A stretch of DNA of 62,412 bases, counting the filler, from Deltaproteobacteria bacterium (GTDB lineage: Bacteria > JAUYMQ01), in NCBI GenBank assembly GCA_030698575.1. It is 8 parts of 8 records of this genome, joined end to end, with 100 filler letters (N's around TTAATTAATTAA, not from the genome) between each part and the next. Parts side by side here need not be neighbours in the genome. Positions count along the whole stretch, not along the records: positions 21,232 to 39,148 come from JAUYMQ010000014.1; 7 more parts are not named here. The stretch is one strand, 5' to 3'. Below, in pieces: positions 1-62,412 of the stretch; positions within the stretch are counted from its first letter, which is position 1; every line of letters begins with the position of its first letter. The translations under genes were made by a program, and so were the position numbers. Under the pieces are notes generated by a model. It had not been told where the DNA came from, did no database searches, and saw nothing but the letters and a program-made list of their open reading frames with translations.

Positions 1-686
1 CGCCCGGCAAGGGGCGGTGGTTTGAGCGGTTCCACAAGCAGCAGGGCTATCTCTTGGCCGACTGCAAGGTAAGCTTCGTCGCGACCTGGCGCGAGTGAGC
101 GATCCAAAACCTGCGGATGGCGAATTCCAAATGTTCATTGAAAACCCGCGCTTCGACGAACTTGCTCGCGGCACAGTGTGGAAACCGGCTCGCCTCACCA
201 GGGGAATGTCGGTATCGAAAGCGCCGAAGGTCTCCGTTAGGAGGCCGCATGGGAGGCCAGCCTACAATCAAGTAGGCCGATAAATGCCGGGCGCGCATTC
301 AACAAATAAAATAAGTCATGCCTGACACCGAATAAGTCGCGCCTGAGGCCCTCTAGTGTAAGTATGAACAGGTTCACTGCTGGGCGAAACCCTCTACATT
401 CCCTTCGACAAGCCAACCTGCTTCCGAAGCAGTGGACGCCACCGGCCCAGTGTTCGTGAGACCTTCGACCGGGTCGCACTCTCCATTCAGTTTCTTGGGA
501 GAACGACTTGTCGGGCGACCGGCGGTAAGACCCGCTGTCGCATTGCGCTGCACGGGCCGGATCGCGCTCCCCGCAAGAATCGCGCGTCGAGACCGGGACG
601 AGCTTCGCAGCCGGGAGCGGGTGTTCGGCTTGGCCCGAGAAATCGGGCAAACCGGCGGGGTTTTTCGCCGGAAAAGGAGTCCCCAG

Positions 687-1421
687 ATGAGAACGCTGCC
701 AGTAAAATCGATGCTTGCCGTTGCGGTTTCCCTGCTGCTGCTTTTCGCGTCCAGCGCGGAGGCGATGAGCCGGCGTCACCACAACACGCAGGTGCTAAAC
801 CAGGAATACCTGAATCTCAACTATGCGAGCCAGTCGCAGCTCGAGACGCTTCTCAATATGGACCGCGGTTTGGCGCGGCGCATCATAAACAACCGCCCCT
901 ACCATTCCATGGAAGACCTTTCACGGGCAGGCGTGTCGCAGCGAACGATCAACGGACTGTACAACGTGGCCTACGTGTCTAATCCGCGATACGGGTCCCA
1001 GGGCCACGATCACCGATATTCGGAGTATCAGAATCCGGGGTGGTGGAGCAGTCGTGTCTGGACCGATCCTCACCGCATGCTCTACTACCGGAAAGGTTCG
1101 TCCCCGTTCGGCCAGACGAGGGGAGGAACCTACATGAGTGAGAAACATGCGCTTAAAAACGGCTTCCACCTCGCCTCCAACTGGAACAACGGAAAGTTCG
1201 TGAACGGGAATTCCAATCACGACAAGAACGGAAACAAGTGGAACAAGAATTCCGACCACAAGAGGCACGGCAATGTCGGTAAATGGGATGCCGATCACCG
1301 CGACCACCGGAATACGGGGAACTGGGATGCCGATCACCGCGGCGACGACGACAAGGAGAACCATGATTCCGATCGCCACGGCGACGGAAAAAAGGACAGC
1401 AAGTATTCCGATCGTCACTAA
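687..1421 (+). CDS. Secreted ComEA-like helix-hairpin-helix protein with His/Asp/Lys-rich tail
   Basis: ATG at 687 after AAAGGAG; signal peptide (LAVAVSLLLLFASSAEA); HhH segment LNLNYASQSQLETLLNMDRGLARRIINNRPY; low-complexity C-terminus. Confidence 0.7.
   Translation: MRTLPVKSMLAVAVSLLLLFASSAEAMSRRHHNTQVLNQEYLNLNYASQSQLETLLNMDRGLARRIINNRPYHSMEDLSRAGVSQRTINGLYNVAYVSNPRYGSQGHDHRYSEYQNPGWWSSRVWTDPHRMLYYRKGSSPFGQTRGGTYMSEKHALKNGFHLASNWNNGKFVNGNSNHDKNGNKWNKNSDHKRHGNVGKWDADHRDHRNTGNWDADHRGDDDKENHDSDRHGDGKKDSKYSDRH
1284..1341 (+). repeat. 19-bp direct repeat x2 (TGGGATGCCGATCACCGCG), period 39, encoding WDADHR twice
   Basis: Copies at 1284-1302 and 1323-1341. Confidence 0.9.
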
Positions 1422-1553
1422 TGAAACAGGGGGATCCGCGGCGAACTGTGAGGTGCTTTGCGGCTGCTTCTCGGCTGCTTCTCGAAAATGTTGGAAGTCC
1501 CTGGCCGACCCAGGGTGGATGGCATTCCCGACGCTATTGCTGGAGGTAACCCC

Positions 1554-3227
1554 ATGAAGCAGCGAGCCAACACTTTCCACCTCCTCAAGATTGCGGCGGG
1601 CCTGCTGATCCTGGTTGCCATTGTGACCGTTCTGGCCAGCTATTTCGATGAAGCTGAAGCGGGGGCCTCGCGCATCGCGTCTTCCCAGGGAGAGACGTTC
1701 GTTCGAAGCGGTGGCCAGCAAGAGTGGGGGTACGCAGCCACAAACACCGTTCTCGAGGACGGGGATCAGGTCCTCACCGGCTCCGACGGGCAGCTATCGG
1801 TCGAATTCCCGGGCGGCGTGTTCCTTGACCTGCAACCCCGCAGCCAAGCTCGGATCTCTTCAATCGTGCCAGGCCCGCAGCTGCGTCTTGACTACGGAAC
1901 GTTCAACGTCGTTCTTCTGCAGGATCGTCCAGATCGCGATCAGGTGCGGGTCGATTGGGCCCGCGGCGGCGTCGACTTGAACCAGAGCGGAAGCTACCGT
2001 GTGGACGTCCATCGCGACGGTCTTGCGAGAATCTCTGTCCTTCGAGGAGACGCAAGCGTTCGATCGGCCGACCGACGGAATTTTCTTTCGAGCGGCCAGG
2101 ATCTCTATGTGAATCCGGATGGGTCCTTCACCCCCGAAGGGAGCTATTTGGAGAACAATTACGACGACTTTGATCGGGGCATCCTGAACCGGTACTTCGG
2201 CTCCTCGGCCGCTTCGCTTTCCCGATACCTGCCTTCGTTCATGGTCGGCGCGCTCGATCTGGCTCGCTCAGGCGACTGGGTCCGGGTACCCGGCTGGCAG
2301 GACTATGGCTGGCGTCCCCGGAATGTTGCGCCGGACTGGCGGCCCTACTCCAACGGACGCTGGGTCTACACCGGCCAAGGATGGACCTGGGTACCGGACG
2401 AGTCCTGGGGCTACGCTCCGTCCCACTATGGCCGTTGGGATTCCGTTCCCGGCATGGGATGGGTCTGGCAGCCGGGAAAGAAGTACCGTCCCGCATGGGT
2501 TCGATGGACTCACGAAGGCGATTACGTGGGATGGGCACCCATCGGCCCGAACGATCGCTTGGTTCGGTTCCGACGAGGCGACAAGGACGAATCCTTCATT
2601 TTCAGTCGGCGCGACGACCTGAGGGACGGCAAGTGGATCAAAGCTCACTTGCTAAAGGCGAAGCACCGCAAGTTTGTCGTCTATGAGAATCCGGACCGTT
2701 TCGTGAAGCCCAGCCGTCTTGCGAAGATGAAGGGGACGGAGACGAGGAAGGGGAGGATGGAGTCTGCGGCGAACGCCGCGAAAAAAGCTGAAGAGGCGGC
2801 GCGGAAGGGGGAGGCCCGGGAAGAGGAGCGGGCTCGCCATGAAGCCACGGCGCGAAGGGCGAAGCATAAGACGCCCGCTCAGAAGGCCGGCAAGCAGGAA
2901 AAGGCCTCGACAAGGAATGAAAAGGCGGTGCGCGGCGATGGAGGGGCTGACGGCAAGAAGGGGTCCACGACCAAGGCCGGCAAGCATGGCGAATCCTCCG
3001 CGGGCGACAAAGGAGCTGCCGATCATGAAGGAAAGTCCCCGAACAAGCCGACTCACAAAGCAGCCAAGCCGGAGCATTCCAAGGATGTGACGGAGAACGC
3101 TTCCTCCGAGCAGAAGACGGAGGGTGAGAAGATAGAGAACGTAGAGAAAGAGAAAAAGAACGGGAAGGGGAACGGGAACGGGAACGGGAAAGAAAAAGAG
3201 AAGAGCGCCACCCACGGGAAGAAATGA
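1554..3227 (+). CDS. FecR-like / DUF6600 domain exported protein with Lys/Glu-rich tail
   Basis: ATG 1554 after GGAGG; N-terminal hydrophobic anchor; FecR-like LEDGDQVLTGSDG; Trp-rich WRPYSNGRWVYTGQGWTWVPDESWGYAPSHYGRW. Confidence 0.8.
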   Translation: MKQRANTFHLLKIAAGLLILVAIVTVLASYFDEAEAGASRIASSQGETFVRSGGQQEWGYAATNTVLEDGDQVLTGSDGQLSVEFPGGVFLDLQPRSQARISSIVPGPQLRLDYGTFNVVLLQDRPDRDQVRVDWARGGVDLNQSGSYRVDVHRDGLARISVLRGDASVRSADRRNFLSSGQDLYVNPDGSFTPEGSYLENNYDDFDRGILNRYFGSSAASLSRYLPSFMVGALDLARSGDWVRVPGWQDYGWRPRNVAPDWRPYSNGRWVYTGQGWTWVPDESWGYAPSHYGRWDSVPGMGWVWQPGKKYRPAWVRWTHEGDYVGWAPIGPNDRLVRFRRGDKDESFIFSRRDDLRDGKWIKAHLLKAKHRKFVVYENPDRFVKPSRLAKMKGTETRKGRMESAANAAKKAEEAARKGEAREEERARHEATARRAKHKTPAQKAGKQEKASTRNEKAVRGDGGADGKKGSTTKAGKHGESSAGDKGAADHEGKSPNKPTHKAAKPEHSKDVTENASSEQKTEGEKIENVEKEKKNGKGNGNGNGKEKEKSATHGKK

Positions 3228-3411
3228 TAGACACGTAGGCTTTTGCCTGCTCCAGTACACCAACTGACAGGCGTGTCCGGACCGGACACGCAGGCGTAAC
3301 GGAGACCAAATGAAGGGGGACCTGGCGCGTTTCCAGGTTCCTCTTTTTCGTTGGACACGGTTCGACGGGAAGTCCATGCAGCCTCCAAGTCGAAGCCCAT
3401 GCTGGGCAGAC

Positions 3412-3444
3412 CAAAGGAAAGCCCGCCTCCTGGGAGGCGGGCTT
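3412..3444 (-). terminator. Intrinsic terminator between convergent genes (T-rich tail on - strand, after the AOR gene)
   Basis: Stem AAGCCCGCCTC/GAGGCGGGCTT at 3419-3444, followed on - strand by TCCTTTG. Confidence 0.75.
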
Positions 3445-3471
3445 CGAATGACACGCAGGACTGGAAGCGCG

Positions 3472-5466
3472 TTACCCCACGAGCTGCGTGAGTCCCAGTT
3501 CCTGGAGCTTCTCGGGCCGGACGACGCCGGTCTCGTAGTCCCATCCCATGGCCTGGTAGTAGTCCTTCACCAGACGCATCTGATCGACCTCGACGCCGGC
3601 CAGGGGACCACTCCGGAGTTTGTGCTCTCCCTCGCCGGTCATTCGGGGGTGGGGCTTGAACTCGGAGGGCTTGAGCCCTTCGCGCGTGTTGAACTGGTGG
3701 CGCATCGTCTGGATGCGCTCACCGGTCATCAGCAGCTCCTTCTCATCCACGCCCCAGCCCGTGAGCGCATTGGTCAGCTCGACGTAGGGAATGCCGCCCA
3801 CCAAACTCGAGAAGAGGCAGATGCCCATTCCGTTCATCATCTGGTGCGCATTCGACCACCAGCGCTGCCCCTCGCCCTTCCCCTCGTAGGAGCGCCAGCC
3901 GTACTTCGGGAGGTTGATGCTCTTGAAGGGGAACTGGAGGTTGAAGGTCTCGTGCCAGGCGAGGCTCCCGGTCGTGTGCCGCCCCGGGGTGGGGTCCGCG
4001 ACCATGTTCGTCCCCATGCTGGGCGAGAACTTGGGATCGTGGTAGGGGATCTCCTGGCCGTGGATCAGCACGGCGTAGGGCTCGCTGCCGGGAATGAGTT
4101 CGGTGGCGCGCTTCGTGCCGCTCCCGAAGAGCTTGCCGAAGTTCCCTTCCATCATGGCCATCCGGCGGGTGGCTTCCACGATGGCCTGGGCGTTGCCCCA
4201 CCTGAGATCGATCCCGTCGGTCTGCTCCTTCGTGATGATGCCCCGCTCGTACAGCTCCGCGGCGAACCCGATGGTGGCCGGCGTGCTCACTGCGTCGAGC
4301 CCGTACTGGTTGCAGTAGTTGTGGGCGGCCACAATCGACTCGAGGTTGTCGTTCAGGAGCGCGGCGCCGAAGCCGCAGAGGGTCTCGTAGTCGGGCCTTC
4401 GAACGCGTGAGACCGCGTAGGGACCCTCCTTCACCGAGACGATCCCCTTGCAGACCAGCGGGCAGTCGCCGCAGGTGAGGTACTCGTCGCGGAGCTTCGA
4501 GACTTCCTTGTCGGAGATCTTCGACGACTTGGTGGCCATCGGGAACTCGACCGAGCCCGCCGCCTGCCAGTTCTTCACGGGCGCGTCGCCGTTCTCGACC
4601 GAGATCGAGACAGCCGACGTGGTCCCCATTTCGTGCCAGGTCTTGAGCATGGCCTTCGTGTCGAGCATGATCTTGATTCGGAACTTGGTGAAGAACCGGT
4701 AGAGCCAGGACATGCGTGAGTCGGCGGTCGAGATGGCGGCCATGATGCGCACCCGCAGGCTCTTCTGCGCGTAGAAAGGCTTGTTGATCTCCTTCACCAG
4801 CTTCTTGAACTTCTCCGGATCCGCGATCGGAATGCTGCCCGTGCCGCGCGCAACCACGGCTTTCAGGTTCTTGGATCCCCACACCGCGCCGAAGCCCTGG
4901 CGCCCCCAGGCGTGGTAACGATCGACGATCACGCAGGAGATGAGCTGCTGCTTCTCGCCGGCAGGGCCAATGCAGGCGAGATGGGGCTTGCGCCTGCCGC
5001 CGATCTCCTGCACCAGCGCGTCGTAGGTCTCGTAGGTGTCCTTGCCCCAGAGGCCGGCGGCGTCGCGAATCTCGACGCGGCCGTCATCGATGAAGATGTA
5101 AACAGGCTTGTCGCTTTTCCCTCGGATGAAGACGCCGTCGTAGCCCGCCTTTTTGAGCTGCGAGCCCAGAAGCCCGCCGGAATTCGAGTCGGCCCATGTG
5201 CCCGTGAGCGGCGACTTGGAGACGACCTGCGTCCGGCCGCTGAAGGGGGTTTCAACGCCGGTCATGATCCCGGCGACGATGCCCACGATGTTGTCCGGCC
5301 CGAGCGGATCGGCGCCCGCCGGCATGTGCTCGTACAGCACGCGCACGCCGAGACCGTAGCCGCCGAGGAATTGCCGATAGACCTCTTCCGGAATGTCCTG
5401 CGTCCAGTGCTTCTTCTCACCGAGATCGACCCAGAGAATCCTTCCCGCAACGCCGTTGTAAGCCAT
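3472..5466 (-). CDS. aor: Aldehyde ferredoxin oxidoreductase family (tungstopterin) enzyme
   Basis: GRILWVDL, ADPLGPDN, KSPLTG, CIGPAGE, GRQGFGAVWGSKNLKA, CGDCPLVC, DYETL, CNQYGLD motifs; GGAGG before ATG 5466. Confidence 0.92.
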   Translation of the reverse strand: MAYNGVAGRILWVDLGEKKHWTQDIPEEVYRQFLGGYGLGVRVLYEHMPAGADPLGPDNIVGIVAGIMTGVETPFSGRTQVVSKSPLTGTWADSNSGGLLGSQLKKAGYDGVFIRGKSDKPVYIFIDDGRVEIRDAAGLWGKDTYETYDALVQEIGGRRKPHLACIGPAGEKQQLISCVIVDRYHAWGRQGFGAVWGSKNLKAVVARGTGSIPIADPEKFKKLVKEINKPFYAQKSLRVRIMAAISTADSRMSWLYRFFTKFRIKIMLDTKAMLKTWHEMGTTSAVSISVENGDAPVKNWQAAGSVEFPMATKSSKISDKEVSKLRDEYLTCGDCPLVCKGIVSVKEGPYAVSRVRRPDYETLCGFGAALLNDNLESIVAAHNYCNQYGLDAVSTPATIGFAAELYERGIITKEQTDGIDLRWGNAQAIVEATRRMAMMEGNFGKLFGSGTKRATELIPGSEPYAVLIHGQEIPYHDPKFSPSMGTNMVADPTPGRHTTGSLAWHETFNLQFPFKSINLPKYGWRSYEGKGEGQRWWSNAHQMMNGMGICLFSSLVGGIPYVELTNALTGWGVDEKELLMTGERIQTMRHQFNTREGLKPSEFKPHPRMTGEGEHKLRSGPLAGVEVDQMRLVKDYYQAMGWDYETGVVRPEKLQELGLTQLVG

Positions 5467-5668
5467 GTCCTCCACTCCTCCGTCAGTGCCGGACTACCGC
5501 CGAGTAGCCCTGAATCCCGCACCCGCCACGGGGGCCGAGCCAGGGCCCCCTGCGGACGCATCCAGCGAAAACCCGCCCCCTACGAGGCGGGTTTCCGTTC
5601 ACCTCCGGTCCTCTCCCGGACGCTCGGCGCGACGCGGCGCCGGGAGGCCCTTTCCCCGCAGCGAGCCC

Positions 5669-5786
5669 CTAGCAGGCTGCTGAAAAATGGTGTTGAAGCA
5701 CGGATTTCATCCTCCCGCGAGTGGTGAACACCTTGGCGAGAGTCGGATGAACTGGAGCTGATGTCGTGTTTTTCGGTCCTCTCGGT
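5669..5786. mobile_element. Probable IS terminal inverted repeat (IS5/IS1182-like) at contig end
   Basis: CTAG followed by CAGGCTGCTGAAAAA at 5673-5687, about 100 bp from an assembly break; no transposase visible. Confidence 0.5.
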
Positions 5787-5886
5787 NNNNNNNNNNNNNN
5801 NNNNNNNNNNNNNNNNNNNNNNNNNNNNNNTTAATTAATTAANNNNNNNNNNNNNNNNNNNNNNNNNNNNNNNNNNNNNNNNNNNN
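5787..5886. other. Artificial contig linker
   Basis: N44-TTAATTAATTAA-N44 (stops in all frames). Confidence 0.98.
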
Positions 5887-6805
5887 CGGGCACTTCGGTC
5901 CGATCGCGAAGCGTGACGCAGGGAATTCCAAGGACGGCGCTCTCCTGCTGCACGCCACCCGAGTCGGTCATCACCAGCGCGGCGTTCTTCAGCAAATCGA
6001 CGAAGTCGAGGTAACCGAGTGGCGGCGAGATCCGGACGCCGGCGGGCAGCGCAAGCTGGCGGCTCCCGAGGCGCGCGCGGGTTCGCGGATGAACGGGAAA
6101 GAGAACGGGCATCCGCCGGGCGATCATCGCCGCCGCTTTCAGGATCTCGTTCAGCGCAGGCCCCCGATCGACGTTCCCCGCGCGGTGCGCGGTCAGGAGC
6201 GCATAGGCCCCCGGCCGGAGGGCGTGTCGCCGGGGTGTCGCCCGGTCGGTCTTCGGGAGAAAGCGTTGCAGGGTGTCGACCATGACGTTTCCGGTAAAGA
6301 AGATTCGCCGCTGATCGATCCCCTCATGTTCCAGGTTGCGTCCCGCCGCCTCCTCCGTCGTGAAAAGAAGATCGGACGCATGGTCCGCGAGAATCCGGTT
6401 CACCTCCTCCGGCATCGTGCGGTCGAAAGCCCGGAGCCCGGCCTCCACGTGCGCGAGCGGAATTCCACAGACGCGGGCGGCGAGAGCAGCGGCCGCGGTC
6501 GAGGTGACGTCGCCGACCACGACGACCAGCGCGGGAGTTCGGCGTTCAAACTCGGTTCGCAACGCCTCGAAGAGACGCGCCGGCAGGAAAGCCGGAGGCG
6601 AAGCACCCGCGTCGAGAACGCGGTCGGGCGCCGGAAGTTCGAGATCGGCCAGGATGCGATCGCACATCTCCTCCCCCCGGTGCTGGCCGGTCAGCAGCAT
6701 CCGGACTTCGAGGCCACCGTGGTCGAGAAGTGCCGTTCGGAGGGCCGCGAGCTTCATGAAATTCGGCCGGGCGCCGGCCACCAGGAGGACGACCGGGTTA
6801 GCCAC
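5887..6805 (-). CDS. wecB: UDP-N-acetylglucosamine 2-epimerase (non-hydrolysing), 3' truncated
   Basis: GARPNFMK, VVGDVTST, HVEAGLR, MPEEVNR, TDSGGVQQE; GTG start overlapping the upstream stop. Confidence 0.9.
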
Positions 6806-8126
6806 GGCACACCTCATCAAGCAGCGAGGCGAAACGGCGCGATGCAGCCTGCCGGGTGTAGGGCGCCGCGGCCTGGGCATCGGCTCCCCGAAGGGGCCTT
6901 CCCGCGCGCTTCGAACCCGCCAGCGAGGTGAGCGCGCGGCAAACGTCTTCGGTGTCACCGGGCGCTACGACGCAACCAGCCCCGGTCTTTCGCACGAGAT
7001 CCGCAGCCTCTCCTTCCGGCACGACAGCCAGCACGGGACGCCCCGCGCCGAGGTACTGGAAGATCTTTCCCGTGAGGATCCCTTCTCCATGCTTTCGATC
7101 ACTCAGCGTGAGGAGCAGCGCATCGGCGCTTCGCTGCAGCGCGCAGGCGGTGCGCAAAGGCAGGTAGCCGACAGTGCGAACGAGCGCGGACACGCCGGCG
7201 CGCGCGGCGCATCTTGCCACCGCGGCCTGCTCCGTGCCGGCGAAGACCGCTTCGATCTCCGGCAGCCCCTGCCGCCTCGACTTCCCCGCATAGGCGCGCA
7301 GAGCGGCAAGGAAGGTCTCCGGCGTTCGCCCGTCGAGCCACCCCCCCGTGTAGACGATCCGAAGCTTCCCGGGGATCGGCGCGAGATCGGACGGCAGTGA
7401 TCCCTTTACGAAGTCTTCCGGGTCGAATCCGTTCTGGATGACGCGCACGTCTTCGGGGCGCAGCAAAGGGTGATCCTGCAGCAGCCCGTTCCGGATTCCC
7501 TGCGACACGGTCACGATCCGTCGCGCGGCGCCGGCGATGCCGGCCTCGAGCCGCCGTTCGATACGCCCGCGCCGGCCTTCTCCCCGACGGAAGGAGGGAT
7601 TGCGCGTCCAGGCGTCTCTGAAGTCGGCCACGAAGGGCACGCCGGTCTTCGCGGCGATGGCGCGCCCGACGAGATGGGCGGTGTGCGGCGGGGAGGTCGA
7701 GACGACCGCCTCGATGGCGCGCTCGCGGACGAGGCGCGCGCCCAGGCGGACGGCGAATGGATACCAGCCGATGAACTCGTCGGGAATGTACAGGCCCTTG
7801 CGCAGCAATTCCTTCATGCCTTCAAGGACTCCGCCTCCCTCGCCCGCCGAACGGTCCTGAGTGACGGCTGCCCCGCCGGTCCCCTGGCGCCGGAAGCTAC
7901 CCCAGAGGCGCCCGGGAATGATGATCGGGGCCCGGTGCACGGTGACGGCGGGCGGCAGTTCGGCGAGTGGGCTCTCGTCGACAGCGCTCCAGATGCCCCC
8001 CCGGACCGTCAGCACGTCCACCGCCCAGCCGGACGCGGGGAGGTACCGCGCCAGTTTCAGCGGGCGGCCAGCGCCGCCGCCCCCCAGCGGGGGGAAGTAG
8101 TAGGCGACCAGGAGCACGCGCCTCAT
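6798..8126 (-). CDS. Glycosyltransferase family 4
   Basis: RVLLVAYYFPPLGGGG, STSPP, ADFRDAW, NGFD, KIFQYLGAGRPVL. Confidence 0.88.
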   Translation of the reverse strand: MRRVLLVAYYFPPLGGGGAGRPLKLARYLPASGWAVDVLTVRGGIWSAVDESPLAELPPAVTVHRAPIIIPGRLWGSFRRQGTGGAAVTQDRSAGEGGGVLEGMKELLRKGLYIPDEFIGWYPFAVRLGARLVRERAIEAVVSTSPPHTAHLVGRAIAAKTGVPFVADFRDAWTRNPSFRRGEGRRGRIERRLEAGIAGAARRIVTVSQGIRNGLLQDHPLLRPEDVRVIQNGFDPEDFVKGSLPSDLAPIPGKLRIVYTGGWLDGRTPETFLAALRAYAGKSRRQGLPEIEAVFAGTEQAAVARCAARAGVSALVRTVGYLPLRTACALQRSADALLLTLSDRKHGEGILTGKIFQYLGAGRPVLAVVPEGEAADLVRKTGAGCVVAPGDTEDVCRALTSLAGSKRAGRPLRGADAQAAAPYTRQAASRRFASLLDEVCRG

Positions 8127-9196
8127 CGGCTTCCCCTCCCCTCCACGGCATTCTCGAGAATTTCCGCAAGTCGCCGGATTCCCACGCCGAAATCCGCCCG
8201 GTCCCGGATGATCGCGGGGTTCTCCGTCCGCGCCTTTTCCCGGAGGGCCCCCTCGTGGAGGCCGCTCGCGATGGCTTCCGCCAGGGCGTCCGGCGAGCCC
8301 GGCCGGTAGAGCAGGCCGTTCTCGGCGTGCCGGATCCATTCGCGGTTGGCCGGGATGTCGGGAGCGATGGGAAGCAGCCCCGTGGCCATCGCCTCGAGGA
8401 GCGAGAGAGACGCGCCGTCGGTGGGCGAGGTGCTCACGTAGAGATCCGCCTCTCGCAGCGCGCCTGCCACGCCGTCCTCATCGAGCGACCCGGTGAACGC
8501 GACCTCATCTTCGAGCTGCAGCGACCAGGCGAGCTGCGCAAGGGGCTCCGCCTCGGCGCCCTCGCCGGCGATGACGGTTCGCAAGCGGTTGCCGCAGGCC
8601 ATGCGTGAAAGCGCCATGAGCAGAAGCTCGACCCGGTAGAGCGGCTCCAGGCTTCGCGTGCTGATGATCTTCAGCGTTTCGTCCCCCCGTCGCGGCGCCA
8701 AGCGCGGATGAAAGCGCCGGCAGTCGACGCCGTACTGGAAAGTCGCGATCCGCCCGGCCTCCGCTCCCAGCAGGAAGAGCGCCTCGGTGACGTGGGGAGC
8801 GGGCGAGGTGAAGCCGTCCATGCGCCGCGCCACAAAACGCATCACGGCGCGGTTGTAGCGCGTCCGCCGCGCCAGGAGGACGTCGGAGCCGTGGACTGTC
8901 AGAATTTTCGGAACCGGCCCGGCCAGCGCCGCGAGAAGGCCGTACACCGATATGTAGTGCGCGTGAAGCACGTCGATGCGGCGATCGCGGATGAGAGACC
9001 TGAGCCGCCGGACCTTCCGCATGAACCTGAGAAAGGGGACGCTTCCGGACCCATCGGCGAGATCGATCACTTCAATTCCGGGCAGCAGTGCGGGGGCGAA
9101 GGTCACGAAGGTGATTTCGTGCCCGCGCGCCGCGAGCGCGCCTGCAATTCGCTGCTGATGAATGCTTCGCGCTTCCCCCAGAACGAGCACGTTCAC
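8123..9196 (-). CDS. Glycosyltransferase family 4
   Basis: DVLHAHY, TVHGSD, DGASLSLLEAMATG. Confidence 0.88.
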   Translation of the reverse strand: MNVLVLGEARSIHQQRIAGALAARGHEITFVTFAPALLPGIEVIDLADGSGSVPFLRFMRKVRRLRSLIRDRRIDVLHAHYISVYGLLAALAGPVPKILTVHGSDVLLARRTRYNRAVMRFVARRMDGFTSPAPHVTEALFLLGAEAGRIATFQYGVDCRRFHPRLAPRRGDETLKIISTRSLEPLYRVELLLMALSRMACGNRLRTVIAGEGAEAEPLAQLAWSLQLEDEVAFTGSLDEDGVAGALREADLYVSTSPTDGASLSLLEAMATGLLPIAPDIPANREWIRHAENGLLYRPGSPDALAEAIASGLHEGALREKARTENPAIIRDRADFGVGIRRLAEILENAVEGRGSR

Positions 9197-10371
9197 GGCA
9201 GGCCTCCATTTCCAAGAAGCTGCGCGTAGAGCGCCTCGTGACGCGCCACCATCGCCTGGATGCCGTGATTGAGCTCGACTTTCTTCCGGGCCTCCTCTCC
9301 CAGCCGCTTGCGTAGATCGTCGTCGAGGAGAAGCTGCAGGACCGCCTCCGCGAAGGGGGCCGGATCGAGGGACTCCACGCGCGGCGCCCAGAACACCGGG
9401 GCCGGCAGGAGCCCCGAGACTCCGGCATCGACCACCTCGGGAAAGGCGCCCACGCGCGGGGCGACCACCGCCTTGCCGCAGGCCATGGCCTCGAGCAGCG
9501 TGAGGGGAAGGCCCTCGTAACGTGAAGTTGCGAGAAAGACGTCGAATGCCGTCATGGCTGCGGCCGGCTCCTGGAAGCCGGTGAACACAACCCGGTGCGC
9601 CAACCCGAGGGACGCCGAGAGGCGCTCGAGGGGAACGCGCGCGGGACCGTCGCCCACGATGACGAAGCGCGCCGCCGGAACCCGAACCGCCACGCCGGCG
9701 GCGGCATGCAGGTACAGATCAATCCCTTTCTGATGCGTGAGCCGGCCGAGCGTGCCGACGACGGGCGCTTCCGCAGAAATGCCCCACTCGTCCCGGAGTG
9801 CGCGCGCCCTTCCACGGAGATCCACCGAGGCGGGATCGAAGCGGTTGAAATCGACGCCGTTCGGGATCGTGGTGATGCGTCGGGGCGGGCACCCCTCTTC
9901 CCGGACGAGGTGGCCCGCTACCGTCGATGAAACCGCGACGACCCGGTGCGCGAGATGCGACGACAGAAAGCAGCGGCGGCGCATGCCGGCGTTCAGATCT
10001 GGATAGGTGAGATGACGGGTGTACACGCGGGCCGGCACGCGCGCGAGCGCCCCATGGATCATGGCCCAGACATCCGCCGGCCTGTTGTGCGCGTGGATCA
10101 CCGCCGGCCGGAGGCTCGCCAGGAGTCTGTGCAGGGCGCGGGCGGCCGGGATATCCCTGAGCCCGTCCATCGCGATCTGATGCATTGGCACGCCGGCGTC
10201 GTTCAGAGCTGCGCCCAGCGCGGGATCGATTCCGTCCGGACCGGAACGAAGAGCGAGCAGATGGGGCTCCCAGCGGCTCGAGGCGAGGCGCGCGAGGTCA
10301 ACAGCGACCGTCTCCGCCCCGCCCACCCGTGCGAGGGTGTTCACAATCTGGAGAACGCGGATCGGGCTCAT
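9193..10371 (-). CDS. Glycosyltransferase family 4
   Basis: VGGAE, IPNGVD, GRLTHQKG, EGLPLTLLEAMACG. Confidence 0.9.
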   Translation of the reverse strand: MSPIRVLQIVNTLARVGGAETVAVDLARLASSRWEPHLLALRSGPDGIDPALGAALNDAGVPMHQIAMDGLRDIPAARALHRLLASLRPAVIHAHNRPADVWAMIHGALARVPARVYTRHLTYPDLNAGMRRRCFLSSHLAHRVVAVSSTVAGHLVREEGCPPRRITTIPNGVDFNRFDPASVDLRGRARALRDEWGISAEAPVVGTLGRLTHQKGIDLYLHAAAGVAVRVPAARFVIVGDGPARVPLERLSASLGLAHRVVFTGFQEPAAAMTAFDVFLATSRYEGLPLTLLEAMACGKAVVAPRVGAFPEVVDAGVSGLLPAPVFWAPRVESLDPAPFAEAVLQLLLDDDLRKRLGEEARKKVELNHGIQAMVARHEALYAQLLGNGGLP

Positions 10372-11945
10372 CGTGCCACCCCCGGCGGCACTCCGGCGAC
10401 TGCGACGCCTCCCAGGCGAAACGAGAGCCGGAGCCGGGCGGCAAGTTCGATCAGCGGCTCGATCCGCAGGATCCAGCCCGCTGCTCCGTAGGCAGCCAGT
10501 CCACCAAATGCAGTGAGGCAGAGCGCGACCACGGCTGCGGCGCCGCCCTCGTCGGCGGGAATCAGTGCCGCGAGGCTGCGAGTCACGAGCGTCATGAAGC
10601 CGCCGGCCACCCCGACGCGGATGCAAAAGCCGGTCCAGCCGCCGAGCGGCGCCACACCAAGGCGGCGCCTCAGGATCACGTAGAGGATCGGAATGCCAAG
10701 GATGGCGTTGGCCGAGGTGACCGCCGCGACGCCATACACGCCCCACTGCCGGAAGACCAGCGCGTCGAGAATGACGTTCAACGCAAGAGGCACCAGGCCT
10801 CCCCAGATCATCGGGTCCCGCGTGTTGCCGATGGCGTAGAACCCGCGCACGAGCAGGCTCCCCACCCCGCCCAGCAGGAGGATCCCCCCGTAGCAGGCAA
10901 GGATGCCCGCAACGCGCGCGGTGTCGGCATCGGAGAATCGGCCGTGCTCGAACACCACCGTGAGCGCGGGCGATGCAAGGAGGCAGATGAGAATGACGAA
11001 GGGGAGCATGCCCGCGATCACCCAGCGCGATCCCCGATCCAGCAACCGGAAGAGGCCGGCCCGGTCCGACTGGGCCTCCCGATCCGCCAGCCCGGGATAG
11101 ACGACCGCCGCCACCGGCGAGACGAGAACCGCCAGCACCAGCCCCACGACGAGATCCGCATAGCCCAGCGAGGAGAGCTTCCCCTCGCCGAGAAAGGAGA
11201 CGAAGAATCGATCGACGGCGCCGTTCAGGCGCGCCGAGGTCACGGCCACGACGACCGGAAGCGCGAGCCAGGCCAGCCGGCGCACCTCGGGGTGCCCGAT
11301 CTCGATCCGCGGCCTGAGCGGCGCGCCTTCACGCGCCAGGATCCAGACGAGCGGGGCCAGCGCGAGGACCTTGGCCGCCAGCGTGCCCCCGATGAGGCTC
11401 CAGAGCCCGAGCCGGTCCGAGAGAAGCAGGACCGCCGCCAGGGGCGCCAGCTGGGATGCAGCCCCCGCGAGGGCGGGAAGCGTGAAGCGCCGCCGGGCAT
11501 GGAACGCCTGGGTGAGCAGCGCCCCCGCCACCCCGAAGGCCATTCCCGGGAAGAGCAGGGCCAGGTAGTCGCCCGCGAGGCGCAGCGTCGCGCCGTCCAG
11601 ACCGGGCGCAACCGCCCGCACGAGCGTCAGGCGCCCGAAGGCCACCGGAATGGAAAGAAGAAGGAGCCCGCCCGCGAGCAGCCAGACGAACGTTGAGAGC
11701 ACGCGCCAGGCCTCGGCGCCCTGCCCTGAAGCGAAACGCCGGACGAGCAAAGGCAGGAGCAGCTGCGCCACGGCCGCCAGCGCGAGGGCTTCCACGACCC
11801 CCGGAAGAGTCAGTGCCGCGATGTAGGCGTCCACCTCCTGGCCCGTGCCGAACTTGTTGGCGAGGGCAATCTGCAGCCCGAGGCCGATGACCTGGGTCAG
11901 CAGGGAAAACAGGATGAGGACGAAGCTGCTTCTGAGCATGCTCAC
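10368..11945 (-). CDS. MurJ/MviN-like (MOP superfamily) lipid-linked glycan flippase
   Basis: FGTGQEVDAY, many TM helices, LGYAD, FEHGRF, RGFYAIGNTRDP. Confidence 0.82.
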   Translation of the reverse strand: MSMLRSSFVLILFSLLTQVIGLGLQIALANKFGTGQEVDAYIAALTLPGVVEALALAAVAQLLLPLLVRRFASGQGAEAWRVLSTFVWLLAGGLLLLSIPVAFGRLTLVRAVAPGLDGATLRLAGDYLALLFPGMAFGVAGALLTQAFHARRRFTLPALAGAASQLAPLAAVLLLSDRLGLWSLIGGTLAAKVLALAPLVWILAREGAPLRPRIEIGHPEVRRLAWLALPVVVAVTSARLNGAVDRFFVSFLGEGKLSSLGYADLVVGLVLAVLVSPVAAVVYPGLADREAQSDRAGLFRLLDRGSRWVIAGMLPFVILICLLASPALTVVFEHGRFSDADTARVAGILACYGGILLLGGVGSLLVRGFYAIGNTRDPMIWGGLVPLALNVILDALVFRQWGVYGVAAVTSANAILGIPILYVILRRRLGVAPLGGWTGFCIRVGVAGGFMTLVTRSLAALIPADEGGAAAVVALCLTAFGGLAAYGAAGWILRIEPLIELAARLRLSFRLGGVAVAGVPPGVAR

Positions 11946-13186
11946 TTCCAGAGTAAATAGTTGCCCATCACGAGGTACTCGAGGCCACAGGTGTAGAAGG
12001 TGCCGATGGCGTCGAGCGGCGTGTTCACAATGGGCTGACCCTTGACGTTGAAGCTTGTGTTGAGGAGCACCGGAACGCCGGTGAGCTTCCGGAACTCCTC
12101 GAGCAGTTGCCAGTACCGCGGGTTGGTTCCGCGCTCGACGAGATGGGGGCGGCAGGTGCCGTCGACATGGACGGTGCTCTGGATCTCCGGGCGCCGATCC
12201 TCCCTGGCGATGAAGGCATGGATCATGAAGGGGGACCGGTAAGGATCTTCCAGGTAGTCGGCCGCGTGCTCAGCCTGCATCGAGGGTGCGAAGGGCCTCC
12301 AGAGCTCCCGCCATTTCACGTCGCGATTCACCCGATCGCGCATGTCCGGCCCGGCCGGGTTCGCCAGAATGCTTCGGCCTCCAAGCGCTCGCGCCCCCAG
12401 CTCCATCGGGCCCTGGAACCACCCCACGATATGGTTGTCGGCCAGCAACTGGGCCGTGACCGCGCAGATGTCGTCGCTCCGTTCGTAGTTCTTCACGCGC
12501 GTCTTGCGGAGAGCCGTTTCGATGTCCGCTTCCGAATAGGACGGGCCCCAGTAGGCGTGGTCGAAGGGGCCGTCGGGGCGCCGTCCCGTCGTGCGGGTGT
12601 GCACCCATGCAGCCGCGCCGAGCGCGGTGCCGGCGTCGCTTGAAGCGGGCTGGACGAAGATCCCGTCGGTATATGGCCCGCGGAAGAGCACGCCGTTCAT
12701 GGAGCAGTTCATCGCGATACCGCCCGCCAGGCAGAGATTGCGGATGCCCGTGCGCCGCTGCAGGTAGCGATTCATGAGAAGCACGGCGCGCTCGAGCGTC
12801 ACCTGGAGCGATGCGGCCAGGCTCCGATGCTCATCGGTGAGCGGATCCTCCGGCCGCCGCTGGGGTAGATCGGCTATGAACTTGCTGAAGGCCCCTGGCC
12901 TGATTCGCGGGTAAGGCTCGTTCCAGTCAACGAAGGGGAGCACGTCCCCCTCGCCGTACGCGGCAAGCCCCATCACCTTTCCCTCGTCCGAGTGCGGCCG
13001 GAAGCCCAGCCGCGCGGTCACCTTCTCGTACATGTGCCCCCAGCTCGAGGAGATGGGGATGCTGTCGAGGATCTCGATCCGATTGCCCCTTCCGACGGCC
13101 AGCACGCCGGACTCGAACCCTCCCCGGCCGTCGAGCGAGATGATGTTCGCTTCCTCGAAGTCGGAGAGAAGAAAGGCGCTTGCGGC
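11942..13186 (-). CDS. NodU/CmcH-family carbamoyltransferase, 5' truncated
   Basis: EGKVMGLAAYG, LAGGIAMNC, GARALGGRSILA, RPFAPS, HVDGT, LNTSFN; frame open to the linker. Confidence 0.9.
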   Translation of the reverse strand, partial: AASAFLLSDFEEANIISLDGRGGFESGVLAVGRGNRIEILDSIPISSSWGHMYEKVTARLGFRPHSDEGKVMGLAAYGEGDVLPFVDWNEPYPRIRPGAFSKFIADLPQRRPEDPLTDEHRSLAASLQVTLERAVLLMNRYLQRRTGIRNLCLAGGIAMNCSMNGVLFRGPYTDGIFVQPASSDAGTALGAAAWVHTRTTGRRPDGPFDHAYWGPSYSEADIETALRKTRVKNYERSDDICAVTAQLLADNHIVGWFQGPMELGARALGGRSILANPAGPDMRDRVNRDVKWRELWRPFAPSMQAEHAADYLEDPYRSPFMIHAFIAREDRRPEIQSTVHVDGTCRPHLVERGTNPRYWQLLEEFRKLTGVPVLLNTSFNVKGQPIVNTPLDAIGTFYTCGLEYLVMGNYLLWK

Positions 13187-13286
13187 NNNNNNNNNNNNNN
13201 NNNNNNNNNNNNNNNNNNNNNNNNNNNNNNTTAATTAATTAANNNNNNNNNNNNNNNNNNNNNNNNNNNNNNNNNNNNNNNNNNNN
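13187..13286. other. Artificial contig linker
   Basis: N-TTAATTAATTAA-N. Confidence 0.98.
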
Positions 13287-13535
13287 GTGGAGCCTGGGCA
13301 CCTGGGCCCGATTCGTGTAGTTGAACTCCTTCATCAGGAGCGGGACGTACTCCGTCTCGAACAGCTTCTGAAGGCGCGGGCGGTAATCCTTGCGGAGAAC
13401 TTCCTCCGGCGCGGCTTCCTTCCGGGCTTCCTCCTGACCCGCGCCCTTGGTCTCCTTCTTTGCCGACTTCTTGCCCTCTTTCGGCTTCCCCCCCTTGGGG
13501 GACTGCTTCGGCTTGCGGGCTTTGGCCTCAGGCAT
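13287..13535 (-). CDS. rplE: 50S ribosomal protein L5, 3' truncated, with Lys-rich N-terminal extension
   Basis: PRLQKLFETEYVPLLMKEFNYTNRAQVPRL after rplX. Confidence 0.85.
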
Positions 13536-13857
13536 CGAGCACCTCTTGGCACTTGCGGCAGATCCGCACCTTGGTCCCGTCGTCGAGCACCTTTCGCCCG
13601 ATCCGCCTGCCCGCATTGCACTTCGGGCATCTGAGCAGAACCTTGGAGACGTACAGGGGAGCCTCCTTCTCGATGATTCCGCCTTGCTTGATTTCCGACG
13701 TCGGCCGGGAGTGCCGCTTGACGATGTTTATCTTCTCCACGATCACCGCGCCCTTGCTCCGGATGACGCGAAGCACCTTTCCGCTCTTCCCTTTTTCCTT
13801 GCCGGTGATCACGACAACGGTGTCGTTCTTCCGTATGTACATGCGCGTCTGGGCCAT
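13528..13857 (-). CDS. rplX: 50S ribosomal protein L24
   Basis: IRKNDTVVVITGKEKGKSGKV, GGIIEKEAPL. Confidence 0.95.
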   Translation of the reverse strand: MAQTRMYIRKNDTVVVITGKEKGKSGKVLRVIRSKGAVIVEKINIVKRHSRPTSEIKQGGIIEKEAPLYVSKVLLRCPKCNAGRRIGRKVLDDGTKVRICRKCQEVLDA

Positions 13858-13859
13858 GG

Positions 13860-14228
13860 TCAGATCACCTCCGGAGCGAGCGAGATAATCTTCGTGAAGC
13901 GCTTGGCGCGCAGCTCGCGGGCAACCGGGCCGAAGATGCGTGTGCCGATAGGCTCCAGGTTCAGCTCGATGAGCACCACCGAGTTGTCGTCGAACCGGAT
14001 GAAGGACCCGTCCGGCCGCGGCGTCTCCTTGACCGTCCGCACGACAACGGCGCGCCGAACCTCGCCCTTCTTCACCTTGGCGTTGGGGATCGCCTCCTTG
14101 ATGCTGACCACGATAATGTCCCCGATCCCCGCGTACCGCCGGCGTGTGCCCCCTAGAACGCGGATGCACCCCACCTTCCTCGCGCCCGAGTTGTCGGCGA
14201 CATTGAGGATGGTTTCCTGCTGGATCAT
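13860..14228 (-). CDS. rplN: 50S ribosomal protein L14
   Basis: [16 protein letters not shown]...SLAPEVI. Confidence 0.97.
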
Positions 14229-14230
14229 GG

Positions 14231-14521
14231 CTAAAGCGCCTTCTCGATAATCTTGCGAATGCGCCACCGCTTGTCTCTCGACAGCGGGCGCGTCTCAACG
14301 ATCAGAACCGTGTCACCGACATGCGACTCGTTCGATTCGTCGTGTGCCTTGAACTTCTTTCTGCGGTTGATGTACTTCTTGTAGCGCGGGTGCTGAACGC
14401 GCCGCTGCACGGTCACGACACGCGTCTTGTTCATCTTGTCCGATACGACGACGCCGACCCTGGTCTTTGCGCCGCCCCGGACACTCTGCGGGCCGGTCGG
14501 CGTGCTGATCACCTCACTCAT
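14231..14521 (-). CDS. rpsQ: 30S ribosomal protein S17
   Basis: [22 protein letters not shown]. Confidence 0.96.
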
Positions 14522-14720
14522 GTCGCTGCCGCCCTTTCCTTCTGCCGGACGAAAGTCCTCACCCGCGCGATATCCCTGCGGGCCTTGCGAATTAGTATGG
14601 GGTTCTCGAGCTGCCCGGTGGCGTGGCGCACGCGCAGGTTGAACAGCTCCTCCCGGAGCTCCTGCTCCCTGAGCTTCAGCTCATCCAGCGACAACTCCTT
14701 GAATTCCGAGGTCGACTTGC

Positions 14721-14724
<4 letters not shown>
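14518..14724 (-). CDS. rpmC: 50S ribosomal protein L29
   Basis: ELFNLR...ATGQLENP...RRDIAR. Confidence 0.95.
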
Positions 14725-15137
<413 letters not shown>

Positions 15138-15141
15138 TGCT

Positions 15142-15795
15142 TTACTCCGTGCTCTCGGTCAGCACGTTTTTCTCGAAGATCTCACCGCGGAAGATCCAGC
15201 ACTTGATCCCGATCTTCCCGTAGGTGGTGTTGGCCTCCGCCTGCCCGTAATCGATGTCGGCCCGCAGCGTGTGGAGCGGAACCCGTCCCTCGCGGTACCA
15301 TTCGCGGCGGGCCATCTCCGACCCCCCGAGCCGTCCCGCGCAATTGATACGAATGCCCTTGGCGCCGAATTTCATCGCAGAGCTGACGGCCTTCTTCATC
15401 GCGCGGCGGAAAGTCACCCGGCGCTCGAGCTGCTGCGCCACGCTCTCGCAAACGAGTTGCGCGACCATTTCGGGCTTGCGGACTTCCTTGATGTTGATGA
15501 AGACCTCGCCTTCCGACATCCGGGCCAGTTCCTTCCGGAGGGTCTCCACCTCGGTTCCCCGCTTGCCTATGATGATGCCGGGCCGGCTCGCGTGGATATT
15601 GACCCTGATCTTGTTGGCGGTGCGCTCGATCGTGATCTTGGAGATGCCAGCGTGGTAGAGCTTCTTCTTCACATACTTCCTGATCTTGAGATCCTCGTGA
15701 AGCAGGCGCGCGTAGTCCTTCTCAGCGTACCAGTTAGACTCCCACTTGGTGAGAATCCCCAGCCGGAAACCGATCGGATGCACCTTCTGTCCCAC
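15142..15795 (-). CDS. rpsC: 30S ribosomal protein S3
   Basis: [28 protein letters not shown] start. Confidence 0.97.
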
Positions 15796-15844
15796 GCTTG
15801 ACCTCTCTGGGCCCTTCCGGACCCCCAGGTGGCCTGACCTCGGC

Positions 15845-16177
15845 TCAGGCCTCCGCCAGAACAACCGTGATATGGCTCGTTCGCTTCCGCACCTTGCCGG
15901 CTCGCCCCATCGGCATGGGTCGGAAGCGCTTGATGGTGAGGCCCCCGTCCACGAAGATGGTCTTCACGAAAAGCGTGTCGACGTCGATCTTTCCCTGAGC
16001 GTCGGCGTTCGACACGGCTGATCGAATCAGGTTCGAGACGACCTTCGACCCGCTCTTGGGGGTGAACTCCAGGATATTGAGCGCCTCCTCGACCTTCTTC
16101 CCACGAATGAGGTCCACAACCAGGCGCAGCTTCCTGGGCGCTATGCGAATTGATCGTGCTTTGGCCGTCGTTTCCAT
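15845..16177 (-). CDS. rplV: 50S ribosomal protein L22
   Basis: [23 protein letters not shown]. Confidence 0.97.
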
Positions 16178-16219
16178 CTATGCATCCCCGGCGCGGTAAC
16201 AGACCCGCCGATTATTCCG

Positions 16220-16516
16220 CTACTTCGATGGCGCTGCCGTGCTCGTCGAGGACTTCTTGTCAGCGCTGTGGCTGTGAAAGATCCTCGTAGGGGAGAACTC
16301 GCCAAGCTTGTGTCCCACCATGTTCTCCGTGACAAAGACGGGTATGAATTTCTTGCCGTTGTGCACCGCGAAGGTCATGCCCACCTGGTCCGGGGTTATC
16401 GTGCTCCTTCTGGACCAGGTCTTGATGACCTTCTTGTCGCCCGTAGCCAGCGCGCGCTCGATTTTGCGCGCAAGTCCGAGCTCGACGTAAGGCCCCTTCT
16501 TGATTGATCTTGCCAT
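16220..16516 (-). CDS. rpsS: 30S ribosomal protein S19
   Basis: [20 protein letters not shown]. Confidence 0.97.
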
Positions 16517-16522
16517 GCTTGG

Positions 16523-17353
16523 CTAACCCTTCTTTCCGCGGCGCTTCACAATGAACTTGTTCGTTCGCTTGTTGCTCCGGGTCTTGTAGCCCTTCGTAGG
16601 AACGCCCCAGGGCGAGACCGGATGCCGCCCGCCTGAGGTTTTCCCCTCGCCGCCGCCGTGCGGGTGATCCACGGGGTTCATGACGACACCGCGAACGTGC
16701 GGCCGGCGGCCCCGCCAGCGCGGTCGGCCGGCCTTTCCGTCGACGAAGGTCTCATGCTCCAGATTCCCGACCTGGCCGATCGAGGCCCGGCACGCGACGT
16801 GCACCCGTCGCACTTCACCGGAAGCAAGCCGGATCTGCGCGTAGGATCCTTCCCTGGCCACCAGCTGCGCTTGCGATCCTGCGGCGCGGCACATCTGACC
16901 GCCCTTGCCCGGTCGGATCTCGATGTTGTGAAGCGTGGTTCCGAGCGGGATGCTCTGAAGCGGCATCGAGTTGCCCGGCTTGATGTCCGCTCGGTTGCTC
17001 GACAGGATCGTCTGGCCCACGGCGATGCCGAGGGGCGCCAGGATGTACCGCTTCTCGCCGTCGGCGTAGTGCAGAAGCGCAATCCGGGCCGACCGATTCG
17101 GGTCGTACTCGATGGCCGCGACCCGCGCGGGCACGTCCTGCTTGTCTCGCTTGAAATCGATGATGCGGTAGCGACGCTTGTGCCCGCCACCGCGATGCCA
17201 GGCCGTAACCCGCCCGGTCGCGTTCCGGCCACCCGTCTTGTGCAGGGGCGCGAGGAGCGACTTCTCGGGCACCGACTTCGTGATGTCCGCGAAATCGGAG
17301 ATCTGCATGAAGCGACGGTTCGGCGTATACGGCTTGAATTTCTTCGTGCCCAT
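16523..17353 (-). CDS. rplB: 50S ribosomal protein L2
   Basis: [21 protein letters not shown]. Confidence 0.97.
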
Positions 17354-17358
17354 AGTGT

Positions 17359-17649
17359 TTACCGGTTCTCGAAGAACTCGATAGTGCTGCCCTGTGCGAG
17401 CGTCACCAGCGCCTTCTTCCAGTTCGACCGCTTTCCGCGATTGCGTCCCAGCGTCACATGCTTGCCGGGGACGTTGATGGTCCGGACGCGCTTGACCTTC
17501 ACCTTGAAGAGCTTCTCCACGGCAGCCTTGATCTCCGGCTTCGTCGCCCGCCGGTTGACCTCGAAAGCGATCACGTTGCCCGCTTCCTTGAGATCGGTGC
17601 TCTTCTCCGTAACAACGGGGCGCCGGATGACTTCGTATAGATTCTGCAT
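17359..17649 (-). CDS. rplW: 50S ribosomal protein L23
   Basis: [16 protein letters not shown]. Confidence 0.96.
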
Positions 17650-17672
17650 CGCTGCGTTCTCCGCGGCCCGCC

Positions 17673-18311
17673 CTACCGAGCGGCCGGCAGGGTCTGGAGA
17701 CCGGCCACAATCCGATCGTATGCTGGTCGGGTCATCACCAGCTCGTTGTAACGAAGAACATCCATCAGCGTCATTCCGGACGTCTGAACTACCTTGAAGT
17801 GCTGGAGATTCCGCGCGCTCTTCTCGAGCTTCTCGTTCTGCCCCTCGATGACAATCAGCGCCTTGCTCAGTTCGAGCTTCTTCAGCGAATCGAGCAGCGC
17901 GCGCGTCCTGATCTCGGCGAGATCGAGGTGGTCGATGACGCGCAGCCGCCCCTCCTTCACCTTGAGCGAAAGCGCCGCCCGCATGGCGGCGCGCCGGACC
18001 TTGCGCGGCAGGCTGTAGGTGTAGCTCCGGGGGAGAGGGCCGAAAACCGTGGCGCCCCCGGGCATGAGCGGCGATCGGTTCGTGCCCTGACGGGCGCGGC
18101 CCGTTCCCTTCTGGCGAAAAGGCTTCTTTCCGCCACCGGAGACGAAATGCCGGGTCTTCGTCGAATGCGTTCCACGGCGGCGTGCCGCCTGCGCCCGCTT
18201 GACGACGGTATAGAAGAGCCGCTGGCGGATGGGCGCCTCGAAGACGCTCGAGTCCAGCTCGAGGTCAGCGATCTTCTTCTTGTCGAGGCTAAGCACTTCA
18301 ATCGTCGCCAA
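17673..18311 (-). CDS. rplD: 50S ribosomal protein L4
   Basis: [17 protein letters not shown] start after GGAG. Confidence 0.96.
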
Positions 18312-18356
18312 CGTTCTTCTCCGGAAAATCCCGCTCTCTGGCGGGAGCGTACCCGA

Positions 18357-19109
18357 CTACCGCGCCGCCGTGCGCGGGTCCCTTCCCTCTCGAATGAGCA
18401 CGTAGCTGTGCCGGGGGCCCGGCACCGCGCCCCTGACCACGAGGATGTTCTGCTCCGGCCTCACTTCAACGACCTCGAGGTTCTGCACCGTCCGCCTTGC
18501 GTGCCCCATGTGGCCCGGCATTCGATGCCCCCGCGCGACATGCGACGGCCAGGCACTCGCGCCGATCGATCCGGGCGCCCTGTGGAACATCGAACCGTGA
18601 GAAGCACGGCCGCCGCTCCATCCGTAACGCTTCACGCCGCCCTGGAAACCTTTCCCCTTGCTTGTGCCCGTCACGTCGACAAGGTCGCCTGGCTTGAACA
18701 CATTGACGGTAACCGTCTGTCCCGGCTCGACCCCTTCGACGCTCTTTACCTTGAACTCGCGCAGCAGGTAGAAGGCGCCGGTCTTGGCGCGCTTGAACTG
18801 CCCCTGAAGCGGCTTGGTAACCCGCTGCATCTTCTTCGGGCCGAAACCCAGTTGCACCGCGCCGTAGCCGTTCTTCTCCGGCGTCCGGCTGTCGATCACC
18901 GTGCATGGACCGGCCTCGATCAGCGTCACGGGCACGCGGGAGCCGTCCGCCCGGAAAACCGACGAGCAGCCGATCTTGCGGCCCAGGAGCCCCTTGAGCT
19001 CGAGCGCGCCGGAAGTCGCAGCGTTTTCCGGGGCCGCGACCTCGCTTTCGCCCGCCGCCGCCTCGGCATTCTCAGCGGCGCCCTCGGGCGCCTCCTTCTC
19101 ATCAGCCAT
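18357..19109 (-). CDS. rplC: 50S ribosomal protein L3 with acidic N-terminal extension
   Basis: [26 protein letters not shown]. Confidence 0.96.
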
Positions 19110-19145
19110 GCCTCATGCCTTCCGATTGATTCAGAGCACTGCGTT

Positions 19146-19457
<312 letters not shown>

Positions 19458-19476
19458 GCTCCTCGGGGCGATCGCC

Positions 19477-20667
<1,191 letters not shown>

Positions 20668-20817
20668 CCTCTCTCTCCTATTGCTGGCTCGCCTTCGGGC
20701 CGCCAGCGGGTCCAAGCCGGGACGCCGGACCACCCCCGCGAACATACCCTGGGGGTCGGGCCGGGAGTCCTGAACCGGGTCCACCGCGGCCATGGTTTGG
20801 GCCCGCGGGCCCCTCAA

Positions 20818-21131
20818 TCAGCGCTTCTCGATGATTTCTGCGGCGATCGAGCTGGGGATATCCTGGTAGTGGGCGAACTGCATCGAGTAGTTCGCTCGCC
20901 CCTGGGTCATCGACCTGAGTGCCGTCGCGTAACCGAACATCATCGCGAGCGGAACTTCTGAGTTGATCACCTGGGCCCCCCCACGGGCCTGCATGTTCTT
21001 GATCTTCCCCCGACGGGAATTCAAGTCACCGATCACGTCGCCCATGTAATCCTCGGGCACGATGACCTCAATGGACATGATGGGCTCGAGCAGCACCGGC
21101 TTCGCCTTTCGGGCCCCTTCCTTGAACGCCA
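20818..21131 (-). CDS. fusA: Elongation factor G, C-terminal fragment
   Basis: [27 protein letters not shown]; upstream of tuf. Confidence 0.95.
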
Positions 21132-21231
21132 NNNNNNNNNNNNNNNNNNNNNNNNNNNNNNNNNNNNNNNNNNNNTTAATTAATTAANNNNNNNNNNNNN
21201 NNNNNNNNNNNNNNNNNNNNNNNNNNNNNNN
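21132..21231. other. Artificial contig linker
   Basis: N-TTAATTAATTAA-N. Confidence 0.98.
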
Positions 21232-21475
21232 CGGCCTCGTTGTCCGGGTGCGGGCAGGGCGCCGTATAGCGACCTGGGGGGCACCTGATAGAATGCCCCG
21301 GTCCCGCGATCCCCAACGGGGGAAGATCGTAAGGCGTATCGGAATAAACCGGGGTGGGCTTGAACCGATCTACAGTGCCGGGGGGAGGGCCCAAAGCCCC
21401 GGGGGGTGACGGCGAGCGTCACCCGGAGCGGGGGGGGATCCCCACGCTTGCGACATTCGAAGGAGGGCGGGCATC

Positions 21476-22108
21476 GTGCCTGACCGCATAGCCAAAATAC
21501 TCGCCGGGCGGCCCAAGACGGCCATTTCCCTGGCCGACGAGGGAGAGCCCCCGACACCGGGGGCGCCCGAGCCGCCCCCCGGCCGCCCCCTGGTGCGGGC
21601 GGCTGTCCTCGTCCCGCTGTTCGAGCGGGAGGGGGCACTCCACGTTCTCCTCACCCGCCGCACCGAGCAGATGCGCTCCCATAGCGGGCAGATCAGCTTT
21701 CCAGGCGGCCGAAAGGACCCGAGCGACCTGACCCTTCTCGAGACCGCGCTGCGCGAGTGCCAGGAGGAGATCGGGCTCCCGGCCGCGAGCGTGCGCCTTC
21801 TCGGAGAGCTGGACGATCTCGTGACCGTCACCGACTTCCTGGTCTCCCCGTACGTCGGACTGATCCCTCCGTCCTTTCCTTTCAAGGTCAGCGCGCGTGA
21901 GATCGCGGAGATCATCGAACTCCGACTCGAGGACTTCCTCCCGGCCGAGAGGCTCAGGGTGGCCCGCCGGCTCAACTACCGTGGAACATCACACACCACC
22001 TATTTCTTCGACATGGGACCTCACATCGTCTGGGGCGTGACGGCCGAGATCCTTCTTGAGCTCCTCGAAACGGTGTACGGCTACGACGCCCATCGCGGCC
22101 CGGGTTGA
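21476..22108 (+). CDS. Nudix hydrolase, CoA pyrophosphatase (NudL/PCD1) type
   Basis: AAVLVPL, LLTRR...[26 protein letters not shown]. Confidence 0.9.
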
Positions 22109-22157
22109 CGCATACCGGCCGTCACAGATTGATTCTTGAGGAGACGAAGTGAGGACT

Positions 22158-23051
22158 TCAGGAAGGGAAGAGGTCCTTGCGCACGTGTCCGAGGGCAGGG
22201 AGCCCCCGGCGGACCTCCTCCAGCCGGTCGGTATCGAGATCCGCCACGATCACCGTCTGTTGGTCAGGCGCCTCTGCAATGACGGTCCCCCACGGGTCGA
22301 TGATCATCGCGTGGCCGTGGGAGGCGCGTTTCGCCGAATGCCGTCCCACCTGCGCGGGGGCCACCACGTAGCAGAGGTTTTCGATGGCGCGCGCACGGAG
22401 CAGGATCTCCCAGTGATCCTTTCCCGTGTGCGCAGTGAACGCAGCGGGAACGAACAGGACCCGCGCCCCGCGGAGCGCCATCTGGCGATAGAGTTCGGGA
22501 AAGCGGAGATCGTAGCAGACCGAGAGGCCCGCCGGGCCGAAGGGGGTCTCGGCCATCACCGGTCTGTCACCAGGCGCAACGGTCTTTGATTCCCGGAACT
22601 CGGGGCCGCCCCGGATGGAGACGTCGAACAGGTGGAGCTTCCGGTAGCAGGCGGCGATCCGCCCCTCCGGATCGAGCAGAAGGCTCGTGTTGAACGTCCG
22701 TCCGTCCGGCGAGCCCGTCGCCTGACGCTCGGCAATCGTCCCGCCCAGGATCCACATATGATGGCGCCGCGCCTGCGCACGGAGCCAGGCCGTCACCGCG
22801 CCATCGGCCTGCCCGGGGGAAACATCGCCCCGAGCGCCTGCCGCATCGGCGCCGCAGCAGGGTTCCGGATCGGGCGCGGACTCTCCCTCGGCCTGCAGGA
22901 AAGCGAAATTCTCGGGGAGAGCGGCCATCTCGGCGCGGCCGGCGGCGGCTTCGGCAAGCAGGCCTTCAGCCGCGTGGAGGTTCGCCTCACGATCGCTCGT
23001 GCTCGTCATCTGGATTGCAGCCACCCGGAACTTCATCTGGCTCTTCCCCAT
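22158..23051 (-). CDS. Carbon-nitrogen hydrolase (Nit1 / deaminated glutathione amidase-like)
   Basis: LPEN, YRKLHLFDV, CYDLRFPE, RARAIEN; start at 23051 or 23036. Confidence 0.9.
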   Translation of the reverse strand: MGKSQMKFRVAAIQMTSTSDREANLHAAEGLLAEAAAGRAEMAALPENFAFLQAEGESAPDPEPCCGADAAGARGDVSPGQADGAVTAWLRAQARRHHMWILGGTIAERQATGSPDGRTFNTSLLLDPEGRIAACYRKLHLFDVSIRGGPEFRESKTVAPGDRPVMAETPFGPAGLSVCYDLRFPELYRQMALRGARVLFVPAAFTAHTGKDHWEILLRARAIENLCYVVAPAQVGRHSAKRASHGHAMIIDPWGTVIAEAPDQQTVIVADLDTDRLEEVRRGLPALGHVRKDLFPS

Positions 23052-23194
23052 CCCGCGCGGGGGATCGACCCGCGCCTCCGGGAGCGTAGTGCATCTGCGG
23101 CGCCCCCTCAAGCGTCGCGCCTTGACGCGGCGGATCGGGGTGCCTAGGATGCCAACGCGCGTTCGTTCCCCATCATCATCGCGGATCCTCCCCC

Positions 23195-23959
23195 ATGGGC
23201 GACTCTATCTCCGGCCTTGATCGGGCGGCAAAGCTTCTCGCCGAGTCTGATCGCGCGATTGCCCTCACGGGTGCGGGCATCAGCGTGGATAGCAACGTTC
23301 CAGCCTTTCGCGGCGCGCAGGGGCTCTGGGATCGATACGATCCGATGGAGTACGCCCACATCGACGCCTTCCGCTCGGACCCGGCGCGCGTCTGGGCGAT
23401 GCTGCGGGAGCTTGGCGATATCATCGCCAACAGCCAGCCCAATCCGGCTCACCGGGCCCTCGCCAGGCTGGAGGAAATCGGGAAACTTGCAGCGGTGATT
23501 ACCCAGAACGTCGACGGGCTCCACCAGCGCGCGGGCTCGAAACAGGTCATCGAGTTTCACGGAAGCGGGGAGCGTCTGGTGTGTCTCAGGGGGCACGGCC
23601 CCTTTGCCCGGAACTCGGTGCGCATCGATGATGCGCCGCCCGGCTGCCCGAACTGCGGGGCGATTCTCAAACCCGATGTCGTCTTCTTCGGCGAAGCGAT
23701 CCCTCCGCGAGCGCTCCTGGCCGCGCAGGTCGAGGTGGAGCGCGCCGACCTCGTGCTCGTTCTGGGAACAAGCGCTGAAGTCTCGCCGGCTTCCGAAATT
23801 CCCGCCGCGGCGCGAGGCCGGGGCGCGCGCGTGATCGAGGTCAACCTCGAACCGACTCATCTCACCGGTGGGGTGGCGGACGTCACACTGCTCGCCTCGA
23901 CGAGCCGGGCGCTCCCCGCGCTCCTGGCCGCCATCGAGGGCGCCGAACCCGCCGCCTGA
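23195..23959 (+). CDS. cobB: NAD-dependent protein deacylase (sirtuin)
   Basis: TGAGIS, TQNVDGLHQRAG, FHGS, KPDVVFFGE, GTS. Confidence 0.92.
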   Translation: MGDSISGLDRAAKLLAESDRAIALTGAGISVDSNVPAFRGAQGLWDRYDPMEYAHIDAFRSDPARVWAMLRELGDIIANSQPNPAHRALARLEEIGKLAAVITQNVDGLHQRAGSKQVIEFHGSGERLVCLRGHGPFARNSVRIDDAPPGCPNCGAILKPDVVFFGEAIPPRALLAAQVEVERADLVLVLGTSAEVSPASEIPAAARGRGARVIEVNLEPTHLTGGVADVTLLASTSRALPALLAAIEGAEPAA

Positions 23960-23996
23960 CAGGGGAAATCTTTCACCCTCCGGGGCAAAGCTGCGA

Positions 23997-25346
23997 ATGG
24001 CCGACTCCATTTCACTCAACCTTTCGAAACTGTTTGCCGCCGCGGCCGGGGCGAACGGCCTGGCGGAGGATGACCTCGGCGCGGAGGCAGCGGCTGCGGC
24101 CTTCGAAGCCTTCGAGCTTCGTCGCACGACGGGCGAGGTTGGCTTCGCCGATCTCGGCGAACGTGAAGACCTCGCAGCGGGCTGCCGTGAGACGGCCGCG
24201 CTCGTGCGGGCCGAAGCCAGCGACTTTCTGCATCTCGGCATAGGCGGCTCGGCCCTCGGTCCCCGGGCCATCCTCCGCGCCCTCAGCCATCCCCAGCGGA
24301 ACCTCCTCCCCCCTGCGCAGAGGGACGGCCCGCGCATATTCTTCGTCGAGAACGTCGACCCCGAGAGCCTTGCCGCGATCCGCGACGTGATTGACCCGTC
24401 GAAAACCTGGATCAATGTGGTGAGCAAGTCTGGCGGCACTGTCGAAACCATCGGCCAGTGGCTCGTCGTCCGCCAGTGGATCGAAGAAGCGGTCGGGCGG
24501 GAAAAAGCGCGCGAGCGCACAATCCTCACGACCGATCCCGAGAAGGGGCTTCTCAGGCGCATGGCCAGGGAGGAGGGGATGAGGACGCTGGAGGTGCCGC
24601 CCAACGTCGGCGGGCGCTTCTCGGCCCTAACCCCGGTCGGGCTCCTTTCTGCTGCGGTGGCCGGGATCGATCCTTCCGAGATTCTCAAGGGCGCCCGGAG
24701 CATGACCGCGCGCTGCGCAAGCGGGCGGGTCGGCGACAACCCCGCGCTGCATCTCGCGGCCTCGCTCCACGCCCTGGACGTGCGCAAGGGGAGGCGCACG
24801 CATGTATTGATGGCCTACGCCGACGCCCTCGCGGACACCGCGGAGTGGTACTGCCAGCTCTGGGCCGAGAGCCTGGGGAAACGTTACGAATCGGAAGGCG
24901 AGCAGGTGTTCAGCGGGCCGACGCCCGTCAAGGCGGTGGGGGCCGTCGATCAGCACTCGCAGCTCCAGCTCTACCTCGAGGGGCCGCAGGACAAGGTGAT
25001 CGTCTTTCTCGGCGTGCGGCGGCTTCGTGAGGAGCTGGAGGTGCCGTCAGGGGACGGCTTGCCCCCTGAGATCGCTTATCTCGGCGGCCATGGCATCGGG
25101 GAGATCCTGGACGTGGAACGGCGCGCAACGGAGGAGGCCCTTCTTCGCAACGGGCGGCCAAGTGCGACGATCCTGCTCGAAGAGCTGACGCCCCGGGCGA
25201 TCGGCGCGCTTTATCAGTTCTGGGAATTGACGACGGCTTACGCCGGGGAACTGTACGGCGTAAATGCTTACGACCAGCCCGCGGTCGAACTGGGTAAACG
25301 CATCGCACAGCGTGTTCTGAGCAGGAGCGGGGGGCAGGGGACCTAG
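23997..25346 (+). CDS. pgi: Glucose-6-phosphate isomerase
   Basis: GIGGSALG, SKSGGTVET, VGGRFS, QLWAESLGK, DQHSQLQ, DQPAVELGK. Confidence 0.93.
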   Translation: MADSISLNLSKLFAAAAGANGLAEDDLGAEAAAAAFEAFELRRTTGEVGFADLGEREDLAAGCRETAALVRAEASDFLHLGIGGSALGPRAILRALSHPQRNLLPPAQRDGPRIFFVENVDPESLAAIRDVIDPSKTWINVVSKSGGTVETIGQWLVVRQWIEEAVGREKARERTILTTDPEKGLLRRMAREEGMRTLEVPPNVGGRFSALTPVGLLSAAVAGIDPSEILKGARSMTARCASGRVGDNPALHLAASLHALDVRKGRRTHVLMAYADALADTAEWYCQLWAESLGKRYESEGEQVFSGPTPVKAVGAVDQHSQLQLYLEGPQDKVIVFLGVRRLREELEVPSGDGLPPEIAYLGGHGIGEILDVERRATEEALLRNGRPSATILLEELTPRAIGALYQFWELTTAYAGELYGVNAYDQPAVELGKRIAQRVLSRSGGQGT

Positions 25347-26326
25347 CTGTTCGGTTCTTCCTTGTTTCGAAACGAGTGAGGATCGATGCCGTTCCGGCGC
25401 ATCACGTCGTAGAAGTCCTTCCGGTCCTTCTGAGCCAGCCGGGCCGCGCGGCTGATGTTTCCCCGGCTCACCCGAAGCACCTGCAGGATGTAGTGACGCT
25501 CGAACTGCCGTTTTGCATCCTTGAAGGAGGGGACCATCTCCGGCGCCAGCGGGTGCTGCAGGAAAAGGTCATCGACGTCGAGCTCTTCCTTTCTCGCAAC
25601 GAGGACCGCTTGCCGGACCTTGTTTTCAAGTTCACGGACATTTCCCGGCCAACTGTATTCCAGCATGCGGGCCTTGAGGCCCTCCGAGAGGCGATTTGCC
25701 CGCGTCGGAAACTCCCGCCCCAGGGCGTGCAGAAAGTGCGCCGCGAGCAGGTTGATGTCCTCGCCGCGTTCCCTGAGAGGTGGCACTTCCACGGTGAATG
25801 ATCGGAAGCTGCGAGCGAGGTCCTGATCGAAGATCGACTGGCCACCGCTCATTTCCGGCACGATTGAGGAGGCAGCGATCAGTTGCGGGGTTGGAAGGCC
25901 GGGATCGGCGTCAGGGAGAACTTCGTCGCCCGTGAGGATGCCGAGAAGGCGCGCCTGCAGCTTCCTGGGAACCGCCTCCATCTGATCCAGGAAGATGGTC
26001 CCACCCGCAGCCTCGGCTAACAGCCCGGGACCGCGCGTGAACCGCGAGAGCGGATTGTTCTCCGGGAGTCCGAACAGCTCTCCCTCGAGAAGGACGTCAG
26101 GGATGACTCCGCAGTGGATCGAAACGAAGGCGTGCGAGGCGCGCGCGCTCGAAGCGTGGATCGTGCGCGCCACGAGTTCCTTGCCGGTGCCGCTCTCGCC
26201 AAGAAGGAACACGGGGTGCGTGGTTCCCGCGGCGATGGCGATCTGATCCAGCACTTTCCTCATCGGAGCCGAGGTTCCGATGAGGACATCGGACTTCCGC
26301 CGGCGGGGCGAGCCCTCAATCTTCAT
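25343..26326 (-). CDS. Degenerate sigma54-activator-like AAA+ / Fis-HTH regulator lacking GAFTGA
   Basis: GESGTGKELVAR, WPGNVRELEN, C-terminal HTH; GAFTGA absent, Walker B FLDQ. Confidence 0.85.
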   Translation of the reverse strand: MKIEGSPRRRKSDVLIGTSAPMRKVLDQIAIAAGTTHPVFLLGESGTGKELVARTIHASSARASHAFVSIHCGVIPDVLLEGELFGLPENNPLSRFTRGPGLLAEAAGGTIFLDQMEAVPRKLQARLLGILTGDEVLPDADPGLPTPQLIAASSIVPEMSGGQSIFDQDLARSFRSFTVEVPPLRERGEDINLLAAHFLHALGREFPTRANRLSEGLKARMLEYSWPGNVRELENKVRQAVLVARKEELDVDDLFLQHPLAPEMVPSFKDAKRQFERHYILQVLRVSRGNISRAARLAQKDRKDFYDVMRRNGIDPHSFRNKEEPNS

Positions 26327-26524
26327 TTTGGCGGAATCCGTAATGTAGTATGGAGGTGCAGGCGGGCCGGACAGTCGCATACTACCTATCCGGAAACGGC
26401 CCGGCTTGTCAACCACAAAGAAATCGAATCGTGGCCCCCATTGATTCCAGGGGATTGCGGGTATGACAAAGTTAAGTGTGACGGGGCCGCACCGGCCCGT
26501 CCGGGCCAGGGGGGTATCGAGGGC

Positions 26525-28279
26525 ATGGCGGTGAGCATCCGGATCCTTCCGGCCAATCTGGCCAACCAGATCGCGGCAGGCGAGGTCGTCGAGCGTCCCG
26601 CGTCCGTCGTCAAGGAACTGGTTGAGAATGCGCTGGACGCGGCCTGCCGCGAGGTTAGCGTCGAGACTGAGGAAGGCGGGCGGAAACTGATCCGCGTGGT
26701 CGACGACGGCGGAGGAATCAGCCCCTCCGACGCCAGGCTCGCCTTCGAGCGGCACGCGACGAGCAAGATCCACACCCAGGCCGACCTCGATCAGGTCGCG
26801 ACCTACGGCTTCCGCGGGGAGGCGCTCCCGAGCATCGCGAGCGTCGCCCGCGTCAGGCTCGTCACGAAGTGCGCGGGGGAGCCTGCGGCAATCGAGATCC
26901 GGATCGCGGCAGGCGTCCTGGAGGAGCAGTCCGAAACCGGAGCGCCCGCCGGGACCCTGGTCGAGGTGACGGACCTTTTCTTCAACACCCCCGCCCGCCG
27001 CAAATTCCTCAAGCGCGCCCCGTTCGAGGCTTCACGGGTGACGGACGTGATGGAGCGCCTCGCGCTTGCCAGGCCGGAGGTGGGGTTCAGGTTGACCCAG
27101 GGGGGACGCACCGTTCTGGACGCGCGCGCCGGCGGGCCGCTCGAAACCCGAATCGTCGATGTCCTCGGCGCGGCGGAGGGGGCGCGCATTCTTCCGGTGG
27201 ATCTCCGCGCCGGGATGCTCCGCGTGCAGGGGTTCACCTCGCCGCCCGACCGGAGTCAGCCGACCGCCCGCGCAATTCACCTCGTTGTCAACGGGCGGCC
27301 CATCCGCGATCGCGCCTTGCAGCACGCGGTCATCTCCGCAGCGCGCGAGTTCATCCCGCAGAACCGGTTCCCTCTCGCAGTTCTCCACCTGACGCTCCCC
27401 CCGGAGGCCGTGGACGAGAATGTGCATCCGGCCAAGCTCGAGATCCGCTTCCGCGACGGGCGCTGGATCTACGAGGCGGTCCGGCGAGCGATTCTCGACG
27501 CGCTTCGGGGATTCGCGCCGGTCAGCGCTGGCCCGGCGCGGGCGGCGCCTCAGGAGGAGGGGGCCGCCGTGCAGGAGGCTCTGGCCGGATACGCCGCCCG
27601 GATATCGGGGGCAACGGTGGGAGAGGGAGCACTGGCTGCCGGAACGGCGGGGACGGCTGAATCCGCGCCGTTCGGGGCGCCTTCGATCGACGCCGGCTTC
27701 GGCGCCGCGCCGACGTTCCTCGGCCAGGCGCATGAGACCTACCTCCTCTTCGAAACAGCTGACGGCCTGCTCGTCGTCGACCAGCATGCGGCCCACGAAC
27801 GGCTCTTATTCGAGCGGATTCGCGCCCAGGCGGATGCAGGCGGCATACCGCGCCAGCCGCTTCTCGTACCGCGAACCATCGAGCTCGGCGGCGGCCGCCG
27901 TGCGCGGCTCGATGCGGCGCGCGACGCGGTCGCGAGGCTCGGTTTCGAAATCGAGCCGTTCGGCGGAAACACGATCGCCGTGAAATGTATTCCCGCCCGG
28001 CTCGAGGGCGCCGATCTGGCGACCCTGCTCGCGCAGGTGGCCGACGATTTGGCGGAGGAGGAAGGTGCGGAGGCGCTCGAGCGTACTTTCCGCCGCGCGC
28101 TCGCGACCGTCGCCTGCCATGCGGCGGTGCGGGCCGGGCAGCGCCTTTCACGCGAGCAGGCGGACGCGCTCGTCCAGTCGATCGAGGCGACCCCCGGCGC
28201 CGCCACCTGCCCCCACGGGCGACCCGTGGCCGTGCGCCTCTCGAGGGCCGATCTCGAACGGCGCTTCGGGAGGTCCTGA
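26525..28279 (+). CDS. mutL: DNA mismatch repair protein MutL (endonuclease type)
   Basis: QIAAGEVVERPASVVKELVEN, GFRGEAL, DQHAAHER, ACH, CPHGRP. Confidence 0.96.
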   Translation: MAVSIRILPANLANQIAAGEVVERPASVVKELVENALDAACREVSVETEEGGRKLIRVVDDGGGISPSDARLAFERHATSKIHTQADLDQVATYGFRGEALPSIASVARVRLVTKCAGEPAAIEIRIAAGVLEEQSETGAPAGTLVEVTDLFFNTPARRKFLKRAPFEASRVTDVMERLALARPEVGFRLTQGGRTVLDARAGGPLETRIVDVLGAAEGARILPVDLRAGMLRVQGFTSPPDRSQPTARAIHLVVNGRPIRDRALQHAVISAAREFIPQNRFPLAVLHLTLPPEAVDENVHPAKLEIRFRDGRWIYEAVRRAILDALRGFAPVSAGPARAAPQEEGAAVQEALAGYAARISGATVGEGALAAGTAGTAESAPFGAPSIDAGFGAAPTFLGQAHETYLLFETADGLLVVDQHAAHERLLFERIRAQADAGGIPRQPLLVPRTIELGGGRRARLDAARDAVARLGFEIEPFGGNTIAVKCIPARLEGADLATLLAQVADDLAEEEGAEALERTFRRALATVACHAAVRAGQRLSREQADALVQSIEATPGAATCPHGRPVAVRLSRADLERRFGRS

Positions 28280-29233
28280 ATGACCCGCTCGCCCAGCGCC
28301 GCGCCGATTCCCCTGCTCGTGGTCGCGGGCCCGACGGGTGTGGGCAAGACGGAAATCAGCCTCGAGCTCGCCGAGAAGTTCGACGCTGAGATCGTCAGCG
28401 CCGACAGCGTCCAGGTCTACAGAGGGATGGACATCGGGAGCGCCAAGCCCACCCGCGAGGAGCAGGCCCGCGTGCCTCATCACGTCATCGACGTGGCCGC
28501 GCCTGATGAAGCTTTCAGTGCCGGGCGCTACGCAGAGCTGGCGGCCGTGGCCATCGAAGACATTACGGGAAGGGGCAAGCGCCCGCTGCTCGTCGGCGGC
28601 AGCGGCCTCTACCTGCGTGCGCTTCTCGAGGGGCTGGTGACCGGCGCATCCGCCGACCCCGAAGTGCGCCGGCTCATCGGGGAGCGGCTCACGAAGGAGG
28701 GCCTCGCGGCCGTCCGCGCGCGGCTCGAGGACGTGGATCCGGCATCGGCCGCACGCATCCATGCCAACGACGCCTACCGTATAGCGCGCGCACTGGAAGT
28801 CTTCGAGCTCACAGGTGAGCCGCTATCAGAGCTCCAGGAACGCCAGCGCCGCCTGCCCCCGGCCTATGATGCCCGCTGGCTCGGGCTCACGGAGGACCGC
28901 CCGGTTCTCTATGATCGAATCGAGGCACGTTGCGATCGGATGATCGCGGCAGGCTTTCTGGAGGAAGTAGTTCGCCTCCGGGAGGAGGGCTTTGGCCTCG
29001 ATCTCCGCCCGCTCCGCTCTCTGGGCTACCGCCAGATGGGGGATGTTGTCCGGGGCGAGCAGACGCTTCCGGAGGCGCTGGACGAGATGAAAAAAGAGAC
29101 GCGGCGATATGCGAAGCGCCAGATCACCTGGTTCCGCGCGCGGCCCGGAATCTCCTGGCTCTCCCCCACGAGAGAGCGGCGGGCAATCCTGGACAGCGCC
29201 CGCGTCCTGCTGGAAAGGGGCCGGGCGGCCTAG
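28280..29233 (+). CDS. miaA: tRNA dimethylallyltransferase
   Basis: [35 protein letters not shown]. Confidence 0.95.
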
Positions 29234-30036
29234 AGGCCGCTCGGCGAATACAGCGGCCCTCGCGCGCCTCGAGGCTCGGGCGGAGAAGCTCCGGCAGAAG
29301 ATCTATAAACAACTCTCGCCCTGGCAAAAGACCCAGCTCTCCCGGCATCCCCAGCGGCCGACGACCCTCGATTACATCGAACGTCTCTTCACGGATTTCG
29401 AGGAGCTCCACGGCGATCGCCTCTTCAGAGATGATCCGTCCATCGTCGGAGGGCTCGCGCGTTTCCGCGATCGTCCGATGGTCGTCCTGGGGCACCAGCG
29501 CGGGCGAACGGCGCGCGAGCGGACGATGCGGCATCGCGGAAAGCCGATGCCGGAGGGCTTCCGGAAATCCCTTCGACTCATGCGCATCGCCGAACGATTC
29601 GCCAAGCCCATCGTGACATTCGTCGACACGACGGGAGCCCATCCGGGGGCCGACGCCGAGGCGCGAGGCCAGGCCGAGGCAATAGCACGCAACTTGCGCG
29701 AACTGAGCGCCCTCCGGACGCCCATCGTAACCTTCATCATTGGGGAAGGGGGCAGCGGCGGGGCTCTCGCGCTCTGCGTGGCCGACCGCATCTTCATGCT
29801 CGAGTACGCCACTTTCAGCGTGATAAGCCCCGAAGGCTGCGCCGCGATCCTCTGGAGGCGGGGCGCACAGGGACCCTGACGCGGCCGCGCGCACCGTCGG
29901 GAGCGCGCTCGAGGAGGCCCTCGAAGAGTTGCGCGAAATTCCATTCGATGCGCTGCTTCAACAGCGCTACGAACGGCTGCGTGCCATCGGGGAGTTCATC
30001 GAAAATACTGCGGAAAGCCGGGCCCCGTCGACTTGA
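29234..30036 (+). pseudogene. accA: Acetyl-CoA carboxylase carboxyltransferase alpha, no start codon and an internal deletion with frameshift
   Basis: [43 protein letters not shown], then in another frame [10 protein letters not shown]...RYERLRAIG; the ~30 codons normally between are absent. Confidence 0.8.
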
Positions 30037-30428
30037 CACCTCCGGGCTGCTCTGTTACGCAGGGGTGTTTCCAGTAGGGGTAGAAAGGGGGCGTGGGCCC
30101 TGGTTTTCGCTCCCGCCCGCTCGGAAACCTCCCCATTGTTCTGATCAGCAAAGAGAGGACCTTCCGCGAGTGGCGTTGCGTGCCCGTGCAGGCGCGTCCG
30201 GCCCGGTGGCCGGATGGCTTTGCAGGGATACCCCCCGCCGCAGGCGCATCGGACGCGTGAAGCGCGTTCTTCTGGCGACAATCCGGATCCCGACGCCGAG
30301 GCGGATCGCGGCCCCTCGGCGCAAATCTCTGACTAGCCGATCCACGCGGACACACCCGCAAGCGCCAACTGGCGGCGGTAACCGCGTGGGAGGGCCAGAC
30401 TGCCGCCCCCCGGGCGGCGTCTGCCGCG

Positions 30429-31214
30429 ATGGTCCTCGGGATGATCGACAAGTACGTTGTACAGCCCGTCTACAACTTCTTCGACGAAGTGGGCAGAATC
30501 GTCCTCTTCGCGATGGAAGCGATCACGCTCCTATTCCGGCCCCCGCTCTTCTGGCGTGAAATCCTCACGGAGTCACATCACGTCGCCACCACCTGCATCA
30601 TTCCCGTCGTCTGCACAGTGGCTCCCATCGGGTGCATCCTCGCGATCCAGGCGCTGAACATTCTCAGGCCCCTGGGCGTTGAAAAGCTCATGAGCTCGAT
30701 GGTCGTCATCATCATGGTACGCGAGCTTTCCCCGGCCATGACGTCGATCATGATCGCGGCCCAGGCCGGGACGTCGATGGCCGCCGAGCTGGGCACGATG
30801 CGGGTCAAGGAAGAGATCGAGGCGCAGGATGTGATGGCCGTGAACCCGATCCAGTACCTCGTCATCCCGCGGTTCATCGCGCTCTTCATCATGTGCCCCA
30901 TTCTTACCGTGATCGCCTTCTTCGTGGGGATGGCCGGGAGCTACGTGATATCGGTGTACGTCGAAGGGGTGAACAAGGGCGCCTTCCTGACGGGTTTGTG
31001 GACCTACCTCGAAATGTATGACGTCGGCGGCGCCATCTTCAAATCCTGCGTCTTCGGCCTCGTTGTGGCGGTCATCAGCTGTTACAAGGGATTCTACGTG
31101 ACCGGCGGCGCGGCGGGGGTAGGCCGGGCTGCGAACGATGCGGTGGTCATCTGCATCACCACTTTCCTCATCCTCAACTACTTCCTCACTTCAATCCTCT
31201 GGATCACGATGTGA
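30429..31214 (+). CDS. mlaE: MlaE/YrbE-family ABC permease, copy 1
   Basis: RELSP, AGTSMAAELGTMRVKEEI, LVIPR, GAAGVGRA. Confidence 0.9.
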   Translation: MVLGMIDKYVVQPVYNFFDEVGRIVLFAMEAITLLFRPPLFWREILTESHHVATTCIIPVVCTVAPIGCILAIQALNILRPLGVEKLMSSMVVIIMVRELSPAMTSIMIAAQAGTSMAAELGTMRVKEEIEAQDVMAVNPIQYLVIPRFIALFIMCPILTVIAFFVGMAGSYVISVYVEGVNKGAFLTGLWTYLEMYDVGGAIFKSCVFGLVVAVISCYKGFYVTGGAAGVGRAANDAVVICITTFLILNYFLTSILWITM

Positions 31215-31242
31215 GGCCAGTTCGCAAGGGGCGAAACGGCAA

Positions 31243-32037
31243 ATGGTGAGGTTCGTCGAGTTCATCGGAGCGCTTTTTGGAAAAGTGCTCAGCGAAGTAG
31301 GGGCCATCGGGCTCTTCGTCATCAAGACCCTGAGCGTGGGGATCTCCACCTTTCCCAACCTCAAGCGGTTCGGCGAAGAGTGCTACAACATCGGCATCCA
31401 GTCCCTCTTCGTGGTGTGCAGCGTCGGGGCCTTCATCGGCATGAGCACCGCCCTGGTCGGCTACGCCACTCTCAAGGACCTCGGCGCCCAGAACCTGGTC
31501 GGTATCTTTATCGGCATCGCGAGCATTCGCGAGCTCGGCCCCGCTGTGGCGGCCTTCATGGTGGCCGCGAAAGCGGGATCGGGCATGGCCGCCCACATCG
31601 CCACAATGCGCGTGAAGGAGCAGATCGACGCGATGGAGGTCCAGGCGGTCAATCCCTTCTGGTATCTCATCGTGCCACGCTTTCTCGCGATCATGGTGGT
31701 GCTGCCGGTCCTCGTCGTCTGGAACGATTTCTTCATGCTCGGGACCGGCTATATGATCGCCGTCTTCCAGCTCAAGATCAACAGCGGCGCCGTGATGGAG
31801 AATCTCCTCTCCACGGTGGCCATGGCGGACATCTGGAAGGGCATGATCAAGGGCTGGGTTCTGGCTCTGTTCATCGTGAGCATCTGCACCTTCAAGGGAT
31901 TCACCTGTGAACCCGGGGCCCTGGGCGTAGGAAAGGCGACGAACCAGGCGGTGGTCTACTGCATCGCCATTCTGATTATCATCAACTTCTTCCTGAGCCA
32001 GTGGCTCTACGGCGGCATCGGCCTGCGCGGCATGTGA
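31243..32037 (+). CDS. mlaE: MlaE/YrbE-family ABC permease, copy 2
   Basis: RELGP, MRVKEQIDAM, GALGVGKAT. Confidence 0.9.
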   Translation: MVRFVEFIGALFGKVLSEVGAIGLFVIKTLSVGISTFPNLKRFGEECYNIGIQSLFVVCSVGAFIGMSTALVGYATLKDLGAQNLVGIFIGIASIRELGPAVAAFMVAAKAGSGMAAHIATMRVKEQIDAMEVQAVNPFWYLIVPRFLAIMVVLPVLVVWNDFFMLGTGYMIAVFQLKINSGAVMENLLSTVAMADIWKGMIKGWVLALFIVSICTFKGFTCEPGALGVGKATNQAVVYCIAILIIINFFLSQWLYGGIGLRGM

Positions 32038-32064
32038 GCAGCGCTCCGGAAGAAGGAGAAACAA

Positions 32065-32856
32065 TTGGCAAGCAAGGAAGAATTCCGGAAGTACGAAACG
32101 GGCGAGCCGATCGTGACGGTGAGGAATCTCTCCAAGTCCTTCGGCTCACTTCGCGTGCTGAAGGATCTGAACTGCGACATCAAGGCCGGCGAAACCACGG
32201 TATTCCTGGGGCCGAGCGGGACGGGCAAGTCGGTCTTCATCAAGCACATTGTCGGATTGCTCAAGCCGGACGAGGGTGAACTCGAGGTCATGGGGCGGAA
32301 CGTGCCGACCCTGGGGGAACGGGAGCTGTACGAACTGCGGAAGCATCTCGGCCTGGCCTTCCAGCTCGGCGCGCTCTTCGATTCGCTGAACGTCTATGAC
32401 AACGTTTCGTTCCCGCTGTCGCACCACACGCGCATGCGCCAGAAGGAGATCAAGAGCCGGGTCGCCGAAGTGCTCGAGCTCGTCGGCCTGCCCGGCACGG
32501 AGAACAAGCTCACGACCGAGCTCTCGACAGGTCAGCAGAAGCGCGTGGGGCTTGCCCGGGCGCTGGCCCTGAACCCGACCATCGTTCTCTTCGACGAGCC
32601 GACGACGGGGCTCGACCCGATCCTTTGCACGACCATCGACGAGCTGATTCTCAAGCTCAAGACGGAACTCGGCAAAACCTTCATCGTCATCAGCCATGAC
32701 ATCGAAGGCACCTGGAACATGGCGGATCAGGTGGGTGTGCTCTACCAGGGAACGCTTCTCAGGTACGGGCGAAACGCCGACGTCAGGCGCGACGACAACA
32801 TCTTTCTGAAGCAGTTCTTCGGGCGCACGGAAGACGGCCCCATGATCGGGGTTTGA
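32065..32856 (+). CDS. mlaF: MlaF/Mkl-family ABC ATPase, copy 1 (variant signature LSTGQ)
   Basis: GPSGTGKS, FQLGALFDS, LFDEPTTGLDP, ISHD; TTG start after AAGGAG. Confidence 0.9.
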   Translation: MASKEEFRKYETGEPIVTVRNLSKSFGSLRVLKDLNCDIKAGETTVFLGPSGTGKSVFIKHIVGLLKPDEGELEVMGRNVPTLGERELYELRKHLGLAFQLGALFDSLNVYDNVSFPLSHHTRMRQKEIKSRVAEVLELVGLPGTENKLTTELSTGQQKRVGLARALALNPTIVLFDEPTTGLDPILCTTIDELILKLKTELGKTFIVISHDIEGTWNMADQVGVLYQGTLLRYGRNADVRRDDNIFLKQFFGRTEDGPMIGV

Positions 32857-32908
32857 GCGGATTTCAGGGCGTCCCCGGCAACGCGCCGGGAGAGGGAGAC
32901 GAGATCTC

Positions 32909-33844
32909 GTGGGGTTTCTGGATCAAATCGCGAAGCAGTTCCGGGGCGAATACGCCTACACGCCGGAGCTCGTGCTGAAGGAGATGCGGGAGAAGGGGAT
33001 CAAGATCCGCGTCCGGGGGCTCACAAAGAGCTTTGGCGGGCTGACCGTGCTGAAGGATCTCGATCTGGATGTCTACGATGGCGAGACCCTTTGCATGCTC
33101 GGCGAGAGCGCATCGGGCAAGACCGTTTTCCTGAAGAGCTTGGCGGGGATCGAGCACCCCGATTCAGGCGAGATATACATCGATGAGCATGATGTCATGA
33201 ACGCGCCGCCCCGGCAGCTATACGAGATGCGGCTCGGCCTTTCCATGCAGTTCCAGCAGGGAGCGCTCTTCGAGAGCGTCTCGGCGCTCGAAAACGTTCA
33301 GTGGCCCCTGGTGATGCACGCGACGGTCTCCCCGCAGGAGGCCGAAGATCGCGCGGCGAAGGACCTGGTTTCGGTCGGGCTCACGCCGGACATGCACTGG
33401 AAGCTTCCCTCCCTACTTTCAGGCGGGATGCAGAAGCGAGTGGCGCTCTGCCGGGCGATTGTCGAGCGAAAGGCGCTCATCTTGTTCGATGAACCGAACG
33501 CCGGACTGGACCCCATCAAGTGCGCGGCCATCGACAACCTGCTTCTGCGTATCAAGAAGCAGTTCAAGGCGACTCTCATCATGAATACATCCGAACTCTT
33601 CACTGCTTATAACCTCTCGGATCGGATCGGCATCATCTACCGGGGAAAGATCGTGGAGATCGGGGAACCCGGATCGATCAAGAGCAGCAAGCACCCCTAT
33701 GTCGACGAGTTCACGCGCAAGTCCAAGGAATTCCTCCCCCAGATCCTGGCCTATCAAGAGGAGCTGGCCAGCTGGGAGGGTGAAAAGGTCGATGACGGCC
33801 GGCGCGATTCGGAGCATCTGGGGAAGACGACAGGCGGCTTCTGA
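32909..33844 (+). CDS. mlaF: MlaF-family ABC ATPase, copy 2 (H-loop His lost)
   Basis: GESASGKT, FQQGALF, LSGGMQKR, LFDEPNAGLDP, NTSE in place of SHD. Confidence 0.88.
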   Translation: MGFLDQIAKQFRGEYAYTPELVLKEMREKGIKIRVRGLTKSFGGLTVLKDLDLDVYDGETLCMLGESASGKTVFLKSLAGIEHPDSGEIYIDEHDVMNAPPRQLYEMRLGLSMQFQQGALFESVSALENVQWPLVMHATVSPQEAEDRAAKDLVSVGLTPDMHWKLPSLLSGGMQKRVALCRAIVERKALILFDEPNAGLDPIKCAAIDNLLLRIKKQFKATLIMNTSELFTAYNLSDRIGIIYRGKIVEIGEPGSIKSSKHPYVDEFTRKSKEFLPQILAYQEELASWEGEKVDDGRRDSEHLGKTTGGF

Positions 33845-33857
33845 AAGGAGCTATTCG

Positions 33858-34763
33858 ATGGCGGCGACCAGCAGGGTTTACAGAACCGAGCTCGTACTCG
33901 GGATCTTCCTCATCATCTCCCTGGCCATTCTCGCTTACCTGGCCATGCAGACGGGCGCGTTCATCGTCGAGGACAGGGTGAAGCTCGACGTTGTCTTCGA
34001 CGATGCCTCGGGAATCGTCACCGACTCGGCCGTCATGATCGCCGGCGTCCAGATCGGTCGAGTCGCGGGTCTCGACGTGGACCACAACCAGGCCATCGTG
34101 CACACGGAAGTGAACCGCTCGGCGAACGTCCGTGAGGACGTGGAGGCCCTCATCCGGGCGCGATCGCTCCTGGGAGAAAAGTACATCGAGCTCAAGCCGC
34201 AGTCCCGGGATGCGAAGATGGCGCCGGCCGACTTCAAGGTCCCCTCGAGCCATACGGGGTTCTCCACGGAGATCGATCAGCTGACAACGAAAATCGAGCC
34301 GTTGATCGACAAGGCGCTGGTCATCCTGAACAAGATCGACCCCGAGGATCCCGCAAAGGACAACCTCGTCAACAATCTGAACAGCCTCGCCGCCACCCTC
34401 TCCCAGGGACTGGACGGTAAGGGTCCGGCGCTCGGCAGCTTCATCGAGAACACCTCGAGCCTTACCGAACGGTTAGACGGGATCCTGGCGCGGAACGACA
34501 CGCGCATTGACCGCGTGCTCATCAATCTCGATTCTCTGCTCGCGGACGCAAACAACCAGAAAATCATCCTGGCGCTCAACGACCTGACCTCCACCCTGAA
34601 CCCCGTGATGGAGGATATCCAGCGCCGGAAGGTGATTCCGAAGCTCAGCGGGGTCCTGACACGCCTGGACGTCATCGCAGCCCGGGCGGAGCTGATCGAC
34701 GAAATGGCCATCCGCAAGTTCCTGCAGACTGAGGGAATCAAGGTGCACATTCGGGCCTACTAG
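33858..34763 (+). CDS. mlaD: MlaD/MCE-domain protein, copy 1
   Basis: N-terminal TM, FDDASGI, VMIAGVQIGRV, SLLGEKYIEL, helical C-terminal region. Confidence 0.9.
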   Translation: MAATSRVYRTELVLGIFLIISLAILAYLAMQTGAFIVEDRVKLDVVFDDASGIVTDSAVMIAGVQIGRVAGLDVDHNQAIVHTEVNRSANVREDVEALIRARSLLGEKYIELKPQSRDAKMAPADFKVPSSHTGFSTEIDQLTTKIEPLIDKALVILNKIDPEDPAKDNLVNNLNSLAATLSQGLDGKGPALGSFIENTSSLTERLDGILARNDTRIDRVLINLDSLLADANNQKIILALNDLTSTLNPVMEDIQRRKVIPKLSGVLTRLDVIAARAELIDEMAIRKFLQTEGIKVHIRAY

Positions 34764-34796
34764 CGGGAGCCCTATCAAAAAAACCGCTGCGGTGGG

Positions 34797-34802
34797 TATA
34801 AT
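34797..34802 (+). promoter_or_regulatory. Possible internal sigma70 -10 element upstream of the second mlaD
   Basis: Perfect TATAAT in an intergenic gap with an upstream A-tract; weak -35. Confidence 0.35.
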
Positions 34803-34862
34803 AGCCGCGCCCTGGAGAGTGGATGGAATTCACCTTCACGGCTGGCCGGACAGGGGGATGGG

Positions 34863-35771
34863 TTGGCAAGACCCAGGGACCAGATATGGAATCGCATGGC
34901 CGGGCTCGGGGCGATCATCGCCTTTTTGGCCTTCGCCTATATTGCCGTCACGAGCGGCTCCAAGGCCATGAAGGACGAGAAGAACGTCACCCTCTATGTG
35001 AGTGACGCGCTGGGCCTGGTCGAGAACTCGTCGGTCATGATCGCCGGTGTGGAGATCGGGAGGGTGACGACTCTCGCGGTCGCCCATGACAAGGCCAAGA
35101 TCATTATCGCCCTGGATCCCACCGAGCAGATCCCCAGACGGGTGCGCGGCGTCGTACGCGCCCGCTCGCTCCTCGGCGAGAAATTTCTCGAACTCATCCC
35201 GATGGATGCTGTGCCGGGCGGGGAGATCATGACCGGAGGCGAGGAGATCGGCGAGGAGGACACGTCAAAGACCCTCGAACTGGATCAATTTGCCACCGAC
35301 TTCGATCCCCTCATCGACCGCCTCGGGCGGTTTCTCGACAGCATCAACCCGCCCGATCCCGCCAAGCCGAACCTCATTGAGACGCTCGCTGACGCCACGG
35401 GTTCCCTGGCGGAGGGCCTCGATGGCAAGGAAGAGGCCATCGGCGATCTGGTGGTCAATCTGAACGACGCGGTAGTGCGCGCCGACGGCATCGTTGCCCG
35501 AAACAGCGAGCGGGGAGGGCGGGTCTTCGAGAACCTCGATGCCGTCCTTCTGGACGGCAAGCGAACCCAGATTGTACCTCGACTTTCAGAAGCGGCCTCC
35601 AGCCTGACCACCGTGGCCAGGGAGGTCGATAAAGACCAGACAGTGGCAAAACTCGACAAGGTGTTGGTCCGGTTGGACCCGATTCTGGCCCGGGCAGAGA
35701 TGCTCGACGAAACAGCGCTCCGGAAGTTCCTCCAGGTGGAGGGCATCAAGGGGCACATAAGAGCCTGGTAA
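34863..35771 (+). CDS. mlaD: MlaD/MCE-domain protein, copy 2
   Basis: N-terminal TM, VMIAGVEIGRV, SLLGEKFLEL; clear paralog of copy 1. Confidence 0.9.
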   Translation: MARPRDQIWNRMAGLGAIIAFLAFAYIAVTSGSKAMKDEKNVTLYVSDALGLVENSSVMIAGVEIGRVTTLAVAHDKAKIIIALDPTEQIPRRVRGVVRARSLLGEKFLELIPMDAVPGGEIMTGGEEIGEEDTSKTLELDQFATDFDPLIDRLGRFLDSINPPDPAKPNLIETLADATGSLAEGLDGKEEAIGDLVVNLNDAVVRADGIVARNSERGGRVFENLDAVLLDGKRTQIVPRLSEAASSLTTVAREVDKDQTVAKLDKVLVRLDPILARAEMLDETALRKFLQVEGIKGHIRAW

Positions 35772-35865
35772 GTTCAGCTTTCCCGGGGGATGAGCGCCCC
35801 GAGGCACAGCCTAGGTTGTGCCCGCCAACGCGGCGCTCTCGACCCCGGAGAGAAGGAGGAAGAAG

Positions 35866-37413
35866 ATGAGTGGGAAGGTGAGCAAGTTCCTGTTCGCGTT
35901 CCTGGTGGCGGGGCTCGTACTCGTGCCCGTCGCGCGGAACTTCGCGCAGGACATGCCGGAAGAGTCAGCGGTGGATCCCACCGTGGAAGCACCTACGCAG
36001 ATAGATTCAGAGACGACGGCTGCGGAGGTCGAGGAAGTCCAGCAGATTGAGGCAGAGTCCGTGGTGAAGGCGAAGGGCGGCATCGGACCCGAGAGCGGCC
36101 TGGGCGTCTTCAGCCGCCATGCGGACCCCGTGGTCCTCAAGGGCGAGCAGATCCCGAAATTCGCCGGTGCGACCGAGGACACCATCCGCGTCTTTGCCAA
36201 CAAGGACGGAAGCGGCCTGAAGCCTATTCCTTACCAGATGGACGAGCGCAATCAGTGGGGCGAATTCGTCGTGATCAAGGGCAAGCGCGTCGTGGCGGAT
36301 GAGGACGAGGGTGCCTTCGACGAGAACGACGAGGTCGTCTTCCTGACGCGAGACCTGGGCTCGAAGGCGGCCAAGGACAGCTGGCCGTCGGGTTTCAAGG
36401 AGGCCTACGAGGTCGAGGTCACCGATCCGCTGACCTCGGTCAAGGGCTACGCCTACGTGCTGAGCTACGCGAGCGCCAGCGCGGCGCCGGCCCCTTCGAC
36501 GGATGACTACATCAGCTACGAGGAGAAGGGCCAGGGCGTGACCCACGCAATGAGCTACGAGCTGGGCTTCGTGAAGCCCGCCTCGGGTCTCGACTATGAT
36601 CTTCTCACCGTCATGCCGGCAGCCGGGGGCAGCGGCAAGGACTGGTTCGACCGCCTCAAGGTGCGCGTGTTGCAGAACCTCAAGCGGTTCATGACGCTGG
36701 GAATCCCGACCCGTCTCGACCGGACCGAGAAGAACTTCCTGGTCAAGGTCTACGGTTACAAGGACGGCCCCGTGCGCGTGCTCCGGGTGATGAAGGTCAA
36801 CCTTCAGCTCATCTGGAAGCTTCCCGCTCCGGGCGCCACGGTCAACTCGGTCTTCTATCCTGAGTGGATCGAGTGGCCGGTGCCGGTCAACCTGCCCTTC
36901 AAGCCCAGCTGGGCCTTCTACAACGTCGAGCTGGACGTCTCCCACGACTACGACTTCGGCGTGAACGATGGCGTGAAGGTGTACAACTCGAAGGACCAGA
37001 GGTGGGATGTCGTCGACGGCAAGATGACGCCCGAGGAGACGGCGGTCAACAAGGCTGACGTGCGGGGAAGCTACTACGGCTTCGACGCCACTGCGGCCGG
37101 CCACGGCGCGGGCTTCTACACGGTGAGGCCCCCGAAGAGCTTCTCGGCGTCCCTCATTGGGCTCTACAACGACTCGACAGAGGTCGGGGTCGAGCCCGAG
37201 TACTACGAGGGGGACGGCAACAAGAAGGACAGGGAGGAAAATATCGCGGGCGCGCTCCCCCTCGCCGGCGGCCGCTTCGTGAACTGGGACGACGTGGGGA
37301 AGGGCATCCACACGATCTTCTGGTACCACTTCTACCCGCCGTTCTATACCCTCGGGAAGGAGAAGGCCTTCCTGGACATCATCGATCATCCCATCTCCGT
37401 GACGGTCAACTGA
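35866..37413 (+). CDS. Exported protein of unknown function, paralog A (MCE-operon associated)
   Basis: ATG after AAGGAGG; signal peptide ending NFA-Q; strong GC3 bias; no recognisable family. Confidence 0.85.
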   Translation: MSGKVSKFLFAFLVAGLVLVPVARNFAQDMPEESAVDPTVEAPTQIDSETTAAEVEEVQQIEAESVVKAKGGIGPESGLGVFSRHADPVVLKGEQIPKFAGATEDTIRVFANKDGSGLKPIPYQMDERNQWGEFVVIKGKRVVADEDEGAFDENDEVVFLTRDLGSKAAKDSWPSGFKEAYEVEVTDPLTSVKGYAYVLSYASASAAPAPSTDDYISYEEKGQGVTHAMSYELGFVKPASGLDYDLLTVMPAAGGSGKDWFDRLKVRVLQNLKRFMTLGIPTRLDRTEKNFLVKVYGYKDGPVRVLRVMKVNLQLIWKLPAPGATVNSVFYPEWIEWPVPVNLPFKPSWAFYNVELDVSHDYDFGVNDGVKVYNSKDQRWDVVDGKMTPEETAVNKADVRGSYYGFDATAAGHGAGFYTVRPPKSFSASLIGLYNDSTEVGVEPEYYEGDGNKKDREENIAGALPLAGGRFVNWDDVGKGIHTIFWYHFYPPFYTLGKEKAFLDIIDHPISVTVN

Positions 37414-37448
37414 CCGGTTCGGTGAATATGGGTATCGTCTAGAACGCC

Positions 37449-37513
37449 ACCGGGGGCGGCGCTGAACCAGAGCCGCCCCCGGTTTCTCGACGGGGGCGCG
37501 GGGTTCCGCGCCC
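37449..37513 (+). terminator. Intergenic double hairpin (terminator, attenuator or stabiliser)
   Basis: ACCGGGGGCGGC/GCCGCCCCCGGT 12-bp stem then TTCTC; second stem GGGCGCGG/CCGCGCCC. Confidence 0.5.
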
Positions 37514-37527
37514 ACAGGAGTTCACTC

Positions 37528-38997
37528 ATGGCACGGTTCTCACTCAGGCTCTTCCTCCCGCTACTCGTTCTCGGGCTCACGCTCATTCCCGTGGCGCGCA
37601 ATCACGCCCAGGACGCCCTACCACCCGCTGATGTGCCCGATGCGGTCGCCGTGGCTGTGGCCGACGAGGCGCCTTCCACCACGGCCGCAGCGTTTTTTTC
37701 ACGACAGGCCGATCCGGTGGTCATCAAGGGCGAGCAGCTGCCCGCTTTCCTCGGCTCCACCGAGGACAAGATGCGCGTGTTCGCGAAGCGCGACGGCAAG
37801 CTCCGGCCCATTCCCTACCAGATGGACGAGCGGAACCAGTGGGGGGAGTTTGTGCTCCACCACGGCAAGCGCGTTGTTCCCGATGAGGACTCAGGCGAGT
37901 ACGACGAGAACGACGAACTCGTGTTCATAACCCGTGATCTCGGCGCCAAGGCGCCCAAGAGCGAGTGGCCGACGGGGACGAAGGAGGCTTTCGAGGTCGA
38001 GGTGACCGACCCACTGACGTCCGACAAGGCCTACGCCTACGTAATGCTGTACGAGACGGCTTCCGCGGCTCCGGCGCCGTCCACGGTGGACTACGTGACG
38101 TACGAGCAGAAGGGCGGAGGGTTGATCCGCGCGACGAACTACGAGATCGGTTGGCTCAAGTCGTCCTCGGGGCTCGATTACAACCACCTCGTCGTGACGA
38201 AGGAGGCCGGCGGCGACAATATCAATCACTTCGACAAGCTCAAGATCCGGGTGCTGCAGAACCTCCGTCGGTTCCTGACGCTGGGTCTCTCACCCCGGCT
38301 CGACCGGAGCGAGGAGAATTTCCTCGTCAAGGTCTACGGCTACCGCGACGGCCCGGTGCGCGTGCTCCGGGTCATGAAGGTCAACCTCCAGCTCGTCTGG
38401 AAACTTCCGGCGCCGGGTGCGACGGTGAACTACGTCTTCTACCCGGAATGGATGGAGATCCCGGTTCCCATCAACCTGCCCTTCAAGCCGACCTGGGCCT
38501 TCTACGACCTCGAGCTCGACACTTCGCACGACTACGACTTCGACCCGAAAGCCGGCGTGAAGGTCTACAGCTCGAAGACCGACCGCTGGGATGTGGTGGA
38601 CGGCAAGATGAGCCCCGAGGAAACGGCGGTGAACAAGGAGGAGGTGAAGGGAACCTACGCCGGCTATGACGGCTCCGCCGCCGGCGTGGGGTCTGCGTTC
38701 TTCACCATCCGGGCGCCCAAGAGCTTCCCCGTGAAGATCCTCGGACTCTACCTGGATGACCCGGAAGACGGGCTCGAACCCGAGTATTATGAGGGCGACG
38801 GCAACAAGAAGAATCGGACAGAGTGGATCAAGGGGTCCTCTTTCCTGGGTGGATACCGCTTCATCGACTGGGAGGGTGTCAGCAAGGGGATCCACACCGT
38901 CTACTACTACCAGTTCTATCCTCCCCACTATAAGCCGGGGGGTGAGAAAGCGTTCCTGAACATCATCGATCATCCGGTCGCGGTCAGCATCAACTAA
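37528..38997 (+). CDS. Exported protein of unknown function, paralog B
   Basis: AGGAG RBS; signal peptide ending NHA-Q; long blocks identical to paralog A. Confidence 0.85.
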   Translation: MARFSLRLFLPLLVLGLTLIPVARNHAQDALPPADVPDAVAVAVADEAPSTTAAAFFSRQADPVVIKGEQLPAFLGSTEDKMRVFAKRDGKLRPIPYQMDERNQWGEFVLHHGKRVVPDEDSGEYDENDELVFITRDLGAKAPKSEWPTGTKEAFEVEVTDPLTSDKAYAYVMLYETASAAPAPSTVDYVTYEQKGGGLIRATNYEIGWLKSSSGLDYNHLVVTKEAGGDNINHFDKLKIRVLQNLRRFLTLGLSPRLDRSEENFLVKVYGYRDGPVRVLRVMKVNLQLVWKLPAPGATVNYVFYPEWMEIPVPINLPFKPTWAFYDLELDTSHDYDFDPKAGVKVYSSKTDRWDVVDGKMSPEETAVNKEEVKGTYAGYDGSAAGVGSAFFTIRAPKSFPVKILGLYLDDPEDGLEPEYYEGDGNKKNRTEWIKGSSFLGGYRFIDWEGVSKGIHTVYYYQFYPPHYKPGGEKAFLNIIDHPVAVSIN

Positions 38998-39074
38998 TCG
39001 GCGGCGCCCCGCGCGCCAGCCTAGGCGAGCCCCGAGCCCGGGTCGCGGGCAGGGGGCGCAGAGGGGAGACCTAC

Positions 39075-39148
39075 ATGAAGCGGCCTGGCATCGTAACACT
39101 GAACGCGATCATCAACCTTTTCTTCGGGGTCGTGTTCACCTTCATCAA
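39075..39148 (+). CDS. N-terminus of a membrane protein, truncated by contig end
   Basis: GGGGAG RBS then MKRPGIVTLNAIINLFFGVVFTFI. Confidence 0.5.
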
Positions 39149-39248
39149 NNNNNNNNNNNNNNNNNNNNNNNNNNNNNNNNNNNNNNNNNNNNTTAATTAA
39201 TTAANNNNNNNNNNNNNNNNNNNNNNNNNNNNNNNNNNNNNNNNNNNN
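39149..39248. other. Artificial contig linker
   Basis: N-TTAATTAATTAA-N. Confidence 0.98.
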
Positions 39249-40504
<1,256 letters not shown>

Positions 40505-40547
40505 TCAGGGGTCCCTTCAAGCGCGGCCGCGGCGCGCCCGCGGGCAA

Positions 40548-41624
40548 TCAGCGCGGGCTCATCAGGAGCGCGTAACGATCTCCCTGCGCTTCGTAGAACA
40601 GGGGCGAGCCGGCATCCCGCTGGCTCACGAGCCCCGCCTCGGCGAGCGCCTTCAGGTGATCGGGATAGGCGCCGTTCTCGACCCGGTAGAGTTCGAGAGC
40701 CGCCCGGAGGCGCGCCCGCGCGTTGTGCGCGAAGACGTACCGGGCATCAGGGCCCCGCAGGGCCGGCACCCGATCCTCACCCGCCCTGCCCGACAGGCTG
40801 CCAGCGAAAGTACCCACAAGCAGCCCGCACAGGATAACGGCGGCGGCGCAAGCCGCCACCGCGGTCGGGGGAACGCGCTCCCGCCAGTGCGCCGTGCGGG
40901 CGTCAGGAACGCGGGAAACGACTCTAATGTATCCGCGGGATACCAGGTTTGCAAGAATTCGGCAGGCCTCGAAATCCGAGAGCCGGGTCCGATCAATTAT
41001 GGCGCGCACACTCGAATTTCCATCGACCAGCGCGTAAACGCCCAGCTCGATATCCCCTTCGCCGAGCTCGCTGATATCGTCCATGGCGCCTTCGATCTGC
41101 ACGGGAACAGCCGAGAAAGTAGGCAGCTTCCGCTCGATGGACGCCCACTCGTCCTTCGCCCGGAGGCCGTCGAGAAGAAGCTCCTCGGCGGGCACGCCGG
41201 GAGTGAACTCCGAGTCGAAGCGCACCTTCCGCGGCGTGAATTCGTAGCGCCCATCGGACCAGAGAAAGAGATTGAGCAGTGTGTTGTGGATCTCGAGCCC
41301 GAGGAGGTGCGCGATATCTTCACGGCTGAGCGCGCCTCGCTGTGTGAGGAAATCAGCGATGTCGACCACCGATCCGGTTCGGGCCGCCTTCAGCTCCCGC
41401 AGATCGTCGGGGCTCAGGATCGACATGCGCTGCAGCCGATCGATCAGGCGATCGTCCTCACCGTGATTACCCTCGGCAGCGCCGACGATCCGGCCCCCGT
41501 CGAAGATTACGTGGACGGCAGCGCTATCGTGCGTGACGGAGAGCACGCCCGTCTTCTGCTGCTGGCCGATGAGCTGGAAGATCTCGGCGATGCTGAAATC
41601 ACCAAGTGTTCCCTTGAGCGCCAT
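40548..41624 (-). CDS. DUF4388 (PatA-N-like) protein with TM and C-terminal pseudopilin-like segment
   Basis: MALKGTLGDFSIAEIFQLIGQQQKTGVL, LFLWSDGRYEF, ALELYRVENGAYP. Confidence 0.8.
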   Translation of the reverse strand: MALKGTLGDFSIAEIFQLIGQQQKTGVLSVTHDSAAVHVIFDGGRIVGAAEGNHGEDDRLIDRLQRMSILSPDDLRELKAARTGSVVDIADFLTQRGALSREDIAHLLGLEIHNTLLNLFLWSDGRYEFTPRKVRFDSEFTPGVPAEELLLDGLRAKDEWASIERKLPTFSAVPVQIEGAMDDISELGEGDIELGVYALVDGNSSVRAIIDRTRLSDFEACRILANLVSRGYIRVVSRVPDARTAHWRERVPPTAVAACAAAVILCGLLVGTFAGSLSGRAGEDRVPALRGPDARYVFAHNARARLRAALELYRVENGAYPDHLKALAEAGLVSQRDAGSPLFYEAQGDRYALLMSPR

Positions 41625-41724
41625 TCGTTCTCCGTGTCTTTTTACTGATTTCTTACTGCTGTCTTGATGCTTTCTTACTGCCTTCCAGCTCTGTTCCACC
41701 TCTGCGCCGCACGATCCGCGGCGC

Positions 41725-43674
41725 TCAGATGGGCCGGACCTTCGCGAAGAGATCCCGCCCGCCCAGAACGAAGGCCGCGATAACACCCGCCACGGCCAGC
41801 AGGATCATCAGCCCGCCGAGAGCCGGTCCGACGGGCGGCGTCCAGAGCCCCCGGCTCGCGCCCGACAGGAAAAGCGCCAGCGGCGCGTAAGCCGAGAGGC
41901 AGGCCAGGAACAGGAACGCCGTTCCCAGCAGTGTCTGCTCCATGAGGATGTGGCCCAGGCCCGGCAGAAGCGAGCCGGCAATCAGCAGCCGCCGCCGCCG
42001 CGCAGCGCGATAGTGCATCACCTGCTGGTCCTGCCCGAGCCGCGCCCGCGCCTCGACCGGCTGCGCCTGGATGTAGATGACATGGCAGGGGGTGCAGACC
42101 CCCTCCTTGAGCTCGTTGCCGTAGCAGGGAGGGCAGATTTCCGCACCGCACTGGGCGCATCGGCCCGACCGTCCCCGGCCGTCCCGCCAGCGGGAGACCG
42201 CAACGGCCAGGAGGAAGCCGGCCAGAACCGCCGGTCCGGCTGCACCGAGCGGGATCACGCCGAGGTAGGGCGCGGCGAGGTTGCGAGCGAGCAGCGCGCT
42301 CCCCGCATCGGCGTTGAGCCGCTTGTCCCAGAGATCGCGGTAGCCCAGCATCGCGGGCACGACGAAGCTCCCCTCGGCCCCGGTCACCCGCGTGAATCGA
42401 TCCACCGCTTCCGCGTCGTTCAGCCGCGCGTCCCGGTAGGCCTGCTCCGCCTCGCGAAGGCGGAAATCCCGGCGGTAGAGATAAGAAAGGTTGAACAGCA
42501 GCCGGGCATCCTGGGGCGCATCGCTCAACGCCTCTTTCAGCAGCGCCTCGGCCTCGGTGGAATCGCCTTCCTCGAGAAGCAGGATCGCGAGATTGTTCAT
42601 CGCCGGCTGCCATCCGCGGCGCTTCTCCACGGCCTTGCGCATCGCCGCTATGCCTTCCTCGTGGGCGCCGGCAAGCCAGGCGGCCCGGCCGAGAGAAAAG
42701 TATGCGATCGGATCCTCAGTGGCGCGCGCATCTTCCGCAAGCGACGTGCGATCGGCCTCGAGGACGATTCCCGCCTGGACACGAAGCGTGGCCGCAAGCG
42801 AGCGCTGCGACTCGGGGGCGGGCAGCAGGGCGGCGACCGCGCCTGCGATAGGCTGGGCCGCGGCCACGAGCAAGAGGAACAGCGCCGCAACGGCCCGTTC
42901 CCGCCGCACCAGGCTTCCCCAGAGGGCGAACAGCCAGACCGCAGCCGTCCCCACCCATCCGAAACCGAGAAGCAGCGGAAAGCCGGCCAGCCCGATTCCA
43001 AGCGCGCTCCTGAAACCGACTGGAAGTTCCAGCGGGAGGAGATGCCCGAGGTCGTGGAGCAGAGCCGGCCCGTACTTGACCAGCATGGCGCCGCTGTAGG
43101 CGATGAAGGAGAAGATGAAGGCGAGTGCCAGCAGCACTGTGAGCCGGGAGAGCACGCCGGCCACATAAGCGAAGTCGCGCGTCAGAGCGGAGACCGCGGT
43201 CGCGTAGCGAACGATCGCGTCGATCGGCCCCGTCGACCAGGCCGCCCGGGCAGCCGCGAACTGCACCGTAGCGCTGTCGTAGCCCAGCCGGCTTGCCCAC
43301 TCGATGCGCTCATCCAGCGAGAGCGGGAGGCTTCCTTCCCGGGCACGCAGGAGCGCCAGCGCCGGGAGCTGCTGGGAGCGCACCCCGCGCGCGAGCCCCC
43401 CGGCTTCGATCGCCTCCAGGGCGCGCCGGGCTTCGACCCCGTCGCGTGCCGCAAGCAGGCGCTGCCAGCCCGCGGCTGACCAGTTCGGCTCGGCGGCTCG
43501 CTGATCGCTCCCGGCCGCATCGGGCGGCGTGTGAAGCACCTCGGCGGGCGTCAGCCCGGAGGCGAGAGCCGTGCCCGTCGGGCCGGGGAGCAGGGCCCAG
43601 ATCAGCGCCCAACCGGCCAGGTAGAGAAGGTGGTGCGGATGCTGACGCAAAGGGGTTCGAGCCTCGTCTGGCAA
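41725..43674 (-). CDS. TPR-containing polytopic membrane protein with a Cys cluster
   Basis: TM segments, TPR-like AMNNLAIL/LLFNLSYLY, CAQCG..ICPPC..CTPC; start uncertain. Confidence 0.75.
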   Translation of the reverse strand: MPDEARTPLRQHPHHLLYLAGWALIWALLPGPTGTALASGLTPAEVLHTPPDAAGSDQRAAEPNWSAAGWQRLLAARDGVEARRALEAIEAGGLARGVRSQQLPALALLRAREGSLPLSLDERIEWASRLGYDSATVQFAAARAAWSTGPIDAIVRYATAVSALTRDFAYVAGVLSRLTVLLALAFIFSFIAYSGAMLVKYGPALLHDLGHLLPLELPVGFRSALGIGLAGFPLLLGFGWVGTAAVWLFALWGSLVRRERAVAALFLLLVAAAQPIAGAVAALLPAPESQRSLAATLRVQAGIVLEADRTSLAEDARATEDPIAYFSLGRAAWLAGAHEEGIAAMRKAVEKRRGWQPAMNNLAILLLEEGDSTEAEALLKEALSDAPQDARLLFNLSYLYRRDFRLREAEQAYRDARLNDAEAVDRFTRVTGAEGSFVVPAMLGYRDLWDKRLNADAGSALLARNLAAPYLGVIPLGAAGPAVLAGFLLAVAVSRWRDGRGRSGRCAQCGAEICPPCYGNELKEGVCTPCHVIYIQAQPVEARARLGQDQQVMHYRAARRRRLLIAGSLLPGLGHILMEQTLLGTAFLFLACLSAYAPLALFLSGASRGLWTPPVGPALGGLMILLAVAGVIAAFVLGGRDLFAKVRPI

Positions 43675-43873
43675 GAAAATCCACGCGGCGAGGTTTTCGC
43701 CGGTCCGGATTCAATTATCGGCCTTTAATTCCGGGTACTTGAGAGCGGAGAGGGAAGTCTCAGGAAGGCCCTGTCCGGGGACGAGCGCCGGCGCGCGGGA
43801 GGCGGATTCGGAGGCCAAGAGCAAAGTATTTTATCAATTATTTCAAACGTTTACAGCGAGCAGCCGAAACGCC

Positions 43874-44017
43874 CTACCCGCTCCGGCGCCTGAGGCGCGC
43901 CAGAAGGGTCCCGAGGGCGCCTCCGATCTCCTCGACGCCCAGGACCCGCCCGGCCGCCAGCAACACGCCGATTCCCGCGAAGATCGCCAGGCCGAGCGAG
44001 AGGATCTGGGCGCCCAC
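43874..44017 (-). CDS. C-terminal fragment of a membrane protein, MurJ-like
   Basis: VGAQILSLGLAIFAGIGVLLAAGRVLGVEEI...RLRRRSG*. Confidence 0.5.
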   Translation of the reverse strand: MGAQILSLGLAIFAGIGVLLAAGRVLGVEEIGGALGTLLARLRRRSG

Positions 44018-44117
44018 NNNNNNNNNNNNNNNNNNNNNNNNNNNNNNNNNNNNNNNNNNNNTTAATTAATTAANNNNNNNNNNNNNNNNNNNNNNNNNNN
44101 NNNNNNNNNNNNNNNNN
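44018..44117. other. Artificial contig linker
   Basis: N-TTAATTAATTAA-N. Confidence 0.98.
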
Positions 44118-44312
44118 AAACTGCTCCTTCGACGCGAATTCCAGCATGACCGTCCGCGGGTGCTGGATCGGCCCTTCGACCACCTCGGGCGATTCGTCGA
44201 ATCCCAGCACCCGGCCTCCGTGCGCCGCGATCGTGGGAAGCGCCTTCCCGACGTATTCGTCGAGGAGATTCCTGTCCTCAATTCGACCCTGCGCAATCAC
44301 GTAAACCGGCAT
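44118..44312 (-). CDS. DUF1330 family protein, truncated
   Basis: MPVYVIAQ, AAHGGRVL, EVVEG, RTVMLEF; AAGGAG RBS. Confidence 0.8.
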
Positions 44313-44325
44313 TGGATTGTCTCCT

Positions 44326-44539
44326 TCAAACCGGGGTCAAGCCTGACCCCAGCGCTTTTCGGAGGAAGTAGCGCTTGTGGCCCGGCGGATAGTCGTCGAG
44401 CGTTGCGAAAAGCGTGTAGCCATGGCGCTCGTAGAAGGGCCGCGCCTGATAGCTGAAGGTGTCGAGGTGTGCGTGGGCGCAGCGCCTCAACCTCTCGCGG
44501 GTCGGGTTCAGTCTCGACGGAAAGCCTCAGCTCTTCCAC
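44326..44539 (-). pseudogene. GNAT acetyltransferase with a large internal deletion and frameshift
   Basis: GTG-EELRLSVETEPDPREVEAL joined out of frame to CAHAHLDTFSYQARPFYERHGY...PPGHKRYFLRKAL. Confidence 0.75.
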
Positions 44540-44555
44540 TCCTGGAACTCCTTCT

Positions 44556-45251
44556 TCAGTCCCGGAGCAGCCAGGCATAGCCGCGGCGCATCGCCTCTTT
44601 CCCGCCACTCTCAAGCACGTCACCGTGGGCGATCACGACGCGATCAAAGTCCCACGCGAGGATGCGCTCGAGGCTCTCCCGTGCCGCGCGGCGGTCGCGG
44701 ATGAGCAACGGATCGAGCTTCGAGGGGCCGAAGCTCCCGTAGCTGCGCAGCAGCTTCATGAGCCACCTCGTGGGCGTTGCGGTCCGCGGGCCGAAATTGA
44801 AGGCCAGGTCGCACATGATGAGGGTGCGGCTGGCGCGGTGGAAAAAAACGACCTCGTTCTCGAAGGGCCGGCCGCGGAAGAAGACCTGGTCAACCTGGCC
44901 CTTCCACTCCGCGGGGGCTTCGTCACCCAGCAGTGCAACGTACACGAGATCGGGCCGCTTGCGCTCTACCTTCGGCCCTATCCAAAGCCGCGCCCCAGGA
45001 TAGGCCTTGGCCACATCGCCTGCGTGCAGGTGATGCACGCGGTTCGGCGCGACGGCGAAGGCGACCTGACCGATCGCGTCCAGCTCTTCCCGCAGCGCGG
45101 GCGTTAGCACGACCGGCGAGTGCAGCAGGAGCTTCCCGCTCTTGAGGCGAATGACGGTCATGCGCTTCCCCACCTCGAGCCCGAAATAGCTCTGCGGTCG
45201 CTCCACGACCCAGATATTCTCGGCGAGCCGCTGCAAACCGGCGTCAGACAT
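44556..45251 (-). CDS. DUF4336 family (metallo-beta-lactamase-like) protein
   Basis: RMTVIRL, LHSPV, VAPNRVHHL, EVVFFHRASRTLI.CDL, IAHGD. Confidence 0.85.
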   Translation of the reverse strand: MSDAGLQRLAENIWVVERPQSYFGLEVGKRMTVIRLKSGKLLLHSPVVLTPALREELDAIGQVAFAVAPNRVHHLHAGDVAKAYPGARLWIGPKVERKRPDLVYVALLGDEAPAEWKGQVDQVFFRGRPFENEVVFFHRASRTLIMCDLAFNFGPRTATPTRWLMKLLRSYGSFGPSKLDPLLIRDRRAARESLERILAWDFDRVVIAHGDVLESGGKEAMRRGYAWLLRD

Positions 45252-45357
45252 GAAGAACTCCTTCGCTTCGCATCTTGCCGGGCCAGCAGCCCGACCGTGG
45301 ACCTTACTCGGAAAGCGTTTCTCCCGAGCCCCTGAACACCTCCCACGAACGGATGGC

Positions 45358-45807
45358 CTAGGCTCCCTCGGCGCAAAGCAAGAACGCCGATAGCGCGGCG
45401 TTTGAAAGCATGAGCGTAAAATCAACGATGAAGATCAACAGCATCGGCCCTGCGAAGACAGGCCAGAGCGATTCGCCCTGCCTTCCCCCGCGAAGCGCGA
45501 CTGGGAGATTGAAAGCGAATTGACCCGCATGCGCAAGTGCGAAGACTGCCGCAAACAGGGCGCGTTGCCCCGGTTCCGGAAAGAGCGAACCATAGGCCAG
45601 AAGCAGCGCCGCGAATACCGCGAAGGCGAAGTTCATTCCACCGAGAAACCGGACCGAGGCTGAAACTGTCGCGAACAGCGGCGAGTCTCGCGCGGACTTC
45701 GGGACGAGAATCTTCGCGGAACTGTCCGGCACAATACCGAAGTACCAGAATGCTGCGCCGAACCAGAGGAAATTCAGCGCCAGGACGGTGCTGAATACGG
45801 AGTCCAA
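45358..45807 (-). CDS. Hypothetical four-TM membrane protein
   Basis: Hydrophobic helices, RFLGGMN, HAGQF; probable TTG start. Confidence 0.65.
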   Translation of the reverse strand: MDSVFSTVLALNFLWFGAAFWYFGIVPDSSAKILVPKSARDSPLFATVSASVRFLGGMNFAFAVFAALLLAYGSLFPEPGQRALFAAVFALAHAGQFAFNLPVALRGGRQGESLWPVFAGPMLLIFIVDFTLMLSNAALSAFLLCAEGA

Positions 45808-45832
45808 CGAGAGATCCCTGATTGGCCGGGCG

Positions 45833-46276
45833 TTACCGGGCGCCTTCGGCAGGCTTTCGAATGAAGCCCCAAAGGAGCAGACCGCAACCGAGCACCATGG
45901 CCAGGCCGACCGAGCCGAGGCCGAGGGTGACCAGGGTTTCCTGCCAGGGAGCGCCTGAATGGCCGGCCCCCGCAACCGGCGCCATCGCTTTCGTTCCGAA
46001 CATCGCGGCAAAGGTCACGAACACCCAGTTTGCGAAGGTCCCGTAAATCAACGACCAGTACGTGACCGTCCGATACCTGTCCGGGAGGTGAACGCGAGAC
46101 CAGGCAAGGCCGACGACGAGGAGAAAGGTGCCGTTCATGACGCCTTCGAGATGACCCGACACCCCCATTCTCGGGTTCGTCATGGCGGGGATCGCAAAAC
46201 CGCCCATGAGGCCGAGAAAGAACAGCAGGGCGCCCAGGGCCAGCAGCGACCGGGCGGCTTGTTCGTTGGTATTCAT
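45833..46276 (-). CDS. StyC (styrene oxide isomerase)-like membrane protein
   Basis: Four TM; NPRMGVSGHLEGVMNG and YGTFANW. Confidence 0.6.
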   Translation of the reverse strand: MNTNEQAARSLLALGALLFFLGLMGGFAIPAMTNPRMGVSGHLEGVMNGTFLLVVGLAWSRVHLPDRYRTVTYWSLIYGTFANWVFVTFAAMFGTKAMAPVAGAGHSGAPWQETLVTLGLGSVGLAMVLGCGLLLWGFIRKPAEGAR

Positions 46277-46377
46277 ATCGGTGATCCCTCAGGGAATGGC
46301 GGATGCGGCGGCTTCGCGCATCACTCCTTCCCGGGAAAATCGAAGAAAGCTTCTTCGGCGCCGGAGCCCGTGGCGGC

Positions 46378-46620
46378 TCAGGCCATGAGTTTCAACGCGA
46401 GGTACGGCGCGATGTTCAGGACGATGATGGCGATCTTGTACTGCGCAAGGTACTGGAAATAGGCGCGGCCCAGATCTTTCTCATCGAGCCCGAATAATCG
46501 GGAATGAATCTTCGTAATGCTCTCCCGCATTGCGAGCAATGCGAGCGTTGAAAGCAAGAGAACTCCGACATTGATAGCGGAGGCCCAGCCGAGCAGCTCT
46601 GTGGCGGTTCCCATTGTCAT
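46378..46620 (-). CDS. DUF6868-like small membrane protein
   Basis: LLGWASAIN, IHSRLF, YKIAIIVLNIAPYLAL. Confidence 0.7.
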   Translation of the reverse strand: MTMGTATELLGWASAINVGVLLLSTLALLAMRESITKIHSRLFGLDEKDLGRAYFQYLAQYKIAIIVLNIAPYLALKLMA

Positions 46621-46702
46621 CGTCAATCTCCTCTACTTTAAAACGAGCGCCGGGGTATCCCTTTCCTGATGCTTCCCTCGGCTGCGCGCTCCGCCGGCGC
46701 CG

Positions 46703-47176
46703 CTACCTCTTTAACTCCCGGGTCATGAAAACGCTGTAGGGGTCTTCAACATAGTCCGCGAATGGTCCGCACAGCTCGAACCCGAACCGGGCATACAAGG
46801 CGCGTGCGGGAGCAAACGCCTCCATGGAACCGGTCTCGAGACTCAGGCGCCGATAGCCGCGTTTCCTCGCCACTTCGAGCATGTGCTCAAGCAGCGCCGC
46901 CGCAACGCCTTCGCGTAGGTGTGACGACGCGGTTCGCATCGACTTGAGCTCGCCATGGCTTGCGTCCAGCTCCTTGAGGGCGCCACAGCCCACCAGGTCC
47001 GCCCCCTGCCACACGCTCCAGAAGGTTACGTCGGGTGAACGCAGTGCCACCAGATCCAGTGCGTGGATGCTCTCGGGCGGGGAGTAGAGCGCCACCGACT
47101 CGAGGTGCTCTTGCAACAGCGCGGCAACCTCCGGTCCGCTGAGGTCGTCTGCGCGTATTTCGAATGAACCTGGCAC
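46703..47176 (-). CDS. GNAT N-acetyltransferase (YsnE/YedL-like)
   Basis: SPPESIHALD, HGELKSMRT, LSLETGS, CGPFADY. Confidence 0.88.
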   Translation of the reverse strand: MPGSFEIRADDLSGPEVAALLQEHLESVALYSPPESIHALDLVALRSPDVTFWSVWQGADLVGCGALKELDASHGELKSMRTASSHLREGVAAALLEHMLEVARKRGYRRLSLETGSMEAFAPARALYARFGFELCGPFADYVEDPYSVFMTRELKR

Positions 47177-47254
47177 TTTGGAAGCGTCGAGCGTCCGTCG
47201 CCTACGGTTGAATCCAGTGCCGCCGCGATGTGGCCCGGCAGCCTGGCCCGTATT

Positions 47255-47555
47255 CTAGGCCGCTGCCCGCGCCATACAACACTGTGGCCCGCGAGTAAAA
47301 CGGCAGGCGACTACCGCAAGCCCCGAGCCCAGCACTGGTGCAAGTAAATAGACCCACACTTCCTGGAACTCTCCCCCGACAAGCGCGGGCGCCAACGATC
47401 TTGCCGGGTTCATCGAAGCGCCGGAAATCGGACCCGCGAACAGGGCCGCGCCCGAGCCAGAAGCCGATGGTTACGGCCGGGTTGACGTGGGCGCCCGAGA
47501 TGTCACCGATTGAATAGACCATCGCCGCAACGACGAGTCCGAAGGTGAGGGCAAC
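47255..47555 (-). pseudogene. Aquaporin/MIP with an internal deletion between the two NPA motifs, 5' truncated
   Basis: [16 protein letters not shown] joined out of frame to [22 protein letters not shown]...WVYLLAP...QCC. Confidence 0.8.
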
Positions 47556-47655
47556 NNNNNNNNNNNNNNNNNNNNNNNNNNNNNNNNNNNNNNNNNNNNT
47601 TAATTAATTAANNNNNNNNNNNNNNNNNNNNNNNNNNNNNNNNNNNNNNNNNNNN
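47556..47655. other. Artificial contig linker
   Basis: N-TTAATTAATTAA-N. Confidence 0.98.
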
Positions 47656-48290
47656 GGCCCGCTCGGGTCGGAAACCCGGGGGTTCGGCACCGTCGGACCT
47701 GTCTCGCCCGAGACGATGAGCGTCTGGTTGCCTGAGTGGAAAACGGCCGCATAAACCTCGGTGCCCGCGCTGTTACGCGCCAGCGCGCGCGGATCCTCGC
47801 CGTCGATGGCGATGGTGAAGAGCGCCGTTGAGGTGGGGCTGGCGGCGTCAAACACGTCCACCTGGTTGCGCTGCGAGATCGAGACGAAGGCGCGGTTGTC
47901 GCCGGTGCCCGCGAAGACGACGTCAGCCGGCTCGTCACCGGTCTTGATCGTCTTCCGCACCCGCTCAACACCCGGCGTGAGATCCACGATGCTGATGGTG
48001 TCCGAAACGTGGTTCACCACCCAGGCCTCGCTGTTCGTCCGGGCGCGCACGCTCACCGGCTCCGTCCCCACCGGCACCTCGGCCTGGAGCGAGAGATTGC
48101 CGGAGCCGTCGACGTTGAAGATCGAGAGGCGCGCATCGGGCGTGTTCACCGCCAGCAGCTTCGCTCCGTCCGGGGTCAGTTCCAGCGGATGAACCTGGTG
48201 CCCCTCGAAGTTCACGTACTGCGCATGGGCGATCGGCGCCGCGAGGAAGGCGAAGAGCGAGAGCGTGGCCAGGAGGACGAGAATTCGCAT
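47656..48290 (-). CDS. Secreted YVTN/YncE-type beta-propeller protein, truncated
   Basis: Signal peptide; VPVGTEPVSV, AWVVNHVSDTISIVD, TGDEPADV. Confidence 0.85.
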
Positions 48291-48565
48291 TGAGCATCCC
48301 CAATTCGCGCGAGTGAGTTCGGGGCCCGAGGGCGGGCAACCGGCTTCATTGAATGCACTAACCGTTCAGATTATATGCAATTTTCGTGCGACGGAGGGAA
48401 ACCCGTGCCGCACCCCGCTAGAGCACCGGACTCACGGCGTTTCTTGGGCCAGCGGCCGCGGCGCTCCTCGCCTCGGGTGCGGCTTCCTGGGAAAACTATT
48501 TCCCATATTGGGAACTGTCTTACACAGGGCGCCCGACTCACGCCTGTGTAGGGTTTTCCCCTTGA

Positions 48566-49258
48566 TCAAACAAGGTGGGAGAGGAATGAGTCGATGTCGG
48601 AAAGATCTTCCAGGAGGGCGTCCGGTTTTCCGCGGGCAAGCTCCTCGGGCGTCGTCGAACCGGTTGCGACCGCGACGCAGCGCGCGCCGGCGCCTCGCGC
48701 GGCGGCGATGTCGCGCGTGGTGTCGCCGATGACGACGATGTCTTCGGGCGGGAACTTCCTTCCGGCACGCGCGCAACCACGCGCGATCGCGACCTCGATG
48801 AGCCGCACACGGTCCTCGTGATCCGATCCGTAGCCGCCGAAGGCGAAGAAGCGGTCGAGCCCGGCGCGCGCGAGTTTGATGCTCGCGCCTTGCTCCAGAT
48901 TTCCGGTGGCGAGGCCGAGGACAAATCGGGCATCGGCGGCCAGACTCTCCAGGAGCGCCCCCACGCCCGGCATCACCTCATAACCCGGCGACCGCGGCAC
49001 CTCGCGGGCAAGCGCGGCCAGGTAAGCATTGGCCACGGCTTCCGATTCGGCGGCGCTAAGCGCGCGCCCGAGGTGCGCCCGCGCGACTTCCTGGAAGATC
49101 GCCGGGTCCGTCTTCCCGTCGGGGTGGCAGTCCGCCATGGCGTCGCTCACACCGAAGAGCATTTCGCAGGCGTCGTCGACGCTCCGGAGTCCAGCGCCGC
49201 CCGAGAGGATGAGCGTCCCGTCGACGTCGAATAGAAGGAGCTTTGCGGTTTCAGACAC
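48566..49258 (-). CDS. HAD-superfamily hydrolase
   Basis: LFDVDGTL, ATGN, VIGDTTRD, VATG. Confidence 0.9.
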   Translation of the reverse strand: MSETAKLLLFDVDGTLILSGGAGLRSVDDACEMLFGVSDAMADCHPDGKTDPAIFQEVARAHLGRALSAAESEAVANAYLAALAREVPRSPGYEVMPGVGALLESLAADARFVLGLATGNLEQGASIKLARAGLDRFFAFGGYGSDHEDRVRLIEVAIARGCARAGRKFPPEDIVVIGDTTRDIAAARGAGARCVAVATGSTTPEELARGKPDALLEDLSDIDSFLSHLV

Positions 49259-49416
49259 AGCGCCTATCCTTGAGGGGTTGCGACATCAGTTCCGACGGAG
49301 GCGCGACGGTCGGCCCGGCGGCGTTCCGTCGGCGCAACCTTTTCGGCGGACGGGGCATCTACCCCGATACAGCCGGCACGCCCCGAATATCCATCGCGAC
49401 TCGAGAAGAGCGTTCC

Positions 49417-50248
49417 ATGGCAGAGCACTTCCAATCCAGCCCCCCGCCCTTCACCGAGCGCGTGCGCGCCGCGGAGGTCGTGCTCCGCAAGACCCGCATC
49501 GAGGTTTTGCAGGTAAACGTCGGGAAGCTCTGCAACCAGATCTGCCAGCATTGCCACGTCGATGCGGGCCCCCACCGCAGCGAGATCATGAAGCGGGAAA
49601 CGGCGGAGGCTTGCCTTCGCTTCCTGGCCGACTCCGATATTCCGCTGATCGACATCACCGGCGGCGCACCGGAACTCTGTCCGGAATTCGATCGCCTGGT
49701 GCGCGGCGCCCACGCCCTCGGGCGGCGCGCCATGGATCGCTGCAATCTGACCGTTCTGTTCGAGCCCGGCAAGGCCTACCTGCCTGCATTCTTCCGCGAT
49801 CATCAGGTGGAGCTGGTGTGCTCCCTCCCCTGCTACTCACGCGAGAACGTCGAGCGGCAGCGAGGAGTGGGGGTTTTCGATCGCAGCATCGAGGCGCTTC
49901 AGCTGCTGAACGATCTGGGCTACGGCCGGCCCGGTACGGGCCTCATTCTTGATCTCGTCTACAACCCGGTCGGAACCCATCTCCCGCCGCCGCAGGCCGC
50001 CCTGGAGGCCGACTACAAGAAGGCGCTGGCGGAGGACTTCGGCATAGCCTTCAACCGCCTGATCACGATCACCAACATGCCCATTTCGCGCTTTGCGTCC
50101 TTTCTCCGGAAGTCGCGGAAGTACGAGGAGTACATGCACCTCCTCTCCGAGCACTTCAATGCGGCCACGCTCGACGGCCTCATGTGCCGCAACTTCCTAT
50201 CCGTCGGCTGGGAAGGAACGCTCTACGACTGCGACTTCAACCAGATGC
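49417..50248 (+). CDS. arsS: ArsS-like radical SAM protein (DUF3641), truncated
   Basis: LQVNVGKLCNQICQHCHVDAGP, DITGGAPE, SLPCY, LVYNP, YDCDFNQM. Confidence 0.85.
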
Positions 50249-50348
50249 NNNNNNNNNNNNNNNNNNNNNNNNNNNNNNNNNNNNNNNNNNNNTTAATTAA
50301 TTAANNNNNNNNNNNNNNNNNNNNNNNNNNNNNNNNNNNNNNNNNNNN
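50249..50348. other. Artificial contig linker
   Basis: N-TTAATTAATTAA-N. Confidence 0.98.
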
Positions 50349-50350
50349 GC

Positions 50351-50449
50351 GAAGATAACCACTGGAACGATCAGGGGAACGAGGTGGCCGGGGCTGCCAT
50401 TGCCGAGTTCCTCCTGGCCCGGCAGCTCATTCGCTCGCCTCATCCTTGA
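50351..50449 (+). CDS. C-terminal fragment of an SGNH/AlgJ-AlgX-like protein
   Basis: EDNHWNDQGNEVAGAAIAEFL (DxHWNxxG). Confidence 0.6.
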   Translation, partial: EDNHWNDQGNEVAGAAIAEFLLARQLIRSPHP

Positions 50450-51110
50450 GGGGGCCCAGGGACACCCACTTCCCGAGTTTCTCGTCGTACCGGCGGACTG
50501 GTCGGGCGGGGTTTCCCACGACCACCGTGAAGGGCGCGACCTCGCCGCGGACGACCGCATTCGCGCCGACCACGACGTGCCGGCCCAGAGTGGCGCCGGC
50601 CAGGATGGCAGCCCCGTCTCCGATCCAGCAGGAATCGCCGATAACCACGGGGCGCGGGACCGTCAGCGGCTGGTCCCGCGGCGCGGTGGTCGTGTCCTCG
50701 AATCCGTGGTCGTGATCGGCGATGAGAATCCGCTCGCCCATGAGCACCCTCACTCCGATCTCGATGCGGCCCTTGGCGGTGATGTGGCAGTAGCGTCCGA
50801 TCTGGGTCCCGTCGCCGATGCGGAGCACAGGCTGCTGCGGCGGCGCCACGCTGCCCAGCGCGGCCGCGTACATCGCCGTCGCCTGAAGCAGGCAGCCGGA
50901 CCGCACGTGCGTGCCCGTGCCGAAGTGGATGTTCTCGGCTCCCTCGATGTCGCACCAGGGCGAAATGGAGCTTCCCCGCCCGAAGGATCCAAGATCCTTG
51001 GCGGAGTAGAGCGTGTACAACGCGGTGAAGATCCGCCGGAGCAGGGCGGGCAGTCCCGACCGATCGATCGCCTGGCCGATCCGGAAAGCGATTCGTCGCC
51101 CCCTGCTCAC
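50427..51110 (-). CDS. Hexapeptide-repeat (LbH) acyltransferase
   Basis: LRIGDGTQIG, IADHDH, VVIGDSCWIG, VVVGNPAR. Confidence 0.88.
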   Translation of the reverse strand: MSRGRRIAFRIGQAIDRSGLPALLRRIFTALYTLYSAKDLGSFGRGSSISPWCDIEGAENIHFGTGTHVRSGCLLQATAMYAAALGSVAPPQQPVLRIGDGTQIGRYCHITAKGRIEIGVRVLMGERILIADHDHGFEDTTTAPRDQPLTVPRPVVIGDSCWIGDGAAILAGATLGRHVVVGANAVVRGEVAPFTVVVGNPARPVRRYDEKLGKWVSLGPLKDEASE

Positions 51111-52576
51111 CGGGCACCTCCCGCCGCCAGCGTCTTTATCAGCTCGCGGACGCGTTCGCCGCTCTTTCCGTCGGCGGCGAAGAGATTGTCACTGATGAAT
51201 CGCGCGCGCAGCTCGCGGCGCTCGGTCCCGATCTCTCCCGGGTCAAGTTCGCGCCGCAAGGCCGCGACCAGCTCCGCCGCGCTTCTGGCGCTCACCGCCG
51301 CGCCTTCCCGGGCGTAGGGGAGGGGGTTTTCCTCGCCGAAGGCCTCGAGGCTCACCACCGGCCGCTCGAGCATCATCGCCTCGAGCCCCACGCTCGAGTG
51401 AAACGTGAGAACGGCGTCGGCGGCTGCCAGGAGATCGTACAGATCGACCTCCCCGTGCCGGACGACCGCGGCGTTGTCACTCCAGGCGATGAGCGCCCGG
51501 TAGGGCGCCGCGTCCTCGGACGGATGGAGCTTCACGATCAGCACCGCCTGTTCTCCCCAGGACCGCAGCCCGTCCCGCGCGACGCCGACCATCGCCGCGT
51601 TGCGGGCGAAGGTGATCGGGTTCGTGGCCAGCACTATCCAGCGGGCCGCGGGATTTATGCGAAGCTGCGTCGCGATCGTTTCACGCGGAATCGGCTTCCG
51701 GTTCACGATCGCGTCGAGTCGCGGCGCGCCGGTCACCTCGATCTTCTCGGCCGGCACGCCCCGGGCCTGGAGCCAGCGCGCGCTCGCGTCGCCCCAGGCG
51801 GCGAATTTCGTCGAAACGACCGGCGTGTAGCCCATGTCTCCCACCATCATGCCGTGCTGGAGCGTGAGCGATGGGATGCCGCGCCGGTTCGCCTCCAGTG
51901 TTGCACACCTTCCCCAGAAGCTCGTGTCGGAGGCCGTGACGAGCATCGTCGCGGGATGGGCGTCGAAAAGCCGGTGAAGCCCCAGGCTGGCGGCGGCCGT
52001 GCGGATCGCGGCTCGCATGAGCCAGGCGCGGAACGAATGCCTCTGAAAGACCCGGTGGGCTCCCTGGCGCCTCGCGCGCCGCTGGGCTCGCCAGATGGCC
52101 TTCCCTGCGCCGCGGAGGGACGCGCCCTCGGTCCTCGGCAGGAAATCCCGGATGTCGATCCAGGAGTGCCCCGTCTTCCCCGACAGGGTCTCGGGGTAGG
52201 GCGTAGCCGCCCTTGCTTCCGCGGAGTCGAATTGCTCGAGGACGTGCCTGAGCGTCTCGCGGGTCGAAGGGTTCGCTCCCTCGAAGAGGAAGAGCAGCCT
52301 CGGGTCCTCCGGAACGGGGGGCGGTGGCTCGGGGCGGCTCCCGCCCAGCCGATATCGAAGGTAGACCGCGTGCCCCACGAGCGTCTGCCAGGCCCGTTCC
52401 GCCAGGCGCGGCGAGGCGAAAGCCTGTTCCGTCTGAAGGGCCACGTATACGCTTAGCCGGTTGGTCCCGGCCAGATCGTCTCCCTCGATCTCTATCCCCC
52501 CGAAGATCGTCTCGAACTGGTCGACCGCGCGGTCGAGCTCCCCGAGCACATCGTCGGGACGGCTGCCGTCGGTCAT
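51107..52576 (-). CDS. GT-B-like surface carbohydrate protein, candidate nonulosonate transferase
   Basis: LQHG, FAAWG, TGAPRLD, VKLHPSE, SSVGLEAM; position in a NulO locus. Confidence 0.6.
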   Translation of the reverse strand: MTDGSRPDDVLGELDRAVDQFETIFGGIEIEGDDLAGTNRLSVYVALQTEQAFASPRLAERAWQTLVGHAVYLRYRLGGSRPEPPPPVPEDPRLLFLFEGANPSTRETLRHVLEQFDSAEARAATPYPETLSGKTGHSWIDIRDFLPRTEGASLRGAGKAIWRAQRRARRQGAHRVFQRHSFRAWLMRAAIRTAAASLGLHRLFDAHPATMLVTASDTSFWGRCATLEANRRGIPSLTLQHGMMVGDMGYTPVVSTKFAAWGDASARWLQARGVPAEKIEVTGAPRLDAIVNRKPIPRETIATQLRINPAARWIVLATNPITFARNAAMVGVARDGLRSWGEQAVLIVKLHPSEDAAPYRALIAWSDNAAVVRHGEVDLYDLLAAADAVLTFHSSVGLEAMMLERPVVSLEAFGEENPLPYAREGAAVSARSAAELVAALRRELDPGEIGTERRELRARFISDNLFAADGKSGERVRELIKTLAAGGAR

Positions 52577-53637
52577 GCGGAGGCTCTCCCATGCGTCCCC
52601 GCCATGCGGGCGGCCGCCGCGTCGAGAACCCGTTCCCTTCCCCGGCCGTCGAACAGCGCCATGCCCTGATCGGCCATTGCGCGGCGGCGTTCGCCGTCCG
52701 CGAGGAGCGCGCCGAGTGCGCCGGCGACATCCGCCCCGTCGGGCGCCCCGAGGCAGAGGGCCACGCCCGCTCTGTCCAGCGCCTCGGCCGCGTCCTTCTG
52801 CGTCTCCGAGAGCACGAGCAGCAGCGCCGGCACGCCGAGGCGCGCCATCTCGTAGGCGGTCGAGCCGCCCGCCGAGATCGCGAGATCAGCCGTGGCGAAT
52901 ACCTCGGCTGTCTCCGGCAAATCCACTTTGATCCCCACCTTGTGGGACGACCCCCGCGCCGCTTCTTCGAGCGACTCGAGATGGCCGTAGGCGCCGCCGA
53001 CGACGATTGTCACGCGCAGCGCCGGCGTGATTCCCTCGAGGCTCCGAAGAACCTGCTCGGTTACGTTCGCCGGATCGCCGGCCCCCAGCGAGACAACGAC
53101 GTGTTCCGCGCGATCGGGTTGCGTCCGCCGCTGGAGGTCGGGACGGAGGAAGGCGTCGCGAAAGAAGAAGTAATCCGGGCCAAGAAGAAGCTGTGTGTCG
53201 CGCGAAACCCTGTAGGCGAGGCGCTCGGCGCCCAGGTTCCCGTTCACGACGATATGGGAGGCGTAGGTGATGCGGGGCAGATCGTTCAGGCTCATCACGA
53301 GCGGCCCCGCGTCGCGCGCGCCGCTGATCCAGGAGGTGTCGAGGCTGTTGTGGTCGGTCACCAGCATTGCCTCCGAGAGCGGTTGCCCCTCCTGGCGGCG
53401 CTTCATCGCCTCGAGCGTCGCCATGAGATCGGCGGCGCTCCCGGACCCGTCCGGCAGCAGCGAAACGTCCTCGCCCAGGGCGTCGAGCTTCGCCCTCCCC
53501 GAGCCGTCGCCCGCGTGGGTCAGGAAGCGGGGCCGGAGGCCGCGCCGCCTGGCCTCCTGGGCGAGCGCGTGGCAGCGCGTGAGATGCCCGAATCCGATTT
53601 CGGCGCCACCATCCGCCCTGATGTAGAGGTTCGTCAC
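52573..53637 (-). CDS. pseG: PseG/SpsG-like UDP-sugar hydrolase
   Basis: IRADGGAEIGFGHLTRC, LLGPDY, LGAGDP, AGGSTAYE. Confidence 0.82.
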   Translation of the reverse strand: MTNLYIRADGGAEIGFGHLTRCHALAQEARRRGLRPRFLTHAGDGSGRAKLDALGEDVSLLPDGSGSAADLMATLEAMKRRQEGQPLSEAMLVTDHNSLDTSWISGARDAGPLVMSLNDLPRITYASHIVVNGNLGAERLAYRVSRDTQLLLGPDYFFFRDAFLRPDLQRRTQPDRAEHVVVSLGAGDPANVTEQVLRSLEGITPALRVTIVVGGAYGHLESLEEAARGSSHKVGIKVDLPETAEVFATADLAISAGGSTAYEMARLGVPALLLVLSETQKDAAEALDRAGVALCLGAPDGADVAGALGALLADGERRRAMADQGMALFDGRGRERVLDAAAARMAGTHGRASA

Positions 53638-53662
53638 GATCAGCGCGTCTCCCCGCCGGGGT

Positions 53663-54472
53663 TCACCGGCCTTCCGTCCGCTTTCCCCTGGCCGCCAGAA
53701 CGCGCGCATCCAGCTCCTGGGCGTAGAGATTTCCCCGCTTCTGCTGCACCCCGGCGTTCAGCGCCACGATCTCGGGATGAGCTTCCAGGAAGCGCAGCGC
53801 CTCGCGCAGGACCACCGGCTTCCCTTCACGGTAGAGCGCTTCGTAGATCGCCTTCAGCACCTCGTAGTCGGCGGGTTCGTCGAGGGTGAGGCGGAACTCG
53901 GGCCGGTAAAGCGATGCGTCCATGCCGCCGCCCGCGTCGCCGCCCACGCCAAATGCTTCGATGTGGAACTCCTCGGGGTGCTCCTTGATCGGGACCGTGA
54001 TCAACTCGCCCTGGTAACGCGTGTGGACCAGCTCGAGGGCCCGGCGGCTGATGACTTCCACGAGCACGCCGACGGAGAGGACCGCGGGTACGTACGTGAA
54101 GTCGGCCCCCGTGGCGCGGTGGTGGGCGATCATCCGGGAAGCGAGGGGCATGTCGAACAGCGGGCAGTCAGCAGTCACCCGGACGACACTTTCGGCGCCG
54201 GATTTTCGGGCGATGGTCACGTGCCGTTCGAGCACGTCCTCGGGGTCGCCGGCGTAGGCCTCGATGCCGAGCGACCGGGCCAGCGCGACGAGCGGGACGT
54301 TGTTCTCCTCACTCGACGTGCCGAGCCAGACGGCGTCGATGCCGTCGACGTGGCGCAGCCGCTCCACCATGTGGGCGGTGACCGGCTTCCCGGCGAGATC
54401 CATCATGACCTTGCCGGGAAGGCGCTCCGATCCCATGCGGGCTGTGATCACGGCGACGAGGGGCCCGGCCAT
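53663..54472 (-). CDS. SpsF/PseF-like cytidylyltransferase
   Basis: ARMGSERLPGKV, DVLER, RVTADCP, RLTLDEPAD. Confidence 0.85.
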   Translation of the reverse strand: MAGPLVAVITARMGSERLPGKVMMDLAGKPVTAHMVERLRHVDGIDAVWLGTSSEENNVPLVALARSLGIEAYAGDPEDVLERHVTIARKSGAESVVRVTADCPLFDMPLASRMIAHHRATGADFTYVPAVLSVGVLVEVISRRALELVHTRYQGELITVPIKEHPEEFHIEAFGVGGDAGGGMDASLYRPEFRLTLDEPADYEVLKAIYEALYREGKPVVLREALRFLEAHPEIVALNAGVQQKRGNLYAQELDARVLAARGKRTEGR

Positions 54473-55483
54473 CTAGGCGAGATCCTCCGGTCCAATGGGT
54501 TCGTTTCGGTGAACGGCGCGGCGGAGGCGCTTTCCGAGCAGTCGCTCGGCCTCCAGGGGGCCTATGCCGAGCGGGACACGGCGCTTGAAGTCCACGTGCT
54601 CCAGCGTGAGCAGTGTCCCTTCGGCGAGATCCTCGCGCGCCACCAGCGTCTTGCGCGTGCTTTCGCGCCAGGCGAGTTCTTTCGCCGTGGGCCTGCGGAT
54701 CGCCTCGCCGAGCGAGACCTCGGCGTTGCGGATGTCCTCGACCATCTTCTTGAACTCGCCGGGCTCCAGGGCCGACACCCAGTCGTATCGCTTGGCCGCG
54801 CGGTCGGTGGTGAAATGTTTCTCGATGGCCATGGACCCGGCGCCCACGCTCGCCAGCGCCGCTACACTGTCCGTCGTGTGGTCATTGAAACCCACGGGGC
54901 GGTCGAAGATCTCCTGGTAGCTCCGGATCACGCGCAGATGCATGTCGGCGTAGTGGGAGGGGTGATCCTGGAAGCCGTGGAGCAGCACGATCTGATCGTT
55001 GCCCGCCGCGGTGATGCGCTCGATCGCGAACTCGATTTCGCCGAGCGTCGTCATGCCCGTGTGCAGGAGCAACGGGACGCCGGTCCGGGCTGCATGCTCG
55101 AGCAGGTAGGGGTTCACCAGGTCGCCGGCGTGGAGCCGGAAAAAAGGGGTTCCGATGGCGACCTGCAGGTCGACGCTCGGAGGGTCGAGCACGTCAACGC
55201 AGAACGAGATGCCGTTGTCCGAGGCGCAGAATCGGAGATCCTTCCACTCCTGCTTGGTGAAGCGCAGCTTCTGGTAGACCCCGTACCACTCGTAATCCGG
55301 GACAGCGAAGGCGTCGGCGTCCATGCACTGGAACTTCACGGCGTCCGCACCGGTGGCCGCCGCGGCACGCACCATCTCCATGGCGATGGCGTGATCGCCG
55401 GCGTGGTTGTTGGCCCCCTCGGCGATGATGTAAACGGGCTCGCCGGGGCCGACGCGCTTTCCGTCCAGCACAACGGGCTTCAC
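54473..55483 (-). CDS. NeuB/PseI-family paralog with degenerate active site
   Basis: IIAE, DAVKFQ, IEKHFT, C-terminal SAF/AFP-like domain; substituted PEP and metal motifs. Confidence 0.85.
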   Translation of the reverse strand: MKPVVLDGKRVGPGEPVYIIAEGANNHAGDHAIAMEMVRAAAATGADAVKFQCMDADAFAVPDYEWYGVYQKLRFTKQEWKDLRFCASDNGISFCVDVLDPPSVDLQVAIGTPFFRLHAGDLVNPYLLEHAARTGVPLLLHTGMTTLGEIEFAIERITAAGNDQIVLLHGFQDHPSHYADMHLRVIRSYQEIFDRPVGFNDHTTDSVAALASVGAGSMAIEKHFTTDRAAKRYDWVSALEPGEFKKMVEDIRNAEVSLGEAIRRPTAKELAWRESTRKTLVAREDLAEGTLLTLEHVDFKRRVPLGIGPLEAERLLGKRLRRAVHRNEPIGPEDLA

Positions 55484-55525
55484 TTGGCGCTCTCCTCTCC
55501 TGCGCTGGCCGGGCGCGCGGCGCCC

Positions 55526-56581
55526 TCAGGCGATCTTGTCCCAGGTGAGCGGATCCTGGGACCGGATGTCCACCGCCGCGCGCCTGCCGACAACCCGATC
55601 GAGGAAGCGCGGCTCGAGGCCCGTCCCGGGCCGGAGGATGGCCAGCATGTCCTCGCGGATGAGGGCGCCGGCGGGAATGTCCGTGGCGGCGAAGATCGAG
55701 CGCCGACCCATCACGAAGCTCCCCTCCTCGGAGGGGAGCCGGTGCTTCACGGGACTCCCGAGCGCTTCCTCGCACTCGCGGACGCCCTGCACCAGCGCCT
55801 TGAGCTCGTCCGGCTCGATGGAGAAGGGGTGATCGGGCCCCGGCATGTCCCGGCCCAGCGTGAAGTGTTTTTCGATCATGTTTCCGCCGAGGGCGGCGGT
55901 CACCACGGCGGCGGTGATTCCGTTCGAGTGATCGCTGTAGCCCACCGGGACGCCGAAGGCGCGCTTCATCGCCGGGATGGCGCGCAGGTTCAGCTCCGTG
56001 AACGCGGCCGGGTAGCTTGCGGCGCAGTGAAACAGGGCGACCTCCTTGCAACCCCCGGCTTCGGCTGCCTCGAGCGCCGGCTCGATGTCAGCCAGGTTCG
56101 CCATCCCCGTCGAGATGAGAAGGGGTTTTCCGGTGGCCGCCGCATGACGGATGAGCGGAAGGTGCCACAACTCGTAGGAGGCGATCTTGTAGGCCGCCAG
56201 ATCGAGCTTCTCGAGATCGTCCACCGCCTCCTCGTCGAAGGGCGTGCAGAGGAAGATGAGCCCTTTCTCCTCGCTGTAGGCCTTGAGATCCCCCAGCCAT
56301 TCCGCGGGGAGCTCCATCTGCTTGTAGACCTCGTGCATGCTCCCTGACTCGGGGAACATCTTCTCGATATAGGGGTGCTTTTCGCGCATGCGCGCGACGA
56401 TCTTGTCCGCGGTGAAAGCCTGGAACTTGACCGCGTCGGCGCTTGCCGCGGCGGCGGCGTCGATGAGGCCCAGGGCCGTCTTCATGTCGCGGTTGTGGTT
56501 CGACGACGCCTCGGCGATGACGAAGAAGGGATGGCCGTCGCCAATCGTCCTGGGGCCCGCCTTTACTTCGGGACGGAGCAA
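55526..56581 (-). CDS. pseI: Nonulosonic acid synthase (PseI/NeuB family), canonical
   Basis: IAEASSNHN, CTPFD, YKIASYE, ISTGM, GYSDHS, IEKHFTL, PDHPFS, LRPG; TTG start. Confidence 0.88.
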   Translation of the reverse strand: MLRPEVKAGPRTIGDGHPFFVIAEASSNHNRDMKTALGLIDAAAAASADAVKFQAFTADKIVARMREKHPYIEKMFPESGSMHEVYKQMELPAEWLGDLKAYSEEKGLIFLCTPFDEEAVDDLEKLDLAAYKIASYELWHLPLIRHAAATGKPLLISTGMANLADIEPALEAAEAGGCKEVALFHCAASYPAAFTELNLRAIPAMKRAFGVPVGYSDHSNGITAAVVTAALGGNMIEKHFTLGRDMPGPDHPFSIEPDELKALVQGVRECEEALGSPVKHRLPSEEGSFVMGRRSIFAATDIPAGALIREDMLAILRPGTGLEPRFLDRVVGRRAAVDIRSQDPLTWDKIA

Positions 56582-56585
56582 GGGC

Positions 56586-58289
56586 CTAGCCCTCCTCTCC
56601 GACGAGCCAGTTGCCGATCGCCAGGCAGTCGACGTTTTCCTTCTGGAAGGACTGCACGGCGTCCTCGGGGGAACAGACGATCGGCTCCTCGTGGTCATTG
56701 AAGGAGGTGTTGATGATGGCGGAACGGCCCGTCTTCTGATGGAAGGCCTTGATGAGATCGTGATACTCGGGGTTCTGCTCGCGAGGGACCACCTGCGGCC
56801 GCGCCGTGCCGTCGACGTGAACGGTGGCAGGGGCGCTTTCCTTGAACTCAGGCGTGCAGTCGTAGCAGATCGTCATGAAGTGGCTGGCGATGTGATCCGG
56901 CCGCCAACCCACGAAGCTCCGCGCCGCCAGCGCGGGGATCGTGGCCGGCGCGAAGGGCATGAACTCGGTGCGGTGGAGCCGCTTGTTGAGCCAGTCGTTG
57001 ACGGTTTTATCGGCCGGGTGGACGAGGATGCTGCGCGCGCCCCGCGCGCGCGGACCCCACTCCATCCGCCCCTGGAACCAGCCGACGACCTTTCCCCGGG
57101 CGAGGAGATCCGCCGTTTCGGCCACCTTGTCCCTGAAGGGACGGTAGGTGAGGTTGTAGGCGTCGAGAACCTTCTTGATCTCCTCGTCGCTGAAAGACGG
57201 ACCGAGATAGACGTCCGCGATGGGGCGCTGGATCCGGTTGCCCGTCTCGGACAGAAAGTTGAGCGTGGCGCCGACCGAGAGCCCGCCGTCGCCCATGTTC
57301 GGATAGACGAACACGTTGTCGACGCCCTCGAGGGCGAGAATTCGCTGGTTGAGTTTCACGTTTCCGAAGAGCCCGCCGGCGAGACAGATGTTCTCGACGG
57401 GCGCGCCCGCGTCCGCCTGCTCCTTCAGGAATCGCCGGATGTAGGCGAGCATCACGTCCTCGAGGTGCTGCTGGCAGGCGGCGGCGATGTCCTCCTTCGA
57501 GAACCCGGAAAGCGCCTCCTTGAGCGCGGGAGGCGGGTCGGTGAAGAAGGGCTTGTACATCCGGCCGATCTTCGCGTAGATGTTCCCGTCCGTGAAATCG
57601 ATCATCTCCCGCATCACATGGATGGCTTTCGACGGGTCGCCGTAGGCCGCGAGCCCGGTGACCTTCCCCTCGTGACGGACGGGGCGCATGCCGAGGATGA
57701 AGGTGATCGTCGAGTAGTAGAAGCCGAGGCTGTCGAAACTCGACCGCCAGTCCAGCTCGGTGATCTTCTCCCCCTCGCCGAGGTGCACCGTCGCGCTCCG
57801 GAAATCCCCCCGCGCGTCGGCGGTGAAGCAGAGCGCCCGGTCGAAGGGGCTCGTTAGAAACGCCGTGGCCGCGTGAGAGAGGTGGTGATCGTAGACGCGG
57901 AGTTTCGAGGTCCACCCCTGTTCGGCGGCCACGCGCGCCATCTCGTCCTTGCGTACCTGATCGCGCTCCAACTCCACCCGCACCCTGGTTTCGACCAGTT
58001 CCGCGCAGTCCGGTTGTTCCTGCACGGCGCGGATCATGCGCTTGCTCAACGGGCCGAGGAGTTTGTGCTCGTCGAACTCGCGCCCCCAGCCGTAGGCCAC
58101 CGCGTCGACCTCCGAGGCCTTCAGGCCGCCCATCGAAAGGACGTACTCGATGGCCCGCCAGGGGAAGGCGTCGTCCTGCTTTCTGCGGCTGAATCGCTCC
58201 TCGTTGGCGGCCGCCACGGTTTTTCCGTCGATGGTGAGCGAGGCGCCGCTTTCGAAGGCGTTCGAGAGGCCGAGCACGATCATGGACAT
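56586..58289 (-). CDS. NodU/CmcH-family carbamoyltransferase
   Basis: EERFSRRK, HHLSHA, EGKVTGLAAYG, MPFAP, HVDGTARPQ, INTSFN. Confidence 0.92.
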   Translation of the reverse strand: MSMIVLGLSNAFESGASLTIDGKTVAAANEERFSRRKQDDAFPWRAIEYVLSMGGLKASEVDAVAYGWGREFDEHKLLGPLSKRMIRAVQEQPDCAELVETRVRVELERDQVRKDEMARVAAEQGWTSKLRVYDHHLSHAATAFLTSPFDRALCFTADARGDFRSATVHLGEGEKITELDWRSSFDSLGFYYSTITFILGMRPVRHEGKVTGLAAYGDPSKAIHVMREMIDFTDGNIYAKIGRMYKPFFTDPPPALKEALSGFSKEDIAAACQQHLEDVMLAYIRRFLKEQADAGAPVENICLAGGLFGNVKLNQRILALEGVDNVFVYPNMGDGGLSVGATLNFLSETGNRIQRPIADVYLGPSFSDEEIKKVLDAYNLTYRPFRDKVAETADLLARGKVVGWFQGRMEWGPRARGARSILVHPADKTVNDWLNKRLHRTEFMPFAPATIPALAARSFVGWRPDHIASHFMTICYDCTPEFKESAPATVHVDGTARPQVVPREQNPEYHDLIKAFHQKTGRSAIINTSFNDHEEPIVCSPEDAVQSFQKENVDCLAIGNWLVGEEG

Positions 58290-58969
58290 TCCTTCGTCAC
58301 GAGTGCGATGAGACGTTCGCGCCGGTTCTCGTCGTCCAGGCGGACATCCCCGGGCAAGAGACCCATCCGCAGTAGCCGCTCTTCGAGGACCGGCAGGTCG
58401 CCGAAGGTGACGGCCGAGCGGACGGTAAAGCCGGCGGCGGCCAGGGTGGCCGTGAGATCGTCGAGATCATAGTAGCGCAACACTGTCGTATCGCGCCGGT
58501 AGGGAATGAGGCCTTTCTCGTTGAAGACACGATAGACCTCGATGTATCGCCTGTTGGGCGTGGTCACGACCATGGCGCCTCCCGCGGCCAGAACGCGGGA
58601 GGCTTCGGCAAGAACCTGGTCCGGTTCGGCAACGTGGCCGATCGCGTGGGTGATCACCAGCCCTTCGAAAACGCCGTCGCGGAACGCCAGGTGGTGAGCG
58701 TCCAGATTCATGAAGCCCCCGCCCACCTCGCGCAGCGCAATCTGGATTCCCTTCGGTGAGTAATCGGCGCCGAAGGCGGCGTAGCCGGCTTCGCGCAGCG
58801 CGGCGACGTTCAGCCCCGGCCCGCAGGCCAGATCCAGCACGCGGCCCCGCACGCCCGCCTCCTGCAGCAGCCGGATGACCTCGCGGATCTCCGACCGTCC
58901 CTTCTCCGAGACGTTGAAGGGCATGATTCGGCCGGTGTAGTAGTCCTCGTCCGGAATCTCGAGCCTCAT
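58280..58969 (-). CDS. Class I SAM-dependent methyltransferase
   Basis: VLDLACGPG, DAHHLAF, VTTPN. Confidence 0.85.
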   Translation of the reverse strand: MRLEIPDEDYYTGRIMPFNVSEKGRSEIREVIRLLQEAGVRGRVLDLACGPGLNVAALREAGYAAFGADYSPKGIQIALREVGGGFMNLDAHHLAFRDGVFEGLVITHAIGHVAEPDQVLAEASRVLAAGGAMVVTTPNRRYIEVYRVFNEKGLIPYRRDTTVLRYYDLDDLTATLAAAGFTVRSAVTFGDLPVLEERLLRMGLLPGDVRLDDENRRERLIALVTKECP

Positions 58970-60147
58970 GCCCGCGCCTCTTCCACGACCTCGCCGACGA
59001 TGGCGATGACGTCCTCGACGTCCGTGTCGTTCATTCGCGGGAAGAGCGGGAGCGAGATCTCGGCCGCGTAGTAGGCCTCCGCACGGGGGAACTCCCCCGG
59101 CGCATGCCCGAAGTGCTTCCGGTAATAGGGGTGGAGCGGGATGGGAATGTAGTGAACCTGCACGCCGAGCCCGCGCTCCCGGAGCGCCTTGAAGATCGCC
59201 CCGCGCGAGGAACTGAGCCGATCCAATCGGAGCCTCAGCGGGAAGATGTGCCAGGCCGGCTCGGCGCCGGGCCTCGAGGCCGGGACAGTGAGCGCGTCGC
59301 TCTTGTTGAAGGCCTCCCGGTAGCGATCAACGATGGCGCGGCGCCGCGCCACGAACGCATCCAGCTTGCGAAGCTGGCTGAGCCCGAGCGCGCACTGAAG
59401 ATCGGTGATCCGGTAGTTGTATCCCAGCTCGATCATTTCGTAGTACCAGGGCCCCCGCTCGATGTCGCCGTGGAGGAATTCTCCCGCCTCGCGCGTGATG
59501 CCGTGGGTGCGGAAGAGCCGGAGACGGTGCGCCAGCGCTTCGTCGTCCGTGGTGACGGCGCCGCCTTCACCGGTGGTGATGGTTTTCACGGGGTGGAACG
59601 AGAAGGTCGTAAGATCGGCCAGCGCGCCCACCGGCCGCCCCCCAAGGCGTGCCCCGAGCGAATGGGCGGCGTCTTCGATGATGAGGATGCCGCGCTCGCG
59701 GGCGATCTCGCGCAGCGCCTCGAGATCAGCGGGGTGGCCGGCGTAATCGACGGGGAGCAACGCCCGGGTGCGCGGCGAAAGTGCCCGGCGCGCGGCTTCG
59801 GGATCCAGGTTTCCGGTGTCGGCGCTGACGTCGGCGAAGACCGGCCGCCCTCCCTGATAGAGGACGGCGTTCGCGCCGGCGACGAAGGAGAGGGGACTTG
59901 TCACGACCTCGGCGCCGGGACCGACGCCGGCGGCGTAAACCGCTCCGTGAAGGGCCGCGGTTCCGCTCGAGAAGGCCACCGCGAAGCGCGCGCCGACCGC
60001 GCGACAAAGATTGTTTTCGAAAAGATCGATAGCCGGGCCCTGGGTTATCCAGTCCCCGCGGAGGATCTCGAGAACGCTCTGGACGTCCTCTTCGTCGAGC
60101 CACTGCCGCCCGTAGGGGAGGGGAGAGCTGCTGCGATCCCTGGGCAT
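58966..60147 (-). CDS. pseC: UDP-4-amino-4,6-dideoxy-N-acetyl-beta-L-altrosamine transaminase
   Basis: LPYGRQ, SSGTAALH, IEDAAHSLG, SFHPVKTITTGEGG, LGYNYRITD. Confidence 0.9.
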   Translation of the reverse strand: MPRDRSSSPLPYGRQWLDEEDVQSVLEILRGDWITQGPAIDLFENNLCRAVGARFAVAFSSGTAALHGAVYAAGVGPGAEVVTSPLSFVAGANAVLYQGGRPVFADVSADTGNLDPEAARRALSPRTRALLPVDYAGHPADLEALREIARERGILIIEDAAHSLGARLGGRPVGALADLTTFSFHPVKTITTGEGGAVTTDDEALAHRLRLFRTHGITREAGEFLHGDIERGPWYYEMIELGYNYRITDLQCALGLSQLRKLDAFVARRRAIVDRYREAFNKSDALTVPASRPGAEPAWHIFPLRLRLDRLSSSRGAIFKALRERGLGVQVHYIPIPLHPYYRKHFGHAPGEFPRAEAYYAAEISLPLFPRMNDTDVEDVIAIVGEVVEEARA

Positions 60148-60148
60148 G

Positions 60149-61126
60149 TCACCCTTCGCCTATCATGCGGCGGAGCTCCTCGACGGTGAGCCACTGTGTG
60201 TTGTTGTCGCTCGAATAGCGGAATCCGTCGGGCAGGGTCTTGCCTCCCTCCCACTTCTCTCGTTTCCACCAGGGGTGCTCGGGCTCGATCACGAAGAATT
60301 TGTCGAAGCGGAGCGCGTGGCGGGCCTCGTCCTCGGTGACCATGACCTCATGCAGTTTTTCGCCGGGGCGAATCCCGATCTCCTTGATCTCGCAGTCGGG
60401 CGCCATGGCGCGGGCCAGGTCGGTGACCTTCATGCTGGGGATCACGGGGATGAAGATCTCGCCGCCGTGAAGGAGATCGACGGCATCGAGCACGAGCTGC
60501 ACGGCCTCGTCGAGGGTGATCCAGAAGCGCGTCATGCGGGGATCGGTGATGGTCAGCACGCCCGAGGGGCGCTGCTCGCGGAAGAGCGGAATGACAGAGC
60601 CCCGGCTCCCGACGACGTTGCCGTACCGCACGCAACTCAGCCGGGTGTTTCGCCCGCCGGTGTAGGCGTTCCCCTGGATGACTATCTTCTCGGCGCAGAG
60701 CTTGGTCGCCCCGTAGAGGTTCACGGGGTTCACGGCCTTGTCCGTGGAGAGAGCAACGACCCGCTCCACCCCGCAGTCGATGGCGGCGTCGATGAGGTTC
60801 TGGGCCCCGAGAATGTTCGTCTTGACGGCCTCGAAGGGGTTGTACTCGCAGGCGGGGATCTGCTTCAGGGCCGCCGCGTGCACCACCACATCGACCCCCT
60901 GCATGGCCCGGTAGACCCGCTCGCGGTCGCGGACGTCGCCGAGCAGGAAGCGGAGGCGGGGGTCCTGGATCTCCGAGCGCATCTCGCTCTGCTTCAACTC
61001 GTCCCGCGACAAGACGCGAAGGGCCCTGAAATCGTGATCCCGGACCAGCCGGCAGGTGAAGGCACGGCCGAAGGAACCCGTGCCGCCCGTGAGGAGAATG
61101 ACCTTGTCCTTGAAACGCGTCTGCAC
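60149..61126 (-). CDS. pseB: UDP-N-acetylglucosamine 4,6-dehydratase (inverting)
   Basis: TGGTGSFG, SRDELKQ, HAAALKQIP, STDKA, YGATK, RYGNVVGSRGSV, GIRPGEKLHE. Confidence 0.93.
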   Translation of the reverse strand: MQTRFKDKVILLTGGTGSFGRAFTCRLVRDHDFRALRVLSRDELKQSEMRSEIQDPRLRFLLGDVRDRERVYRAMQGVDVVVHAAALKQIPACEYNPFEAVKTNILGAQNLIDAAIDCGVERVVALSTDKAVNPVNLYGATKLCAEKIVIQGNAYTGGRNTRLSCVRYGNVVGSRGSVIPLFREQRPSGVLTITDPRMTRFWITLDEAVQLVLDAVDLLHGGEIFIPVIPSMKVTDLARAMAPDCEIKEIGIRPGEKLHEVMVTEDEARHALRFDKFFVIEPEHPWWKREKWEGGKTLPDGFRYSSDNNTQWLTVEELRRMIGEG

Positions 61127-61424
61127 CGTGACCCCCTGCGAGGCGTGAACAGAATTGGCGATTTTATCTGTATTTTTGCTACGTTGCAATCAATCGGCCG
61201 CTCCGGCGGGCCTTCCCTCGGCTCGGCCAGGGCTTGGCCGGCCCCTGGCCGGCTCCAGGTCCGGAAACGCGGCCGGCATGATAGATTTCGGCACCCTGTG
61301 GGGCTCCCTTGAGGGGGGTATACAACCGCGGCGGCATCCTGTACACCGTGGCTCGTTCAAGCTTGGCTCTCGCCGGCCGGGCCTGGCGCTCGACGGAAGG
61401 ACCCCGGTTCCCGAAAGGCGGTGA

Positions 61425-62412
61425 ATGAAGCGCAAGCGCAGCGGGTTCCGGGTGCTCATCGCCTTCGGCACCCGGCCGGAAGCCATCAAGCTGGCGCCCG
61501 TGGTCGCCGCCCTGAAGGCGGCCTCGCCGCGAATTGAAACCCGCGTAGTCGTCACGGCGCAGCACCGCGAGATGCTCGACCAGGTTCTCTCCCTCCACGG
61601 CATTGTCCCCGATCATGATCTCGACGTCATGCGACCCCGCCAGACACTCACGCAGATCACCCACCGCGCGCTCGAGCGTGTCGGCCGACTTCTCGATGAC
61701 GATCCGCCGGATCTCGTCCTCGTTCAGGGCGACACGACCACCAGTTTCACCGTTGCGCTCGCGGCCTTCTACCGGCGCGTCGCGGTGGGTCACGTCGAAG
61801 CGGGCCTCCGCACCTACGACAAGTTCCAGCCCTTTCCGGAGGAGATGAACCGCGTCCTCACCTCGCACCTCGCCGACTGGCACTACGCGCCCACACGCCG
61901 AGCGCGGGAGGCGCTGCTCCGCGAGGGAATCCCCGCCTCGCGCGTTCTCGTCACGGGGAACACCGTCATTGACGCCGTGCTCGCGGTCGCCGCGAAGCCG
62001 CTCTCCCGATCGCCGGTTCCAGGCTGGCGTCCCGCGCCGGACCGCCGTCTGATCCTGGTCACTGCGCACCGACGCGAGAACCTGGGCGAGCCGCTGCGCG
62101 AGATCTGCGGCGCCATTCTCGATCTGGTGGATCGTTACGAGGATGTCGAGGTCATCTACCCGCTGCACCTGAACCCGGCGGTGCGGGAGGTGGTGCGCCC
62201 GCTTCTCGGGCGAAAGGAGCGCGTGCGCCTCGTCCCTCCACTCGACTACCACCCGTTCGTGTCGCTCATGGCGCACTCGACGCTCATTCTCACCGACTCC
62301 GGCGGAATTCAGGAAGAGGCCCCCTCGCTCGGAAAGCCCGTGCTGGTTCTCCGCCACGTGACGGAGCGGCCCGAGGCGGTGGAGGCGGGCACGGTGAAGG
62401 TGGTCGGGCCCG
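61425..62412 (+). CDS. wecB: UDP-N-acetylglucosamine 2-epimerase, runs off window end
   Basis: FGTRPEAIKLAP, QGDTTT, HVEAGLRT, PFPEEMNR, TDSGGIQEEAPSLGKP (read directly; not in ORF track). Confidence 0.92.
   Translation, partial: MKRKRSGFRVLIAFGTRPEAIKLAPVVAALKAASPRIETRVVVTAQHREMLDQVLSLHGIVPDHDLDVMRPRQTLTQITHRALERVGRLLDDDPPDLVLVQGDTTTSFTVALAAFYRRVAVGHVEAGLRTYDKFQPFPEEMNRVLTSHLADWHYAPTRRAREALLREGIPASRVLVTGNTVIDAVLAVAAKPLSRSPVPGWRPAPDRRLILVTAHRRENLGEPLREICGAILDLVDRYEDVEVIYPLHLNPAVREVVRPLLGRKERVRLVPPLDYHPFVSLMAHSTLILTDSGGIQEEAPSLGKPVLVLRHVTERPEAVEAGTVKVVGP

Follow-up and report, generated by a model that had tools for sequence, protein, structure and literature searches.

A doubled MCE-type transporter operon with complementary ATPase motif defects in a deltaproteobacterial genome

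Gene content and conservation of the operon

We identified an operon in which each core component of an MCE-type transporter occurs as a diverged pair, and in which conserved, complementary defects in the two ATPases argue for one heteromeric machine. With moderate confidence, we interpret the whole locus as a single asymmetric MCE-type ABC transporter for hydrophobic cargo, with two exported paralogs at its outer end. The window, i.e. the whole stretch of DNA analyzed, comprises 62,412 nucleotides and joins eight records of a Deltaproteobacteria bacterium assembly (GCA_030698575.1), whose host is an uncultivated bacterium. ORF calling in the window showed that positions 30429-38997 are filled by eight intact ORFs on the plus strand, encoding two MlaE permeases (E1 and E2), two ABC ATPases (F1 and F2), two long MCE proteins (D1 and D2), and the exported paralogs A and B. 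The Pfam matches and the eight ORFs thus confirm the doubled composition that the original prediction had read from the sequence.

The paralogs are 37% identical in the E pair (over 241 aa), 39% in the F pair (242 aa), and 40% in the D pair (289 aa), and A and B share 68% identity over 434 aa. The starts of E2 and D1 were set to 31243 and 33858 (ORF starts 31138 and 33699, respectively) from SD-like sequences and an alignment with an independent genome (L001), while the start of A at 35866 is that of the original prediction. Since the intergenic gaps are only 13-114 nt, no further gene fits within the operon. No Pfam match to MlaA, MlaC, STAS or PqiC-type families was found in the eight operon proteins and 15 flanking ORFs, a set limited to ORFs of 150 aa or more outside the operon; in the same set, the locus does not show the six-component proteobacterial Mla pathway, in which MlaA, MlaB (STAS) and MlaC accompany MlaFED.

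The flanking genes have housekeeping functions, with mutL, miaA and accA upstream and, on the opposite strand downstream, phoH and genes for one DUF4388 and one TPR protein. The neighboring accA gene, immediately upstream, appears to be disrupted: its reading frame changes and it lacks about 31 residues. Just past accA, approximately 370 nt 5' of E1, lies a promoter-like element on the plus strand (TTGACA-N17-TACGCA, 30033..30061), which is the most conserved part of the accA-E1 spacer in the alignment with L001; the pattern has a single match in the window, a count that is not independent because the pattern was derived after the alignment had been seen. A consensus promoter scan of positions 29000-39600 gave no promoter-like site, and the folding of the operon leader is not unusually stable (z -1.21). 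Terminator-like sites across 29000-39600 were no more numerous than expected by chance (8 found versus 7.6 expected).

Genomic context of the operon is visible in two genomes, the window and L001. The latter has the same gene order from E1 to A, after the same upstream genes, with one-to-one orthologs that are 68-88% identical to those of the window, compared to 36-41% across paralogs. All seven shared genes are under purifying selection (dN/dS 0.09-0.26). The doubling might in principle be an assembly artefact, either a two-strain chimera or a collapsed or duplicated contig, given that the window probably derives from a metagenome assembly and that accA appears broken. We regard this as very improbable, as the E, F and D paralogs are just 37-40% identical, far from strain variants, the independent genome repeats the order up to A, and public collections hold 20 further orthologs of F2 and 14 of F1.

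Permeases E1 and E2

E1 (30429..31214, plus strand, 261 aa) is a multi-pass protein with five or six hydrophobic segments, and E2 (31243..32037, plus strand, 264 aa) is the second MlaE-family permease. Both clearly exceed the PF02405 cut-off of 22.5 (228.1 and 219.1 bits, respectively) and cover profile positions 2-211 of 212, although neither reaches the model for MlaE of the Mla pathway (NF033619; 162.6 and 176.1 bits versus a cut-off of 315) or the TIGR00056 subfamily (196.6 and 183.5 bits versus 212.2). The closest solved relative of E1 is YrbE1A of M. smegmatis (117 bits), followed by P. aeruginosa MlaE (111 bits), whereas those of E2 are proteobacterial MlaE proteins (122-110 bits), with only 59 bits for YrbE1A/B. 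The L001 ortholog of E1 is 88% identical to E1 and that of E2 is 83% identical to E2, while L001 E2 and window E1 share 36% identity. The dN/dS values are 0.089 for E1 and 0.114 for E2.

Complementary motif defects in the ATPases

Both ATPases exceed the PF00005 (ABC_tran) cut-off of 25, with 110.9 bits for F1 (32065..32856, plus strand) and 95.2 bits for the divergent, 311-aa F2 (32909..33844, plus strand). MlaF is the top NCBIfam match of F1, but neither protein reaches the MlaF equivalog NF008809 (194 bits for F1 and 126.3 bits for F2, for which it is not the top match, versus a cut-off of 441). The closest solved relative of both is MceG (8fed_G for F1), with 210.6 bits for F1 and 162.4 bits for F2.

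F1 has canonical Walker A and B motifs and a canonical H-loop, combined with the deviant signature LSTGQ. Its third signature position is Thr in all 16 F1 orthologs (LSTG[Q/E]), which keep the H-loop His. F2 shows the reverse pattern: its signature, LSGGM, is canonical, but its H-loop has Ser where His is expected, and all 22 F2 orthologs share both features. Among other MlaF-like proteins, the signature Gly and the H-loop His are canonical in 204 of 204, and neither change occurs in any of them. F2 also forms a narrow group: apart from the window's own entry, 20 relatives are 70-78% identical and the next match falls to 44%, the stem of F2 in the tree spans 1.3 changes per column, and dN/dS is 0.200.

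ABC ATPase dimers have a head-to-tail geometry, and in an F1/F2 dimer both defects would therefore share one composite ATP site and leave the other intact. An H-loop defect in one subunit with a signature defect in its partner, as in heterodimeric ABC pairs with a degenerate site, is present here; replacement of the catalytic Walker B Glu, a further feature of such pairs, is absent from F2. Indeed, the Walker B Asp-Glu is kept in both ATPases (FDEP in 22 of 22 F2 orthologs), and for this reason the odd site may still hydrolyze ATP.

These motifs bear directly on the possibility that the locus holds two independent homomeric MlaEFD-type transporters (E1-F1-D1 and E2-F2-D2) whose genes became interleaved by chance. 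An F1 homodimer would have two spoiled signatures and an F2 homodimer two sites lacking the H-loop His; the heterodimer alone keeps an intact site. The order is moreover pair by pair (E1E2 F1F2 D1D2) rather than set by set in both genomes, and the orthologs of F1 and F2 are equally narrow in distribution. Coexisting sets do have precedents. In the sections of PMC3312209 considered, two mlaDEF sets of Francisella novicida act independently, with double mutants more SDS-sensitive than single ones, and the part of Supplementary Dataset 1 of PMC10665443 considered lists 2-5 separate MlaE/MlaD/MlaF sets in many deltaproteobacterial genomes. F1 and F2 are also not grouped in our tree, a point in favor of separate transporters. 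As to the origin of the pair, the tree separates the two ATPases, yet the alternative of a single clade is not rejected (AU p 0.33).

Relatives of the two ATPases in the protein database have equal longest-contig sizes (4588, 5063 and 5678), and such matches also link relatives of F2 and A/B (16140 and 36194) and of F1 and A/B (9203). We take this as an indirect sign that F1, F2 and A-type relatives reside together in genomes. Overall, we consider two interleaved transporters unlikely. The paired order kept in L001 speaks against both interleaving and misassembly, either of which the original prediction had named as fatal to its model, and the motif defects speak against interleaving. One heteromeric machine is thus supported, with the ATPase motifs as the direct evidence. 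Of the assembly E1E2-F1F2-(D1/D2)6 that had been predicted, the F1/F2 part gained support from the complementary conserved defects, while an E1E2 heterodimer and a mixed D1/D2 hexamer would follow by extension.

MCE proteins D1 and D2

D1 (33858..34763, plus strand, 301 aa) and D2 (34863..35771, plus strand, 302 aa) exceed the PF02470 (MlaD) cut-off of 25.1 with 60.5 and 54.3 bits, respectively. They share a layout of an N-terminal TM helix, an MCE domain, a helical extension of about 150 aa, and a conserved C-terminal peptide; each has one TM segment (residues 12-30 in D1). Neither reaches the MlaD equivalog TIGR04430 (75 and 51 bits versus a cut-off of 135) or the actinobacterial Mce paralog family TIGR00996 (99.7 and 101.6 bits versus 140.5). 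The closest solved relative of D1 is Mce1B (8fed_B; 58.2 bits over residues 11-275), and those of D2 are Mce1D (39.4 bits) and Mce1B (37 bits), with 22.7 bits for MlaD. Helix-type periodicity dominates residues 135-285 of D2 (105 of 133 amphipathic windows) and strand-type periodicity its MCE domain (49 of 66). While 56 alignment columns distinguish D1 from D2 and are conserved within each ortholog set, the last 25 residues hardly differ among D1, D2, and both L001 orthologs. Tunnels of long MlaD proteins, and six-stranded barrels to which each subunit contributes one strand, have been described (PMC10665443, in the sections considered). Alternatively to a mixed ring, D1 and D2 could make separate homohexamers on one shared core.

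Exported paralogs A and B

A (35866..37413, plus strand, 515 aa) consists of a hydrophobic N-terminus, an acidic linker, and a conserved body of about 435 aa. B (37528..38997, plus strand, 489 aa) keeps all the family-invariant residues (Q98, D100, D129, R278). Neither has a Pfam match at E<=0.01 or an NCBIfam match. Their family is large and unnamed, with 1343 representative clusters, and a search of 81 of its members against Pfam at E<=1 returned nothing beyond one-member chance matches. The N-terminus is hydrophobic in 144 of 160 family members, and a lipobox-like motif occurs in just 6 of the 160. In A, the N-terminal stretch is the single hydrophobic segment. A and B have neither a Cys nor a lipobox nor a family match, and so differ from the PqiC and PA3214-type lipoproteins. 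An MCE domain is not indicated either (hhalign probability of 0.25% between the family profile and the D1/D2 alignment). Nor do they resemble outer-membrane beta-barrels, as there is no barrel Pfam match and no terminal aromatic residue: both end in Asn, and F, W or Y is terminal in 13 of 172 family members. The one exception is a relative that carries Omp85 as a separate, fused domain.

The original prediction had cast A and B as the missing partners of the transporter and had proposed a neighborhood survey of their homologs as a check. For the family at large, the survey went against it. Among the 66 loci that have 2 kb or more of upstream sequence, MCE genes lie near the A/B homolog at one (L001), which is also the only one of 80 loci overall; profile searches of the A/B loci at E<=10 found MlaE or MCE in L001 and the window only; and 115 neighboring ORFs from 15 loci included no Mla or Pqi family. 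The family has no conserved neighbor, the best real neighbor cluster occurring in 11 of 81 sources (80 loci and the window). The L001/L002 genome carries an extra paralog about 6.5 kb away, past five unrelated genes, which adjoins CoA-transferase, SDR, der and brkB genes. Together with the gaps of 94 and 114 nt ahead of A and B, these observations fit a heteromeric transporter to which A and B do not belong, being a stand-alone exported family that shares its transcript or acts elsewhere in the envelope.

We consider such an arrangement possible but doubtful. D2 is directly followed by A in the two genomes whose context is visible, purifying selection acts on A (dN/dS 0.264), and no terminator-like site was found in either gap (35772-35865 and 37414-37527). 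In the tree, the operon-linked copies form a separate clade with a long stem and a support of 100, A falling in an A-type clade of 20 entries and B in a B-type clade of just four. The gene position also matches that of accessory envelope proteins in other MCE systems (PMC13631591, in the parts considered). The operon-linked subclade and the placement of A directly after D2 thus favor the predicted partnership, which is unproven, while the habits of the wider family weaken it.

Proposed mechanism

In the single-transporter interpretation that we favor, E1 and E2 would form a heterodimeric permease and F1 and F2 a heterodimeric ATPase. The canonical ATP site would combine the Walker A/B motifs and H-loop of F1 with the LSGGM signature of F2, and the degenerate site would combine the Walker A/B motifs of F2, the Ser of its H-loop, and the LSTGQ signature of F1. 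At the degenerate site, ATP is probably bound without turnover, the site serving to regulate the dimer or to hold it. D1 and D2, with one anchoring helix each, would build a mixed MCE hexamer, from which an alpha-helical tunnel would span the periplasm, with the strongly conserved C-terminal peptide at its end. A would be an exported protein of mostly beta type that was drawn from the large uncharacterized family, and B a younger copy found in this lineage. Their genes occupy the usual site of PqiC, PA3214 or MlaC-type accessories, and the proteins would most likely sit at the tunnel's outer end as a receptor, cap or cargo-handling factor, possibly gripping the C-terminal peptides of D1 and D2. 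The cargo would be hydrophobic, and the original prediction went too far in naming import, which is just one possible direction of transport.

Comparison with known systems

The E. coli MlaFEDB-MlaC-MlaA system is drawn from the same protein families (MlaE, ABC ATPase and MCE), but the operon described here lacks MlaA, MlaB and MlaC, its MCE proteins are twice the length of MlaD, and its proteins score below the MlaF, MlaD and MlaE equivalog models. The original prediction rightly recorded no MlaA, MlaB or MlaC, although it overstated the significance of this absence, which is usual for MlaEFD systems with a long MlaD according to the sections of PMC10665443 considered. The three-component MlaEFD of the Veillonella parvula type shares the E-F-D core without MlaA/B/C, and the alpha-helical extension of its MlaD is thought to bridge the envelope; long MlaD proteins without a barrel may build a six-stranded one from one C-terminal strand per subunit (PMC10665443). 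That system is homomeric (2:2:6), whereas in the present operon all components occur as diverged pairs and one ATP site looks degenerate.

The PA3211-PA3214 operon of P. aeruginosa and PqiABC end with the gene of an exported partner after the MCE gene, much as the present operon ends with the genes of A and B, and in PA3213-PA3214 the MCE C-terminal peptide binds this operon-encoded outer partner (PMC13631591). The conserved C-terminal peptide of D1 and D2 may be its counterpart, a likeness drawn here from sequence. Compared to PA3214 and PqiC, A and B are non-lipoproteins of about 440 aa from another family.

Heterodimeric exporters of the PatAB and TM287/288 type are fused half-transporters with an exporter fold and one degenerate ATP site, and in heterodimeric exporters the degenerate site usually also has a changed Walker B Glu. 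Unlike them, F1 and F2 both keep this residue. The same two positions are nevertheless changed in PatAB as in F2 and F1, namely the H-loop (Q in PatA) and the second signature Gly (SAGQ in PatB), as given in the portion of PMC9541285 considered.

The original prediction did not recognize the architecture as described, a claim that needs a caveat, as paired MlaE and MlaF have already been tabulated for Bradymonadales. In the part of Supplementary Dataset 1 of PMC10665443 considered, MlaE pairs have consecutive accession numbers in three of three genomes, and in two of the three, two MlaF and one MlaD belong to the same run of six accession numbers. This listing implies the order F-E-E-?-F-D and includes a single MCE protein, where adjacency is deduced from accession numbers and the comparison is by listing rather than by sequence.

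The mycobacterial Mce1 system (YrbE1A/B, Mce1A-F, MceG; PDB 8fed) likewise combines a pair of unlike permeases with MCE proteins that differ from one another and a helical needle (PMC9882608, in the sections considered). Its components are the best solved relatives of E1, D1, D2, F1 and F2, whereas E2 is nearer to proteobacterial MlaE. Mce1 has six MCE genes, and actinobacterial mce operons have two yrbE genes and, after them, six mce genes; the present operon has two permease and two MCE genes, with D proteins of about 300 aa that lack large portal regions. No Mam, LucA or LucB-type gene was recognized in it. Instead of the single MceG homodimer encoded outside the mce operon, it contains two unlike ATPase genes. 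In outline, the architecture would be that of a mycobacterial Mce system in a simplified, two-fold form, placed in a diderm bacterium.

Operon content and chromosomal setting

The region 30429-38997 on the plus strand contains eight intact genes separated by intergenic gaps of 13-114 nt. Based on Pfam searches, we assigned the first six to three families, including two MlaE permeases (E1 and E2, 228.1 and 219.1 bits), two ABC_tran ATPases (F1 and F2, 110.9 and 95.2 bits), and two MlaD/MCE proteins (D1 and D2, 60.5 and 54.3 bits). The NCBIfam calls for these proteins were concordant, and none of them reached the NCBIfam equivalog cut-offs of the E. coli Mla proteins and the actinobacterial Mce paralog family. 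The last two genes, A and B, were not assigned to any Pfam or NCBIfam family. The intact reading frames and the Pfam calls confirm the original prediction of an eight-gene doubled MCE operon, with revised starts for E2 (31243) and D1 (33858). E1 and E2 are multi-pass proteins, D1 and D2 have a single N-terminal membrane helix each, and A and B both lack cysteine and have a single hydrophobic segment at the N-terminus as well as an acidic linker. The members of the E, F, and D pairs are old paralogs (37%, 39%, and 40% identity within the pair, respectively); A and B are 68% identical.

The operon is preceded by mutL, miaA, and accA, and followed on the opposite strand by phoH, a DUF4388 gene, and a TPR gene. 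Since these flanks are housekeeping in nature, and since the window also contains a cluster of ribosomal protein genes with tuf as well as sugar-nucleotide and glycosyltransferase genes, we consider this an ordinary chromosomal site. No sigma-54 promoter was identified upstream of E1, and the window as a whole contained 19 matches versus 18 expected. The generic scan of positions 29000-39600 gave no promoter-like sites (2.0 expected) and eight terminator-like sites (7.6 expected). No Rfam family was found in the window, and the fold of the leader RNA was not unusual (z -1.21).

The upstream accA gene (29109-30036) looks broken. Compared to the AccA protein of L001, a locus of an independent genome that carries the operon up to A, it shows a frame change near 29857-29865 and has nothing corresponding to L001 residues 249-279 (about 31 residues), and its C-terminal 56 residues run in another frame to a stop at about 30036. 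Because the gene is essential, an assembly error is more likely than a pseudogene. Two carbamoyltransferase genes were found on the minus strand of the window, a full-length one of 567 aa (56586-58289) and a 387-aa reading frame (11942-13105) whose match covers only the C-terminal domain and the end of the N-terminal one, and which may be truncated or mis-started. In addition, two adjacent NeuB-family genes (54473-56698, minus strand) are located beside genes for a cytidylyltransferase, an aminotransferase, and a methyltransferase, a group that looks like a nonulosonic-acid sugar pathway.

Conservation of the operon in a second genome

The genomic context of the operon is visible in two genomes, that of the window and that of L001, a MAG labelled Thermodesulfobacteriota. 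The gene order in L001 (sigma-54 activator, mutL, miaA, accA, E1, E2, F1, F2, D1, D2, and A) matches the layout of the window. Counterparts in the two genomes are 68-88% identical, whereas identity to the other member of the pair is only 36-41%. Purifying selection acts on all seven genes that the window and L001 share (dN/dS 0.09-0.26 at dS 0.8-1.25). The common layout, the one-to-one identities, and the purifying selection together indicate that the doubling is older than the split of the two genomes, and that both copies have been maintained. The source labels of close relatives are Myxococcota and Thermodesulfobacteriota.

Complementary motif defects in the paired ATPases

We aligned the ATPases of the window and L001 with every close relative that two database searches returned, adding 204 other MlaF-like proteins that these searches had retrieved. 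The signature motif of F1 reads LSTG[Q/E] instead of LSGG in all 16 orthologs, each of which keeps the H-loop His. In F2, the LSGGM signature is kept, and Ser replaces the H-loop His in 22 out of 22 orthologs. In contrast, the signature Gly and the H-loop His are both present in each of the 204 comparison proteins.

In an ABC ATPase dimer, as described in excerpts of PMC9541285, each ATP is held at the interface, by the Walker A/B motifs and H-loop from one subunit and by the signature from the other. Given this geometry, both defects of an F1-F2 dimer would share one site, and the other site would be fully canonical, whereas a homodimer of F1 or F2 would carry two impaired sites. Judged from these motifs, the pattern is that of heterodimeric ABC exporters. 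For example, the same excerpts describe a degenerate site in PatAB, with an H-loop Gln in PatA and SAGQ in place of SGGQ in PatB. Unlike PatAB, however, both F1 and F2 retain the Walker B Glu. On the sequence evidence, heterodimerisation of F1 and F2 is a well-supported prediction.

On sequence divergence, F2 is the more divergent partner of the pair. It has 20 relatives at 70-78% identity and the next match only at 44%, and its stem in the tree measures 1.3 changes per column versus 0.76 for F1. In this tree, F1 falls within the ordinary MlaF-like proteins rather than beside F2 as its sister, with a single F1+F2 clade not rejected (AU p 0.33). The pair may or may not have arisen by local duplication.

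Permeases and MCE proteins

MCE transporters carry hydrophobic molecules such as lipids across the bacterial envelope. The best matches among solved structures come mostly from the M. smegmatis Mce1 complex, including YrbE1A for E1 (117 bits), Mce1B for D1 (58 bits over residues 11-275), Mce1D and Mce1B for D2, and MceG for F1 and F2 (210.6 and 162.4 bits). E2 is the exception, being nearer to proteobacterial MlaE (122 bits versus 59 for YrbE). The D1 and D2 proteins of about 300 aa comprise a membrane helix, the MCE domain, and then about 150 residues of helix-type hydrophobic periodicity. By this crude measure, 105 out of 133 amphipathic windows in the extension are helix-like, compared to 49 out of 66 strand-like windows in the MCE domain used as a control. 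The last 25 residues are near-identical across the four D proteins of the window and L001, and end with Tyr or Trp. At the same time, 56 alignment columns are kept within the D1 and D2 orthologs but differ between the two.

The original prediction combined all three pairs into a heteromeric E1E2-F1F2-(D1/D2)6 importer. Its F1-F2 part is supported by the complementary motif defects. By extension, an E1-E2 heterodimer and a mixed D1/D2 hexamer are predicted, in agreement with the paired gene order and the columns that distinguish D1 from D2. The prediction had also taken the absence of MlaA, MlaB, and MlaC as a pointer to missing partners, a role it gave to A and B. According to the phylogenomic section of Grasekamp et al. 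2023 (PMC10665443), however, most diderm MlaEFD systems have a long MlaD and lack MlaA/B/C. The absence of these proteins is therefore expected here, and does not by itself call for missing partners. In the same section, some long MlaD proteins that lack a barrel are predicted to close a six-stranded one, to which each subunit contributes one C-terminal strand.

The A/B family of exported proteins

The A and B proteins (35866-38997) and their relatives (P0024-P0172) form a candidate new domain family, which counts 1343 cluster representatives at E<=0.001 (609 of them at E<=1e-10), and whose loci are found in many diderm phyla. Scanned singly, 81 aligned relatives gave only one-member rows, with no E-value better than 0.049 in Pfam or 0.035 in NCBIfam. 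The family profile had no matches by sequence to solved structures even at E<=10, the atlas search returned only clusters of "hypothetical protein", and no tblastn match was found in plasmids. The best named atlas lead, PcRGLX_1st, was rejected with a score of 0.75, below the meaningful level.

A hydrophobic N-terminus is present in 144 out of 160 members with a Met start, a lipobox-like motif in only six of these 160, and an aromatic C-terminal residue in only 13 of 172 members. The periodicity is mainly strand-like, by a crude measure. Four residues (Q98, D100, D129, and R278) are invariant, near-invariance extends to many acidic positions, and the sequence includes an acidic stretch resembling DxDxGxxDxNDE. 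In two relatives, two A/B-type domains are fused in tandem, and in one other the domain precedes an Omp85 barrel at residues 495-826 (P0026, P0028, and P0165); such fusions are a hint of domains working in pairs and of a location at the outer membrane.

Two or more copies occur in 11 of the 81 sources (80 loci with A/B-family genes and the window). The 26 close relatives of A and B form one clade with a support of 100 and a long stem. This clade contains an A-type group of 20 rows, including A of the window and its L001 copy, a B-type group of only four rows, and a third type holding the second paralog of the genome to which L001 and the further locus L002 belong. In our reading, A was recruited into the operon from a stand-alone exported family, and B is a later local copy. 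A record titled Thermoplasmata archaeon (CP070751.1) has an N-terminal match beside an ABC ATPase (33% over residues 46-172), which may represent a mis-binned contig or fragment.

Genomic neighbourhoods of the A/B genes

We surveyed the neighbourhoods of the A/B genes in the 80 loci, of which 66 extend at least 2 kb and 52 at least 5 kb upstream of the A/B gene. The E and D proteins of the window had relatives in L001 only (E<=0.001), and profiles built from them found the same single locus even at E<=10. The sensitivity of the E query across phyla is illustrated by the E. coli, Acinetobacter, Pseudomonas, and Mycobacterium proteins, which were matched at E-values of 1e-15 to 1e-34. As a Pfam control, we used 115 neighbouring ORFs of 180-700 aa from 15 loci, drawn from 205 ORFs in 24 loci with ORFs above about 700 aa and later loci left out, and found no Mla or Pqi family. 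Clustering of neighbours across the 80 loci and the window revealed no shared partner and no conserved neighbour. The survey, a check suggested with the original prediction, thus argues against a general link between A/B homologs and MCE genes.

Other apparent associations were also considered. The second-largest neighbour cluster (12 sources) consists of ORFs antisense to the A/B gene, and was rejected as a partner. A link to beta-oxidation was rejected as well, as such genes occur near only nine of the 81 sources and two or more kinds in only two. The densest case, and the only one of its kind, is L012:2228-16410 (MAG chromosome CP070770.1), where three A/B-family genes are interleaved with genes for an enoyl-CoA hydratase, a 3-hydroxyacyl-CoA dehydrogenase, three acyl-CoA dehydrogenases, and an acyl-CoA synthetase. 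The second paralog of the L001/L002 genome lies at a distance of about 6.5 kb, beyond der, brkB, and genes for a CoA-transferase and an SDR protein. It is followed (L002:7099-11072) by an uncharacterised 298-aa ORF and by genes for an ABC ATPase and a UPF0014 membrane protein, representing a different small ABC system. At two distant loci (L038 and L041), radC and mutL follow A/B-family genes; mutL is also found upstream of the MCE operon in the window and L001, which may be due to chance.

A and B as possible outer partners

In the PqiC, PA3214, and MlaC systems, the accessory protein is encoded at the position of A, directly after the last MCE gene. In PA3211-PA3214, as described in excerpts of PMC13631591, the outer partner encoded in the operon has a groove to which the MCE protein binds through its final seven residues. 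By analogy, it is conceivable that the conserved D1/D2 tail binds A and B. A bolder reading, which we regard as improbable, is that of an obligately asymmetric MCE machine, in which a non-hydrolytic F2 site would be a built-in regulator, and D1 and D2 would form a hetero-hexameric tunnel with C-terminal peptides gripped by A-type proteins as a new, non-lipoprotein class of outer partner. If true, this would assign a first function to the orphan family, whose representative clusters number over 1300 and occur across diderm phyla. For this large exported family without a Pfam, NCBIfam, or solved relative, its sole operon link, to a lipid transporter, is the first functional lead.

Comparison with known MCE systems

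To our knowledge, the studied MCE systems are either homomeric throughout (Mla, Pqi, Let, and TGD) or, in the case of mycobacterial Mce, heteromeric in the permease and MCE components alone. The full-text literature search turned up no account of paired ATPases or of a degenerate site in an MCE system. In Francisella, there are two separate and independent mla sets, according to excerpts of PMC3312209. A possible precedent comes from the Bradymonadales entries in Supplementary Dataset 1 of PMC10665443, where two MlaE proteins have consecutive accession numbers in all three genomes, and two MlaF and one MlaD fall within the same six numbers in two of them. Read from the accession numbers alone, the implied order in these two genomes is F-E-E-?-F-D, with the question mark denoting a protein in no Mla column. 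Consecutive MlaE numbers are absent from the 19 other deltaproteobacterial rows in part 24 of this dataset, and likewise from the 14 non-actinobacterial rows in part 1. By term search, the main text of the paper does not discuss the paired Bradymonadales MlaE, and makes only a general remark on duplications in Gracilicutes. The original view of the architecture as undescribed therefore has to be narrowed, since paired MlaE and MlaF are already listed for Bradymonadales (PMC10665443).

Two points of this locus are new, namely the pairing of all three components E, F, and D, and the complementary motif changes that would make one ATP site degenerate. The design with one working and one regulatory ATP site is known from ABC exporters. 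A heterodimeric ATPase with one degenerate site, if true, would extend this design to MCE transporters. In addition, with two MCE genes rather than six, the system would be a simple model for why MCE rings turn heteromeric.

Follow-up and report, generated by a model that had tools for sequence, protein, structure and literature searches.

Complementary ATP-site motifs in two adjacent ATPases of an MCE-type lipid transporter operon suggest an asymmetric heterodimer

Two ABC ATPase genes, here called F1 and F2, lie side by side in the 62,412-nucleotide stretch of DNA that we analyzed (the window, along which all positions are counted), and each departs from consensus in a motif that the other keeps. 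Do their products form a heterodimer with one consensus and one weakened ATP site? Heterodimeric or asymmetric ABC proteins with one degenerate ATP site include TM287/288, TAP, MsRv1273c/72c, and CFTR, and the first-pass annotation had proposed that F1 and F2 follow this pattern within an MCE transporter.

The two genes belong to a locus of eight genes on the plus strand (30429-38997), spaced by 13 to 114 nt, in which paralog pairs are interleaved in the order E1-E2-F1-F2-D1-D2-X1-X2. E1 (30429..31214, 261 aa) and E2 (31243..32037) are MlaE/YrbE-type permeases (PF02405, 228 and 219 bits, respectively) that share 37% identity, and the top solved match of E1 is YrbE1A (8fed_I, 117 bits). The E2 reading frame is open from 31138, but translation probably begins at the ATG at 31243, which leaves 28 nt between E1 and E2. 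D1 (33858..34763; PF02470, 60.5 bits) and D2 (34863..35771; PF02470, 54.3 bits) are MCE proteins with 40% identity to each other; both fall under the curated cut-off of TIGR00996, the family of actinobacterial-type Mce proteins (99.7 and 101.6 bits against 140.5). D1 consists of an N-terminal membrane anchor, an MCE domain, and a helical region, the latter two being spanned by its top solved match, Mce1B (8fed_B, 58.2 bits). Following these are X1 (35866..37413), a secreted protein of no described family whose frame is open from 35818 and whose ATG at 35866 is preceded by AAGGAGG, and its paralog X2 (37528..38997, 68% identity). Neither has a relative in Pfam, NCBIfam, or the PDB (for X2, no solved relative at E <= 0.01). 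In the Atlas, X1 and X2 match hypothetical-protein clusters only, with a loose resemblance in fold to PcRGLX-type beta-sandwich proteins.

With PF02405, PF02470, and PF00005 each represented twice in one same-strand cluster, the gene set of an MCE (type VIII ABC) transporter is present. The locus is best explained as a single operon for an Mce1-like lipid transporter in which each part is a diverged paralog pair. A scan of positions 29700-39400 found no promoters and 7 terminator-like sites, compared with 6.6 expected from shuffled sequences, and an Rfam search found no RNA gene. Since the contig stops 151 nt past X2, further subunits, such as a regulator, may be missing beyond its end. An EF-Tu gene in the concatenated window is on a contig other than that of the operon.

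F1 (32065..32856, 263 aa) starts with a TTG codon preceded by an AAGGAG Shine-Dalgarno sequence, and F2 (32909..33844, 311 aa) starts with GTG 52 nt downstream of it. Both are ABC ATPases (PF00005), 39% identical across 242 residues. F2 is extended at both termini, by 30 aa at the N terminus and by 45 aa at the C terminus (33707..33841), and the end of the C-terminal extension is an invariant KVDDGRRD..HLGK.TGGF in the ortholog alignment. The two proteins had been named as MlaF copies, but this name does not suit them: the MlaF equivalog NF008809 has a cut-off of 441 bits, of which F1 reaches 194 and F2 126.3, and the best solved match of each is mycobacterial MceG (8fed_G, 210.6 and 162.4 bits).

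Translation of both genes confirmed the coordinates and motifs reported for them in the first-pass annotation. Walker A (GxxxxGK[ST]), the Q-loop Gln, and Walker B (hhhhDE) are all present in F1 (GPSGTGKS, 32209-32232; Q100; IVLFDE, 32581-32598) and in F2 (GESASGKT, 33101-33124; Q116; LILFDE, 33476-33493). The signature of F1, LSTGQ (32521-32535), has Thr155 at position 3, where Gly is usual, and its H-loop, SHD (32692-32700), contains the expected His211. F2 shows the reverse: its signature is LSGGM (33416-33430), the consensus for the Mla/MCE type, and its H-loop position reads TSE (33587-33595), with Ser228 replacing the His. At the sequence level, a composite site built from the F1 Walker A, Walker B, and H-loop with the F2 LSGGM is thus fully consensus. 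The other site, in which the F2 Walker A, Walker B, and Ser228 face the F1 LSTGQ, deviates at two catalytic elements but lacks neither the Walker B Glu nor any of the nucleotide-binding residues.

That the H-loop and signature changes meet in the same composite site, as had been claimed, follows the logic of the exporter PatAB. In the available part of the PatAB report, the degenerate site is described as having Q for H in the PatA H-loop, D for E in the PatA Walker B, and SAGQ for SGGQ in the PatB signature. Thus, to the extent covered by that text, in both PatAB and F1/F2 one nucleotide-binding domain (NBD) lacks the H-loop His, the partner has a residue other than Gly at signature position 3 (SAGQ; STGQ), and both changes share one composite site while the other is consensus. 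The Walker B Glu sets them apart, being Asp in PatA and retained in F2 (D194-E195, 21 of 21 orthologs). Because F2 keeps this catalytic residue, the second site would be only partly degenerate by the standards of PatAB and TAP, and because it keeps Glu195 where PatA has Asp, that site may still turn over ATP. The two systems also differ in architecture, since PatAB-type exporters are type IV with the NBD fused to the transmembrane domain, whereas F1 and F2 belong to a different fold class and are separate ATPase subunits.

We next asked how constrained the two deviating positions are. Motifs were counted in 267 proteins no longer than 350 aa, from a set of 389 (the 122 longer ones were left out), comprising 21 proteins of the F2 clade, 15 of the F1 clade, and 231 other relatives. 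Every one of the other relatives has an xSGGx signature, and all except one (P0217) have the H-loop His (230/231), from which both positions appear to be strongly constrained under normal circumstances. In the F2 clade the His is absent throughout (0/21) and TSE is found in 21/21, together with LSGGM in 21/21. In the F1 clade SHD is kept in 15/15, and the signature is LSTGQ in 9/15 and LSTGE in 6/15. The loss of the His and the LSTG[QE] signature are thus each fixed in their clade, and the possibility that F2 orthologs generally keep the His is contradicted by all 21 of them. As judged from these counts, the motif pattern of F1 and F2 exceeds chance. Each change is fixed on one branch, hence co-variation between them is not replicated, and two independent changes have a prior chance of one in two of hitting the same composite site. 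The clade is narrow, amounting to one 50%-identity cluster among 1.84 billion representatives, and uncultured.

One element of the original description, that GESASGKT is itself a degenerate Walker A, did not withstand the comparison. The variant is not conserved: GESASGKT occurs in 12 proteins of the F2 clade, GESGSGKT in 7, and GESGAGKT in 1, and the motif is deleted in 1 (P0021; n = 21). Among the 20 intact orthologs, position 4 is occupied by Ala in 12 and by Gly in 8, Lys and Thr are invariant, and every intact form fits GxxxxGK[ST]. In the F1 and F2 clades alike, Walker A, the Q-loop Gln, and Walker B are invariant, P0021 with its deletion being the one exception. What remains of the degenerate F2 site is the loss of the His and the facing LSTGQ, without the Walker A variant and with the Walker B Glu in place. 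Strong purifying selection acts on F2, which is not decaying: across 20 orthologs its mean column identity is 85% and K71, T72, Q116, D194, and E195 are invariant.

We consider an F1/F2 heterodimer probable, in which one site is consensus and the other partly degenerate. The same heterodimer might instead have two competent ATP sites, with Ser228 and Thr155 as tolerated lineage-specific substitutions and no functional asymmetry. This is the strongest of the alternatives, and we regard it as rather unlikely. The near-universal presence of the His and the signature Gly in the 231 relatives counts against it, as does the location of both changes in one composite site, although the Walker A Lys, Q-loop Gln, and Walker B Asp-Glu of F2 are found in all intact orthologs. 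PatAB bears on the question from both directions. In the portion of the report available, mutation of the degenerate H-loop residue to Ala lost only ~30% of Vmax, which favors tolerance at such a site and implies that H-loop residues differ in weight between sites, but the consensus H-loop His of PatB is described there as essential for nucleotide hydrolysis.

A different arrangement would be two homomeric transporters working in parallel (E1-F1-D1-X1 and E2-F2-D2-X2), in which F1 and F2 are each homodimeric like MlaF and MceG. Such a design has precedents, since a symmetric ATPase homodimer drives transport in the solved MlaFEDB and Mce1 structures and in Francisella two Mla pathways operate independently of each other, albeit from separate loci (all as given in the available parts of these sources). 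The similar divergence of the E, F, and D pairs (37, 39, and 40%) is also what an en-bloc duplication would leave. However, en-bloc duplication yields the order E-F-D-X-E-F-D-X, whereas the operon order is interleaved. Further, because of ABC site geometry, as for PatAB, neither homodimer would have any fully consensus site: F2 would lack the His at both sites and F1 would have LSTGQ at both, so that only the heterodimer would contain one. Parallel transporters are thus improbable in our assessment, more so than two competent sites.

Structure prediction of F1 and F2 with two ATP and two Mg gave a score of 0.86, compared with 0.36 for the best of three controls, and places the two proteins in a confident interface, which again speaks against parallel transporters but does not distinguish a heterodimer from a homodimer. 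Of 80 solved complexes, 58 attain the 0.86 mark, as do 2 of 110 mismatched pairs, a calibration that is rough here, where our own alignments and ligands were used. NBD dimers are a textbook pair, and the high score may stem from resemblance to NBD dimers already solved. The prediction runs share at least 94% of contacts, with a partner pLDDT of at least 86. The predicted interface is canonical, with F1 residues 48-56 opposite F2 198-208 and F1 152-157 opposite F2 64-72; F2 residues 228-231 lie within it, and F1 249-263 touches F2 267-296. Both the interleaved order of the paralog pairs and the predicted complex are compatible with a heterodimer.

A regulatory or scaffolding role for F2, as a non-catalytic derivative of an ATPase that binds the complex but makes no working nucleotide sandwich with F1, is very unlikely. 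In its favor, both terminal extensions of F2 are conserved and the tail is invariant, the F2 stem is the longest in the tree (see below), and the ortholog P0021 lacks the entire Walker A region. Against it, the P-loop is intact in 20 of 21 orthologs, LSGGM, the Q-loop, and Walker B are present in all, a consensus site with F1 needs exactly the conserved F2 signature, and P0021 is one metagenome sequence whose deletion may be an assembly or gene-call artifact.

Co-location of F1 and F2 in other genomes is indicated by the size of the longest contig, which is identical for an F1 cluster and an F2 cluster in 4 of the 15 F1 clusters (17917, 5678, 5063, and 4588). In these matched pairs F2 is the faster-evolving partner, with 70-76% identity to the window against 84-88% for F1. 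A quick tree of 63 rows (9 of the 21 F2 and 9 of the 15 F1 sequences, 37 other relatives, and 8 halves of fused proteins) gave stems of 1.89 for F2 and 1.22 for F1. F2 was unplaced (support 74), F1 was nested with P0285-type relatives (support 95), and an AU test did not reject F1 and F2 as one clade (p 0.272). By this tree and test, neither local duplication nor separate recruitment is supported as the origin of F2.

The first-pass annotation called an obligate F1/F2 heterodimer unusual for MCE transporters. Among 80 other MlaEF loci, kept from at least 600 stretches that a scan of genome contigs with the F2-clade alignment listed, none carries a pair of ATPase genes next to the permease; the best of them is 44% identical, and all 80 are ordinary. 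Similarly, our literature search returned no description of two different ATPases or of a degenerate site in an MCE system. The terms "MlaF1/MlaF2" and "MceG2" do appear in print, and we rejected them as precedents since they denote stoichiometry, promoter names, or two separate Francisella loci.

Signature asymmetry is seen in one other set of MlaF-like ATPases. Four fused two-NBD proteins (P0121-P0124, 546-581 aa), for three of which MlaF is the top NCBIfam match, have LSGGM in the N-terminal NBD and VSAGE, ISSGQ, ISSGQ, and ISNGE in the C-terminal NBD, which is a second, independent case. They are single polypeptides with His in both H-loops, whereas F1 and F2 are split and F2 has no His. 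We also examined P0121-P0124 as candidate relatives of the F1/F2 pair and rejected them: their N and C halves are sister to each other and not to F1 or F2, F1 and F2 are both nearer the N halves, and the high search rank of the fused proteins is the sum of two domains.

For E1, F1, F2, and D1 alike, the closest solved structure is that of Mce1 from Mycobacterium smegmatis (YrbE1A/B, MceG, Mce1A-F; PDB 8FED/8FEE/8FEF); the Mce1 paper, in its available part, names PDB 8FED and an MceG-GFP chimera. Within what that part describes, Mce1 and the operon have in common a heterodimeric permease and a heteromeric MCE ring (both putative for the operon), a helical "needle" part in the MCE proteins, and a C-terminal extension by which the ATPase contacts its neighbor. 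The gene order also resembles yrbEA-yrbEB-mceA-F of Mce1, where the permease and MCE ring are heteromeric. In contrast, the same text gives Mce1 a single ATPase, MceG, a homodimer with consensus motifs, where the operon has two ATPases with complementary deviations. Mce1 also has six MCE genes rather than two short ones (D1 and D2, about 300 aa), and X1 and X2 have no counterpart in it. E. coli MlaFEDB (PDB 6XBD and others) is built on the same type VIII ABC plan, with an MlaE permease, an MlaD/MCE ring, and an ABC ATPase, and has an LSGGM-type signature like that of F2. The C-terminal "handshake" of its ATPase, as far as the available description goes, resembles the predicted contact between F1 249-263 and F2 267-296. 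Every MlaFEDB subunit is homomeric, unlike the paired paralogs of the operon, and MlaFEDB needs the STAS protein MlaB, for which no gene is seen in the operon.

In the asymmetric arrangement that we favor, F1 and F2 would assemble head to tail on an E1/E2 permease heterodimer, with the C-terminal tail of each clasping its partner in the manner of MlaF and MceG. The consensus site would power transport, using about one ATP per cycle. From the behavior of other ABC heterodimers, the second site (F2 Walker A/B with F1 LSTGQ) would bind ATP and hydrolyze it slowly or not at all, holding the dimer together or tuning it.

How much ATP MCE transporters use per lipid, and what determines the direction of transport, are still debated. 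So far, the asymmetric-site mechanism is known chiefly in type IV exporters, among them PatAB, TAP, and CFTR. The design is familiar from drug exporters; for the MCE class, where F1 and F2 are candidates for it, we found no description in the literature. If a natural MCE system combined a consensus site with a weakened one, it would carry this mechanism into a different ABC fold, would let the roles of the two sites be separated without mutating a homodimer, and would show that a fully heteromeric MCE machine is possible in a lineage outside the Actinobacteria. Taken jointly, and more tentatively, the observations could describe an MCE (type VIII ABC) transporter made up of heteromers throughout (E1/E2, F1/F2, a D1/D2 ring, X1/X2), the first of its kind, with one hydrolyzing ATP site, a second site that together with the invariant F2 tail forms a built-in ATP-sensing or regulatory module replacing, e.g., MlaB, and asymmetric ATPases that have arisen at least twice, as the split pair and as the fused P0121-P0124. 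If this joint reading is true, lipid transport between membranes would have arrived repeatedly at a directionally biased cycle that uses one ATP.

The two ABC ATPases, F1 (32065 to 32856) and F2 (32909 to 33844; Pfam and NCBIfam), were compared by reading their motifs from the translation of these exact coordinates. The motifs in F1 and F2, respectively, are GPSGTGKS and GESASGKT (Walker A), Q100 and Q116 (Q-loop), LSTGQ and LSGGM (signature), IVLFDE and LILFDE (Walker B), TGLD and AGLD (D-loop), and SHD and TSE at the H-loop position, in agreement with the first-pass annotation. No substitute His lies close to the F2 H-loop position in the translation. Scores of 194 (F1) and 126 (F2) bits fall below the NCBIfam cut-off of 441, so neither is an MlaF equivalog. 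A Shine-Dalgarno-like sequence lies 5' of both the TTG start of F1 and the GTG start of F2, and orthologue N termini are consistent with these starts.

In ABC dimers, one nucleotide-binding domain (NBD) brings Walker A, Walker B, and the H-loop to each sandwiched ATP, and the partner NBD brings the signature. Judged by motif, Walker A, Walker B, and His211 of F1 together with LSGGM of F2 form a predicted consensus site, and a homodimer of F1 or of F2 would lack any fully consensus site. The PatAB paper describes one consensus site and one degenerate site, in which PatA carries Asp for the Walker B Glu and Gln for the H-loop His, and PatB has the signature SAGQ for SGGQ. The second predicted F1/F2 site (F2 Walker A and B, Ser228, and F1 LSTGQ) deviates at two of these three hallmarks, a likeness to heterodimeric exporters with a degenerate site. 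The earlier proposal of one consensus and one degenerate site is partly supported: the H-loop and signature deviate in one site, and F2 keeps the catalytic Walker B Glu. Each deviation arose once, so that their co-variation is not replicated, and the prior for two changes falling in the same ATP site is 1 in 2.

Both deviations are fixed within their own clades and rare across the family. The F2 orthologue clade is sharply bounded: the best 120 of 4308 matches in a word-indexed search include 21 clusters with 70% identity or more, after which identity drops to 44%. When 1.84 billion representatives were searched exhaustively with HMMER, the clade came back as a single 50%-identity cluster (P0019, 518 bits), with the next single-domain match at 199 bits. 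The F1 clade comprises 15 clusters 84 to 100% identical, followed by a fall to 56%. We tallied motifs in the 267 of 389 proteins of at most 350 amino acids, excluding 122 longer ones. The His loss of F2 holds for its orthologues in this census, with TSE and LSGGM in 21/21, as does the F1 signature change, with LSTGQ (9) or LSTGE (6) in 15/15, all with SHD and GPSGTGKS. The 231 other relatives all have xSGGx, and 230 have the H-loop His (Walker A was partly tallied). The first-pass annotation also counted the F2 Walker A as degenerate; it varies within the clade (GESASGKT in 12, GESGSGKT in 7, GESGAGKT in 1, deleted in 1) and still fits the P-loop consensus, and was therefore left out of the degeneracy count. 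F2 is not decaying: mean column identity is 85% over 20 orthologues, with no variation in Lys and Thr of Walker A, Gln of the Q-loop, Asp-Glu of Walker B, or anywhere in the signature and D-loop.

Two relatives depart from these patterns. P0217 is the only single-domain protein among the 231 to lack the H-loop His, having TSD instead. Its signature is a normal LSGGM, and it clusters with MlaF relatives of the alphaproteobacterial type; its His absence may be an independent loss. P0021, an F2 orthologue represented by one metagenome sequence (contig of 5063 bases), lacks about 25 residues including the complete Walker A, the remainder being normal F2. This deletion could be artefactual, or the ATP site of F2 may have been further lost in this orthologue.

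F1 and F2 lie in a run of eight closely packed plus-strand genes (30429 to 38997; intergenic gaps of 13 to 114 nt). Pfam and NCBIfam assign E1 (30429 to 31214) and E2 (likely start 31243, end 32037) as MlaE/YrbE permeases and D1 (33858 to 34763) and D2 (34863 to 35771) as MCE-domain proteins. Neither D1 nor D2 reaches the NCBIfam TIGR00996 cut-off. X1 (35866 to 37413) and X2 (37528 to 38997) are secreted paralogues without a described family. Pairwise identities are 37% (E1/E2), 39% (F1/F2), 40% (D1/D2), and 68% (X1/X2). The interleaved order E1E2-F1F2-D1D2-X1X2 is what gene-by-gene duplication would be expected to give for a heteromer, and it disfavours en-bloc duplication of a homomeric system, which would not give interleaving. 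The contig stretch (21232 to 39148; 17,917 bp) ends 151 nt past X2, so the operon may continue.

Four of the 15 F1 clusters have a longest contig exactly as long as that of an F2 cluster (17917, 5678, 5063, and 4588), a coincidence indicating that both genes are carried jointly and counting in favour of a heterodimer. Three of these pairs lie outside the window, their F2 70 to 76% and their F1 84 to 88% identical to the window proteins. Among the matches listed from genome contigs, 80/80 were ordinary single-permease, single-ATPase loci. In a 63-row subsampled tree, F1 nests with P0285-type relatives, 55% identical (support 95*), F2 has no placement (support 74), and the stem of F2 is 1.89 versus 1.22 for F1. 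An AU test did not reject F1 and F2 as one clade (p 0.272).

We predicted the complex of F1 and F2 with 2 ATP and 2 Mg, using alignments A5 and A4. It scored 0.86 versus 0.36 for the best of three controls, a result that does not separate heterodimer from homodimers. This mark is reached by 58/80 solved complexes and 2/110 mismatched pairs, counts that are rough here because the prediction used custom alignments and included ligands; the pass may come from resemblance to solved NBD dimers. Contact agreement between runs was at least 94%, and partner pLDDT at least 86. The interface is head-to-tail, with the F1 Walker A region opposite the F2 D-loop and signature and F2 Walker A opposite the F1 signature. 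A tail contact, F1 249-263 with F2 267-296, resembles the published "handshake" of MlaF and the extension of MceG.

F2 carries conserved extensions of 30 amino acids at the N terminus (32909 to 32998) and 45 at the C terminus (33707 to 33841). In the tail, the final 19 residues (KVDDGRRD..HLGK.TGGF) are near-invariant, though orthologues share just 75 to 78% identity overall; the segment ..ARTPEP.LREM.. in the N-terminal extension is likewise conserved. In the predicted complex, no confident F1 contact involves residues 297-311, which suggests a partner other than F1.

D1 (34719 to 34763) and D2 (35727 to 35771) close with near-identical segments, ..KFLQTEGIKVHIRAY and ..KFLQVEGIKGHIRAW, whose last residue is aromatic; these may form a strand on which an outer partner docks. 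X1 and X2 have N-terminal signal-peptide-like segments without a lipobox Cys, and no relatives were found in Pfam, NCBIfam, or PDB. Their Atlas matches are hypothetical-protein clusters of 440 to 475 amino acids, most frequent in Pseudomonadota, and the fold loosely resembles that of PcRGLX-type beta-sandwich proteins. X1 and X2 may act with the MCE needle as its periplasmic or outer-membrane partners.

The window is contigs end to end, so synteny across N runs is not real and genes beyond the joins are no neighbours. At each of the seven joins (5787 to 5886, 13187 to 13286, 21132 to 21231, 39149 to 39248, 44018 to 44117, 47556 to 47655, and 50249 to 50348), 12 bases separate a pair of 44-N runs. 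Stretches between joins are as long as the contigs recorded for the window's own proteins (17917 for 21232 to 39148 and 7845 for 13287 to 21131). ORFs spanning N runs are partly artefacts. One, a minus-strand PhoH-like ORF (39197 to 40504), reaches into the N run, its Pfam match limited to profile positions 2-117 of 205; about 200 further residues, including an LLGDG-type segment, suggest an inserted intein or homing-endonuclease-like element. A different contig stretch carries a minus-strand sugar-modification cluster (53663 to 60147) with two NeuB-family genes and genes for a cytidylyltransferase, a carbamoyltransferase, a methyltransferase, and a DegT-type aminotransferase; its product is probably a nonulosonic acid.

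Among PDB entries, the M. smegmatis Mce1 complex matches best (E1 to YrbE1A, 117 bits; F1, 210.6; F2, 162.4; D1 to Mce1B, 58.2), and the corresponding paper confirms the entry code and an MceG-GFP chimera. Made of the same families, the operon's system is predicted to work like an Mce1-type transporter. Mce1, the closest solved system, is heteromeric: its permease is a YrbE1A/B heterodimer and its MCE ring an Mce1A-F heterohexamer. Its ATPase, however, is an MceG homodimer, unlike the two ATPases here. A full-text literature search, covering neither subscription journals nor supplements, listed no description of an MCE system with a degenerate site or with two different ATPases. Mentions of MlaF1, MlaF2, or MceG2 turned out to be stoichiometry notation or separate loci, and the passages found in a Veillonella Mla survey mention MlaDE duplications and no ATPase pairs.

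Four relatives (P0121 to P0124) are fused two-NBD MlaF-like proteins of 546 to 581 amino acids, with MlaF the best NCBIfam match in three of the four. In the tree, N and C halves pair as sisters, and His is present in both H-loops. The signature is LSGGM in the N-terminal NBD and VSAGE, ISSGQ, ISSGQ, or ISNGE in the C-terminal NBD. With deviation at signature position 3 (the first Gly of xSGGx) thus confined to the C-terminal half, ATPase asymmetry may have arisen more than once in the family.
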